Shown: one piece after another, positions 1-64,000 of the stretch
Layout: each line of letters begins with the position of its first letter
How positions within the stretch are numbered: the stretch's first letter is position 1
DNA from: Macrostomum lignano
Taxonomy: Eukaryota
Reading direction: 5' to 3'
Length of the DNA stretch: 64,000 bases
Assembly: GCA_002269645.1 (NCBI GenBank)
Contig: NIVC01002684.1
Span: 47,674 to 111,673 of the forward strand
Made by a program: the position numbers and the translations under genes
The notes under the pieces: model-generated
The model's database searches: none
Told to the model about the DNA's origin: nothing
What the model saw: only the letters and a program-made list of their open reading frames with translations

Positions 1-14
1 GTTCGGATACTTAC

Positions 15-110
15 CGCACTGTTTTTTCAATGCATATATGGCCTTCTTCAATTTTTCGCTCACATCAACCCTGGATTTTAGAAAGCTGTCCATGAGAGCT
101 AATATGGTCA
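15..110 (-). CDS. Candidate 96-nt coding exon of an unidentified minus-strand gene running off the window start
   Basis: Minus-strand acceptor ...ggaaattcag| at 111, donor |gtaagt at 14. Symmetric 96-nt open frame (TILALMDSFLKSRVDVSEKLKKAIYALKKQC). No homology recognised. Confidence 0.3.
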
Positions 111-336
111 CTGAATTTCCAGTTACAACTGTACCTGACTAAATTTTATCTGCAATGCCTGAAATTAAGTGTCTGAAATTTTCCTGTGTGCAAATACAAT
201 TCGGCACCAATGTCAATGAAAGCTACTTGAACACTGGACTTAAGTTTTTTATTTTCAGTTATCAGCTTTGGCTTGAAAAATATATTAAAATGCTTCTGTT
301 TCACTTGCTACTGAATTGAAAGTGTAGCTGTTTTCC

Positions 337-472
337 ACTAACAGCGTTTAACTACTTGTTTTTCACTAACAGCGTTTAACTACTTGTTTTTCACTAACAG
401 CGTTTAACTACTTGTTTTTCACTAACAGCGTTTAACTACTTGTTTTTCACTAACAGCGTTTAACTATTTGTT
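337..472. repeat. 28-bp tandem repeat (actaacagcgtttaactacttgtttttc), about 5 copies
   Basis: Directly visible tandem units. Confidence 0.9.
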
Positions 473-1112
473 AAATATAAATATAATATACTATTAAATA
501 TAATAACATTCTTTCCCTTTTTGTCAACTAAAATGCACAAAAGAATTGCTACAATTTATTCATTTGAATTAACAGAATCTATCCATACAAGCGAAGCAGT
601 AGATTATGCTGCATTATCCTTTGGAAAACTAAATTAATGTGAAAATCGGCACAATATAGCCGGATACATTTCCAGACTTACGTCCGGATTCAATGTACAT
701 ATCTGGATGTTTCGTCCGGATACAGAACTACAATATCCGAACAAAGCATCTGGATATGTAAAGTTGGCGTCACTTATCCGAAGAAACGACTGGATATTCT
801 CCCACTGAACAGATGCAGAGAATATCCGGCCGAAATTAAAAAAATCCGAACCGAAATCCTGCCCTATTTTCCAGCGGGTGTATTCTTGATAAATATTTTA
901 GCAGCTTGTAGCACATTGCGAGTCTTAAATGAAAATAGTTGCCTTTTTATTTGATTGTGCCTATGGGCTAAATAGAGTAGCGCAGTATGTAAAAATAAAA
1001 GTGGTACCATAGACTAAAAGTCATTAGGCTAGTCACCACAATATTTTTAGTATTTACATAATTTTTAGCAATATAAGTAAATTGTTTTAAAATTGAGACA
1101 TTATTTAAATAG

Positions 1113-1380
1113 ATAATAATAATAATTTGATTATACCTGTCCTAATGAGCAGATATGCAACTGATATTTCAACTATAGCTTTTTGTGTGGCTTATTTGAT
1201 GGTTGCATAGGGCTATTTAATCTAAGAACTAGGGATTGCCATATATACACAGCCTCAATTACTTTAGCTAATGCTAATACTTATGTTATAGCTGAGTGAA
1301 CTGAAGCAATGCAGAGTTGTGTCTTGCTCAAGGATACAACTTGTTTTGAGTAGGTCAAGAATTCAAATAAAATCAACTTT
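1113..1380 (-). mobile_element. Heavily C>T/G>A-mutated copy of the CORE-type SINE
   Basis: Collinear with 11765-12057 and with the reverse complement of 13008-13272. Shares gtgaactgaagcaatgcagagtt, gtgtcttgctcaagga and the (aat)n tail. Confidence 0.8.
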
Positions 1381-1708
1381 TACTCCTCGATACTTATTAT
1401 CAAGATTGACTTTAGAAACAGAATATACTGAAACTGATTAATATTATAGCATAATAAAGCACCAAGTAATCCAATTAGTTAAGAAATTTATATAGATGTA
1501 ATTTGTATGAATATCATATAATCGATTTATTTTTACTGGCAATAAAAAGGCTCAAGCTATCAAGTATAATAAGGAGCCTCATTTTGACAATTATATTTTG
1601 TGAAAAATGAATTTCACAAAGATACAAGTCGGTTAATAAAATCAATAACATGTTCACGATATTGCATGACAAATAATTGACAAGGATAGATAGAAGTCTT
1701 CCATTACA

Positions 1709-2005
1709 ATGTCACCAAAGTCGTGGAATCCGTGGAAGGCGTTTGACATCAGCGAGAAGGAGCGCCAGCTGATTGACAAGAGGCGCCAGATGCGCGAGTT
1801 CTGGGCCCAGGAGTACGTGCGCAAGTCCACCTCGCCACACAGGCCAAACTACAGGCTGGTGTTCGACCCGGCTGTGCAGCGGGCCATCGCTGCCAACGCC
1901 ACCATGGAGAACTTTTTCCGGCCAAACCGAAAGTCAACATTAGCGTTCCTTGGCTCGATTCTCTTCCCTGTGTGCTACGCCCTAAGCTATGACTACTTTT
2001 ATCGG
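1709..2005 (+). CDS. NDUFB4: NADH:ubiquinone oxidoreductase subunit B4 (B15), exon 1
   Basis: MSPKSW...ISEKERQLIDKRRQMREFWAQEY...PHR...VFDPAVQR...FRPN followed by a TM segment matches the NDUFB4 layout. Phase-0 donor gtgagt at 2006. Confidence 0.85.
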
Positions 2006-2052
2006 GTGAGTTTTCTTGGCTTACTTCGATATCTTTTGAAATTTGAGTGTTT

Positions 2053-2721
2053 TATGGTATGAAGAAATGGCCAGTTCACGTGTGTGCTATGGCATGAGAA
2101 ATGGCCAGTTCACATGTGTGCTATGGTATGAGAAATTGGTAGTTCACGTGTGTGCTATGGTATGAGAAATGGCCAGTTCACGTGTGCTATGGTATGAGAA
2201 ATGGGCAGTTCACATGTGTGCTATGGTATGAGAAATGGCCAGTTCACATGTGTGCTATGGTATGAGAAATGGGCAGTTCACGTGTGTGCTATGGTATGAG
2301 AAATGGGCAGTTCACGTGTGTGCTATGGTATGAGAAATGGGCAGTTTACGTGTGTGCTGTGCTATGGTACGAGTATGAGAAATGGGCAGTTTACGTGTGT
2401 GCTGTGCTATGGTATGAGAAATGGGCAGTTCACGTGTGTGCTATGGTATGAGAAATGGGCAGTTTACGTGTGTGCTGTGCTATGGTACGAGTATGAGAAA
2501 TGGGCATTTTACGTGTGTGCTGTGCTATGGTATGAGAAATGGGCAGTTCACGTGTGTGCTGTGCTATGGTATGAGAAATGGGCAGTTCACGTGTGTGCTA
2601 TGGTATGAGAAATGGGCAGTTCACGTGTGTGCTATGGTATGAGAAATGGGCAGTTCACGTGTGTGCTATGGTATGAGAAATGGCCAGTTTACATGTGTGC
2701 TACGGTATGAGAAATGGCCAG
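2053..2721. repeat. ~33-40-bp minisatellite (tatgagaaatggccagttcacgtgtgtgctatgg) filling the NDUFB4 intron
   Basis: Tandem units visible. The ORFs over it are periodic artefacts. Confidence 0.95.
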
Positions 2722-2826
2722 TCACGTTGGATACCTTGATAATAAGCATCAATGAGTAAAATTTAATTTCAGTATGAGAAATGGCGAACTCCTGTGCTTC
2801 ACTAATCTGTTTGCCTCAAATTGCAG

Positions 2827-2898
2827 CAACCATTTCTGAAAGCCCTGGCGAACGGAGAGGTGCCCTACAGAAATCGCAAAGGCAAGGAGCTCTACTGA
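2827..2898 (+). CDS. NDUFB4: NDUFB4 exon 2 (QPFLKALANGEVPYRNRKGKELY*)
   Basis: ttgcag acceptor at 2825-2826, phase 0. The GEVPYRNR C-terminus resembles invertebrate NDUFB4 ends. Joined protein is 122 aa. Confidence 0.8.
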   Translation, partial: QPFLKALANGEVPYRNRKGKELY

Positions 2899-4672
2899 GA
2901 AGCGGAGGAGATTCGAGGCACATCTTCTGTTTCCTAAACTAAATGCTTGCAAAGTTACAGTAAATATGCTATAATTAGTACTCAAAATAGGCAGTGTAAG
3001 ACCTGTTAGTAGAAGTCTAGTTTGCTAATGTTAGATATTAGTGTTCACCCCATATAGCCCTAACACAAATCTAATATTTATGCACAAAGTTCTAAGCACT
3101 TAAAATCCTCTTCATGCTACTTGACACCCGGGATTTAGTAGTGCTGACTGACGTTACTTAGTTTTTTATTTTGCTCGGCTTCTGTAGAAATAGAAAGTTA
3201 AAATAAAAAATATACACAACCTGATCTATTAGTATCAGCAGAGCTCGAGCATTTCTGTAAGTGTGTTGGATTAACTTACAGATCCGAAGTGCGTCCTTCC
3301 AAATCAATCGCAGTCTGGTGTGTTTTGCATTCTTACTCTGGGCAAATTCGCAATCAATAAAAAGCTAAAAAGTTCTGCTTACGATCGTAGATGAAGGCCA
3401 GTGGCCACCGAAGTCTGCTGAAACGTGATTCAGACACGTGGTGGTCAGAAATCCAGGTGAACTGTGCCTTTCTTTCATCGTCAGAATCACAGTGCCATTT
3501 TCAGAATGCCAAAAATTGTAAGCCAGAATGCCATCTGGCAGGCATCATGCAGTCAAAAGGTTCAAAACCAAGGAAAACACTAACATCTACTCTACCTTTT
3601 TCTTTCTCAGCCTCTCTGGCGCACAAGTCTGCAGATTTCGTGTTTACAGATTCTCGAATTCGAGCTTGACAACTGATGGAAGTCTTGAAATCCCTGGGGA
3701 TATGAAATCGTTGCTCGTCTAACAAGTAGTAAGAAAATAAACGCCAACAATAACATATACAATTTTTCTTTTTAACCAACGCGTTTCGTCAATCATAAGA
3801 CTTCGTCAGGGCCAATTCAATTCAACTGAATGCAATACACCAGTGAACACACTGTACAGTCCAAAGGCGGGTCAAAACAGTCCGGTAGAGTTCAATAAGC
3901 CTAAGTACAGAATGGAGGGAGAGACAGAAGACACGACACTGCTCCCGGCAAGATGTTTCTCTGCAAGATTCGCATGAATTACCCGACTGTTAACTGGTCA
4001 GCGATCCTGTTTGAAACAAGGAGACGTACGATTTCGTCACGCAAACAGGATTCATACAAGATAACATTTTGCCTAACCGGAATGGGGCATGTTATCTTGT
4101 TCAAGCGAAAGTTATCCTGTCATGTAATCTGGTTTATTTACCAGAGCGAGTACTCTGAGCTCATGCTCCATGATCCACTCCATTGCCAGCTAACTGCACG
4201 GTCAGTTGGGTTTGTGCATTCTGATTTACGAAGCTTCATTAACATAGAATCTTAATTTTCTAAACAAAACAAAGAACATCAATACTAGTAGGGCTGTAAG
4301 AATAGATAAGGGACATATCAAACAATGAACATTGGGTCTGCCTCCTATCAAAAACCGTTGTACGTCAAAGTCAATTTTAGTCAAAGCTTCTTTCGAACCA
4401 AGCCAGCCCATGGGGCATGGCTTCGAGCCATACAGTTCTAGAAACTGAATTAACAGTAGCTAGCCTGACCAACTTATTCGATCTGCCAGTCCTAGCGAGT
4501 ACTTTTTCACATTTCTAGTCGGACTTCTCGTTCTCACAGATCCGATGACAGCTACATGTAGGGGTCGTCTGGATTATGCGCTGTCATGAGTTCCGTACTG
4601 TACTGGCATTTTTCATCCGAAGTTCTTCATAGCCTTTAGTGTTCTTATATGAGGACCCTCTGGTTCGATTGT

Positions 4673-4967
4673 CAGGGGCGTCGCCACCGGGGGACAAGGG
4701 GGACATCCCCCCCCCCCAACCCAACCTATTGTGACCCGTTGTGGAAATAAAAAAATTGCTTGCTTCAGGGCGACAAAATGCTTCAGGGTGTGGCTGCGGC
4801 GCCAAAATCAGTGACTGCAGCGCTAAAATGAGTGACTGCGGCGCCAAAATGAGTGACTGCGGCACTAAAATGAGTGCTGACAATACCGATTCTGAAAATA
4901 ATGTACATGTACATGTAGAATTCTTGGCTTTATCCCCCCCAACGTAAAATCCATGGCGACGCCCCTG
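4673..4967. mobile_element. MITE-like element with CAGGGGCGTCGCCA terminal inverted repeats and an internal 21-bp tandem repeat
   Basis: caggggcgtcgcca at 4673 and tggcgacgcccctg ending at 4967. About 4 copies of ggcgccaaaatgagtgactgc inside. No clear TSD. Confidence 0.65.
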
Positions 4968-6193
4968 ATTCTAATGTTAGATTTAGTTTTAAGCCAGAAT
5001 CGGCTGCTACATGCATAAAATTGCGACTATGCAACCAATATTTCGAGTCCGGATTACAGATGCGAGTAACTATATACGTACTGTATATTTAATGCCGTCC
5101 GCTTGTAAAAACCAATAAACTTAACAAATACGTTCGTACAAGCAACACACGCTCCATTAGGTTGTGCGTTCCATACATGTAAAATTACTGCAACGAACCT
5201 ATATAGACCCATGAACTCGCTTTGCAGGCTTCTATAAAGGTACAGCAGTCCCCGTTAAGCCGCTCAGAACTTGCTCAGGCGAAAAATGTTCTTATTATAG
5301 CGCTCGTGATTGCGTCATGCTTGACTGCTTGCGAGTTTCTCCATTAGGACACGAAGCTGTAAAACTGATTGATATGCTCGCCCATATTCCTCCGATCAGC
5401 AGGGCGTCGTCTGAACGCTTTTTCTGAGGCCGTACAATGCCTTTCACATTTATTTAGCTATATATAGTCACGAACAACAAAACAGCCATGAAAAGGTCGG
5501 GCTTCACACGATGTTAAGAATTTTTTCTCAAAGATTTCCATTGCCTGCATGTACCAGCGTATATGCAAATATTAATTACGGATGAAACAATTAAAATATT
5601 GTTTGCAATTGGGAAAGATGATGTAAGGAGCTATTACAACAATAGGTTAGCAGACTGTCACAGCTGCTATTGACAATGTCGGCTAAAATGTATTCGACAC
5701 ACACACGCAGCGCAGGGACTGTTGAAACAAATACACTACGGTATTGAATGCTTTAAAAAATAGAATGATGGCTGATTCACTCTCAGGCATCGGGTTGGAT
5801 GACAGCTCACGCGCGCGAAAAAAGCTGACTAACAAAAATTCGACTGCGCGGCGAGTATTTTGCTGAAAAGACACAGCTGCCACGTGGGTGGCACGTGACT
5901 GTACAACTGGTGACTTTGACTCGTATCCATAGCGACAGGGGTTAGCAGTGTGACACAGGACGCACAATACGAGAGTACGATCGACAACAAATACATGTGC
6001 GCTGGGTTACGAGCATCAGTTTTGCTCAATTTCGAGCATTGCAAGCTCCAGCTGGCTAATAGAGGCTCAACTGCAGGCTCTTGATGACAACCTCCGGATT
6101 GAAGCGTGAACAATTATAGAGCTCGAAAAACTGCAGTTCGGAGACAAGTCTCACGGTCTAGTGAGCTCAGATTCTTTGCTATTCGGCGTCATT

Positions 6194-7448
6194 TCACAGG
6201 TGACTGACCATCACAGTAGTGCCCAGCAAGTCGTCAAGTTCCTCGCGCGGTCCAAACGCCTCGTCGCTGCGGCAGAGGCTCCGCGAGCTGCTGCCTACGG
6301 ACACTGTCGAGCCCTGCGACTTGTTCCGCGGCTGCCGCTCGGCCAGCATGTTGTGCACCACCGAGTTGGCCACGTGCTGGCTGAAGGCTACGCAGGAGTT
6401 GCGCCGCTCGGCAGAGGGGCTGCCGTTGGACGGGATGCCGTAGATTATGCGTGGCGCTGACTGACAGCAGCCGGCAGGCCCTGGTGAGAGCTGCGACGTT
6501 GGCCCAGGCGTCGTCGCAGGCAGCTGCGGCAGCGGAACGGAGATTGTGTCGGTAGCGTTGGCTGAGTTGGCGGATGGTCGCCGCAGAGGATTATTTCTCC
6601 AGCGCAGGTGCGAACGGAAATGTTTGTTAAGCGCGGCGTAAATGAAAAAGTTGGCGTTGATGCAGAGCAGGTAGATCAGCTCGCACACCGGGTGCAGACG
6701 CCTGTACAGTGGACAGCAGGTCCAGAGCATGGAGCTGCCACAGGGACAGCGGCGGTACAGCAGAGCAAAAACGTCCTTGAACAGCAGAGAGCGGGGCACC
6801 TGGCCGCAGAGGAACACAAATATGACGACAATTAGCAGAACCGTCAGTCGCCTCTGGGCTCTGATGCGTTTCAGAGAGGCCTGCAACACCTTGGAGGCCC
6901 GCTTCGCCGACAGGTACCGACTACTGCTGCCGTCTCGAGCGCGCCTGCTGTGGCAGAGCACCAGCACCAGCAGCAGCGTGTTGTTGACGGCCAGCAGCAG
7001 CAGCGGCAGCAGGGTGGAGGCCCCGAGTCTGGCTAGCGAGTAGGCAGAATAAACGCTGGACCTGCCAAAATTCGTGCCTTCAATCAGCACGGAGAGCGAG
7101 GAGGTCGAGTTGCCTTCTCCATTCGGGTCCGTCCCGTTGTCGGTCAGGCGCCGGTCGAATTGAGTGCGCATGTTGAACGAGCTGGGCAGGTTAAGCAGGA
7201 AGCTGGCGCAGCAGACCAGCACCACGGTGAGTTTGGTGTCGGCCAGCTGGCATCGGTTCCTCCGGAAGTGCAGATAGCGCATGGCCAGGTAGCGCTCGAT
7301 GCCCAGCAGGACGGTGAGCCAGGCGCAGGCCGTCTGAAAGCTGAAGCTCACGGTTGTCACCACGTAGACGCTGCTGACGACCGAGACCAGCTGCGCGATT
7401 CGGAATGCGGATGAGTCGCACGGGAATCGGTCGCTGTGCTCCGTGCAG
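6194..7448 (-). CDS. Orphan class A peptide-type GPCR (FMRFamide/sex-peptide-receptor-like), exon 2 (TM3-TM7 and C-tail)
   Basis: GIERYLA (DRY-type motif), TM6 LTVLLIVVIFVFLCGQVPRSL, TM7 INANFFIYAALNKHFR. Acceptor ctgacatcccgcag| matches the phase-2 donor of exon 1; an alternative in-phase AAG acceptor lies at 7478. Confidence 0.88.
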
Positions 7449-7478
7449 CTGCGGGATGTCAGGTTGAATTTCATGTTC

Positions 7479-8077
7479 CTTCAGGTGTTGTTGCCACCCC
7501 AAACCCATCCTTCAGGTGTTGTTGCCACCCCAAACCCATCCTTCAGGTGTTGTTGCCACCCCAAACCCATCCTTCAGGTGTCTCCGCTACTCCAAACCCA
7601 TCCTTCAGAGGTGTTGTTGCCACCCCAAACCCATCCTTCAGGTGTCTCCGCTACTACAAACCCATCCTTCAGGTGTCTCCGCTACTACAAACCCATCCTT
7701 CAGGTGTCTCCGCTACTACAAACCCATCCTTCAGGTGTCTCCGCTACTCCAAACCCATCCTTCAGGTGTCTCCGCTACTACAAACCCATCCTTCAGGTGT
7801 CTCCGCTACTCCAAACCCATCCTTCAGGTGTCTCCGCTACTACAAACCCATCCTTCAGGTATTGTTGCCACCCCAAACCCATCCTTCAGGTATTGTTGCC
7901 ACCCCAAACCCATCCTTCAGGTATTGTTACCACCCCAAACCCATCCTTCAGGTATTGTTGCCACCCCAAACCCATCCTTCAGGTATTGTTGCCACCCCAA
8001 ACCCATCCTTCAGGTATTGTTGCCACCCCAAACCCATCCTTCAGGTGTGGGATACGCTACCAAACCCATCCTTCAGG
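7479..8077. repeat. 31-bp minisatellite with two unit variants at the 3' end of the GPCR intron
   Basis: aaacccatccttcaggtgttgttgccacccc and aaacccatccttcaggtgtctccgctactac units. Confidence 0.95.
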
Positions 8078-8443
8078 CATGATTGATTATTCATCAAAGC
8101 AGATTTTCAAGTGCAATTGAGGGTAAATTTTGTATCGACATGTATTGTGTCTTTAAGCTTTGAAACAGTACAAAATCACACATTTTGTGTTCGCTCTTCG
8201 CATTTTTTAATCCTGTCGTGCAGTAGTTTTTCGCGAGGCGCGGTTTCCATGGATGGGGATAAAAAATGCCGCCATTTTTGCAGCTCCGTTGAGCCAGGAA
8301 AGGAAAATCTGATTTCACAGAATGAAATAAAAATCTCTGTTCAATTCAGAAATTCTCAAGCCAATGCTCTGACTTATTCATATCTGAGAGCCCCAATTTA
8401 AGATAACCTTTGTCTACTGTGGAGAAAAACGTGAGCTGATAGG

Positions 8444-8737
<294 letters not shown>

Positions 8738-9778
8738 GTACCATCTGTATACGCCCTAAGGCTGCCAGCTCATCCAGTTGAGATAAAAGTACAACAGCGC
8801 CTTTGAGAAGAGGGATCCCCCGATGTCGTGAAGATTAGCGGATGACGAGGCGGCGCGGTTAAGCACGCTCTCTCTAAGCCTCCGAGTCAAACCTTCACTT
8901 CAGAGCTCCAGTATGTGAGACTGGGAGCGGACGGGTCATGTCATCTGGGATGGAGCTTCGTGTTGAGCACTCTCACGTTCCCCTCTGAAGAGCAATGAAT
9001 GGCTGCCGCAACCAGGTGTGGATGAGGATATGAAAGCTTATACTAGTGCAGTAAACTTAATATCGAAATATATTAGAAAATAAATCCCTGTCTCGTCGCG
9101 AAAACGCGTTGAAGTTCCCGCGGCCAAATTAATTTGGGGCCACTGTGCCTACCCAAGGCGCAAGTAAAGTGTACATCCTTGACGAATAGAAAGTCAGGGC
9201 CTCTGTACACCTTGTGTGAGCTGTTTGTGTTCAGGGAGTTGCCATGACTGCTTGCTTGATTGACACCTTGACCTACAAACTAGCTGACAAATAACTAACT
9301 GCAGTAACCAACCAGGTAAATAAAAGTACATCTGTACTCTTCGAAATGGAAATTTCTTCTATAGGATTTGCCAAATCCCCAGTCTGGAGATTGAACTGGG
9401 CCTGGCTCGCTTGATTGATTTTTTTCTCACGTAGAAACTCTTCAACATTCACATTATAACAAAATGACCTTCACCGTGATTTACTATTCGACAGTTATAT
9501 AGTACACTCCAACTTGCGCCTAGTCAAAAAAATTTCAGCTTAAGCATGAGAGGCCTTGTCGACCGGGAAAACAAAACAATACATCAAATTGGTAAAAGCT
9601 ATTTGGCTTAGCGCTGCTACCTGAATTTCTCAAGTGGACGAAAATGCAAAATCAAAACAGAATTTTCCCCTGGGCCCAGCCCGGGTCTTCTTGTTTTCGA
9701 GGCTGTCAACATAACTCGCTGTTTTTTCTATTCAGGCAATTTTTTATTTATGACAGTTTCAACTGGCTTCTCTCTAAA

Positions 9779-9978
9779 TGTCAGTGTAATTAGCAGTGTG
9801 ACTGTCAGTGTAATTAGCAGTGTGACTGTCAGTGTAATTAGCAGTGTGACTGTCAGTGTAATTAGCAGTGTGACTGTCAGTGTAATTAGCAGTGTGACTG
9901 TCAGTGTAATTAGCAGTGTGACTGTCAGTGTAATTAGCAGTGTGACTGTCAGTGTAATTAGCAGTGTGACTATCAGTG
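9779..9978. repeat. 24-bp tandem repeat (gtcagtgtaattagcagtgtgact), about 8 copies
   Basis: Directly visible. Confidence 0.95.
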
Positions 9979-11764
9979 TGGCGATTTGTGACAGAGAATG
10001 TTGTTTCAAGCTCAAATTGGTTCCTGAATGCATTTGAGCCGCGGATAAATGAATCTGTTGCTTCATCAACGGTTCGAGTTTAATTTCCTGCTAATCGGAA
10101 GCCGCCAAGATGCATAGGCACTGAAGTGCAGCCGCGACTGGGAACTGGGTGTCTTGGCTGCATCCAGCAGAGGCGGTAGACCCGAAAATTAACAATTAGG
10201 CAAATGGATTTTTCCGTTCCTGTCTAATCAGTTTGGTTTCTGTTGAAACGAAATTGACAAAAACAAAAACATGTTTTTGAGCCGGCCGAGTTCCAGCAAA
10301 ATTGCGCTGATAATAATAAACGTTTTGGTAGGCGGTAATCTGCCTCTCCGGGATCCAGTTTCTCAGTTGCTTATCTCGGTCTTCTCAGATCTGAGAGGGT
10401 GCAGATAGGAACCGAAATCCCTAAAGGCAGCAGAGGGGGGCAGACGGGCAGACAACACAACCCGAGAGCTGTCTTGGTGATGTTGCATCAAGCCGCACTA
10501 AAGCCACATTTCAGATTAATCCCTAGCCGAACGAGGATTTAATCCCAAAAATTTTATCCCTGTGGCTGCAGCTTATCTAAAAAATTCCGCCGTCTCTGTC
10601 TTCACTTATTCTATACGAGTACATGTACAGATGCGTTAGCTAAATCTGTAGCTGTGTACGAGCGTACATTCGGTACAGCTCTGGCACTGCGGTAGTAGCA
10701 AGTTTTGAAACTTCCGACTGCTGCTAACTTCTGCAGATAGCGGGGCTGGGTTCAGGCTGCTGCTGAGCATTTTCTTTTGTATCAATCACAGATTCTACGA
10801 GTATATTGCCTAGATGCATCACCCCAGCATTCGATAATGTAGCTCGAATTTAGCGGCCGTCTCCGAGGCCCCGAAAAAAGGGGGGTCAGGGCCATAGACA
10901 CCAGCTGCAGAAGCTATAGTCTATGGTAAAAACCCCGGGGTTTCGCGCTGTGGTCCTCCAGCTGATGGAGTGGGCCATCTAGGGTTATATAGTAGAATCT
11001 GTGCTATTGATAATTTACTTGATGCGGAGTATTGATTACAGAAGAGCTGAAAAGTACATGTACTGATGTAGCATTTATTTTGTAGATGGCTGGAATAAGA
11101 ATGTAGAGCCAGAGAGTTCTGGAGCACGAAGTGCCCATGTCATAACTGCACATCCGTCGAGTTGAAGATGTTTGAACCCAACTACATGAAGCTCACAATT
11201 TCTTACAAGCTGGAATTCACTATTCCACAATAGCTCAAACCCAATCGCACAAAAAGAGCGGGATCGCGGATCGGATGGATAGAGATTCGATTTTAGACAA
11301 GCTCTATATTTAGGTTCCACCCTCTATTCGCAACGGGCCCGAATCAATAATTCTATCGATCTGCCAGCCCCCCTTGATGACCGCATCGCCCGATCCCTGG
11401 GAATCTGCAGCATGTGACAGCCGCCGCCTCCTTTCTATCCGCATGGGACTCTGTATCGCACTTCACTGTAGGATTGTAGAACATTCGCTTTCAGTCAGTG
11501 CGCCGTTCTTGTGCACACGTTTCAAAACGGCCCCCCTTTCAGAGCCAAAATCGATATTATTTAGCGAACCTGCAATCAACTGAAAAGCGTCTCATAAAGG
11601 TTCAGCTGTGGCTTCAGTCTGCCTGACACTCGGTTTCTAGAGAAAGTTTGGCTGGCTGGAAGATGGCTTGAATACACAGTTAGCGTTAAATGCATCCCTA
11701 TTCATGCATTTTGCAGCAGCATCTCCCTTACCTTTATGGGTCTGTCTGAGTTGAGGTTGAGGCC

Positions 11765-12057
11765 TAATAATAATATAATAATAATAACTGATTACACCTG
11801 CCCCAATTGGGCCTGATGTGCAACCGACAGCTCAGCCGCAGCTATGCGTGGCGCATCTGAAGGCTGCGTACGGCTGTTCAGTCCAAGGACTGGAGGGTCC
11901 CCACGCACCCTCAATTACCCCAGCTAATGCTGGCACCCATTTTACAGCTGGGTGAACTGAAGCAATGCAGAGTTTAAAGTGTCTTGCTCAAGGACACAAA
12001 TTGTTCCGAGTGACCTTGAAGTCGGGAGTCCGACGCTCTGACCACTAGGCTACACCC
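11765..12057 (-). mobile_element. tRNA-derived CORE-type SINE (A box retained, B box deleted)
   Basis: Minus strand reads ggtgtagcctagtggtcagagcg (A box), then gtgtccttgagcaagacact...ttcagttcacccagctgtaaaatggg resembling the MIR CORE domain, then a (tta)n tail. Confidence 0.75.
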
Positions 12058-13007
12058 GTCGAGAGCTAAACAGAGTCGAACCGGCTAAGACGGAGTCGTT
12101 CGCGGATCTCCGTTATAAAACGATCCGAAATGAGATAAGGCAGTTCAGTTGCGTTGCCAAGCCGATTTTGCCCGGATCAGCTTCCGCTGGGCGCCGATAA
12201 CAGAGAGATAAATAATAATAAATCTGCCAACCCGGGCCGGGCCATCTGGCTCCAAGGACAGCTCAGCCAAGGAGACCTTGGATAAGACATCTGGGCTGTC
12301 AGATATTCTCTAGACCCTCAATTTTAGACACTGGGAGGCCGCTAGTTTGAGCAATATATCTCACGAATTTTCTGATAATGCCTCAGTAAAACATTGCGGC
12401 CATTATTGTCTTGATCGATGCATTTTTCGTTCTCCGGTCACATTCGACTCAGCTAGTGATTCGGCCTCCAGAACTGTGCAACCTCTACGTGTCTGACAAT
12501 TGGTGTTTTTGACAGAGTCGCTGCTATTCCAAGTCATCGTTCAAGATGTCCTTGGCACAGCGTCCGGCGTCCTTGTAGCGCCTGGAAATTCTCCATGGTT
12601 GGTTAAGAAGCATCTCTATGAGTATGTTTAGCGAGACCGACCGCAGGGAAGCTTCGAGAAGCACAAAGCAGGCGTTAGAAACCGAATAATGCGGTTCGCG
12701 AATGAGCTTAGCGCCCTGGGCCTTCGGTTCTCTCAATCTACTTATCCTCTGAGCTCATGCACATTGTTTAGTTCATTCCCACACAGGGCGTCGAACTCCA
12801 CAATGGATTCGGCCACATAGCGCGGCCAACCACATTAATTTTCGGGCTCTGTGCGCAGAAATGTGTACGGGCTGTACCATTCCCGTCCACGAGACCCAAC
12901 CTTCAAGGTGCAGAGAGTGTACATGCCTGACGATAGAAAAGCCAGGGCCTCTGTGTGCACCCTGTGAGAGCACACGCTTGCGAGTCGACTCAAAGATCTC
13001 CGACATC

Positions 13008-13272
13008 TTAAAGCGTCTGACTCACGACTTGAAGGTCGGGGGTTCGATTCTCGATCCCATTCGGAACAATTTGTGTTCTTGAGCAAGACACTTAACTCTG
13101 AATTGCTTCAGTTCACCCAGCTGTAAAATGGGTGCCAGCATTAGCTGGAATCATTGAGGGTGCGCGTGGCGACCCCCCAGTCCTTGGACTGAACAGCCGT
13201 ACGCAATAGCTGCGGCTGAGCTGTCGGTTGCACATCTGGCCTAATTGGAGCAGGTGTAATCAATTTATTTTT
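13008..13272 (+). mobile_element. Second CORE-type SINE copy (5'-truncated, B box GGTTCGATTC), inverted relative to 11765-12057
   Basis: High identity to the reverse complement of 11765-12057. B box at 13041-13050. Confidence 0.75.
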
Positions 13273-13936
13273 TAGCCCCGATTTGAAAATGCTTGATTTG
13301 CAGCTGTTTTGCGAAGAGGGTACATGTACATGTAGAGTGGCTTAAATGCGACCAATGGCTTATCCTTCACTGGGCCAATAGATGATCAAGAAGAGACGTC
13401 GGAACTGGCTTCATCACTCGCTAGAGCCTATTCTTCATACGTTGAAGCTTGAACAGCTTGAAGCGTCATTATCGAATTCCATTTTTAAAGTACGCTCGTA
13501 CAGCGTAAGTCTTGGGCTTATTGGATTATATAATAATGAAACTATACGTCAAAGGGTTTTTAAAGGATTACGCATTTGAGCTTGTCTGCTCAGTAGCATA
13601 TTTTCTCCTCGGAAAGTCAGCATTGGGATTAATTATAACCTTTGATTCGTTCCTCCTATTTTAAGGTACGATAGTACAACAAGAAACCCTGGGAATCCGT
13701 GGGAGTGCTGAGTTTAAAGGCGAAAGATCAATTTACGAGCGTATTCTAAGATTGATGTCCTAGTTATTTAATATTTGACACAGTGCACGTATTTTGCATT
13801 CCAGCCAGAATTTTAGGATTTATAGGCGCATTTCCAACCCTGGACTAAACACGGGGTGTAACCATGGGGGACAGGGGGCAGTGCCATATGCAATCGGCTG
13901 GCAAAAGCATATGGCACCCCATGAAGCAGCCTGCCC

Positions 13937-14397
13937 CTGGTGCTGGCGCCCCTGGTGCTGGCGCCCCTGGTGCTAGCGCCCCTGGTGCTGGCGTCCCTGG
14001 TGCTGGCGCCCCTGGTGCTGGCGCCCCTGGTGCTGGCGCCCCTGGTGCTGGCGCCCCTGGTGCTGGCGCCCCTGGTGCTGGCGCCCCTGGTGCTGGCGCC
14101 CCTGGTGCTGGCGCCCCTGGTGCTGGCGCCCCTGGTGCTGGCGCCCCTGGTGCTGGCGCCCCTGGTGCTGGCGCCCCTGGTGCTGGCGCCCCTGGTGCTG
14201 GCGCCCCTGGTGCTGGCGCCCCTGGTGCTGGCGCCCCTGGTGCTGGCGCCCCTGGTGCTGGCGCCCCTGGTGCTGGCGCCCCTGGTGCTGGCGCCCCTGG
14301 TGCTGGCGCCCCTGGTGCTGGCGCCCCTGGTGCTGGCGCCCCTGGTGCTGGCGCCCCTGGTGCTGGCGCCCCTGGTGCTGGCGCCCCTGGTGCTGGC
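13937..14397. repeat. 15-bp near-perfect tandem repeat (cctggtgctggcgcc), about 30 copies, in the GPCR intron
   Basis: Directly visible. Confidence 0.95.
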
Positions 14398-14502
14398 TCA
14401 AATGAAATGGCGCCTCACTAAGGCTACTCCTCTTCACCAAACGCACCCAGGAAAGAACCGCACAACCACGGCAGTCTGATAGCAAGCCACTGGGCTACTT
14501 AC

Positions 14503-14888
14503 CGCACGGCGCTGACTACATAGAACAGGTAGAATCCCAGGAACACGGCATCGAGCATCGAGATGGCCGCCAGGTAAGCATAGGCCGGTCCATCGAAATG
14601 CTGTTTCTTGAACACGCAGAAAGTGGACAGGTTGAGAACGATTCCCGTGCAGCAGAGCAAAACCGGAACGTGAAAGGTGAGCAGCAGTTCCAGCTGCATC
14701 TCCGGAGGGCTCAGCTTACACTCGGACTTGTTAGCCAGGTGCCAGCGCACCTGACTGATGGGCGACTGGCAGGTGAGGTTTGTGTCCTCGGTGTCGAGTA
14801 AACTGTGCGTCTGCATGTCGAAGTCACGGCGGCAGCTGCGGGCAGCCCTGTGGAAGCAGATCGGGGTTACAAGTCTCTTTAATCTCAT
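14503..14888 (-). CDS. Same GPCR, exon 1 (N-terminus, TM1, TM2)
   Basis: N-glycosylation sequons NLT and NKS; TM1 ...CTGIVLN; TM2 AYAYLAAISMLDAVFLG; donor CG|gtaagt at 14502. The start could instead be the ATG at 14816. Confidence 0.82.
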
Positions 14889-15769
14889 TTCTTGTCAAGG
14901 ATTCCACAGATTCATCGCCCTCTCACCTGTCCAGTGCAGCTAATCCAAGTGCTTCCTTCTCTTCGTTACCTTCTACTGTCTCGGCCTTCTTTTCCTATCC
15001 GCTCCAGGCGTGCTGAGCCGGCCTGAATTGGTGGCAGCCCAAAGAAGAAGCAGAAAGCAGAAATTAAATGCAGCAGCGGCTCTGCCAGCGCCTGATTGGC
15101 TGCGAGCGAATTGAACCCAACCTCAACCCGATGCACTTCGTTCAGTCATTGAATTATTCATTTCTCCACCTTTGCCTCTCTCTCTCTCCCTCTCTGCTAA
15201 GCCCAGCCGACTTTCCAGAATGCATCGTAGCGACCAGGCAGGTGGGCTTGCACTGGCCGTATCCTGATGATTTCTGAAGGTTCTGAGTAAACTTTTATAG
15301 CAAATTTGAGATTCCACTTTCAAATCCGTGATTTGAAATCAACCAGTTTTTGTCTGGATAAATACAGATAAATACAGCAGTTGAATTTCCACTCCAGTTG
15401 TGCCAATTAAAGGAATATCAATGGCAATTTCTCAAGCACATATTCACGCCTCTCGCTGGCCAGGTGTTGAGAGTCTTCCAGCCTATTTCTGTCCGCAACC
15501 TGCACCTTCCACTCAATTCTGATTCTCTACTCTTCCTGCCTGATTTCTCCTACTGCAGCCCCCGATTCATCCTGGCTCAGAGCGCGGCATCAGGCTGTGC
15601 TTGTGAGCTGAGCCGTTAGAGTGCGAGAGGCAAAGTCGCGTGACTTTGCGGAAGTTTTTATGCGTTCTAAAACTTGCTTAGCACTCAATTCTAGTGAAAT
15701 ACGAGTAGTTTTCCATATATTGTCTACTACTTACAGTTACCTGTATATAGGACACCCCTACTGTATCCG

Positions 15770-16998
15770 CTTGCAGGACACTCAAGACCGATTGCAGGAC
15801 ACTCAAGACCGATTGTAGGACACTCAAGACCGGTTGCAGGACACTCAAGACCGATTGCAGGACAATAAAGACCGATTGCAGGACACTCAAGACCGATTGC
15901 AGGACACTCAAGACCGATTGCAGGACACTCAAGACCGATTGCAGGACACTCAAGACCGATTGCAGGACACTCAAGACCGATTGCAGGACACTCAATACCG
16001 ATTGCAGGACACTCAAGACCGATTGCAGGACACTCAAGACCGATTGAAGGACACCCATGCTGTATCAGATTGCAGGACACTCAAGACCGATTGCAGGACA
16101 CTCAAGACCGATTGCAGGACACTCAAGACCGATTGCAGGACACTCAAGACCGATTGCAGGACACTCAAGACCGATTGCAGGACACTCAAGACCGATTGCA
16201 GGACACTCAAGACCGATTGCAGGACACTCAAGACCGATTGCAGGACACTCAAGACCGATTGCAGGACAATAAAGACCGATTGCAGGACACTCAAGACCGA
16301 TTGCAGGACACTCATGCTGTATCAGATTGCAGGACACTCAAGACCGATTGCAGGACACTCATGCTGTATCAGATTGCAGGACACTCAAGACCGATTGCAG
16401 GACACTCAAGACCGATTGCAGGACACTCAAGACCGATTGCAGGACACTCAAGACCGATTGCAGGACACTCAATACCGATTGCAGGACACTCAAGACCGAT
16501 TGCAGGACACTCAAGACCGATTGAAGGACACCCATGCTGTATCAGATTGCAGGACACTCAAGACCGATTGCAAGACACTCAAGACCGATTGCAGGACACT
16601 CAAGACCGATTGCAGGACACTCAAGACCGATTGCAGGACACTCAAGACCGATTGCAAGACACTCAAGACCGATTGCAGGACACTCAAGACCGATTGCAGG
16701 ACACTCAAGACCACTCAAGACCGATTGCAGGACACTCAAGACCGATTGCAGGACACTCAAGACCGATTGCAGGACACTCAAGACCGATTGCAGGACACTC
16801 AAGACCACTCAAGACCGATTGCAGGACACTCAAGACCGATTGCAGGACACTCAAGACCGATTGCAGGACACTCAAGACCACTCAAGACCGATTGCAGGAC
16901 ACTCAAGACCGATTGCAGGACACTCAAGACCACTCAAGACCGATTGCAGGACACTCAAGACCGATTGCAGGACACTCAAGACCGATTGCAAGACACAG
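15770..16998. repeat. 21-bp minisatellite (gattgcaggacactcaagacc) with periodic interruptions
   Basis: Directly visible. Confidence 0.95.
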
Positions 16999-17589
16999 TG
17001 ACACACTTCCATTTTATACATGTAAAGACCACATTATACAGTAGATAAAATGACATTCCTCCTTTGGCATGCTTCTTTAGGATCTTCGCGGGCCGGCAGT
17101 AGTGGTAGTGTAAACACTCAAGTACGCTCGTGGTTTATGATTGGCTTTTACAACCGCTACACAATGCACTTCCCTAGCCCGCGATGCGCCACAAATCCCT
17201 TTGCGAAAGTTTCCCAATTAGTTTGCGAACCGAATGGGCCATAATTTGATTTCTAAGCATTAGTGTTCCCATCTACGCTTTATAGGTTGGGAAGTGCGGA
17301 AGTCAGGGAGCACTGCGAGCTGCAGTCAGAGATAAGACAACTGGGATAAAAGCATGCAGATCTGTTCATCAAATCCCAGCATATGCGAGGCTGTTGAGAA
17401 ATTGTACTTTTATTAAGCAAGAGAAAGAGAAATAATACCGCTGCCAGACCAGCTCACTTTTCGGTAACGAGCGGGCACTAATTGCGTTGATTTGACTCCA
17501 CGGCTACTATGGGAAGGCAGGATTTTTAATTCAAGCTTATCCTGACACACTTTCCTTGCTCCTCCTCTGCACCGCCTCGCTCTCTTCCC

Positions 17590-18147
17590 TGGAATTCCCC
17601 TCTATTACCCTCATCTATTTTACCCTTATCTATATTACACTCAACTCTATTACCCTCATCTCTATTCCCCTCATCTCTATTCCCCTCATCTCTATTCCCC
17701 TCATCTCTATTCCCCTCATCTCTATTCCCTTCATCTCTATTCCCCTCATCTCCATTCCCCTCATCTTCATTCCCTCCATCTCTATTCCCTTCATCTCTAT
17801 TCCCCTCATCTCCATTCCCCTCATCTTCATTCCCTCCATCTCTATTCCCTCCATCTCCATTCCCTTCATCTCTATTCCCCTCATCTCCATTCCCTTCATC
17901 TCTATTCCCCTCATCTCCATTCCCCTCATCCCAATTCCTCTCGTCTCCATTCCCATTATCTCTATTCCCCTCATCTCTATTCCCTTCATCTCTGTTCCCC
18001 TCATCTCCATTCCCCTAATCCCAATTCCTCTCGTCTCCATTCTCATTATCTCTATTCCCCTCATCTCTGTCCCCTTCATCTCCACCCCCCTCATCTCTAT
18101 TCCCCTCATCTCTGTTCCCTTCATCTCCACTCCCTTCATATCTATTC
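17590..18147. repeat. 15-bp pyrimidine-rich minisatellite (tctattcccctcatc)
   Basis: Directly visible. Confidence 0.95.
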
Positions 18148-18719
18148 TAAAAAATTGAAGTTTTGATGTCTGTGTGACAAATGAAAGTCAAGAAGTAATT
18201 GCAGATCCTTGTGGAGATGAAAAATGAAAAATAATACTAATTTACAAAACAGGTATTTTTTTAGCTCAGACCAGATACCTGGTTAGCTAAGCATGCACCC
18301 TCATTAAGCAAAGCTAAACTGTTCACCTTCTCGATTGACTTTTTATACCTATGTTTGCTCAAGTAGCAAAAAGAGCGAAAAAACATCACATGATGTCATG
18401 TACTATTGCTCAAGAAATCCTGTCACTGGGTATCATCTTGGAGACCAGACTGCCTAGACCTGGCTAATCTCTATCATTACTGGGACTGACAAAGTCAATA
18501 CAAGAATATTAATTAGGCCATGCGCAATAGATCCTTTCTTAGAAATCAGGTCTAGTCCTAACATCAAGTAAGGTTTTTGACAGGTGTCTCATATTTACAG
18601 CAATGATCGCTATTCAATGGATTGTGCTCGTATTTTTGTTGCGAGACTTCTAAATTCCAAGTTCGAACAGGGACTCTAAGATCTCATGGCTTCTGTCCCA
18701 AAGCGTTTGGTAGCATGAC

Positions 18720-20010
18720 TTCTAATCTCTCACGATTTCTAATCTTATGATTTCTAATCTCACGATTCCTAACCGCACGATTTCCAATCTCACGATTTCC
18801 AATCTCACGATTTCTAATCTCATGATTTCTAATCTTCCGATTTCTAATCTCATGATTTCCAATATCACGATTTCCAATCTCACGATTTCCAATCTCACGA
18901 TTTCCAATCTCACGATTTCCAATCTCACGATTTCCAATCTCACGATTTCCAATCTCACGATTTCCAATCTCACGATTTCCAATCTCACGATTTCCAATCT
19001 CACGATTTCCAATCTCACGATTTCCAATCTCACGATTTCCAATCTCACGATTTCCAATCTCACGATTTCCAATCTCACGATTTCCAATCTCACGATTTCC
19101 AATCTCACGATTTCCAATCTCACGATTTCCAATCTCACGATTTCCAATCTCACGATTTCCAATCTCACGATTTCCAATCTCACGATTTCCAATCTCACGA
19201 TTTCCAATCTCACGATTTCCAATCTCACGATTTCCAATCTCACGATTTCCAATCTCACGATTTCCAATCTCACGATTTCCAATCTCACGATTTCCAATCT
19301 CACGATTTCCAATCTCACGATTTCCAATCTCACGATTTCCAATCTCACGATTTCCAATCTCACGATTTCCAATCTCACGATTTCTACTCTCACGATTTCT
19401 AATCTCACGATTTCTAATCTCACGATTTCTAATCTCACGATTTCTAATCTCACGATTTCTAATCTCACGATTTCTAATCTCACGATTTCTCATCTCAAGA
19501 TTTCTAATCTCATGATTTCCAATCTTCCGATTTCTAATATCATGATTTCCAATATCACGATTTCTAATCTCTCGATTTCTCATCTTCCGATTTCAAACTT
19601 CCGACTTCAAATCTCCCGATTTATAATTCCACGATTTGTAATCTTCCGATTTCTGATCTTCTAATTTTAAATCTCAAGATTTCTATTCTCACGATTTCTA
19701 ATCTCACGATTTCTAATCTCACGATTTCTAATCTCACGATTTCTAATCTCACGATTTCTAATCTCACGATTTCTAATCTCACGATTTCTAATCTCACGAT
19801 TTCTAATCTCACGATTTCTAATCTCACGATTTCTAATCTCACGATTTCTAATCTCACGATTTCTAATCTCACGATTTCTAATCTCACGATTTCTAATCTC
19901 ACGATTTCTAATCTCACGATTTCTAATCTCACGATTTCTAATCTCACGATTTCTAATCTCACGATTTCTAATCTCATGATTTCCAATCTTATGATTTCTA
20001 ATCTCATGAT
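18720..20010. repeat. 15-bp minisatellite (atttccaatctcacg / atttctaatctcacg)
   Basis: Directly visible, with two homogenised blocks (cc versus ct variant). Confidence 0.95.
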
Positions 20011-20385
20011 TTTAAGTTTCGTAGACTTTTTCACAATGAATTTATTGCAAAATCAAAATATCTTATTTCAAACCTTAATATTCATCTCGCTACTAGCATT
20101 AGTAGTGTCATGAGGAGAGCGCCGGTGTGCGCAATAAAACTAAAGATTTGAGGCTTCTGCGACACGACGCTTCGGAATTTTTTCTCTTGTTTGCCAGGAA
20201 TCTGCGACGCAAGCGTGTAAAGTCAGGAGTATGTGCAAAAATTCTTATTGAAGTCTGCAATCGGATTAAGGAGGCGCTTTGAAGGACCCAGCGCACTGGC
20301 CTGGCTAATCCCATGTTAATCTGTTTTGAAAGCCGTCTGCTTGAGCCGATTTCCTCCCAAACAGAGCATTTCCTTTGGTGCTCTT

Positions 20386-20975
20386 TTCACTGCCTGCCTG
20401 CCCGTCACTCTACTTATCTGCCTGTCACTCTATTTATCTACCTTTCACTCTACTTATCTACCTTTCACTCTACTTATCTACCTTTCACTCTGCTTATCTA
20501 CCTGTCACTCTACTTATCTACCTTTCACTCTACTTATCTACCTGTCACTCTACTTATCTACCTTTCACTCTGCTTATCTACCTGTCACTCTACTTATCTA
20601 CCTTTCACTCTACTTATCTACCTTTCAATCTACTTATCTGCCTGTCACTCTACTTATCTACCTTTCACTTTAGTTATCTGCCTGTCACTCTACTTACTCG
20701 TATCTACCTTTCACTCTACTTATCTACCTTTCACTCTACTTATCTACCTTTCACTCTGCTTATCTACCTGTCACTCTACTTATCTACCTTTCACTCTACT
20801 TATCTACCTTTCACTCTACTTATCTACCTTTCACTCTACTTATCTGCCTGTCACTCTACTTACTCGTATCTACCTTTCACTCTACTTATCTACCTTTCAC
20901 TCTACTTATCTACCTTTCACTCTACTTATCTACCTTTCACTCTACTTATCTACCTTTCACTCTACTTATCTGCCT
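20386..20975. repeat. 20-bp minisatellite (cactctacttatctaccttt)
   Basis: Directly visible. Confidence 0.95.
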
Positions 20976-21502
20976 GACAAAGAATAAAGGGAAAAATAGA
21001 GGGAGAGATAGAGGGAGAGAGGAGACAGGAAGTTGAAGAGATGAGCAAAGTGTGTATTTACGGTTAGACACCGTTCATTGTCCATTGAATCAAGGTTGTT
21101 TGCCCCAAATTCTTGCCGGAGTTTGAAAGTTCAATAACCTAAATTTGTCACATCCAGTTCACTGTTTGACGCATTCACGGGCCTTACAAACGCGTTTTTT
21201 TTCAGTTTGAGATCCACAATGCGACAGGTACAGTGCCAGCCGTCTCGCCTGCGCTGCATGGCTTACCGTTCCGGAATATCCCGAGCTTCATTTAGGGGAG
21301 ACTGGCGTTTCCGGAAACAAAGGGTTCTGGGGATGATTTTAGACAGTCTGATGACTGCTGCATGCTGTCATGCAGCTTTTCATCTCAGTCTGGTTTGACT
21401 GCTTCATCCTCTTATTGAGTTTTGCAGACTATTTTTAACCTGTCAGATGTCGTTGGCACTCAGTGGGGCGATCAAATCAGCTGGATTTCTATTTTCTATC
21501 GG

Positions 21503-23260
21503 GCTGGACTCCAAACTAACTACATTTACAGCAAGCTGGACTCCAAACTGACTACATTTACAGCAAGCTGGACTTCAAACTGACTACATTTACAGCAAGC
21601 TGGACTCCAAACTGACTACATTTACAGCAAGCTGGAATCCAAACTGACTACATTTACAGCAAGCTGGACTTCAAACTGACTACATTTACAGCAAGCTGGA
21701 ATCCAAACTGACTACATTTACAGCAAGCTGGACTTCAAACTGACTACATTTACAGCAAGCTGGAATCCAAACTGACTACATTTACAGCAAGCTGGACTCC
21801 AAACTGACTACATTTACAGCAAGCTGGAATCCAAACTGACTACATTTACAGCAAGCTGGACTCCAAACTGACTACATTTACAGCAAGCTGGAATCCAAAC
21901 TGACTACATTTACAGCAAGCTGGACTTCAAACTGACTACATTTACAGCAAGCTGGACTCCAAACTGACTACATTTACAGCAAGCTGGAATCCAAACTGAC
22001 TACATTTACAGCAAGCTGGAATCCAAACTGACTACATTTACAGCAAGCTGGAATCCAAACTGACTACATTTACAGCAAGCTGGACTCCAAACTGACTACA
22101 TTTACAGCAAGCTGGAGTTCAAACTGACTACATTTACAGCAAGCTGGAGTTCAAACTGACTACATTTACAGCAAGCTGGAATCCAAACTGACTACATTTA
22201 CAGCAAGCTGGAATCCAAACTGACTACATTTACAGCAAGCTGGAATCCAAACTTACTACATTTACAGCAAGCTGGACTTCAAACTGACTACATTTACAGC
22301 AAGCTGGACTCCAAACTGACTACATTTACAGCAAGCTGGACTTCAAACTGACTACATTTACAGCAAGCTGGACTTCAAACTGACTACATTTACAGCAAGC
22401 TGGAATCCAAACTGACTACATTTACAGCAAGCTGGAATCCAAACTGACTACATTTACAGCAAGCTGGAATCCAAACTGACTACATTTACAGCAAGCTGGA
22501 CTTCAAACTGACTACATTTACAGCAAGCTGGACTCCAAACTGACTACATTTACAGCAAGCTGGACTCCAAACTGACTACATTTACAGCAAGCTGGACTTC
22601 AAACTGACTACATTTACAGCAAGCTGGAATCCAAACTGACTACATTTACAGCAAGCTGGAATCCAAACTGACTACATTTACAGCAAGCTGGAATCCAAAC
22701 TGACTACATTTACAGCAAGCTGGAGTCCAAACTGACTACATTTACAGCAAGCTGGAGTCCAAACTGACTACATTTACAGCAAGCTGGAATCCAAACTGAC
22801 TACATTTACAGCAAGCTGGACTTCAAACTGACTACATTTACAGCAAGCTGGAATCCAAACTGACTACATTTACAGCAAGCTGGAATCCAAACTTACTACA
22901 TTTACAGCAAGCTGGAGTCCAAACTGACTACATTTACAGCAAGCTGGAATCCAAACTGACTACATTTACAGCAAGCTGGAATCCAAACTGACTACATTTA
23001 CAGCAAGCTGGAATCCAAACTGACTACATTTACAGCAAGCTGGAATCCAAACTTACTACATTTACAGCAAGCTGGAATCCAAACTGACTACATTTACAGC
23101 AAGCTGGAGTCCAAACTGACTACATTTACAGCAAGCTGGAATCCAAACTGACTACATTTACAGCAAGCTGGAATCCAAACTGACTACATTTACAGCAAGC
23201 TGGAATCCAAACTGACTACATTTACAGCAAGCTGGAATCCAAACTGACTACATTTACAGC
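21503..23260. repeat. 32-bp minisatellite (ggaatccaaactgactacatttacagcaagct), about 55 copies
   Basis: Directly visible. Variation is almost confined to the gga-N-t-Y-c positions. Confidence 0.97.
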
Positions 23261-23729
23261 CTAAAAATAGAACGAAAGACGCAGAGCATCGTGGAAGTTA
23301 AAGTTGAGACCAGAATGGAGCGGATTAGTTCTAATCGAGCCAGCTTATGTAGTTTCCTTCGCGACAAGTCCGTGACTATTCGAGTTTACGAATCTCTGGC
23401 CTGGGAAAGTACACTTTGAAGGCGTCAAAACTTACTTAGATCGGGACTGAGTTAAGGCGGCTCGAACCCATAATCCATTATTAATTACTCACAGCAGGCA
23501 GTGCGTTTAATCCGCAAAGCCTCTATAAAGCTCAAGCAATGAACTGTATCCGCATTAGCCTTTTCTCTAGATTTATAGTTCCAGCAGTGCTTTGCCGGGA
23601 GAAACTTTCTGACCTTGGAGAAAAAAAACTTTGAGGGTCGTGTTAAAAATCAGCAGCGGATGTCTCGTATTCGCGTATGACAAGCCGCGGCGCTGGTGAT
23701 GGTCACCTCACACTGGTCTCATCCTAAAG

Positions 23730-24141
23730 CTAGGGGTCGGCAAACTTGTTTACCTGACGGGCCAGATAGAGAACCCCTAAAGCATGACTGCGGTCCGGAT
23801 TAGGGGAGAGAGGAGAGGGGATAGAGAAGAGAAAGAAGGGAGATAGGAGAAAGGAAAGATGAGAGAATAAAGAAAAGAGTAGACGAGAGGAGAGGACAGA
23901 GGGGAGAGGAGAGGAGAGAGGGGAGGAGAGAGGGAGGAGAGAGGGGAGGAGAGAGGGGAGGAGAGAGGGGAGGAGAGAGGGGAGGAGAGAGGGGAGGAGA
24001 GAGGGGAGGAGAGAGGGGAGGAGAGAGGGGAGGAGAGAGGGGAGGAGAGAGGGGAGAGACAAGGCAGGAGAGAGGAGAGGAGAGGAGAGACGAGGCGGGA
24101 GAGAGGAGAGCAGAGAGCGGACCTGAGTTTGCCGACCCTTG
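23730..24141. mobile_element. hAT (Charlie/MER58-like) MITE containing a purine-rich GGAGA minisatellite
   Basis: TIRs ctaggggtcggcaaact and agtttgccgacccttg; 8-bp TSD tcctaaag at 23722-23729 and 24142-24149. Confidence 0.8.
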
Positions 24142-24575
24142 TCCTAAAGGCTCACCTACAAGCACGGAAGTCTCATCCATAAAAGCCAGTCGCATGGGGA
24201 TACTTATTGCTTAGCCGAAACGCGGGTCCGTGGCGGATTCGGACAGAAAGCAGCGAAATGCTTGTTGTAGCAATAAATTAAAATCGGCAACGCCCTGTCT
24301 CTCGGCTTCCTGAAGTGAGGATCGGGAAAAGGAAAAGCGGATTAGCCCCTGCACAGGGGGCAGCTGGGAGGGGAAGCCAACTGATGACGGAATAGTGCAC
24401 CAACAGCTAATAATGACAGTCAGCAAAGTTTGCAACCAGTCCAGCCTGCACTGGATTTCAGCTGCCCTATCTAGTTCCCTCCGAATAGTGCTCCCACTGC
24501 TGGCATGGGCTGCTTTGTTTTGCTTGCCTTTTGTTCTCAAAAATCCTTCGATTCCGAGTTCAAGTGGTGGAAATT

Positions 24576-24884
24576 CATGCCCGAGCTCCAAATGAAAGTG
24601 GCTTGAAGCTCATAGAAGGCCTTGGAAAACTCGATGTACAGCAGGTCTCAGGCCGATTTTCATGCCCGAGCTCCAAATGAAAGTGGCTTGAAGCTCATAG
24701 AAGGCCTTGGAAAACTCGATGTACAGCAGGTCTCAGGCCGATTTTCATGCCCGAGCTCCAAATGAAAGTGGCTTGAAGATCATAGAAGGCCTTGGAAAAC
24801 TCGATGTACAGCAGGTCTCAGGCCGATTTTCATGCCCGAGCTCCAAATGAAAGTGGCGTGAAGCTCATAGAAGGCCTTGGAAAT
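24576..24884. repeat. 85-bp tandem repeat, about 3.6 copies
   Basis: catgcccgagctcc recurs at 24576, 24661, 24746 and 24831. Confidence 0.95.
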
Positions 24885-25775
24885 TGAAGAAAGTAACTTT
24901 TGGTTCAGCTTTGACTGAATTGCCTAATTCATTCAGTTTTTAATGCAGAGTTTCCGCGGCTTAGAGGTAGCCGTCTTCTTTTGGTGTCTTTAGGAGAATC
25001 CGAACCTCTTGGGGGTTATTGAATAGTCTCTTTGATGCTTAAGAGAATCACTTCTATAGGTTGAGAAACGTGGGGAACATTATCGAGAGTTTCAGATAGA
25101 CCTGTTTACAGGCTTCACTCCGCTGGTTAGGGTTAGGGTTAGGGCTTGGTTAGTTTACCTTGGTGCCTTAATGAATTGGTGTCCTTTCGTATGTTTTCTG
25201 AGGCCAGTCTGTGGGACGATATGCCTGAAGCATGGAGAATTAAGCGCCAGTGGCACCAGCTCCCGCTACAATTTCTGTAGGGACAATATAGCTTCGATAT
25301 GTCACTTGGAGGGTCCTTCAATCGGAAGACAAACCGTGTGCCACTGATTGGCGCCTGAAGTGCAAACGTGGGCGACAAAAACTGGGCAGCTTGAGCATCC
25401 TCTTTGTACCCCCTGTCTCAAAGGAGTTGTTAAGCAAGGAGCGAATTCCAAATGTGGAGGGCCTAAAGCTAATCAAGCTGATTGGGGGGCCCAGGTGGTG
25501 GCCTTTCTTTTCAAGTCTCCGTCGCAGCGGCCTCTGCTTCAGAAGTGCGTCTGCCTTGCCTCTTGTCCTCTCCTGGCAGAGCCGGTCATAGGCTGACTTG
25601 AACAGCCAACTGTGACAGAGAGGCGGCGGAACTTCGTGCCCGGCTTTAAAACTGTAGAGCTCGTGCCAAGGAATTGAGTAACTACAGCTGAGCTGAGCTG
25701 GAACTGGGCACTGATTTTGCTTTGGAAGCGAACCTAACCGAAAAAGTGTGTGAGAGACAGAGATAGCGTGACAAG

Positions 25776-26613
25776 GTGATGCCATTCTACCTGGAAGACT
25801 ACGAGGTGGAGTTGTACGCCACGATTGGGGAGTATCGAGCGCACAAGTGGCTGAACTGGGTTGCCAGCCCTGCCCTGTTCTGCATTGGCACAGCGGGCAA
25901 CGTCCTGCTCATCTGGTTGCTTCTGCCAAACTGCAAGGCTACAGCCACGTACAGGTATCTGGTGCTGCTCGGGCTGCTCGACCAGATGGTCCTGACGTCC
26001 GGCCTGCTCAGCCGGTGGCTGCAGCACGCCTTTGGCTTCAGCCTGGAGCGCACGGGCTTAGCCGCATGCCTGATTAACAAGTTCGCGTCGTACTTTGCCA
26101 GCACATGCTCAGCGCTGCTAATTGGCGTGGTCTCGCTGGAACGAGCACTGGCGATTCGCAGCCCGCTGCGAGCGGCCCGCATGCAGTCCGGCCGGCGGCT
26201 TCGCCTGGTCATGTTGGCCGTGGTGACGTTCAGCCTGCTGGCCAACTGCCACTGGCTGTTCATCCTGGACCATCACTACGTTTCAGCGTCAGACGACGAC
26301 GTCAACGCCACCAATGCCAGCTTCGAGGCCTACCCGATGTGCGACATTCGCGAGTCGGCCCAACACCTGAGCAGCATTCTCAGCGTGGCTGACGCCGTAC
26401 TGTACTCGGTTGTGCCGCTAGTTGTCATCTTCACCTGCAACGCCACCACCATAGCCAAACTGCGACAGGCTCGGCTGCGGCGCCTGCGGCAGCTCAGCGC
26501 TGTCGGTTTGGACGAGACCGCGCCTGGCGTCTCCGCGACCAAGGTCAAAACCAAACCGACGAATTCGCGTTCGCCGGAGCTGGTGCACTGGAGGGCAGGA
26601 GGAGCGCGAGATG
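25776..26613 (+). CDS. Orphan class A peptide-type GPCR (FMRFamide/TRH-receptor-like), exon 1 (TM1-TM5)
   Basis: TM1 GTAGN, TM2 YLVLLGLLD, Cys followed by TM3 ...VSLERALA, TM4, TM5 LYSVVPLVVIFTCNATTI. Phase-1 donor G|gtaggt at 26614. Confidence 0.88.
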
Positions 26614-27516
26614 GTAGGTTGAGCTAGCTCACGAAACTTCAGTGCACTGGGACAACTTTGACTTCTTGAAGAAGTCGCAGTTGAGCACAGCCTCATAATG
26701 ACCACTGCTTCTGAGAAGAAGCTAAAATGCAACGCTTTCTGGGTATTGAGGAGCCGGGAGGTCTAATAGTTGATGGGATTCTCGAACTCAACAGTCTGTT
26801 GAAAAAAAGAAAGAAAGAAAAAACTGCTCTTTCACATCGATTGCCAAATCTGGATCCAGAGCAGGTGAGCCAGAGAGCCAGTGCTCTAGACGTCCCCGAG
26901 CTTCTTTGATCCTCATATCGAGAGCTGATCAAAGCACTGCCTGCTCTCTTTTGTGCCCGAGTGCAAAGTCGGTGAGCAGGTGCAATATAGTGCCCGAGTG
27001 CAAAGTCAGTGAGCAGGTGCAATATAGTGTCTTCGGCTTAATGTAGAGATTTTTATCTAAAGTCAGGTAAGCTGCTTACTCGACAATGCAAACTCGTCTC
27101 GCGGCAAGGTTCCGTAGGTACGTCCGGTTGTGCAAAGTTAGAACGCACACAAATCACTTGGATTTTATCTAATTTTCAAGGCTTAGGAGCAAAAACGTCA
27201 ATGTGACATGCAGTTGATTCACAAAGTTAACCATAGAATTAGAGCGAAGCTTACAAAACTAATTGAAGCCAGAACAATAATTGCCATATCTATCTGCCAA
27301 TTTGATGTCAGAAAAAGAGACGGAAAGGCCAAAGTGCGTCTCGGCCTCTGCACAAAGCCCAGCCCTTTCAAAAGTACTTTTCCAGACTAACTTGCAGGCA
27401 GAATGGCTGAGCATGGCTCTAGACTTACCCTCATTTTTCGTAGATTTGCTCAAGGGAGAGAAAAAAGGGGCGCCCCTAAGATGAGCTCGAACGAACACCC
27501 ACTGGCACATTCCCAG

Positions 27517-28268
27517 GCAAAGTGACCGCCGATGCAGAAGTGACCGCCCCGCTGGGCGGCAGCAGCAGCGGGAGCGGAAGTCGGATCCGTGAACTGGCGA
27601 ACGTTAGCGTCTGCGGCAGCGGCGTCAGCGGCGGCAGCCACGTACGAAGCCCCATGAACCGTAGGGCGAGCGTACAACAGGTGACAGTGCTCCTGTTGTC
27701 AATCTCAACCTTCTACCTGGTGGCGTCGCTGCCCGTGGCCCTGCTGAAGATCCTCACAACAATCGCAGGGGTCATCGACACGAACGCCGTGAACTCGGAC
27801 TATCGAATGTACTCCCAGTACAGACTGGCCGAGACCATCACCTACCTGTGCATGTACTCGAATCACGCGGTGAATTTTTTTCTTTACTGCGCTTCCGGTC
27901 AGCGCATCCGGGCGGAGCTTCGGTCTCGACTGTCCCGCTTGTGCAGCTGCAACAAGAGCCGAAGTCGGCGGCATCGGCAGCAGCGCAGGTGGCGGCAGCA
28001 GTACCCGCAACGCCACGGTTCGGACGTACCTCAGCAGCGACAGCAGCAGCAGAATCAGGGCGAGGAGCTGCCACTGATGCAGATGAAGCAGTTGGAGCAA
28101 CGAGACCAGCTGCTCAGCATAATGGAATCTCCGGTAGCCGAACACAAGGAGCAACAGCAAAATAAATTTGCGGCTGTGCAGAAAGAAACAAAATTTGCAA
28201 ATTCTTTTCACCTGTGCCGATCTCCAAAATTGGCCAAGTTTCCAGGGGAGAGGCATAACAGCAACTGA
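27517..28268 (+). CDS. Same GPCR, exon 2 (long ICL3, TM6, TM7, Q/R-rich C-tail)
   Basis: Acceptor ttcccag| in phase 1. TM6 VTVLLLSISTFYLVASLP, TM7 YSNHAVNFFLYCASGQRIR. Confidence 0.88.
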
Positions 28269-29133
28269 AGTGACTGTTTCAACAGTGTCAAATGTGTCTT
28301 GTAAGTGACTGTTGCAACAGTGTCAAATGTGTCTTGTAAGTGACTGTTGCAACAGTGTCAGCAGAAGCAAGAACGTTTGATGTTTGAACGTTTTTGTCTC
28401 CACCTTTTTTGAAGATGTCCAACTTCATGTTAATGCACCTGACCTCGTCCCAGCAGAGCACCCGGCCCAACATCTGTTTCTTGGTTCTTTCTTAGAACCA
28501 GTCTGTGTATTTTTGTTTCATCACAAGTCGCGAATTATTTATCCACTGCCTGTTGTTTTTCTCGTCCTGATCAAACGCTTATTAACACTAAAGGCTGTAT
28601 TCGTAGTCCCTGGCACGGCCACTGCTGCTAAATGAAAATATATTTATAGTCACAAAGAAATCTTGTTGCTTTGTATTTTCCGCTTAAAAAGAATTGAAAG
28701 CGAATTATTCAGATCGATGCCTGGATAAAAAATGGGGCTGGCTGATTTTTTCTACTGAAAAAAAGAATTTCAGCTCGGCTCTGCCAATCAATGACGTTTG
28801 GCACCGAAAGACCGGCTTGTGTTCGAATGAGGGGTGGGTAGGGACCGAGCTGGACTATTGGGGCCCGAACCACGCCCTTTCCACCATCGGGTTTTGACTG
28901 AGAGAGACTCATCACCGCGAGCCGATCAACAGTAACTCGATATCGACTGTGACATCTCACTCCCACACTCCCATCTCTGTTGAGGGGTGCCTGCCACATA
29001 TATAAAGCCTGCAATAATGCAAGGCTGCAAATCTCCCTGTCCAATCTCTGTTCGGAAGTCTTCATTCTTTCAATATTAGATCACAGCATTGTTGGTTGAA
29101 TTCCAGGTAGGAGTTTCATTCATCCATTTGTCC

Positions 29134-29161
29134 AGTTAGTTAGTTAGTTAGCTTAGCTAGC

Positions 29162-29206
<45 letters not shown>

Positions 29207-29336
29207 GGTTAGTCAGTTAGTTAGTTAGCTTAGCTAGTTAGTTAGTTAGTTAGTTAGTTAGTTATTTAGTTAGTTATTTAGTTAGTTAGTTAGTTAGTTA
29301 GTTACTTAGTTAGTTTGTTAGATTGTTAGTTAGTTT

Positions 29337-29433
<97 letters not shown>

Positions 29434-29458
29434 CTAGCTAGTTAGTTAGTTAGTTAGC

Positions 29459-29513
<55 letters not shown>

Positions 29514-29514
29514 C

Positions 29515-29550
<36 letters not shown>

Positions 29551-29683
29551 CAGTTAGTTAGTTAGTCAGTCAGTTAGTCAGTTAGTTAGTTAGCTGGTTA
29601 GTTTAGTCAGTTAGTTATTTAGCTAGTTAGTTAGCTGGTTAGTTTAGTCAGTTAGTTATTCAGCTAGTTAGTTAGCTAGTTAT

Positions 29684-29719
<36 letters not shown>

Positions 29720-29732
29720 CTAGTTAGTTAGC

Positions 29733-29769
<37 letters not shown>

Positions 29770-29797
29770 GGTTAGTCAGTTAGTTAGTTAGCTTAGC

Positions 29798-29831
<34 letters not shown>

Positions 29832-29899
29832 TTTAGTTAGTTATTTAGTTAGTTAGTTAGTTAGTTACTTAGTTAGTTTGTTAGATTGTTAGTTAGTTT

Positions 29900-29989
<90 letters not shown>

Positions 29990-30068
29990 CAGTCAGTTAG
30001 TCAGTTAGTTAGTCAGTTAGTTAGTTAGTTAGTCAGCTAGTTATTTAGCCAGCTAATTAGTTAGCTGG
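29134..30068. repeat. (TTAG)n microsatellite with an internal 563-bp duplication
   Basis: Variant landmarks tggtt (29206/29769) and gattgtt (29321/29884) recur 563 bp apart. Confidence 0.95.
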
Positions 30069-30944
30069 TCTACACGCTCACACAGGCTGTACAGCGGTCC
30101 TGACTTTCTAGTCGTCAGGTATGTATACTCTCTGTGTGCCTTGGGGGCCATGACCCTCATGGTTTCGAATCGCACGAAGTGGCCGAACCAGGGGTCGTGG
30201 CGTGAGAGTCAGACCACTTTACCTGCTCTTACCCTATCAAAGCATCAGTCCCCCCTGTCTTGATGGCTGCGGATTCAAGAGAATCCAGACACCCATAGTT
30301 TACATATTCCAATAGTATCAAATTAGACTACCAGTCCAGAGCGTCCTTGAAGTGCTTTATGTTTTTTATTTACTATGACAGGGACTTATCAAATCCTATG
30401 AGAGCGTACTCAAACCATGGTGCCACTATAAAAAAACAGTGCGCCATTGTCTTCCATCTTCTATAGCAGGAAGCTGGCAGTAAACAGACCGCAGATGGAG
30501 CTATTTAGCTAGCTCTCCTGGCAGCTGGGGCAATAGGATGATGGAACGAATATATAGAGCAGGCGGATCCGGTCTGGAAAACGAATCACTAGGCAGTTAT
30601 TAAGCTGCCTGCGTTTTCATGGCTACCCGGGTATATTGGCTATAAGCTATAGAAAATAGACTAGCAATCTGCGCCCCCCGTTGGGGAGGCAACAATGAAA
30701 GCAATAAAATATTTTTAATAAAAACACCTACACGTGTAGGTTTTGACCTTGTACAGTCGCTATTGTTTGTATCTTAAAGAAAATGATGTTTAGAGCAACA
30801 AAGCATCTCTCAGCCCTGAAAGCCAGCTATCTAGCCTAAGATACGTGTATCAGAACCCTCTGTAAGCATTGGCAACACAGCCTTCCTTGAAGCCATAGCT
30901 TAACCCTAACACTCCTTTTGATGTTTGGCCTAACAACAACTCCC

Positions 30945-31600
30945 AATTGACCCTTGACATCTCAGCAACTCCCAGCATGAGTCTTGACTTCTCAGCAACT
31001 CCCAGCATGAGTCTTGACTTCTCAGCAACTCCCAGCATGAGTCTTGACTTCTCAGCAACTCCCCCCAATTGACCCTTGACATCTCAGCAACTCCCAGATA
31101 TCAGCATTGCATCCCAGATGTTGCTGACATCTCAGCAACTCCCAACTCATCTCCCAGCATGACCCTTGACATCTCAGCAACTCCCAGATATCAGCATTGC
31201 ATCCCAGATGTTGCTGACATCTCAGCAACTCCCAACTCATCTCCCAGCATGACCCTTGACATCTCAGCAACTCCCTCCAATTGACCCTTGACATCTCAGC
31301 AACTCCCTCCAATTGACCCTTGACATCTCAGCAACTCCCCCCAATTGACCCTTGACATCTCAGCAACTCACCCGGCCATGAGCCTTGACATCTCAGCAAC
31401 TCCCAACTCATCTCCCAGCATGACCCTTGACATCTCAGCAACTCCCTCCAATTGACCCTTGACATCTCAGCAACTCCCTCCAATTGACCCTTGACATCTC
31501 AGCAACTCCCCCCAATTGACCCTTGACATCTCAGCAACTCACCCGGCCATGAGCCTTGACATCTCAGCAACTCACCCCATGAGCCTTGATATCTCAGCAA
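30945..31600. repeat. Composite minisatellite with core tgacatctcagcaactccc
   Basis: Directly visible. Confidence 0.9.
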
Positions 31601-32002
31601 TTTCCCAAACAAACCTTCACATCTCAGTACTTCCTTCCTTCATGAGCCGCAGCACTTCAGCAACCCCCAACCCCCCAAGAGTCTTGACATCTCCGCAATT
31701 ACCCCCCAAGGCCAGAGATTTTCAGCGATCCACGCCCCAAGTGAGATATTAAAAGACATTTTCGACAACTTGGAGCACCGCAGTGTCTGACTAAGCAATA
31801 GATCAAAGCTCCTAACAAAAAGTTCACCGAATTTTTGACAGATAAAAGTGCAAACAGCATCTATTCGCTTCTGGTATGCAACCATCCCCTAGGAACTGCC
31901 ACTTCGAACAGGAGGGGGGGGGCTTTTGACCGAGCCTTGCACGCAGCCACGCAGCATTTTTAATCGCCTACCCGCCCTTTTCAGCGGACCAACACTAGTG
32001 TG

Positions 32003-32597
32003 GCAGACGGATCAAGAGTCAGACGGATCAAGAGTCAGACGGATCAAGAGTCAGACGGATCAAGAGTCAGACGGATCAAGAGTCAGACGGATCAAGAGTC
32101 AGACGGATCAAGAGTCAGACGGATCAAGAGTCAGACGGATCAAGAGTCAGACGGATCAAGAGTCAGACGGATCAAGAGTCAGACGGATCAAGAGTCAGAC
32201 GGATCAAGAGTCAGACGGATCAAGAGTCAGACGGATCAAGAGTCAGACGGATCAAGAGTCAGACGGATCAAGAGTCAGACGGATCAAGAGTCAGACGGAT
32301 CAAGAGTCAGACGGATCAAGAGTCAGACGGATCAAGAGTCAGACGGATCAAGAGTCAGACGGATCAAGAGTCAGACGGATCAAGAGTCAGACGGATCAAG
32401 AGTCAGACGGATCAAGAGTCAGACGGATCAAGAGTCAGACGGATCAAGAGTCAGACGGATCGAGAGTCAGACGGATCAAGAGTCAGACGGATCGAGAGTC
32501 GGACGGATCAAGAGTCAGACGGATCAAGAGTCAGACGGATCGAGAGTCGGACGGATCAAGAGTCAGACGGATCAAGAGTCAGACGGATCGAGAGTCA
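32003..32597. repeat. 16-bp tandem repeat (agtcagacggatcaag), about 37 copies, ending just before the InaF-like ATG
   Basis: Directly visible. Confidence 0.95.
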
Positions 32598-32608
32598 GGC
32601 CAGCCAAG

Positions 32609-32842
32609 ATGCACTTCCCAAAGCAGAAGCTGAAGGCGGAAAACACAGCAGACGGTGCCGACGACCCCGGGCCGCAGGACAGCCTGGCGCGCCGGCTCGG
32701 CCAGAAGGCGATCCGCCTGCTGACGGTGGGCGCCTACCTGACCGCCATCCTGTCCGCCTCAGTTGTCATGGCAGTCTACTATTGCTGGATGTGGTCGCCA
32801 AATTTCGTCAATATAACTGACACTGACCCGAATTCGCTTTGA
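32609..32842 (+). CDS. InaF-motif small single-pass membrane protein (77 aa)
   Basis: KAIRLLTVGAYLTAILSASVVMAVYYCWMWSP matches the InaF motif pattern (RL.TV.AY..S.S......YY...W.P). ATG at 32609 in context ccaagATGc; GC-biased codons. Confidence 0.75.
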   Translation: MHFPKQKLKAENTADGADDPGPQDSLARRLGQKAIRLLTVGAYLTAILSASVVMAVYYCWMWSPNFVNITDTDPNSL

Positions 32843-33633
32843 ACCGGAGCTGAACGGAACGGGGGTTAATGACTGCTGGGATTGGGGTGGGGTGAGTGTA
32901 CGCGGCAATGTACATTGTCGCTAATTACTATTGGTCCTCTGCCTAACCACACGGCCACCTCACTCCGCACGCCAGTTATCAGCTGGTCTCTGATTGGCTG
33001 TCGGCTCAGAGAGACAATCAGGGGATGTGAATTTGTCTATCGATTTTTGTGAGTCTGAGTCTAAGAAACTTGAGTCAAAGAAACTTAGAGTTTGGAACTT
33101 GAGCGTTAACAATATTTTTGTAGAAAGTTTTGTATATCTTGCGGAACGAGAAGTTTATCAGAAAATTATTAGATAATGAGAGCTCAGACTGCAGTCATGC
33201 ACTGGTTGGATACAAACTTTTCGTTATGGAATTCAAGCGGGTTTTATTGCTACAAAAGCTGACTTTTGAACGAACTGCATAAAATGCAGTCAGACTTGAC
33301 ACCTGCTTTACAAATTCTGTAAAATCGTATTTGTGGTAAATGAGCTGTACAGACAAAACAACCCCAAGGCCATCCCAAATGAGAGTTGTGTTCGTCTTGA
33401 TTCTTGAGGCATAATCCTGGTTGAGTCTTATTAAGCTGTTTGAGTCTTACCTTCAATTTGACAATTCATTTTCATTTAATAAATTTATGGGCTTAGAAAC
33501 ATCACACACTTAGCGCTCTGAAATTAAAAGCTTTTTGCTGATTGCTTCAGAAATTTGCATGCATTTTGTTGATTAATTCACATTATACTAATTAGACAGA
33601 CTAATTAGACTTGATGATTAAGCGGCCCGTGTA

Positions 33634-36350
33634 TGTCATGAGTGGCTCATGAGTGCCTTATATCTGTCATGAGTAGCTCATATCTGTCAAGAGTGGCTCA
33701 TGAGTGGCTCATATATGTCATGAGTGGCTCATGAGTGGCTCATATATGTCATGAGTGGCTCATGAGTCGCTCATATCTGTCATGAGTGGCTCATGAGTGG
33801 CTCATATCTGTCATGAGTGGCTCATGAGTGGCTCATATCTGTCATGAGTGGCTTATATCTGTCATGAGTGGCTCATATCTGTCACGAGTGGCTCATATCT
33901 GTCACGAGTGGCTTATATCTGTCACGAGTGGCTCATATCTGTCACGATATCTGTCATATCTATAATAATGGCTAAAATATACGTCATCTCTGTCATGAGT
34001 GGCTCATATCTGTCATCTCTGTCATGAGTAGCTCATATCTGTCATGAGTGGCTCATATATGTCACGAGTGGCTCATGAGTGGCCCATATCTGTCATGAGT
34101 GGCTCATATCTGTCATGAGTGGCTCATATCTGTCATGAGTGGCTCATATCTGTCATGAGTGGCTCATATCTGTAATGAATGGCTCATATCTATCACGAGT
34201 GGCTGATATCTGTCATGAGTGGCTCATATCTGTCATGAGTGGCTCATGAGTGGCTCATATCTGTCATGAGTGGCTCATATCTGTCATGAGTGGCTCATGA
34301 GTGGCTCATATCTGTCATGAGTGGCTCATATCTGTCATGAGTGGCTCATATCTGTCATGAGTGGCTCATATCTGTCATGAGTGGCTCATATCTGTCATCT
34401 CTGTCATGAGTAGCTCATATCTGTCATGAGTGGCTCATATATGTCACGAGTGGCTCATGAGTGGCCCATATCTGTCATGAGTGGCTCATATATGTCACGA
34501 GTGGCTCATGAGTGGCCCATATCTGTCATGAGTGGCTCATATCTGTCATGAGTGGCTCATATCTGTCATGAGTGGCTCATATCTGTAATGAATGGCTCAT
34601 ATCTATCACGAGTGGCTGATATCTGTCATGAGTGGTTCATATCTGTAATGAGTGGCTCATATCTGTCATGAGTGGCTCATATCTGTCATGAGTGGCTTAT
34701 ATCTGTCATGAGTGGCTCATATCTGTCACGAGTGGCTCATATCTGTCACGAGTGGCTTATATCTGTCACGAGTGGCTCATATCTGTCACGATATCTGTCA
34801 TATCTATAATAATGGCTAAAATATACGTCATCTCTGTCATGAGTGGCTCATATCTGTCATCTCTGTCATGAGTAGCTCATATCTGTCATGAGTGGCTCAT
34901 ATATGTCACGAGTGGCTCATGAGTGGCCCATATCTGTCATGAGTGGCTCATATCTGTCATGAGTGGCTCATATCTGTCATGAGTGGCTCATATCTGTCAT
35001 GAGTGGCTCATATCTGTAATGAATGGCTCATATCTATCACGAGTGGCTGATATCTGTCATGAGTGGCTCATATCTGTCATGAGTGGCTCATGAGTGGCTC
35101 ATATCTGTCATGAGTGGCTCATATCTGTCATGAGTGGCTCATGAGTGGCTCATATCTGTCATGAGTGGCTCATATCTGTCATGAGTGGCTCATATCTGTC
35201 ATGAGTGGCTCATATCTGTCATGAGTGGCTCATATCTGTCATCTCTGTCATGAGTAGCTCATATCTGTCATGAGTGGCTCATATATGTCACGAGTGGCTC
35301 ATGAGTGGCCCATATCTGTCATGAGTGGCTCATATATGTCACGAGTGGCTCATGAGTGGCCCATATCTGTCATGAGTGGCTCATATCTGTCATGAGTGGC
35401 TCATATCTGTCATGAGTGGCTCATATCTGTAATGAATGGCTCATATCTATCACGAGTGGCTGATATCTGTCATGAGTGGTTCATATCTGTAATGAGTGGC
35501 TCATATCTGTCATGAGTGGCTCATATCTGTCATGAGTGGCTCATGAGTGGCTCATATCTGTCATGAGTGGCTCATATCTGTCATGAGTGGCTCATATCTG
35601 TCATGAGTGGCTCATATCTGTCATGAGTGGCTCATATCTGTCATTAGTGGCTCATATCTGTCATGAGTGGCTCATATATGTCACGAGTGGCTCATGAGTG
35701 GCCCATATCTGTCATGAGTGGCTCATATATGTCACGAGTGGCTCATGAGTGGCCCATATCTGTCATGAGTGGCTCATATCTGTCATGAGTGGCTCATATC
35801 TGTCATGAGTGGCTCATATATGTCACGAGTGGCTCATGAGTGGCCCATATCTGTCATGAGTGGCTCATATATGTCACGAGTGGCTCATGAGTGGCCCATA
35901 TCTGTCATGAGTGGCTCATATCTGTCATGAGTGGCTCATATCTGTCATGAGTGGCTCATATCTGTAATGAATGGCTCATATCTATCACGAGTGGCTGATA
36001 TCTGTCATGAGTGGCTCATATCTGTCATGAGTGGCTCATATCTGTCATGAGTGGCTCATATCTGTCACGAGTGGCTCATATCTGTCACGAGTGGCTCATA
36101 TCTGTCACGAGTGGCTCATATCTGTCACGAGTGGCTCATATCTGTCATGAGTGGCTCATATCTGTCACGAGTGGCTCATATCTGTCATGAGTGGCTCATA
36201 TCTGTCACGAGTGGCTCATATCTGTCACGAGTGGCTCATATCTGTCATGAGTGGCTCATATCTGTCACGAGTGGCTCATATCTGTCACGAGTGGCTCATA
36301 TCTGTCACGAGTGGCTCATATCTGTCATGAGTGGCTCATATCTATCATGA
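33634..36350. repeat. 20-bp minisatellite (catgagtggctcatatctgt) with an 844-bp higher-order duplication
   Basis: The unique insert tataataatggctaaaatatacg occurs at 33961 and 34805. Confidence 0.95.
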
Positions 36351-36784
36351 GCTTGCTTCTTTTAGCTATGTCATTTTTTTGTACTAAAATTTCGGCTCCA
36401 GTCCAGATGCCAAACCCCAGTTGTCCTTGTGTGGATAATAAAGTTAAAGCTTTTTTACATTGGCTTTAATCAGAATTGTCCAATGGTAGATGATTTTTTC
36501 AGGATGCCAGATATACTGCCGCAGCCCCAGCATCTAATTGCATTTTATTGCATTTGACTGTGCTCGGGGGGGGGGACCACCGGATTCGCGCCAGTATTGG
36601 CCCATTACTATTTTATCTGGCTGAGAGGTCTGTGGTAGTTCGTACAAGAACTCGTGCAAATTCAATTTCCAATGTAATGGACGGAAGGGTGCCGCATGCT
36701 GGTGGCGGAGGGGAGCTGCCAAGAGGGGAGAAAGGCAGGAGAGGTGAATGAACGTGTGCCATGAAGTATGAGCTAGAGCGGAGT

Positions 36785-37345
36785 GGATGGCCGAGAGAGT
36801 GAATGGCCGAGAGAGTGAATGGCCATGAGAGTGAATGGCGGAGTGAGAGAGTGAATGGCCGAGAGAGTGAATGGCGAAGTGAGAGAGTGAATGGCGGAGT
36901 GAGAGAGTGAATGGCCGAGAGAGTGAATGGCGAAGTGAGAGAGTGAATGGCAGAGTGTGAGAGAGAATGGCCCAGTGTGAGAGTGAATTGAGGAGTGTGA
37001 GAATGAATTGAGGAGCGGGAGAGTGAATGGCGGAGTGAGAGAGTGAATGGAGGAGTTGGGAGAGTGAATGGCGGAGTGAGAGAGTGAATGGAGGAGTTGG
37101 GAGAGTGAATGGCGGAGTGAGAGAGTGAATGGCCGAGTCGGAGAGTGAATGGAGGAGTTGGGAGAGTGAATGGCGGAGTGAGAGAGTGAATGGAGGAGTT
37201 GGGAGAGTGAATGGCGGAGTGAGAGAGTGAATGGAGGAGTTGGGAGAGTGAATGGCGGAGTGAGAAAGTGAATGGCCGAGTGGGAGAGTGAATTGGAGAG
37301 CGGGAGAGTGAATGGAGGAGTGAGAGAATGAATGGCCGAGAGTGA
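36785..37345. repeat. Purine-rich minisatellite (gagagtgaatggcggagt variants)
   Basis: Directly visible. Confidence 0.9.
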
Positions 37346-37851
37346 GAGGGAATGGCAAAAGCTGCTTGAATCTGCTTCCACATGAGCCCCTACTGCAGGC
37401 AACCAGATGTGTTTGCCGCTTGTCGAGGCCAGACGGTCCGGTCTGAGTGGCCGGCTGTTTACAGCGGCAGCTTGGCTAGCGCAAAAGTTCTTCCCGATAT
37501 TATTAGCCAGGGAAAAGGAGGATCTCACAGTTGCTCGGACTGAGATAAAGTCGGCGAAAAAAGTTCTGTCTACTGCCAAAGGCCTGACTGGCTGCTCAAG
37601 ATCCGAAAGATGACGGGCGAGGCTGAGGGGAGGCTGGGGGCGAGCGCGCAATTCCGAGATGGGGAATCGGCAGCAGCTTGGTGGGAAGTGACGACTTGGG
37701 GATATTCTCGGGAGAGGGAAGGGTAGAAAATATGGGATGTGGACGGGCAGGGGAGATTAGAAAGGGAGGACAAAAGATACCAAATCAATCGACAGTCACC
37801 ACCACAGAATACTGAGAAAAATCAAAGAGGCGAGATAAACATCAGCGAAAA

Positions 37852-38875
37852 ATCTTCAGAGATTTCAGAGAGACTTCAGAGAGAATTCAAAGGGAAATCT
37901 GAGAGAGTTCAGAGAGAATTTAGAGAGAAACCAGAGAAAATTCAGAGGGAAATCTGAGAGAGTTCAGAGAGAATTTAGAGAGAATCAGAGAGAATTCAGA
38001 GGGAAATCTGAGAGAAATCAGAGAGAATTCAGAGGGAAATCTGAGAGAAATCAGAGAGAATTCAGAGGGAAATCTGAGAGAAATCAGAGAGAATTCAGAG
38101 GGAAATCTGAGAGAAACCAGAGAGAATTTAGAGAGAAATCAGAGAGAATTCAGAGAGAATTTAGAGAGAAACCAGAGAAAATTCAGAGGGAAATCTGAGA
38201 GAAACCAGAGAGAATTCAGAGGGAAATCTGAGAGAAATTTAGAGAGAATTTAGAGAGAAATCAGAGAGAATTCAAAGAGAATTTAGAGAGAAATCAGAGA
38301 GAATTCAGAGGGAAATCTGAGAGAGTTCAAAGAGAATTTAGAGAGAAATCAGAGAGAATTCAGAGGGAAATCTGAGAGAGTTCAAAGAGAATTTAGAGAG
38401 AAATCAGAGAGAATTCAGAGGGAAATCTGAGAGAGTTCAAAGAGAATTTAGAGAGAAATCAGAGAGAATTCAGAGGGAAATCTGAGAGAGTTCAAAGAGG
38501 ATTTAGAGAGAAATCAGAGAAAATTCAGAGGGAAATCTGAGAGAGTTCAGAGAGAATTTAGAGAGAAATCAGAGAAAATTCAGAGGGAAATCTGAGAGAG
38601 TTCAGAGAGAATTTAGAGAGAAATCAGAGAGAATTCAGAGGGAAATCTGAGAGAGTTCAGAGAGAATTTAGAGAGAAATCAGAGAGAATTCAGAGGGAAA
38701 TCAAAAGAAAATCAGAGAGAATTTAGAGAGAAATCAGAGAGAATTCAGAGGGAAATCTGAGAGAAACCAGAGAGAATTTAGAGAGAAATCAGACGGAAAT
38801 CAGACGGAAATCAAAAGAAAATCAGAGAGAATTCACAGAGAATTCACAGAGAGAAATCTGAGCGAGTTCAGAGAG
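37852..38875. repeat. Purine-rich degenerate minisatellite (gagagaattcagagggaaatct)
   Basis: Directly visible. Confidence 0.9.
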
Positions 38876-39865
38876 AAGCTGGAAAGAAAGCTGGGAGGTG
38901 ATAAAAATTGTTTCAGAGAAATGTAGGAAATAAGCAGAAAATGCGAACCAAAAACACACAAGTTAGCAGCCATTGAAATAAAAGTACAGGAACTGCGGAG
39001 AGCTAGGTCTGGCACGCAAGCTTTTCATGTCGTCAGTTGCGAGTGGAAACTGAGCACCATTCAAAACCGACATGGAACACGAACAGAGCTAGCACGCCGA
39101 TACACTGTAATTACAGACACGCACACAGGCTTTGGCTTTCGCTGAGCCAAGTATTGCTAGAAAATGAATTTGCGTCATTGCTGAAACCAGTTGAGCGATT
39201 CTGTCAGCACTTCTGAGCTAGTGCGTCTGATGAGACAAATACCTACTACTTCAGTTGAACCGTTGTTTATGAATGGCTTTAATGAGGCCCTTGAGCGAGA
39301 TTTGTAATTTTAATCTTTCAGCGTTTCATTTGGGTTAATATTTTCATCCAAATATAGAAGGGCTTTATGATAGTGCTGTTGTCAGTACTCGTACTGATTC
39401 ATTGATATTCATTTGTTCACTCACTACCATCTGCTTCGCAATGACTTCCTTTTTCTCTTTTAAATCACTGCTCAACTACGTGTAGGAAGTTTCTAGAACT
39501 TGTAAAATTCTAATGCGAGGTCAGGTTTCAAGCTGTTTCATAAGACTTGTTTTCAGCAATCAGCAATTTGCTTTTCTGCTCCCGGGCACCATATGCTAAA
39601 TAGTTTTCAAGCGAGGAGTCAGCAATGAATAATTTTACAATAGAAACTTTCATTTATACAACAGCTTAAAACGCCCACGGAGTCAACAGCTGGTGCAAAC
39701 GACTCTTTCTAAGACACAGCGCTCACTGTTACTAAAGGCGCTCTCGTCACTGATTCTTTTTATACTCTAGCGTAGCTCAACACAACGCAAAACTACTCAA
39801 GCTCAACCGAGAAAGCCTTTTGACGTATTTCCAAGAGAGCAGTCAACACTGACAACATTATCCAG

Positions 39866-40276
39866 ATGAAGACTTGTACAACAGCTGCACTGCTAACTGC
39901 CGCAGCTCTGATGCTCTGCAGCTTGGCCGTGGCGGTCCCGCTGGACTGTCCGATCAATCGCCACGCCGACTGGGAGATCATCGCCGGCAAGAACATCAGC
40001 CAGCTGCTCATTAACATCAAGCTGAGCAACGGCAGCTGCGTGGAGGTGCACGATCAGGGCACGCCGACTACTTTTACAACTTCGCGGGCCCGCGGCTGCA
40101 CCTTCTGCATCGAGGGCCACTGCGTCCCGGTGCCCCGGCTGCCCAGCCCGCCAACCTGCGACTCTGTGCAGGGCCCTGACTGCGGTCAGTACTTCACCGC
40201 CAAGGGCAATCGAGCTGCGCCCTGCGCGGATGCCAACCCGCTGCTGTCCAGCCTCAGCCTTGCGGGCAAGAAGTAA
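39866..40276 (+). CDS. Single-exon secreted cysteine-rich protein (136 aa), family not recognised
   Basis: Signal peptide MKTCTTAALLTAAALMLCSLAVA; 8 Cys in the mature part; GC3-rich codons; AATAAA at 40429. Confidence 0.72.
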   Translation: MKTCTTAALLTAAALMLCSLAVAVPLDCPINRHADWEIIAGKNISQLLINIKLSNGSCVEVHDQGTPTTFTTSRARGCTFCIEGHCVPVPRLPSPPTCDSVQGPDCGQYFTAKGNRAAPCADANPLLSSLSLAGKK

Positions 40277-40751
40277 ACATGGCGCATTGACTCCGGGTGA
40301 AGGGTGCAGACAGTGTGACAGTGGGAACCCGACAGCTGACTATGTAGTACTATATTTATTGACAACTGATAATTAACTACATGTATTCCAGTCCAAAACA
40401 AGCGGTAAATAATCAATTATTTTATTTCAATAAAAATTGACTCCGGGAGCAGGATACACTCCGCTCCTGTGAATATTAGAAGAATGATGAATGCAGAAGC
40501 CGGTGAAAACCAGGCAAGGTACGCGCGCACTCGAATGCAGAGAAGGTCGAAGAGATTACTGGACGCGATTCTGCGATGAAGCTTTCAATTTCACTGATTT
40601 GAAATCCATTGTGAGCCTCACGCTGCGAGCCCAATGATTAGTGAGGGAGGGAGGGTGACGCATATTATAAAATTCATTTGCCTGTTGTTCGCAAACAGGA
40701 AGGCGAGCTTCCGTGTTGTCGGGCAATTGGAAAGTCAATGACAGATAAGGG

Positions 40752-40784
40752 TCAGACAAAGACAGACAGACAAACAGACAGCCA

Positions 40785-40819
<35 letters not shown>

Positions 40820-40822
40820 CTA

Positions 40823-40855
<33 letters not shown>

Positions 40856-40910
40856 CTAAGACAGACAGACAGACACTAAGACAGACAGACAGACAGACAG
40901 ACAGACACTA

Positions 40911-40943
<33 letters not shown>

Positions 40944-41018
40944 CTAAGACAGACAGACAGACACTAAGACAGACAGACAGACAGACAGACACTAAGACAG
41001 ACAGACAGACAGACACTA

Positions 41019-41059
<41 letters not shown>

Positions 41060-41083
41060 CTAAGACAGACAGACAGACAGACA
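40752..41083. repeat. (GACA)n microsatellite with repeated CACTAA interruptions
   Basis: Directly visible. Confidence 0.95.
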
Positions 41084-41690
41084 CGGAGTTGAAAAAGCCA
41101 CACAGGAAATTCCCCGTCGCACCAAATGCACTACTCAGTGAGTAGAAGGCCTGGCTAGAAGGAGAATAATTTGTAATTTTAGTTAGGAAATCACTTATTC
41201 ATCAAGAGTAATTATGAAACTATTATTTAAAAAAAACTGGAGTACACTTTACTGATAGAAAACTCATAAGTGTTTCATTAATACAGTTTACTTATAATTG
41301 ACCAAACAAGAGCACAGCTCACAGCTGACTGACCTTGTCAATTAAAAACTATTTTAAAGATTTAAAAAGACAATTAAAATTTGCATTGCAATCCATAGTA
41401 TACAAAAAACAACAAAATTACAAAACGAGACAATTACAAAGCAGTCAATCAGCAGGAATATAACTAAGCTAGAATATTTATCAAAAAGCGATCAGATTAC
41501 TTGAATATAACTACAAAGCAAGATTATTGCAAGTTGAGAATTTTTCTGAGTAACTGTCTACTTTTAAGTAGTAGGCCTCTTAAATGGCACGCAAGTTTAG
41601 ACAACTATTGTATATAATGACAATATCCGCTAGCGATTATTCAATAATTAACATCAACCTCTATAACTCTATAACCTCTATAATGATTGG

Positions 41691-42920
41691 GGTGCACACC
41701 GAGTGACACATTCCTATTCTATGAACAGGGATTGGGTGTACACCGAGTGACACATTCCTATTCTATGAACAGGGATTGGGTGTACATCGAGTGACACATT
41801 CCTATTCTATGAACAGGGATTGGGGTGTACATCGAGTGACACATTCCTATTCTATGAACAGGGATTGGGGTGTACATCGAGTGACACATTCCTATTCTAT
41901 GAACAGGGATTGGGGTGTACACCGAGTGACACATTCCTATTCTATGAACAGGGATTGGGGTGTACATCGAGTGACACATTCCTATTCTATGAACAGGGAT
42001 TGGGGTGTACACCGAGTGACAAATTCCTATTCTATGAACAGGGATTGGGGTGTACATCGAGTGACACATTCCTATTCTATGAACAGGGATTGGGGTGTAC
42101 ATCGAGTGACACATTCCTATTCTATGAACAGGGATTGGGGTGTACATCGAGTGACACATTCCTATTCTATGAACAGGGATTGGGGTGTACATCGAGTGAC
42201 ACATTCCTATTCTATGAACAGGGATTGGGGTGTACATCGAGTGACACATTCCTATTCTATGAACAGGGATTGGGGTGTACACCGAGTGACACATTCCTAT
42301 TCTATGAACAGGGATTGGGGTGTACATCGAGTGACACATTCCTATTCTATGAACAGGGATTGGGGTGTACACCGAGTGACAAATTCCTATTCTATGAACA
42401 GGGATTGGGGTGTACATCGAGTGACACATTCCTATTCTATGAACAGGGATTGGGTGTACATCGAGTGACACATTCCTATTCTATGAACAGGGATTGGGGT
42501 GTACATCGAGTGACACATTCCTATTCTATGAACAGGGATTGGGGTGTACATCGAGTGACACATTCCTATTCTATGAACAGGGATTGGGGTGTACATCGAG
42601 TGACACATTCCTATTCTATGAACAGGGATTGGGGTGTACATCGAGTGACACATTCCTATTCTATGAACAGGGATTGGGGTGTACACCGAGTGACACATTC
42701 CTATTCTATGAACAGGGATTGGGTGTACATCGAGTGACACATTCCTATTCTATTAACAGGGATTGGGTGTACACCGAGTGACACATTCCTATTCTATGAA
42801 CAAGGATTGGGTGTACATCGAGTGACACATTCCTACTCTATGAACAGGGATTGGGGTGTACATCGAGTGACACATTCCTATTCTATGAACAGGGATTGAG
42901 TGTACATCGAGTGACACATC
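41691..42920. repeat. 45-bp minisatellite, about 27 copies
   Basis: gagtgacacattcctattctatgaacagggattggggtgtacatc units. Confidence 0.97.
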
Positions 42921-43301
42921 CCGATTCTATTCCGAGAGAAACTTGAATGATAGTTTCACAGCAAAAGTAAGGACTAAACCGATAAACTCACACGTTTCGT
43001 TGCAAATTATTGTCATTAACTAGTCAGTAAATTGTCCTAGGCAGCAAAATTCGAGTCAATGAAAGAAAGAGTTGGATTTGGAAGAAAGTATTCAACACTG
43101 CAGATAAGAGCACTCATCAACAGCGGAAGGAACAGTTTTACACGCAATAAAAATTCAAAACTGCTAATCGCAACGGGATAATCAGAATGTGAGCAAAGCA
43201 TAAATCAATCAATACTACTATTCGTAAAAGTAGTAATGTAACTAACGTTTTTATAGAACACAAATACCAAAATAACTAAATGGGCCACTCAGGCATAAGT
43301 A

Positions 43302-43692
43302 CAGGGTGTCCCACAAGTAACCCTACAACTTGTTTCGTGAATAACCCTGTGATTAATGCTTGGATCCCCACCAGATTTTAGCATAGGAAAATATATAGAA
43401 AAGGGATTTTCTGACACCAAAAGCATGTTCATACGTTAAAAAATACAGTCCGTTCAGGGTCCTTCGATGTGGCCACCGCCGTTTGTAAGGCAGGCCTCCA
43501 GCCGCCGCGGAAAGTCCAGCAGGGCTTTGGTAAGCGTCTCAGGCGAAATCTGGGCCTGATATGAACATGCTTTTGGTGTCAAAAAAATCCCTTCTCTATA
43601 TATTTTCCTATGCTAAAATCTGGTTGGGATCCAAGCATTCATCACAAAGTTATTCACGAAACAAGTTGTAAAGTTACTTATGGGACACCCTG
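43302..43692. mobile_element. Tc1/mariner-superfamily deletion derivative (MITE) with ~130-bp TIRs and a transposase C-terminal remnant
   Basis: TA|CAGGGTGTCCCA...TGGGACACCCTG|TA. The ~125-bp core reads on the minus strand ISPETLTKALLDFPRRLEACLTNGGGHIEGP*, like DD37D/maT-type C-termini. Confidence 0.8.
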
Positions 43693-44207
43693 TACTTAGT
43701 AAAACAGCTTTCTACTTTCAGTTCAGTAGCAAAGAAGAATACATAAGCTATTTTATAAAAAATAAAGGCAGCTGAAATGACTTCGATAAGTTTAGAAGCC
43801 CAAGCTTGCAGGCGTAAACAGCTTGCTAATTGGTTCAGCAATAATGTACATTGGCCAGTCCACTGAAATGTACATGGCAGCTTTAGGCTGGAATTCCGAG
43901 AAAGGCAATAAAAATTGGGGTGGGGCGGGGGCAGTGTGGAAAGGCGCGGTTGGAGGGTTTAAGCTGGGGGCAAGAGCCAATAAATGAGCCTTGGCTTTAA
44001 AAATGCATTAAAATGCTTTTGCTTAACTTACTACTGAACTGAAAGTAGCTTGCACGCAAATGTGCTGAGTGGCCAATCCAGCCATTCTAGCATCTGTGTA
44101 TAAGATTTTAGGCTGCAATATAGCTAGTTTTAAAATAAAACAATACATTATTGCCTACTAACAAGTAGCAAAACAAGAGTATTATGAAGCCAAGTTAGTA
44201 GAACTGC

Positions 44208-44411
44208 TTAACCGGCCCCACCAGATAATTTCTTGATAACGCCAAGGCCCTGCTCCTGATACTCTTGGCGACTGATCCAGAACTTGTCGTCGTGGTCTTT
44301 CATTATATCGGCCAGTATAGCGCCGCCCAGAAACACCATGTGCTTGCGCCGGGGCGGGTCCTCTATGCGGATTTTGAACTTGCCCAGCCGGTCAGTGTCG
44401 CCTTTCAGTAC
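44208..44411 (-). CDS. ACTR2: Actin-related protein 2, exon 4 (last)
   Basis: [39 protein letters not shown]; phase-0 acceptor at 44412. Confidence 0.95.
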
Positions 44412-44464
44412 CTTTGCAAATGGCATTGTGAAATATGCGTACTCTCTCTTAAATGTCTTCTCTC

Positions 44465-44905
44465 ATCTATACAGCTCACCGTCTGATCTATACAGCTTAC
44501 CCTCTGATCTATACAGCTCACCCTCTGACCTATACAGCTTACCCTCTGATCTATACAGCTCACCTTCTGATCTATACAGCTTACCCTCTGATCTATACAG
44601 CTCACCCTCTGACCTATACAGCTCACCCTATGATCTATACAGCTCACCCTCTGATATATACAGCTTACCCTCTGATCTATACAGCTCACCCTCTGATCTA
44701 TACAGCTCACCCTCTGATCTATACAGCTCACCTTCTGATCTATACAGCTCACCTTCTGATCTATAGATCTCCCACTCTGATCTCTATAGATCTCCCACTC
44801 TGATCTATAGATCTCCCACTCTGATCTATAGATCTCCCACTCTGATCTATACAGCTTACCCTCTAATCTCTAAATCTCTCACTCTGATATCTACATCTCC
44901 CACTC
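44465..44905. repeat. 21/20-bp minisatellite in ARP2 intron 3
   Basis: ctgatctatacagctcaccct and ctgatctatagatctcccact units. Confidence 0.92.
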
Positions 44906-44942
44906 TGATCTGTAAATCTCCCTCTCCGACCCTCCGGCTCAC

Positions 44943-45167
44943 CTGTTCCAAGTACAGCTGCTTCATCTCCCGCTCCAGCCTGCTGGGCAGACCCGGATAC
45001 ATGGTGGTGCCACCTGACAGCACAATCTTCTTATAGAACTCAGGTCTGATATCCATGTCGGCCTGCTGGATGGTGTTAAACAGCAGTTCGGCCACGCCTA
45101 CTCCGTCAACATCGACCAGATGAGGCTGGAACAGAGCCTCTGGCGCTTGGAAACGCTCGCCGCTCAC
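44943..45167 (-). CDS. ACTR2: Actin-related protein 2, exon 3
   Basis: [15 protein letters not shown]...[28 protein letters not shown]; cag| acceptor and |gtgagc donor. Confidence 0.95.
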
Positions 45168-45203
45168 CTGATTGATGGGGTGAGGGAGAGGTGGCGGAGA
45201 CAT

Positions 45204-46414
45204 AGTCAGACAATATGAACAAACCTGACACTGACACAGTGCCTGTCAGACAGTATGAACAAACCTGACACTGACACAGTGCCTGTCAGACAATACAAGC
45301 AAACCTGACACTGACACAGTGCCTGTCAGACAGTATGAACAAACCTGACACTGACACAGTGCCTGTCAGATAATATGAACAAACCTGACACTGACACAGT
45401 GCCTGTCAGACAGTATGAACAAACCTGACACTGACACAGTGCCTGTCAGACAATATGAACAAACCTGACACTGACACAGTGCCTGTCAGACAGTATGAAC
45501 AAACCTGACACTGACACAGTGCCTGTCAGACAGTATGAACAAACCTGACACTGACACAGTGCCTGTCAGACAATGAAAGCAAACCTGACACTGAAATAGT
45601 GCCTGTCAGACAATGAAAGCAAACCTGACACAGACACAGTGCCTGTCAGACAATATGAACAAACCTGACACTGACACAGTGCCTGTCAGACAGTATGAAC
45701 AAACCTGACACTGACACAGTGCCTGTCAGACAGTATGAGCAAACCTGACACTGACACAGTGCCTGTCAGACAGTATGAGCAAACCTGACACTGACACAGT
45801 GCCTGTCAGACAGTATGAGCAAACCTGACACTGACACAGTGCCTGTCAGACAGTATGAACAAACCTGACACTGACACAGTGCCTGTCAGACAATATGAAC
45901 AAACCTGACACTGACACAGTGCCTGTCAGACAGTATGAGCAAACCTGACACTGACACAGTGCCTGTCAGACAGTATGAACAAACCTGACACTGACACAGT
46001 GCCTGTCAGACAGTATGAGCAAACCTGACACTGACACAGTGCCTGTCAGACAGTATGAGCAAACCTGACACTGACACAGTGCCTGTCAGACAGTATGAAC
46101 AAACCTGACACTGACACAGTGCCTGTCAGACAATATGAACAAACCTGACACTGACACAGTGCCTGTCAGACAGTATGAGCAAACCTGACACTGACACAGT
46201 GCCTGTAAGACAGTATGAACAAACCTGACACTGACACAGTGCCTGTCAGACAATGAAAGCAAACCTGACACTGAAAGAGTGCCTGTCAGACAATGAAAGC
46301 AAACCTGACACAGACACAGTGCCTGTCAGACAATATGAACAAACCTGACACAGACACAGTGCCTGTCAGACAATATGAACAAACCTGACACTGACACAGT
46401 GCCTGTCAGACAAT
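45204..46414. repeat. 40-bp minisatellite, about 30 copies, in ARP2 intron 2
   Basis: aaacctgacactgacacagtgcctgtcagacagtatgaac units. Confidence 0.97.
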
Positions 46415-46438
46415 ACTCGATGAGCTAATGAAACTCAC

Positions 46439-46750
46439 CTTGATAACTCGACCGTCCGGCAGGGTGTACTTCTCTACTAGCACGGTGGTCTCGAGAGCCA
46501 GCCGCTCCTCCTGAGCAACATCGTAGGCCACGTAGCAGAGCCGCTCCTTGAGCTGTCGGATGGTCTCAAAATCTGCGCTAGCATTGAAAGCGTAGCCCCT
46601 GAGCAGCAGCAGCTTAATGAGGTAGCGGGTGATGTCCCGGCCGGCGATGTTTAATCGTTTAGTGAGGTGCGGCAGAGCGAAGCCGTCGTACACAGGGCAG
46701 ATGTGCGTGACGCCGTCGCCTGAGTCAACAACAACGCCTGTTAGAAGGCC
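46439..46750 (-). CDS. ACTR2: Actin-related protein 2, exon 2
   Basis: [24 protein letters not shown]...[10 protein letters not shown]; canonical phase-0 splice sites. Confidence 0.95.
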
Positions 46751-46989
46751 CTGTGAGGTGTTGTTGTGTTTAACGATTACAATCAAACTGTGTATGCAGT
46801 TTAAAGCATTGCTCTTATTATAGGAATATCAGGGCTAGTGGGATAGATCCTGGGATAGTGGGAATCCTTGGGATTTGGAAATCTAATTAATATTGGGAGA
46901 ATTCTCTGATATATACTGTGTATGCAGTATATTGGGGTGTGATGGGAGAATTCTGGGATTGGGGAATATTGGGATTTGGGAGTCCAGGG

Positions 46990-47475
46990 ATTAGGGAATC
47001 CGGGATTGGGGAATCCAAGGATTGGGGAATCCAAGGATTGGGGAATCCAGGGATTGGGGAATCCAAGGATTCAGGAATCCAGGGATTGGGGAATCCTGGG
47101 ATTGGGGAATCCTGGGATTGGGGAATCCTGGGATTGGGGAATCCTGGGATTGGGGAATCCTGGGATTGGGGAATCCTGGGATTGGGGAATCCTGGGATTG
47201 GGGAATCCTGGGATTGGGGAATCCTGGGATTGGGGAATCCTGGGATTGGGGAATCCTGGGATTGGGGAATCCTGGGATTGGGGAATCCTGGGATTGGGGA
47301 ATCCTGGGATTGGGGAATCCTGGGATTGGGGAATCCTGGGATTGGGGAATCCTGGGATTGGGGAATCCTGGGATTGGGGAATCCTGGGATTGGGGAATCC
47401 TGGGATTGGGGAATCCTGGGATTGGGGAATCCTGGGATTGGGGAATCCTGGGATTGGGGAATCCTGGGATTGGGA
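46990..47475. repeat. 16-bp G-rich minisatellite (ctgggattggggaatc) in ARP2 intron 1
   Basis: Directly visible. Confidence 0.95.
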
Positions 47476-47560
47476 GAATCGTCTGAGAGCGGTATGGCTC
47501 CAAGGAGCCGTTACTCCCACCGTTTGGGAGTATCCGTTTGAATGAACCAATATAGCCTAC

Positions 47561-48007
47561 CTGAGCGTAAAGAGTCAGGACAGCTTGAATCGCAACGTAC
47601 ACGCCAGAAAAGTTGTACTTTTCAAACATGGCTTCAATCATTCGCTCGCGATTCTTAGCCGGATTCATCGGCGGCTCAGTCAGGAGGATCTTTGTGTTCT
47701 GACAGTCTAAGTTCATCTTTTTCGACCCGAACGTGTAATCATAAAGGTGGAGCATGTCTGTCCAGTTGCTCACAATGCCATTCTCCATTGGATAATTAAC
47801 TTGTAGCATTTGGCGAACCTCGGCCGCCTCGTCACCAATCATGAGGTCGCGAACTTCAACGTCGCCAATGCGAGAGCTGCTTCTTAGAATCGGCCGGCCG
47901 ACTAGCGAGGGGAAAATGTGCTCGGGGTAGTTGGCCCCGGCCCGGCCGCACTTCACAAATCCTGTGCCATTGTCGCACACAACCACATGGCGGCCCTTGC
48001 TGTCCAT
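47561..48007 (-). CDS. ACTR2: Actin-related protein 2, exon 1
   Basis: [21 protein letters not shown]...LLTEPPMNP...[11 protein letters not shown]|gtaggc. The four exons total 395 aa, ARP2 length. Confidence 0.96.
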
Positions 48008-50794
48008 TGGCGATTTTCAATTCAAGTCGAATGCTTATGCGTTATGCATGAAATGTGGAAATAAGATTTACAAAGTTAACACTATGTACACTTACTTGAG
48101 TTGCAGTAAAGTCTATATGCCAATTTGGAAGAAGGCAATTGAGACATATAGGCTAAATACTTAACCTAATTAAGTACATTACATTTTTTCCTGTGCATGA
48201 ATATTTGTACACATTTTCCTTTGAACATTTCCTAAATTGAAAACCAGACATGCATCTATCACAAAACAATTTAATTAATTTATTTATATAATTTATTAAC
48301 TATTTACTTTGAATTGGAATCAGAAAGTTGACAATCTAAATACCAAATAGTTACTTTGATGTGGGGCGAAGATTTGGAACAAGAGTTGAATATTAGTGTT
48401 GTGGCTTATAAAAAAGGAAAAAATTAGGGATAAATAGGAATCAAAAAATTAGAGACTAGGAAGTTTGCATTTGAAAAGTTTAGTGTTAGGGTTAGGGGTT
48501 ATGGGCTTGTAGCTCATAAATGAGGGAGGGAATTAAGGATAGGAAAATATGTGGCATATCTTGAGGAAAAGCAGGGATGCTTGAGCAGTAGCAAGCATAT
48601 TGTGCTCAGATTGAGGCTTTGAGGCTTTAGGAAGAATTGGAGCATTAAGAATCAAGTTTATGGAACATGGATTTTGGGTGTGGTAATTTCTACAAACTTG
48701 GAAAGATGGGGTTGGCATCTGGTCTAAGTGCATTTCATTGGATAAGAAGATGCAAACCTAGTGGTTGAAGGCTACTAAAAAGGAATAGGGCTAGAAATTA
48801 AATACCATGTACTTCAAACAATGAATATAAACCTAGCTAGACATATCCACACACATTCAACCATAGTAAGTTGGGTATATTTTAGACTGAAATATTTGTG
48901 ACCACAAATGAAATCAATTGCAAAATCTGCATTGTCCACTATACTATTAAAGTTGGCAACTTTGTTGGTTGGTTAAAGTCATATTTTCTCTATGCTCTAT
49001 ATGAGCACTAATATCATTTACCAATTTAATTGCTCCAATGATCAGAACAGCTCCTATGTGGCAAAAACTAAAAGGCACCTACACACCATAGTCCCAAGTA
49101 TACACCATGCATGCAAGAATATTTTTTGCTTGGCATGCTGCACATGGGAGGGTTGGATCTAATCTACCTAGTGTATGCCAATAGACTGGTAGACTGGAGG
49201 TTACAATATGCATGCACAAGGCTACAATAATTTCTAAGTGTTGGAAAAACCATTCAAAACTTTAAAACAAGAGAGTGCAGATAAACAACACTTTAGAACT
49301 GCCTAAGAATAGGTCCTTGTTGCATATAAGAATTTCCCCTCAAAAATAGCATCTTTGGGAATATGGCCAATACTACACTAGAATTAGGGAGCATTAGTTC
49401 AAACCATTGGCAATCTAAATCCATCTCTTAGAATGCAATATTTGATTTAACTATAAACCCGAGAAATGATTTAAAGTCATTGACCATTGCTTATTTGACT
49501 TTAAAACTTCAGATTTAAAAAATACTATATAGTTTTTTCATTACAAATTATAACCATTAGCATAGTTTATGCTCTACTATATGTTAGTTGTTTTAGAATT
49601 TAAAAGCAGCTATGTGAAAAATATAGAACTAAAAGTTTGATATAGATTGCTTTTTGCAACCTTTTTCTATCTATTATGGTTCAAAATTTATAAGTGCAAA
49701 GTGCTTAAAGTTTGAAAACATGATAAGATCCTCTTGTATTTATAACCTATTTGCCATTGTTTAGATTATATAGGCCTATTAGTGTATGCCAGGTTTAATG
49801 CCAGAAAAATGACAAAACCTTGTCTATACACTGGATTTGTATGCCAATAAAAAAATTGTCATTTGACATTATGTAGGGGCCACACTTAGGAAGGTGAACA
49901 ATATAGTAGAAAATTCCAGCACACATCAATGAAAAATATGTGCAAATTTTTAGCACATAGTGGCACATAGCAAAAGTTGATAAGAAAAATTTAGCTTACA
50001 ATAAGTCACCTAAATGTATAATCTGCATATGCATTCCGTAAAATATGCTTTTAGATTACATTTTTTCCAAGTATATCAATTAAAAAATTGTTTCTTAGTA
50101 AGTAAAACAAATAATAAAATTCAAAATAGGATTTTACCATAAAGTTAAGCTAGGCCTAATTCTTTTGACAATTTTCTACATGAGCTAAAATAAAGCACAA
50201 GGTTTTGAGTTAAAAGCCTACAAAGGTACAAAAACTTATCCATTTTTTTACTTTCATTCTAATTGGACTTTTACTGAGTTTTTTAGTGCTATGGTACATT
50301 AGTACTCTAGCTATGTATTTGTCAATAAACAAATATAGGCCTTAGTACATAAATTCATATCTTAGCTTTGCACACAGCACACACTCCGCACACATGTGAT
50401 ACCTTCCTGAACCTTCCTATTTGCTGTCTCATATATGCCAGGAGATATCCTAATGTACACTAAAAGTGGTAAGACCTTTGTTATATACTAGGAAATATTG
50501 GCATACATGTCATCTTCCAAACTATGGCCTATTTGTTATATCAATTCCAAAGATGTACATTGTGTGTTAGTACAAAATGTCATTCTTTTAAACCTAGGCT
50601 AGGGCCTATGGTGATTTTTGGTTTATCTTTCTATTTGTAAAGAAAATTTGAGGGAAAGGGTCCAATTCTCTATATTGCATATCTGCCAGCTGACATGCAC
50701 ACAATTAAAACACTAGGTGGACAGCTGCCATGCATGCAATTAAAATACTGGATGAACGGACGGCTCCCATGCACGCAAGCTTGCTGTAGGTATA

Positions 50795-52086
50795 CAAGGG
50801 GGGTTCAAAAAGTTCTGTCGTTTGTACATTCAAACAAAAAATTTTGGGACAAGGCTACATTATTTTTCAACATAATCTCCTTGGCGATCAATACACTTCT
50901 GCCAACAGTCACGCAGCTCTTGGATGCTGCTGGTGTAGAAGGTTGCCATCTGGTCCTCCAGCCACTGGTTCACGAGGGCGATGACTTCCTCATTGGACTC
51001 AAAATGGCACCCTGGGAGTGGCTTCTTCAGCTGGCAAAACAAGTAGAAATCCGATGGGGCCAGGTCTGGTGAATAGGCAGGATGGGGCAGAATTTTGAAT
51101 CCTGCAGTGGTGGCAGCATTCACTGCAACTTGGGCTGTGTGAGCAGGGGCATTGTCATGAAGCAGCAGGGGGTGAGCACTCAACTTGCCTTGCCTCTTCC
51201 TGACAACTGCTTGACGAAGTTGGCCCAGCTGTTCAGTGTACCGCACACCTGTCACAGTATGCCCAACTGGCAAGTACTCAGCAAGCAGCATCCCCTGACA
51301 ATCCCAGAAGAAGCAGCCCAAGACCTTGTCAGCCGACTTCACTTGCTTGAACTTGCGAGGTGCATCTTCTCCTGGGCGCCGCCACTCCATGGAGTCACGC
51401 TTGGACTCAGGGTCGTAGTGGTGTAGCCAGCACTCATCCCCTGTTATGATTCGTCGCTCGAATCCATTTGGGTCCGTGTTGTATAGATCAAGCATGAAGC
51501 AGCTAGAGTTCACCCAATTCAGCTTATGGTCCCGCGAAAGCAATTGGGGCACCCAATGGGCACTGACTTTGTTGTATCCAAGGATTTGGTGCAGGATTTC
51601 CTCAACTGAACCAATTGAGATGCCAACAGTGTGTGCAATGCTGGCAACTCGAATTTGCCTATCTTCATCCAGGAGCTTGGCAACTGCATCAACTTTCTCC
51701 TGGTTGGCACTGGTAGCAGGGCGCCCACTCTGGGGGTCATCTTCGAGGGTCACCCTGCCTTGCTTAAATTCAGTATGGTGTCTCTCAATTGTGCGTAGAG
51801 ATGGGCAAGTTGCGGGGTACACAGACTTGATCTCTGCTTCAATCTCTGGTGGCTTTAATCCTTTTAAGGTAAAAAAAATTAATGAGAGCTCGATACTTCT
51901 GTTTCTCCATTTTGCTGAAAATGCAGGGGATGCCTTGAGTTCTTGCTGAAAAAATGACTTCAAAAACTGATAGAAGGTTGAACATTTGCCATATACACTC
52001 TATATAAAAGTACTATTCTAAACCAAAAATGTTTCATTAAAATATTGTGATATAGCCAAACGACAAAACTTTTTGAACCCCCCTCG
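50795..52086 (-). mobile_element. Full-length mariner transposon (1292 bp, irritans/Hsmar2-like TIR)
   Basis: 30-bp TIRs C(A/G)AGGGGGGTTCAAAAAGTT(C/T)TGTCGTTTG with 2 mismatches; TA duplications at 50793-50794 and 52087-52088. Confidence 0.93.
50860..51910 (-). pseudogene. Mariner D,D34D transposase with a +1 frameshift near codon 13-16
   Basis: WVP.LL, TGDE, HDNAPAH and YSPDLAPSD motifs with 34 residues between D2 and D3. The ATG at 51910 (MEKQKYRALINFF) is out of frame with the rest across a T8/A4 run. The ORF-track start at 51963 is TTG. Confidence 0.85.
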
Positions 52087-53611
52087 TATGTAGGTTAATG
52101 TACACAAACAACATGTATGACTATACATAATTCAACCGATTCTTAATAAATGTCTTGTCTTGTCTGTTTATAAATTGACATCAAGTCAAGACAACAGACA
52201 ATAGGAAATTAGGAATGGCAAGCCTGCTTGTTTTCATTGTAAAATGAATAAGTTTTAAAGTATTTTCGTTTGAGCACAATCATAGTCAGCAAAAAATTGG
52301 CCTTCATATATAACTATCATTTATACGAACTTCCCTCCGAATAAAAAAGAGGTCGGTCATGACATGAACTGTGAACTTTCGAAGAAAATATCAAGTCTTC
52401 TTTACTGTTGAAATTAAACCGCTTATAACAATAATATAATATATTTTAATATTTATTGGAGCAAAATATTTTTAGACTTTTAGGATGAAAAAAGATTGGC
52501 TTATGCTTGCTAGTTAAAAACTTAAGAATCCGAGGAGTTTCAGTTCCAAAATTGGCAAGTCGTCCCTAGATGTCAAGCGAATCTGCAAGCCCTCAACCTC
52601 GTCAAACAAAAGTAATTAGTGACTTTTCGCGAAGCACGACTCAAGAACCAAAATATTATATAATATACACGTACTCCCAGGTGTAAACATGTAATACATG
52701 TAGATATACCTCATGATCACTGCCACGCATTTCACAAGACATGTATTGCAGCTAGTACGTAGATATGATATGTAAGCTGTCCTAGAACTTTCAAGCTCAC
52801 TGTACAATGCATATGCGACTGGACAAAAAAGCACATATATTTATGATTTGGCGAGCCTTATAGTTAAAGACATTTAACAAATCAATGTGCCGATTCTTTA
52901 ATGAATAAAAGAATTAAATTCATTTTGCTAGGTGCTATCGGAGCGCCGGTGTCGGATCGGAATGCATTGCAATAACATGCTCAGTGTTTTTATGCATGTA
53001 CAAGTACACATGTATATATTTTACGTACATACTTTATATGTGCCTGACTGGTAACTATGTTTATTAATAACTGGTGCTTGATCGAAAAATCTTTTATTAT
53101 CTTTTAATATTTAAAGGCTCTATATTATATCAATACACACCACCAACAACAACAAAAGTACATGTATGCCAGATTGTCAGTGTGATTTTTGTGACCATAC
53201 CGACTTTTACAAAAAATTGCTGTGCATGTTATTAGTACATATCAGTCAGTTGATAGCTCATGCAATTGATTGTATGAAAGAGCTCCTTTAGGGTATAGCC
53301 ACAGGCCCCATCTCCATCAATAATTTGCTAGTTATTGAACACTTGTGATGAATATATTTTGTTATACAGCTTCCTAAGTTCCTACATGTTAAAAACGGCA
53401 AAGTATGTACAAGTAACTTATCGAATTAATAGATAAAATACATGAAGAAAAGCTTTGCAATTTTAGTTATTGAATTTCATTAACCACGCACCGCACACAT
53501 CGGAAAAATGACACCACTGTCCTGTTCTTTTCCGCACAAGCTGAGTCACAGAACGCATCTCCATAGAATACGCAATCAGGATAGTCGGCTAGCTGGCTGC
53601 AGTCGTCCGAA

Positions 53612-53740
53612 TCACCACCAGGATCTGAAGACGTCTCCCATAGCTAATATGATGAAGATAGTAATAGCCATTGCTATGCAGGTTATAATAGCAATGAATA
53701 TCTGGAATTTGGTCTCGCAGCAGCACTTTATCCAAGCCAT
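53612..53740 (-). CDS. Candidate 42-aa single-TM micropeptide
   Basis: MAWIKCCCETKFQIFIAIITCIAMAITIFIILAMGDVFRSWW*; TATA-like cataaaaag about 70 nt upstream. No homology recognised. Confidence 0.4.
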   Translation of the reverse strand: MAWIKCCCETKFQIFIAIITCIAMAITIFIILAMGDVFRSWW

Positions 53741-55148
53741 TGGTGCTCGATCAGGTCCGGCAAAATTGCCAGACACGCGCGGGCATATAATTTTTTCTGG
53801 CACGACTTTTTATGATCGCAAGTCAACTTGATGCGGTCGTGCGCGTCAGCTATAGCTGAAAGCCCATTGGTTCCCTTGAGTCAGGCCTAGCAAACACACA
53901 AGAGAATGCTATATGCACGCCGCCCGTGTTAACGAAGCGCACCAAGTGAACTATTAAAGTTAATATATAGCGCAGGAGAAGAGGCTGCCGGGGCGCGTGG
54001 CAAAGGAAGCCCGAACAATGCACACTCGTGTTTCCATTATTAACTGATTTTAGTTCAAGGTGAGGCAGAAGACTGCAACCAGCTATAAGGGGGCTGGAAT
54101 CAAGGAGTGGAATAGGAGACGGGGGACCCAGAGAAAAGAGCTTAATACTTCACCTCTTCTATCGCATCCCATTCTTTGCTGTTGCCGGGCAAGAAGCTGC
54201 CGAGTCCGGCCGATGGAGATGAAAGCCGACAGGAAGCTGGAAAACACGGGTCTCAATCCGTGCCGTTCCCGCGTCTAAATAGCGAGTAGAGCCGTTCGTA
54301 GCAAAGCCGGCATCGAGACTGACTGACTTTGATAAAGTGCTCAGCACTTCCTGAGAGAAACCCGTAGGTTTGGGATCGGGATATCTGGCGCTAATGGACA
54401 CATTTTATAGTTTAAACTGGGAACGATTTATGAGCTTCCTTTACTGCACGGCAACTTAGAAGGGGCAGATATGGCTTTCCTTGCGACTAAACCATCACTG
54501 AACATTCCAACGTGAGCTTGAAGGAGCCCCGACAACAACTCCTGGCTAACGACTCAAACAGTTCTCTGCACTTTTATCAACCGATTAAGCCAAAAGATTT
54601 ACTTTGGCAAAATTATTTTCTTTTATAAACTTTCCAGCTGGAACGCATAGCTATCAAACGACGACCGCAAAAAATGATAGAAACCGTTTGATCTGTCTAT
54701 TGCCTTTGTGACAAGCAGTTTTGTCCTTGTATCCTCAAAGCGATTGATTATTGCAGAATTATTTTTTCCGTTTGGAAAACTCAGAGGGAGCGGTCGCTTG
54801 GACCTGTACAATGCTTGACTGACAAAGCTCCAATCTACAGCGGTGCATTAAATGATATACTATACGCACGTAGCTCTATTTGCACTTTTGCTGCAAGACA
54901 CGATACGCCAAAAAGATACTAATAAACCTTTATTCCCAAGTCAGCCCAGAGGAACCGGCACAGCCATAGACATAAATGAGCCGGCCGCCCTCTCCCTATC
55001 TATCTAGTCCCGGCTGCAGCTGCCCAAGCAAGCCAGAGAGAAACTAATCCGAGGACCAGCGAACGAAGGGCACACCTTGCTCGCGTCCGTGCAATTCGTC
55101 TGATTGCTAACTAGACTCGAGAAAGAGCGCTAGAGAAAGCCAGGCACA

Positions 55149-55769
55149 ATGTCGTGCGGTGCCTTTGGTGGCAGCGGCAGCTGCGGCGGCGGTGGAGGCG
55201 TCGGCGGCGGCGGCGGCGGCGGCAGCATCGGCATGCCGGGAGGCTTTGCCGCGCCGCGTCGTTACGCCGACCGAGGATTCTTTGATCCGTTCTGCATGCC
55301 CGTAGAGAACAGCCGGTGCGAGCCCAGCTGCTATTTCAATCCGTTTGTCCACGCCCAGTGCCTCGGAGTCGACATGAACATGGATGGCTTCCGTAAAGAC
55401 ATTCTCAAGTGCCAGGAAGACTACAAGAAGGCCGTCTGGGCGGTATTGAAGAAGTACGCCGTTGGAGAGGGCTCGAACAAGAGTAATAGTAACAGTAACA
55501 TGAACAACAGCCTCAGCAACCACATCAACAGCATGATGGCCGGCTTCGATGCCATGAACAAAAATGGCAACAATATGTCCGGCTTCAACCAAGTGCATCC
55601 CAACAGCAACAACATGAACGTGATGAACATGATGGACGTGCTCAACCCGGATGTTGGCGGCTTCTTCGGCGGAAACTCAGCCAATGCCAGGCGCAGCAGA
55701 AGCAGCGGCTTCCATCTCGATGATCCGCGATTCACGGGCGTATTTAGGAACCAGCTGCCGCCGATGTGA
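55149..55769 (+). CDS. Single-exon 206-aa protein with Gly-rich N-terminus, Cys/aromatic core and Asn/Met-rich low-complexity C-half
   Basis: Long non-repeat ORF with strong C/G third-position bias; start context cacaATGt. Family not recognised. Confidence 0.65.
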   Translation: MSCGAFGGSGSCGGGGGVGGGGGGGSIGMPGGFAAPRRYADRGFFDPFCMPVENSRCEPSCYFNPFVHAQCLGVDMNMDGFRKDILKCQEDYKKAVWAVLKKYAVGEGSNKSNSNSNMNNSLSNHINSMMAGFDAMNKNGNNMSGFNQVHPNSNNMNVMNMMDVLNPDVGGFFGGNSANARRSRSSGFHLDDPRFTGVFRNQLPPM

Positions 55770-56366
55770 CGCTGGGAAGCAGTGCAGCACCGCGGCGGAT
55801 CATCGCATCAAGAAAAATGAACAGCCTCGATTTTTTCCAGCACATCGCACGACTCAACCAGTTTTTATTTGGCCAAGTCCCTTATCTTCAGGAAAAGTCA
55901 GTTTTTCACGGACTGTCTGAAGCAGTATTTTTTGTCCTCTACGCCATCAATTATTTTTCTTGAATTTGTTGAAGAAACTGTTAACCGCCTCCGGGTCGCA
56001 GCCTTATTCGTAACCGACTCTGGGCCCCGCTAATTCGTTAATCACTACTAAATACACGTACACTCGCGCAGTCAAGAGGAATTGCCTTCTTTTATGCCGA
56101 GCTTCCAACTTGGCGTCGCTAAAATATTTTATAGTGGCCGCGGCCGGCCGTTTGCAGCCAAATTAAATTTGTCTTGTACTTTTTGTGGCTCCATTTAATT
56201 GGGAAACTTCATGGAATTGAGACGTTTTATGATTATCTAGGCCAGCTATACTAAACGTCTTAGATTTTGAGCTCTACCAATACTTACGAGTACATACTTA
56301 CAGTTCCTGGCGACACTAGTACGGTACCTATTCGGTGTGTGTGCACAGTTGATGCCGATACTTGTA

Positions 56367-57117
56367 CAAGGGCCGATCAGGAGCTTTATTTTTTACATGC
56401 TTATAGAAAAATATCTCAGAGATTCAATGCTCTTGATTTTCAAAACAATATAGCTCATACTGCGGTATTCGTCCGCTAGAGGCTTGTAACCATCCAGCGC
56501 GATCACATTGGCCTGAGGAAGCTGACGAGTAGAAACAGGCTGAACTGGTGCCGCCACATTGTGACATGTGACGAGACTTGTGTGTACTGCTGTGGATCCC
56601 AGGGTGAGTGCCAGTCTCAGGTCTCAAGTCAACGAAGGTGCTGCACACCAAGAGCACTACCAGCAAGCAAGTAGTCTCCACTTTTTTCCGTCGCTTGGGT
56701 CACGTAGCGACTTTGCAGCTGCCAGACCAACGGACAGTGACTGTGGCTTGGTACACAGGCTTCTGCTTGCCCCAGGTTTTCCGCAGCTTGAGTAGGCGAG
56801 TGCTCACGCGGCCCAGGCAAACAAGACAGTTCTTGAAGGCGCATGGACTGCAGTTGACCAGCCAATCGCCTTACTCACACCTGACTTGGCACCGTGTGAC
56901 TTTTTTTCTGAAAAATTCAAAATCTGCATGGCCAGCGATTTTCAACTGCAGAGGAGGCTGCTGCTGATGCATTTGATGAGGCAGTGGATGGGTGTCTAAT
57001 TCTGAGTGGCACCACTGCTTTCACTCGTAGTTTAAAGAAATGAAGCGCCGTGTACAAGCTGATGGAGAGTACTTTTAAAAGTTGTTTAGAAGTGTGCACA
57101 ATTCCTGTCGATGCTTG
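56367..57117 (+). mobile_element. Degenerate, internally deleted mariner relic
   Basis: Fragments in mixed frames (HIGLRKL, TVTVAWYT..CLPQV, PYS/PDLAPCDFF, GEYF). Weak TIRs caagggccgatcagga and cctgtcgatgcttg, flanked by TA. Confidence 0.65.
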
Positions 57118-58430
57118 TACGGTATCTAGGTTATGTACATGTACTGACTTGTACTATAGTTACCTGTCGGTGATACTTGCTAAGTACTTCGAAGGTACCT
57201 TCGACTTCGTAATTTTTTTCCCATTTAAATTACACTTGAGCAGTCAAGCTTCCTCTCTGCGCCTTGGTGGTTGACCCTCGTGCGTGTGAATCGAAAGACA
57301 AGCTAAAGGCCAATTTCTGAGCACAAACTCCAAATGTATGTACGGTATGTCTGAACCAGGGGTTCTTGTGCAATAGTCAGCTGGTGCGTTTAACACTGAT
57401 CTGCTCTGTCCCTTACACAATGCTTGCTGGTGCTGGTAATTTCGCTGCACCTGATCGCCTCCCTTGCTTATGGTAACAGTATCTAGATTATAATATCACT
57501 CACTAAGGTGGACTGTTAGGGATGCGGCTGTTTCAGTCGATCTAACGGGTTGAAACACTTTGTCAACTTGTTAAGTAGTGCTAGTCGGTGCAATTTCGCA
57601 ATTAATTTATGGCAACTTTGTCGGCAGTTTATTGACACAGTTTGATCCACACGGTAAATGCTTTTGGGGTAAATTGTCTATCAGTAAAAGCACTAGAATT
57701 GTAAAATAACTTCATGTAACAGGTCAGGTCCTCCAGTCAGTCAGTAGGTACCGGAATTGGAGTTTAACTACAGCGCGTCACGGTCCTCACTATAGCCTGG
57801 GAGTTGCATTTCAGAGCCTACTTCAGTAGCTGAGAACAATATCCGCCCTGGGACCCCGGGAGAGAGGGAGAGAGACCACAATTGCTCGAGCAACACTAGA
57901 GGAGTCGATCAGTGGTGCCACCCCCTCCCTAAAGCCAGTGCAAATTCAGTCTGCTCATTCTGCTGCGCAGCTACCAGAGTAGAAAATCAAGTAGTAAATT
58001 TGAAGCGCCACACAATGGATAGAAGACTGCTACAGCTGGTGAGAAGTGACCGGCAGTCTGTCAGAGGCTGCAGTATGGCCTGATCGATTGCAGAATGGGC
58101 CGAGGGAGCGAACTGTTGCACCCTCGGATCCTACAGTTGTTCTGGTCTTCCCTGCATTCGACTCCCCTCAATTCTCTTGTGGTGGCCGGGGGCAGTGCCG
58201 GCAAACTGACCACCAATGAGTGCGCAGTGCAACTGGCTGCGGTCGACAAAAATCGAGCGAATGTTTTTTCCACTCAAAATCCGAAGTTGCTTCTCTCTGC
58301 GCCACTCTCTAGCTGGCAATCGCACTTCCGCTTTTGAAGCAATCAGTTCTGCAACAGAGACAGGCCGTAGCTTATCGGTTGCCAGGGTGGGCCGTTCCAG
58401 CACAGACGGTAAGTAGCGGCCAGAGTGTTC

Positions 58431-59036
<606 letters not shown>

Positions 59037-59684
59037 GGAACCATTAAAAGTAAATAAATCTGGCAAAGAATCAATGGAAAGTTTTTGGAGTCAGACAGAA
59101 TCCCATAATGGGAACATTCAGAATTCAGAAATGGATATTTCTCAGTCATTCAAATTCTGCCAATCACTGGCAGCTGCCTGCCGGACCCTTGAAGCCGAAT
59201 GAGTTTCCAACTGATTTCTTAGAAAATGGTCGGAATTTTCCGGGTCATTTCATGGAGAAATAGGTGTGCTAGATAAAGTCTGAGAGACAGGCGGCGCAGC
59301 CCCTGGCTCCATCGGACAGACACGAGGGCACGATGTGGCACGGAGGCTGGGGCAGATGTGAGAGAGAGGATAATTCCAGAGGATAAAGCCGCATGCCATG
59401 TCCAGATGATGGACGGGAGCGGCCGCATAAATCCTTGGAACACTGCTGAGTGCGTGTCAGGTGCCGCCCGTCAGAACTCGATGTCGAATATCGCATCGAA
59501 AGCAGCGAGATAATGAAAAGTGCATGGTAAAATAAACACGTCAGTTCATTAGCCTCCCAAAACCTCACCTGTGCCTGTTTTGCAGGAGTTCGCTATTTTC
59601 ATTATTTGTATCTTCTTTCCTGGCTTCTAATGGCCGCAGACCCAGTTATCGCTCAAACTTTCAGCTCCATACGACACGTATCTG

Positions 59685-59796
59685 ATGAGGATGCGACTTG
59701 CAGAACTGCTGTTGCTGTGCCTGGCGACTGCCTTCAGCAGCTGCTTGACGGCTGCACTCGGCCTTCAAACTGAAGATGACAAAGTCTTCAGAGTGG
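59685..59796 (+). CDS. Kainate-like ionotropic glutamate receptor, exon 1 (signal peptide)
   Basis: MRMRLAELLLLCLATAFSSCLTAALGLQTEDDKVFRV G|gtgagt, phase 1. Confidence 0.75.
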
Positions 59797-59806
59797 GTGA
59801 GTTGCT

Positions 59807-59837
59807 GTCTTAGTGTCTGTCTGTCTGTCTGTCTTAG

Positions 59838-59908
<71 letters not shown>

Positions 59909-59997
59909 ATGTCTGTCTGTCTGTCTGTCTATCTGTCTGTCTGTATGTCTGTCTGTCTGTCTGTCTGTATGTCTGTCTGTCTGTCTGTCTGTTTTAG

Positions 59998-60042
<45 letters not shown>

Positions 60043-60043
60043 T

Positions 60044-60080
<37 letters not shown>

Positions 60081-60209
60081 ATGTCTGTCTGTCTGTCTGT
60101 CTGTATGTCTGTCTGTCTGTCTGTCTGTCTGTATGTCTGTCTGTTTGTCTGTCTGTATGTCTGTCTGTCTGTCTGTCTGTCTTAGTGTCTGTCTGTCTGT
60201 CTGTCTGTC
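59807..60209. repeat. (TGTC)n microsatellite with TTAGTG interruptions, iGluR intron 1
   Basis: Directly visible. Confidence 0.95.
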
Positions 60210-60232
60210 AGACATCCAACCCGGAACCTCAG

Positions 60233-60397
60233 GCGCGGTGCTCGAGTCGGGCGACACTGTGTTGGAGATCGCGCTCAGGCGGGCAGTCGAGGTGGCCAAC
60301 GGAGTGCTTGACCGCAGCAAAAACCTGCACGGCTACCGGCTAGTGCCAGACATTCGCCGGATCTCCGATTCCGACTCGTTCAACGCGTCCCTTGAAG
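60233..60397 (+). CDS. iGluR exon 2 (start of the amino-terminal domain)
   Basis: [23 protein letters not shown]...[12 protein letters not shown]; cag| acceptor and |gtgagc donor, phase 1-1. Confidence 0.8.
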
Positions 60398-60497
60398 GTG
60401 AGCGAAACTCCAACTGCTACTCCAGCTGCCACTCCAACTGCCACTCCAACTGCTATTCTAACTGCCACTCCAACTGCTCCCCATTCTTGCACTCCAG

Positions 60498-60755
60498 TTT
60501 GCTCCCTGCTGGAGACCGGCGTGGTTGCCATTGTGGGCCCAACCTCCGGCCAGGCCTCCGAGCAGGTGCGCTCCGTGTGCGAGTACTTCGCTGTGCCGCA
60601 CATCGAGACCACCTGGAACTACCGGCTGCCCAGGCCCAACCACTACACAGTGAATCTCAGTCCGCACTTTGAGACCTACAGCCAGGCGCTCAGCGACTAC
60701 ATCAAGACCATGGTGCCCGCGACTAGGACTGCCGTCATCTATGATGACCCCGACT
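60498..60755 (+). CDS. iGluR exon 3
   Basis: [40 protein letters not shown]...AVIYDD matches the kainate-type ATD pattern (GVAAIFGP...VQSIC...VPHI). Confidence 0.88.
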
Positions 60756-60789
60756 GTGAGCGGCTCTCGCTGGTCACTAAACTCGATCA

Positions 60790-61285
60790 TAATCTCACTT
60801 ATGACCTCACTTATGACCTCACTTATGACCTCACTCACGACCTCACTCATGACCTAAGTTATGAACTCACTCATGACCTCACTTATGACCTCACTCATGA
60901 CCTCACTTATGACCTCACTCACGACCTCACTCATGACCTAAGTTATGAACTCACTCATGACCTCACTCACGACCTCACTCATGACCTCACTCATGACCTC
61001 ACTTATGGCCTCACTTATGACCTCACTCATAACCTCACTCACAACCTCACTCATGACCTCACTTATGACCTCACTAATGAACTTACTTTTGACCTCACTA
61101 ATGACATCACTCATGACTTCAATAACGACCTCACTTATGACCTCACTAACGACCTCACTTATGACCTCACTTATGACCTCACTTATGACCTCAATAATGA
61201 ACTTACTTTTGACCTCACTAACGACTTCACTCATTAACTCACTCATGATCTCGTTCATGAGCTCACTCATGAACTCACTCACCCA
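60790..61285. repeat. 12-bp minisatellite (ctcactcatgac / ctcacttatgac), iGluR intron 3
   Basis: Directly visible. Confidence 0.93.
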
Positions 61286-61325
61286 CTAATCATCCGATCC
61301 CCGCATCCCGCCGAACCCACCGCAG

Positions 61326-61496
61326 CACTGCTGAAATTCGAAGGTCTTTTAAACGCAGCTGACTCGCCCGTGCTTGTGCGCCAATGGCCAAGCGGTCCGG
61401 CACCTACAAATACGTGATGAAGGAGCTGCGAGCGGCGCGAATTTCCAGATTCCTAGTCGACATCCCGTCAAGAAGTTGGTTCGATTTATGATCATT
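61326..61496 (+). CDS. iGluR exon 4 (two apparent 1-nt deletions)
   Basis: LLKFEGLL...VRQW / KRSGTYKYVMKELRAARISRFLVDIP / VKKLVRFMII is read across three frames, with canonical splice sites. Confidence 0.65.
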
Positions 61497-61599
61497 GTGA
61501 GTAATGCCCTTACCTTTAGTCCATGGCTTAATATACAAGCAGGTCCTATTAAAATGCACCAACTCATCAATATTTGACTTACCAACTGAAAACCTACAG

Positions 61600-61653
61600 G
61601 CTAAAGAAATGAACATGACTTCTGAGTACAATAGCTACATTTTCACAGCATGG
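61600..61653 (+). CDS. iGluR exon 5 (54 nt)
   Basis: cag|AKEMNMTSEYNSYIFTAW|gtaagc resembles the kainate GMMTEYYHYIFT segment. Confidence 0.8.
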
Positions 61654-61794
61654 GTAAGCGAAATGGTTGTAGATTGAACGAGTGAATGAGTAAGAGATTG
61701 AGTTCATGAGTGAGTTGTTGAGTGAGTTGATGAGTAAAATCATCAGGTCATTAGCGAGTTCATGGGGTCCATAAGTGAGTTCGTGGGATCATGA

Positions 61795-62340
61795 GTTTAT
61801 GGATCAAGAGTTCACGGGTCATGAGTGAGTTCATGGGGTCATGAGTGAGTTCATGGGGTCATGAGTGAGTTCATGGGGTCATGAGTGATTTCATGGGATC
61901 ATGAGTGAGTTCATATGGTCATGAGTGAGTTCATGGGGTCATGAGTGAGTTCATGGATCATGAGTGAGTTCAGGGGTCATGAGTGAGTTCATGGGATCAT
62001 GAGTGAGTTCATAGGATCATGAGTGAGTTCATGGGTAATGAGTGAGTTCATGGGTAATGAGTGAGTTCATGGGGTCATGAGTGAGTTCATATGGTCATGA
62101 GTGAGTTCATGGGGTCATGAGTGAGTTCATGGGGTCATGAGTGAGTTCATGGGGTCATGAGTGAGTTCATGGGGTCATGAGTGAGTTCATGGGGTCATGA
62201 GTGAGTTCATGGGGTCATGAGGAGTTCATGGGGTCATGAGTGAGTTCATGGTGTCATGAGTGAGTTCATGGTGTCATGAGTGAGTTCATGGGTCATGAGT
62301 GAGTTCATCGGGTCATGAGTGAGTTCATCGGGTCATGAGT
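61795..62340. repeat. 20-bp minisatellite (catgagtgagttcatggggt), iGluR intron 5
   Basis: Directly visible. Confidence 0.93.
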
Positions 62341-62360
62341 TTCCCCCCACAAAACCGCAG

Positions 62361-62552
62361 GACGTGAACCGCGTCGATCTGTCCGACTTTCAAGTCATTC
62401 GCGCGCTCAAATTTCTCACGCTGACTCTGCTGCCTTCGTGCCTCCGGACGCCAAGTACGACCGCGGCCCCATCGTTGAGCAAATGAGAAACGAAATCTAC
62501 GGGCTGAGCGGAGAAGAGGGACTACAGCAGCCTGCTGTTCAACATGCTGCCC
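62361..62552 (+). CDS. iGluR exon 6 (at least two compensating indels)
   Basis: DVNRVDLSDF ... PIVEQMRNEIY ... DYSSLLFNMLP|gtgagg; the first frame stops internally. Confidence 0.55.
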
Positions 62553-62567
62553 GTGAGGCTCATGGGC

Positions 62568-63293
62568 TCATTCACACAGCATCAGACTGCTTCATTCACA
62601 CAGCACCAAATTCCATTCACACAGCATCAGACTCTTCATTCACACAGCATCAGACCCTTCATTCACACAGCATCAGACTCTTAATTCACACAGCTCCGAA
62701 TTCCCATTCACACAGCACCAGACTCTTCATTCACACAGCTCCGAATTCCCATTCACACAGCATCAGACTCTTCATTCACACAGCATCAGACTCTTCATTC
62801 CACACAGCATCAGACTCTTCATTCACACAGCTCCGAATTCCCATTCACATAGCACCAGACTCTTCATTCACACAGCTCCGAATTCCATTCACATTCCATT
62901 CACATAGCATCAGACCCTTCATTCACACAGCATCAGACTCTTAATTCACCAGCTCTCCGAATTCCATTCACACAGCAGCAGACTCTTCATTCACACAGCT
63001 CCGAATTCCCATTCACACAGCAGCAGACTCTTCATTCACACAGCTCCGAATTCCCATTCACACAGCACCAGACTCTTCATTCACACAGCTCCGAATTCCC
63101 ATTCACACAGCATCAGACCCTTCATTCACACAGCATCAGACTCTTAATTCACACAGCTCCGAATTCCCATTCACACAGCAGCAGACTCTTCATTCACACA
63201 GCTCCGAATTCCCATTCACACAGCAGCAGACTCTTCATTCACACAGCTCCGAATTCCCATTCACACAGCATCAGACCCTTCATTCACACAGCT
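62568..63293. repeat. Alternating 22/23-bp minisatellite with core attcacacagc, iGluR intron 6
   Basis: Directly visible. Confidence 0.92.
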
Positions 63294-63383
63294 TTAAAAT
63301 CTAACACAGCTCAATCCTGGCATTAGAAGACCCCGTATTTCCGACAGCCGCCCCTTCCCTTCTCCCCTTTGGCCATCCGACAG

Positions 63384-63546
63384 ACGGCCGCGGCCACCCT
63401 GTTCGACAGCATCATGCTGCTGCTGGCCAGCGGACTCAACCAGCTCACCACCTCGCAGGTGGTTCGGCGCGCAGCGGTTGTCATGCCAGGCGCCGCGACA
63501 GGAGATGTGGACTGCCGGGCCCAGCCTGCTGAACTTCATGAGATCC
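63384..63546 (+). CDS. iGluR exon 7 (one apparent indel); the gene continues beyond the window
   Basis: TAAATLFDSIMLLLASGL / RLSCQAPRQEMWTAGPSLLNFMRS|gtgagg; 163 nt between phase-0 sites. Confidence 0.65.
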
Positions 63547-63589
63547 GTGAGGCTGGAGCTTTGATGGAGGGGTGATGGTGAAACAGATG

Positions 63590-64000
63590 GTGTGTGCTGT
63601 GCTGTGTGTTTATGGATGACTCAAATGGGTGCTGCGTGTTTATTTGCGACTCAAATGGGTGCTGCGTGTTTATGGATGACTCAAATGGGTGCTGCGTGTT
63701 TATTTGCGACTCAAATGGGTGCTGCGTGTTTATGGATGACTCAAAGGTGTGCTGTGTGTTTATTTGCGACTTAAATGGGTGCTGTGCGTTTATTTGCGAC
63801 TCAAATGGTGCTGCGTGTTTAAGGATGACTCAAATGGGTGCTGCGTGTTTAAGGATGACTCAAATGGGTGCTGCGTGTTTATTTGCGACTCAAATGGTGC
63901 TGCGTGTTTATTTGCGACTCAAATGGTGCTGCGTGTTTATGGATGACTCAAATGGGTGCTGCATGTTTATTGATATTGATGACTCAAATGGGTGCTACGT
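63590..64000. repeat. ~30-bp minisatellite (gactcaaatgggtgctgcgtgtttat...), iGluR intron 7
   Basis: Directly visible. Confidence 0.92.

What the first reader, a model, noticed from the sequence alone, without database searches (positions are those of the whole stretch)
1113..1380. RIP-like, unidirectional C>T/G>A hypermutation of one SINE copy, including non-CpG sites
Seen: this copy was aligned by hand (about 1127-1351) to the two intact copies at 11765-12057 and 13008-13272. It shows about 43 C>T/G>A changes, about 7 transversions and no T>C/A>G changes. Examples: cacgcgcac>catatatac, ggcacccat>aatacttat, ccccag>ctttag, gccgcag>actatag. Only about 11 of the 43 are at CpG; many are CpA/TpG>TpA. 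Established: CpA>TpA-biased mass transitions are the signature of fungal repeat-induced point mutation (RID/DIM-2 dependent), whereas ordinary animal 5mC decay is CpG-limited. Inference: a locus-restricted (not family-wide) cytosine methylation or deamination process acts on repeats in this animal genome, potentially an undescribed genome-defence system.
Basis: partly seen in the sequence, partly recalled or inferred. Interest (0 to 1): 0.85.

Follow-up and report, generated by a model that had tools for sequence, protein, structure and literature searches.

The report
Heavily C-to-T decayed SINE fossil
One old copy of a short retroposon just upstream of an NDUFB4 gene has lost about a third of its G:C pairs to one-way C-to-T changes on both strands. 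The pattern is real and stronger than background, but it is a single copy, it fails the tests for fungal-type repeat-induced mutation, and in-place cytosine-deamination decay explains most of it.

Summary
Against the majority of two intact copies in the window and one outside copy, copy A (1113-1412) has 41 C>T/G>A changes, 0 T>C/A>G and 12 transversions over 219 sites. It keeps none of the 7-8 CpGs, and its GC is 36% against 51-54%. This exceeds a normal AT-biased spectrum (p~4e-5) and differs from rare variants in the window's minisatellites (19 C>T: 20 T>C).

The RIP-like, locus-restricted defence reading is not supported:
- The RIP substrate index is unchanged (1.59 vs 1.55-1.65).
- An inverted SINE pair and dozens of tandem arrays nearby are not C>T-mutated.
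- The three "intact" copies show the same direction bias at low dose (11:1).
- Copy A also carries more transversions and indels, so it is older.

APOBEC-type editing also fails: hits on the two strands are interleaved (20 runs, 20.0 expected).

Two things remain unexplained. Hits prefer 5'-[A/C]-C-[A/G] (20/27 vs 21/94), and a 38-nt core (1296-1333) has no substitutions.

Best reading (about 0.5): in-place deamination decay of an old, once-methylated SINE in AT-rich DNA upstream of a promoter. A copy-specific enzymatic hypermutation cannot be excluded (about 0.2). With one copy, genome-wide data are needed.

The parts
1113..1412 (-). SINE copy A, a full-length but dead fossil. Parts: (AAT)n tail 1113-1126, body 1127-1356, B-box remnant 1357-1368, tRNA-like head remnant to ~1412. 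It is the sequence with 41 C>T/G>A, 0 reverse transitions and 12 transversions.
   Evidence: blastn; nhmmer envelope 1092-1440; 4-way alignment; head alignment; landmarks
1296..1333 (-). A 38-nt central stretch of copy A with no substitution relative to the family consensus. It carries only a 2-4 nt deletion. It corresponds to the most conserved block of the SINE body.
   Evidence: A run of 38 or more identical sites has P~4.5e-4. 0 of 18 G/C sites are hit, against 6.0-6.8 expected from sequence context. No protecting hairpin.
11757..12070 (-). SINE copy B, near-intact reference copy (GC 54%, 8 CpG). Its head has a deletion over the B-box.
12983..13294 (+). SINE copy C, near-intact reference copy, 5'-truncated, with a 19-20 bp internal deletion. 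It is inverted relative to B, about 0.9 kb away.
982..1700 (.). AT-rich block (24-35% GC per 100 bp) around copy A. It is CpG-free from 982 to 1522 except at position 1388.
1709..2005 (+). First coding exon of an NDUFB4 (complex I B15 subunit) gene, CpG-rich. Copy A lies about 300-600 bp upstream of its ATG.
   Evidence: Pfam PF07225, E 5.9e-9; sequence and GT donor read

Best explanation
Copy A is an old, dead copy of a tRNA-derived SINE that decayed where it sits. After insertion it lost Pol III promoter function.

Its cytosines, including 5-methylcytosines at all its CpGs, were then converted to thymine by deamination on either strand over a long period. This pulled a 52-54% GC insert towards the 24-28% GC of the surrounding DNA upstream of the NDUFB4 promoter.

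The process is not triggered by repetition and is not peculiar to this locus in kind. The same one-way spectrum is visible at low dose in the other copies. Copy A shows more of it because it is older. It may also show more because of where it sits: a once-methylated element in open, transcription-proximal, AT-rich DNA where transient single-strandedness speeds deamination.

Shown: the direction, density and both-strand interleaving of the changes; total CpG loss; greater age; AT-rich setting; failure of the RIP and APOBEC criteria. Inferred: the chemical route (deamination), past methylation, and any role of the promoter-proximal position.
For: - One-way spectrum on both strands, randomly interleaved: 20 runs against 20.0 expected.
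- All CpGs gone. P~0.006 if CpG cytosines decayed no faster than the others.
- (CpA+TpG)/(ApC+GpT) stays at 1.59, so there is no RIP-type CpA/TpG depletion.
- Copy A has 12 transversions (5.5%), against 2, 2 and about 6 private ones in B, C and D. It also has several indels and a barely alignable head.
- Copy C has the same proportions at one-sixth the dose: 6 C>T/G>A, 0 reverse, 2 transversions.
- B, C and D together give 11:1 in the same direction, 9 of the 11 outside CpG.
- Flanking 100-bp bins are 24-28% GC.
- No repeat-dependent C>T bias elsewhere in the window.
Against: - The bias is stronger than a stationary process matching the flanks would give (p~1e-4; it would imply an equilibrium GC of about 13% or less).
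- C>T per transversion is about 3 times that of the sibling copies (41:12 vs 11:10, p 0.049) and about 6 times that of minisatellite variants (p 8e-6).
- Hits are strongly context dependent: 5'-[A/C]-C-[A/G] 20/27 against 21/94 (p 1.4e-6; 0 of 300 permutations). The background C>T variants (4/47 vs 15/178) and the siblings (2 of 11) do not share this.
- A 38-nt core is untouched.
- The hot motif is not visibly depleted in the immediate flanks (not significant).
- Plain spontaneous decay predicts none of these.
Confidence: 0.5

Rival explanations
1. Copy-specific enzymatic hypermutation. A DNA cytosine deaminase (AID/APOBEC-like), or a DNMT-coupled deamination following element-targeted methylation that spills over to CpA, hit this retroposon copy on both strands in one or a few episodes, on top of ordinary ageing.
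For: - Strong trinucleotide preference. CCA is hit 9/11, ACA 6/9, CCG 3/4 and ACG 2/3, against ACC 0/7, CCT 0/5 and TCA 1/8.
- The preference is the same on both strands and is absent from background C>T variants.
- Excess of C>T per transversion.
- Zero reverse transitions.
- Hot-motif depletion is seen in A (13/84) but not in the flanks (24/103).
- All CpGs lost, and CpG and CpA are the most-hit 3' contexts.
Against: - There is one copy only.
- No strand bias (26/62 vs 15/59, p 0.08) and no strand-coordinated clusters. These define APOBEC editing of retroelements (PMC4866542). That survey found no such editing in 19 invertebrate genomes.
- The neighbouring copies B and C are untouched.
- CpC sites are hit at 30%, too high for DNMT3-type CpA spillover.
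- The motif was found post hoc in 121 sites.
- No deaminase or methyltransferase gene could be examined.
Confidence: 0.2
2. RIP-like, homology-dependent genome defence, as in fungi: duplicated DNA is recognised and its cytosines are mutated to thymine on both strands.
For: The phenomenology overlaps. The changes are one-way C>T on both strands, 34% of G:C pairs are hit, TpA triples, TpA/ApT is 1.08, and CpA is the most-hit dinucleotide (19/42).
Against: - The substrate index is unchanged (1.59; RIP <1.03), and the composite index is negative.
- TpA/ApT is just as high in unique AT-rich DNA of the window (0.88-1.01), so it does not discriminate.
- The inverted pair B/C is intact.
- Long, 93-99% identical tandem arrays (for example 21503-23260, 41685-42930, 45205-46412) show 19 C>T: 20 T>C.
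- The window is metazoan, with rhodopsin-type GPCRs, an ANF-receptor exon and a tRNA-SINE. No RID-type enzyme is known there (own knowledge).
Confidence: 0.04
3. Polarity or subfamily artefact. Copy A derives from an older, AT-richer sister subfamily that shares the conserved central domain, so many 'C>T' differences are not changes that happened in copy A.
For: - The central 38 nt are identical while the flanks differ. Families that share only a conserved central domain show this pattern (PMC4824008).
- Only three reference copies were available.
- Five of the 11 private C>T states in C and D coincide with A's state.
Against: - Forty-one differences all in one direction would require an equally one-way GC-enriching history in the master lineage.
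- Copy A's A- and B-box regions are ruined by the same kind of change, which cannot have been present in a transcribed source.
- A shares the 19-bp segment and the overall colinearity with B and D.
- A's composition matches its flanks, which is expected for in-place decay.
Confidence: 0.08
4. Fixation bias or selection rather than mutation. AT-favouring fixation in promoter-proximal, nucleosome-poor DNA drove GC>AT substitutions and rejected AT>GC ones, while the 38-nt core was retained because it was co-opted as a cis-regulatory element of the NDUFB4 gene.
For: - Copy A lies 300-600 bp upstream of the NDUFB4 ATG, in 24-28% GC DNA.
- The core is protected against substitution (P~4e-4).
- There are no reverse transitions.
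Against: - Transversions show no AT bias: 3 GC>AT against 3 AT>GC.
- The trinucleotide context dependence points to a mutational cause, not a selective one.
- The core carries a 2-4 nt deletion.
- No conservation or functional data are available.
Confidence: 0.08

Closest known systems
Deamination-driven decay of retroposon copies in animals (CpG decay of methylated Alu/SINE copies plus general GC>AT mutation bias)
   Same: A dead SINE copy has lost all CpGs. TpG/CpA are not depleted. It has drifted from 52-54% to 36% GC in AT-rich surroundings, with transversions and indels that mark age.
   Different: Thirty-three of the 41 transitions lie outside CpG. There is no reverse transition at all, the context preference is strong ([A/C]-C-[A/G]), and a core is untouched. 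The bias exceeds what the flanks' composition implies.
Fungal repeat-induced point mutation (RIP; RID/DIM-2 dependent)
   Same: One-way C>T on both strands at high density, with TpA gain; CpA is the most-hit dinucleotide.
   Different: No fall of (CpA+TpG)/(ApC+GpT). Other repeats in the window are spared. CpG and CpC are hit nearly as much as CpA. The genome is metazoan.
AID/APOBEC DNA editing of retroelements in vertebrates (Knisbacher and Levanon 2016, PMC4866542)
   Same: Dense, unidirectional C-deamination footprint confined (as far as can be seen) to one retroelement copy. A 5'-CC preference with 3' A recalls the APOBEC3G-type CCCA hotspot (own knowledge).
   Different: That editing is strand-biased (G>A on the sense strand) and clustered. 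Here both strands are hit, and the hits are interleaved at random. It was reported absent from 19 invertebrate genomes (PMC4866542).
SINE superfamilies with a highly conserved central domain (CORE, V, Deu, Meta; PMC4824008, PMC11481361)
   Same: tRNA-like head followed by a strongly conserved central block and a simple-repeat (TTA)n tail. The conserved block is the part that survives in copy A.
   Different: Membership of a named superfamily was not tested, because no consensus library was available. Conservation in those families refers to master or consensus sequences, not to a single decayed copy.

Membership tests
Fungal-type RIP | Unidirectional C>T on both strands at high density | tested here: met
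   41 C>T/G>A against 0 reverse; 26 on one strand and 15 on the other, interleaved
Fungal-type RIP | CpA>TpA preference that lowers (CpA+TpG)/(ApC+GpT) below about 1.03 and raises TpA/ApT above about 0.89 | tested here: not met
   The substrate index is 1.59 in A, against 1.55-1.65 in B, C and D. TpA/ApT is 1.08, but it is 0.88-1.01 in unique AT-rich DNA too.
Fungal-type RIP | Dependence on duplication: other sufficiently long and similar repeats are mutated too | tested here: not met
   The B/C inverted pair is intact. Tandem arrays of 0.5-1.8 kb give 19 C>T: 20 T>C.
Fungal-type RIP | RID/DIM-2-type cytosine methyltransferase homologue in the genome | not testable with these tools
   Only 64 kb of the genome is available, and the source genome is not in the searchable collections.
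AID/APOBEC editing of retroelements | Strand bias: G>A on the element's sense strand, with C>T as control | tested here: not met
   Sense G>A 26/62 against C>T 15/59, p 0.08. Criterion from PMC4866542.
AID/APOBEC editing of retroelements | Strand-coordinated clusters of edits | tested here: not met
   20 runs of strand labels, 20.0 expected
AID/APOBEC editing of retroelements | Enzyme-type sequence motif at edited cytosines | tested here: inconclusive
   5'-[A/C]-C-[A/G] is hit 20/27 against 21/94. This is partly CC-type, but AC is also hot and TC is cold. The motif was found post hoc in one copy.
5mCpG deamination decay | Loss of CpG without loss of TpG/CpA | tested here: met
   0 CpG against 7-8. 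CpA+TpG 35 against 38-45. CpG o/e 0.13.
5mCpG deamination decay | Transitions essentially limited to CpG | tested here: not met
   Only 8 of the 41 are at consensus CpG sites.
tRNA-derived SINE | tRNA-like head with A and B boxes | tested here: inconclusive
   TAGCCTAGTGG and GGTTCGATTCC are read in copy D and partly in B and C. ARAGORN and Rfam call no tRNA.
tRNA-derived SINE | Dispersed multi-copy element of about 300 bp with a simple-repeat 3' tail | tested here: met
   Three copies in the window and one on an unrelated contig; (TTA)n tails
tRNA-derived SINE | Target-site duplications | tested here: not met
   No convincing direct repeats flank A, B or C. This is uninformative about age, since the young copies lack them too.
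ADAR hyper-editing carried into a retrocopy | A>G changes on the sense strand of the derived copy | tested here: not met
   The differences are of both kinds (26 G/A, 15 C/T), and polarity is GC>AT.

The most novel reading that the evidence does not exclude
An invertebrate genome has a DNA-level cytosine-deamination process, either deaminase-based or coupled to element-targeted methylation. It hypermutates individual retroposon copies on both strands with a 5'-[A/C]-C-[A/G] preference. It would be neither repeat-induced like RIP nor strand-biased like APOBEC editing. Copy A would be its first visible footprint.
Probability: 0.15. Interest if true: 0.75.

Novelty: new member of a known kind. 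Interest (0 to 1): 0.33.

Why it matters
If copy A is only an old fossil, it is a routine example of how GC-rich retroposons melt into AT-rich DNA, and the RIP analogy should be dropped.

If the context-specific, both-strand excess turns out to recur in other copies, it would be different. It would point to mutational silencing of mobile elements in an invertebrate by a route unlike both fungal RIP and vertebrate APOBEC editing. That question is open, because a survey of 19 invertebrate genomes found no editing footprint (PMC4866542).

The untouched 38-nt core upstream of a housekeeping gene is also a small, testable candidate for a SINE-derived regulatory element.

Tried and rejected
Getting more copies, to build a real consensus and an age series, mostly failed:
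- Exact-pattern scans found nothing in metagenome contigs or viral contigs. In genome contigs the only hit was a chance match in Bacillus.
- A peptide from a SINE reading frame found a single outside copy.
- Exact look-up of a window GPCR ORF found no source contig.
- An ARP2-like exon gave only 72-74% matches, so the organism stays unidentified.
- Literature searches for the sample accession and for SINE sequence strings found nothing.

Within the window:
- No further copies were found by blastn, nhmmer or a purine/pyrimidine-collapsed search designed to find transition-saturated copies.
- The target-site duplication test, meant to separate mutation at insertion from mutation in place, was uninformative. 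Even the young copies lack recognisable duplications.
- A hairpin protecting the core was rejected (z 0.77).
- CHG-type (CAG/CTG) specificity was rejected (CAG 8/16, CTG 4/16).
- No second mariner copy exists for comparison.
- No coding remnant was found in the + frames of the CpG-free block at 48-50.8 kb.
- Rfam and tRNA scans were empty.

An assembly or read-damage artefact was considered and set aside. The changes are confined to about 300 bp and are accompanied by indels.

Full report
**What is there.** The window contains three copies of a ~300-bp tRNA-derived SINE.
- Copy A lies at about 1113-1412, with its sense strand on the minus strand.
- Copy B lies at 11757-12070 (minus).
- Copy C lies at 12983-13294 (plus). 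It is 5'-truncated and has an internal 19-20 bp deletion.

No further copy was found by nhmmer, or by a purine/pyrimidine-collapsed BLAST meant to catch transition-saturated relatives. A peptide from one reading frame of copy B found one outside copy, D, on an 861-bp ENA metagenome contig (L001). D is full length. It has a tRNA-like head (TAGCCTAGTGG..., GGTTCGATTCC), the same body and a (TTA)n-type tail.

**Checking the observation.** At the 189 aligned sites where B and C agree, copy A differs by 34 C>T/G>A, 0 T>C/A>G and 10 transversions. Against the majority of B, C and D over 219 unambiguous sites, the counts are 41, 0 and 12.
- Eight of the 41 are at consensus CpG sites and 19 at CpA sites.
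- Copy A keeps none of the 7-8 CpGs of the intact copies.
- Its GC is 36% against 51-54%, and TpA rises from 7-10 to 26.

The GC-rich state is ancestral for two reasons. Three copies carry it, one of them from another data set. And copy A's B-box region (AAGAATTCAAAT, 1357-1368) and head are degraded versions of promoter elements that a transcribed source must have had intact.

**Is it more than chance or ordinary bias?** Yes.
- With 121 G/C and 98 A/T sites and a typical animal per-site bias of about 3:1, roughly one transition in five should be AT>GC. Zero of 41 has p~4e-5.
- Suppose the process were the stationary one that holds the flanks at about 26% GC. Then 3 or fewer AT>GC events among 47 GC-content-changing substitutions has p~1e-4. 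The data would imply an equilibrium GC of about 13% or less.
- As an internal baseline I polarised rare variants (frequency 20% or less) in 19 minisatellite arrays of the same window. They give 19 C>T against 20 T>C, with 36 transversions. This differs from copy A at p 2e-8.

This baseline is imperfect, because array variants are subject to conversion. It does show that AT>GC transitions are common in this genome, and that repeated DNA as such is not C>T-mutated.

**Is it locus-restricted hypermutation of a peer copy?** Only partly.
- Private transitions in B, C and D are 11 C>T/G>A to 1 T>C. Nine of the 11 are outside CpG. The direction bias is therefore a property of how this family changes, not of this locus.
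- Copy A is also older. It has 12 transversions (5.5%), against 2, 2 and about 6 for the others, several indels, and a head that aligns only with gaps.
- Copy C has the same proportions at one-sixth the dose (6:0:2).
- Even so, copy A has about three times more C>T per transversion than the three siblings pooled (41:12 vs 11:10, p 0.049). It has about six times more than the minisatellite variants (p 8e-6).

**Tests of named mechanisms.**

*RIP.*
- The product index TpA/ApT is 1.08. It is 0.88-1.01 in unique AT-rich DNA of the window, so it does not discriminate.
- The substrate index (CpA+TpG)/(ApC+GpT) is 1.59 in A and 1.55-1.65 in the intact copies. It is nowhere near the <1.03 of RIPed DNA.
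- The 3' context is only mildly skewed: CpA 19/42, CpG 8/18, CpC 9/30, CpT 5/29 (chi-square p 0.07).
- The inverted pair B/C is intact. So are long, 93-99% identical tandem arrays.
- RIP-like, repeat-induced mutation is therefore contradicted inside the window itself.

*APOBEC-type editing of retroelements.* This is defined by sense-strand G>A bias and clustering (PMC4866542).
- Here G>A is 26/62 and C>T is 15/59 (p 0.08).
- The strand labels of the 41 hits form 20 runs, where 20.0 are expected.
- The hits are fully interleaved, as expected for a process acting on duplex DNA in place.

*CpG-only decay.* All CpGs are gone (P~0.006 if they decayed no faster than other cytosines). But 33 of the 41 hits lie elsewhere.

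*ADAR-type editing.* Ruled out by direction, and by both complementary types being present.

**What remains unexplained.**
1. The hits depend strongly on trinucleotide context.
   - 5'-[A/C]-C-[A/G] is hit 20/27, against 21/94 elsewhere (Fisher p 1.4e-6). None of 300 label permutations reached this, even when allowed to choose the best partition.
   - CCA is hit 9/11 and ACA 6/9, whereas ACC is 0/7, CCT 0/5 and TCA 1/8.
   - The preference is the same on both strands.
   - It is absent from the minisatellite C>T variants (4/47 vs 15/178) and from the siblings' private changes (2 of 11).
2. A 38-nt stretch (1296-1333), the most conserved block of the SINE body, has no substitution.
   - Such a run has P~4.5e-4.
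   - 0 of 18 G/C sites are hit, against 6.0-6.8 expected from context.
   - It does carry a 2-4 nt deletion relative to B, C and D. That argues against a recent conversion patch from such copies.
   - No hairpin accounts for the protection.
3. The hot motif is depleted in A (13/84 G/C sites, 0.61 of expectation) but not in the immediate flanks (24/103, 0.95). The difference is not significant.

**Setting.** Copy A lies in an AT-rich block. The flanking 100-bp bins are 24-28% GC, and the block has no CpG from 982 to 1522 except at 1388. It sits 300-600 bp upstream of the ATG of a CpG-rich first exon of an NDUFB4 gene (1709-2005; Pfam PF07225). At a larger scale the flanks keep a normal CpG content (o/e 0.86-0.87). 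Elsewhere the window is a mosaic. The 2.2-kb block 48400-50600 has 3 CpGs where about 60 are expected. Other AT-rich blocks keep o/e of about 0.9-1.0. CpG-free, TpA-rich, AT-rich patches are therefore not unique to the SINE.

**Conclusion.** The most economical account is in-place decay of an old, once-methylated SINE copy by cytosine and 5-methylcytosine deamination on both strands, in AT-rich promoter-upstream DNA. I give it about 0.5. It explains the direction, the CpG loss, the interleaving, the age markers and the family-wide bias. It does not predict the strength of the bias, the motif or the spared core.

| Alternative | Confidence |
|---|---|
| Copy-specific enzymatic or methylation-coupled hypermutation | about 0.2 |
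| Older AT-rich subfamily (polarity error) | about 0.08 |
| AT-favouring fixation with a co-opted core | about 0.08 |
| RIP-like, homology-dependent process | about 0.04 |

Everything rests on one copy and three references. The organism could not be identified and its genome could not be reached. The decisive analysis is therefore a genome-wide plot of C>T load and context against transversion age for the whole family.

Noticed in passing
window 48400-50600: A 2.2-kb AT-rich, TpA-rich block has only 3 CpGs where about 60 are expected (o/e about 0.05). It lies between the 5' end of an ARP2-like exon and a mariner element. Other AT-rich blocks (1-981, 52000-54000) keep CpG o/e of 0.85-1.0, so CpG depletion is mosaic. 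No Pfam domain was found in the + frames; the minus frames were not scanned.
   Followed up: partly
window 50860-51963 (minus): An intact 367-aa mariner-type transposase ORF (Pfam Transposase_1, E 1e-18). There is no second copy in the window.
   Followed up: partly
window 11757-12070 and 12983-13294: SINE copies B and C form an inverted pair about 0.9 kb apart and 85% identical. They could form a long hairpin or double-stranded RNA, yet both are almost unmutated.
   Followed up: partly
window 1296-1333: The one part of the decayed SINE that has no substitution lies about 375-410 bp upstream of the NDUFB4 start codon. It is a candidate co-opted regulatory element.
   Followed up: partly
whole window, e.g. 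7477-8077, 13933-14397, 15767-16996, 18728-20012, 21503-23260, 33647-36351, 41685-42930, 45205-46412: Minisatellites are unusually dense: more than 40 arrays with 11-102 bp units in 64 kb. They account for most of the swings in GC content and GC skew. Some run into open reading frames, such as the 12-bp array 60794-61281 inside an ANF-receptor-like ORF.
   Followed up: partly
window 46991-48007 (minus): An ARP2-like N-terminal region is encoded in one large exon and is only 72-74% identical to any ARP2 in the protein collection. It may be a divergent paralogue or retrogene. A 16-bp minisatellite (46943-47480) lies within the downstream part of the same open frame, about 80 nt past the end of the ARP2-like part.
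   Followed up: no
window 329-472: A 28-bp x5 tandem repeat, 98% identical, keeps its CpG in all five units. It lies 650 bp from the CpG-free SINE copy.
   Followed up: no
window 1-10 and 640-880: A cluster of TCCGGAT(A)/ATCCGAA motifs in both orientations, CpG-rich within AT-rich DNA. It may be the subterminal repeats of an unrecognised DNA transposon or MITE.
   Followed up: no
L001 (ENA ERZ28655790, scaffold_137897) 245-560: The only outside copy of the SINE sits on a contig labelled as metagenome, so that assembly probably contains animal host DNA. The sample could hint at the host species, but the accession was not found in the literature library.
   Followed up: partly
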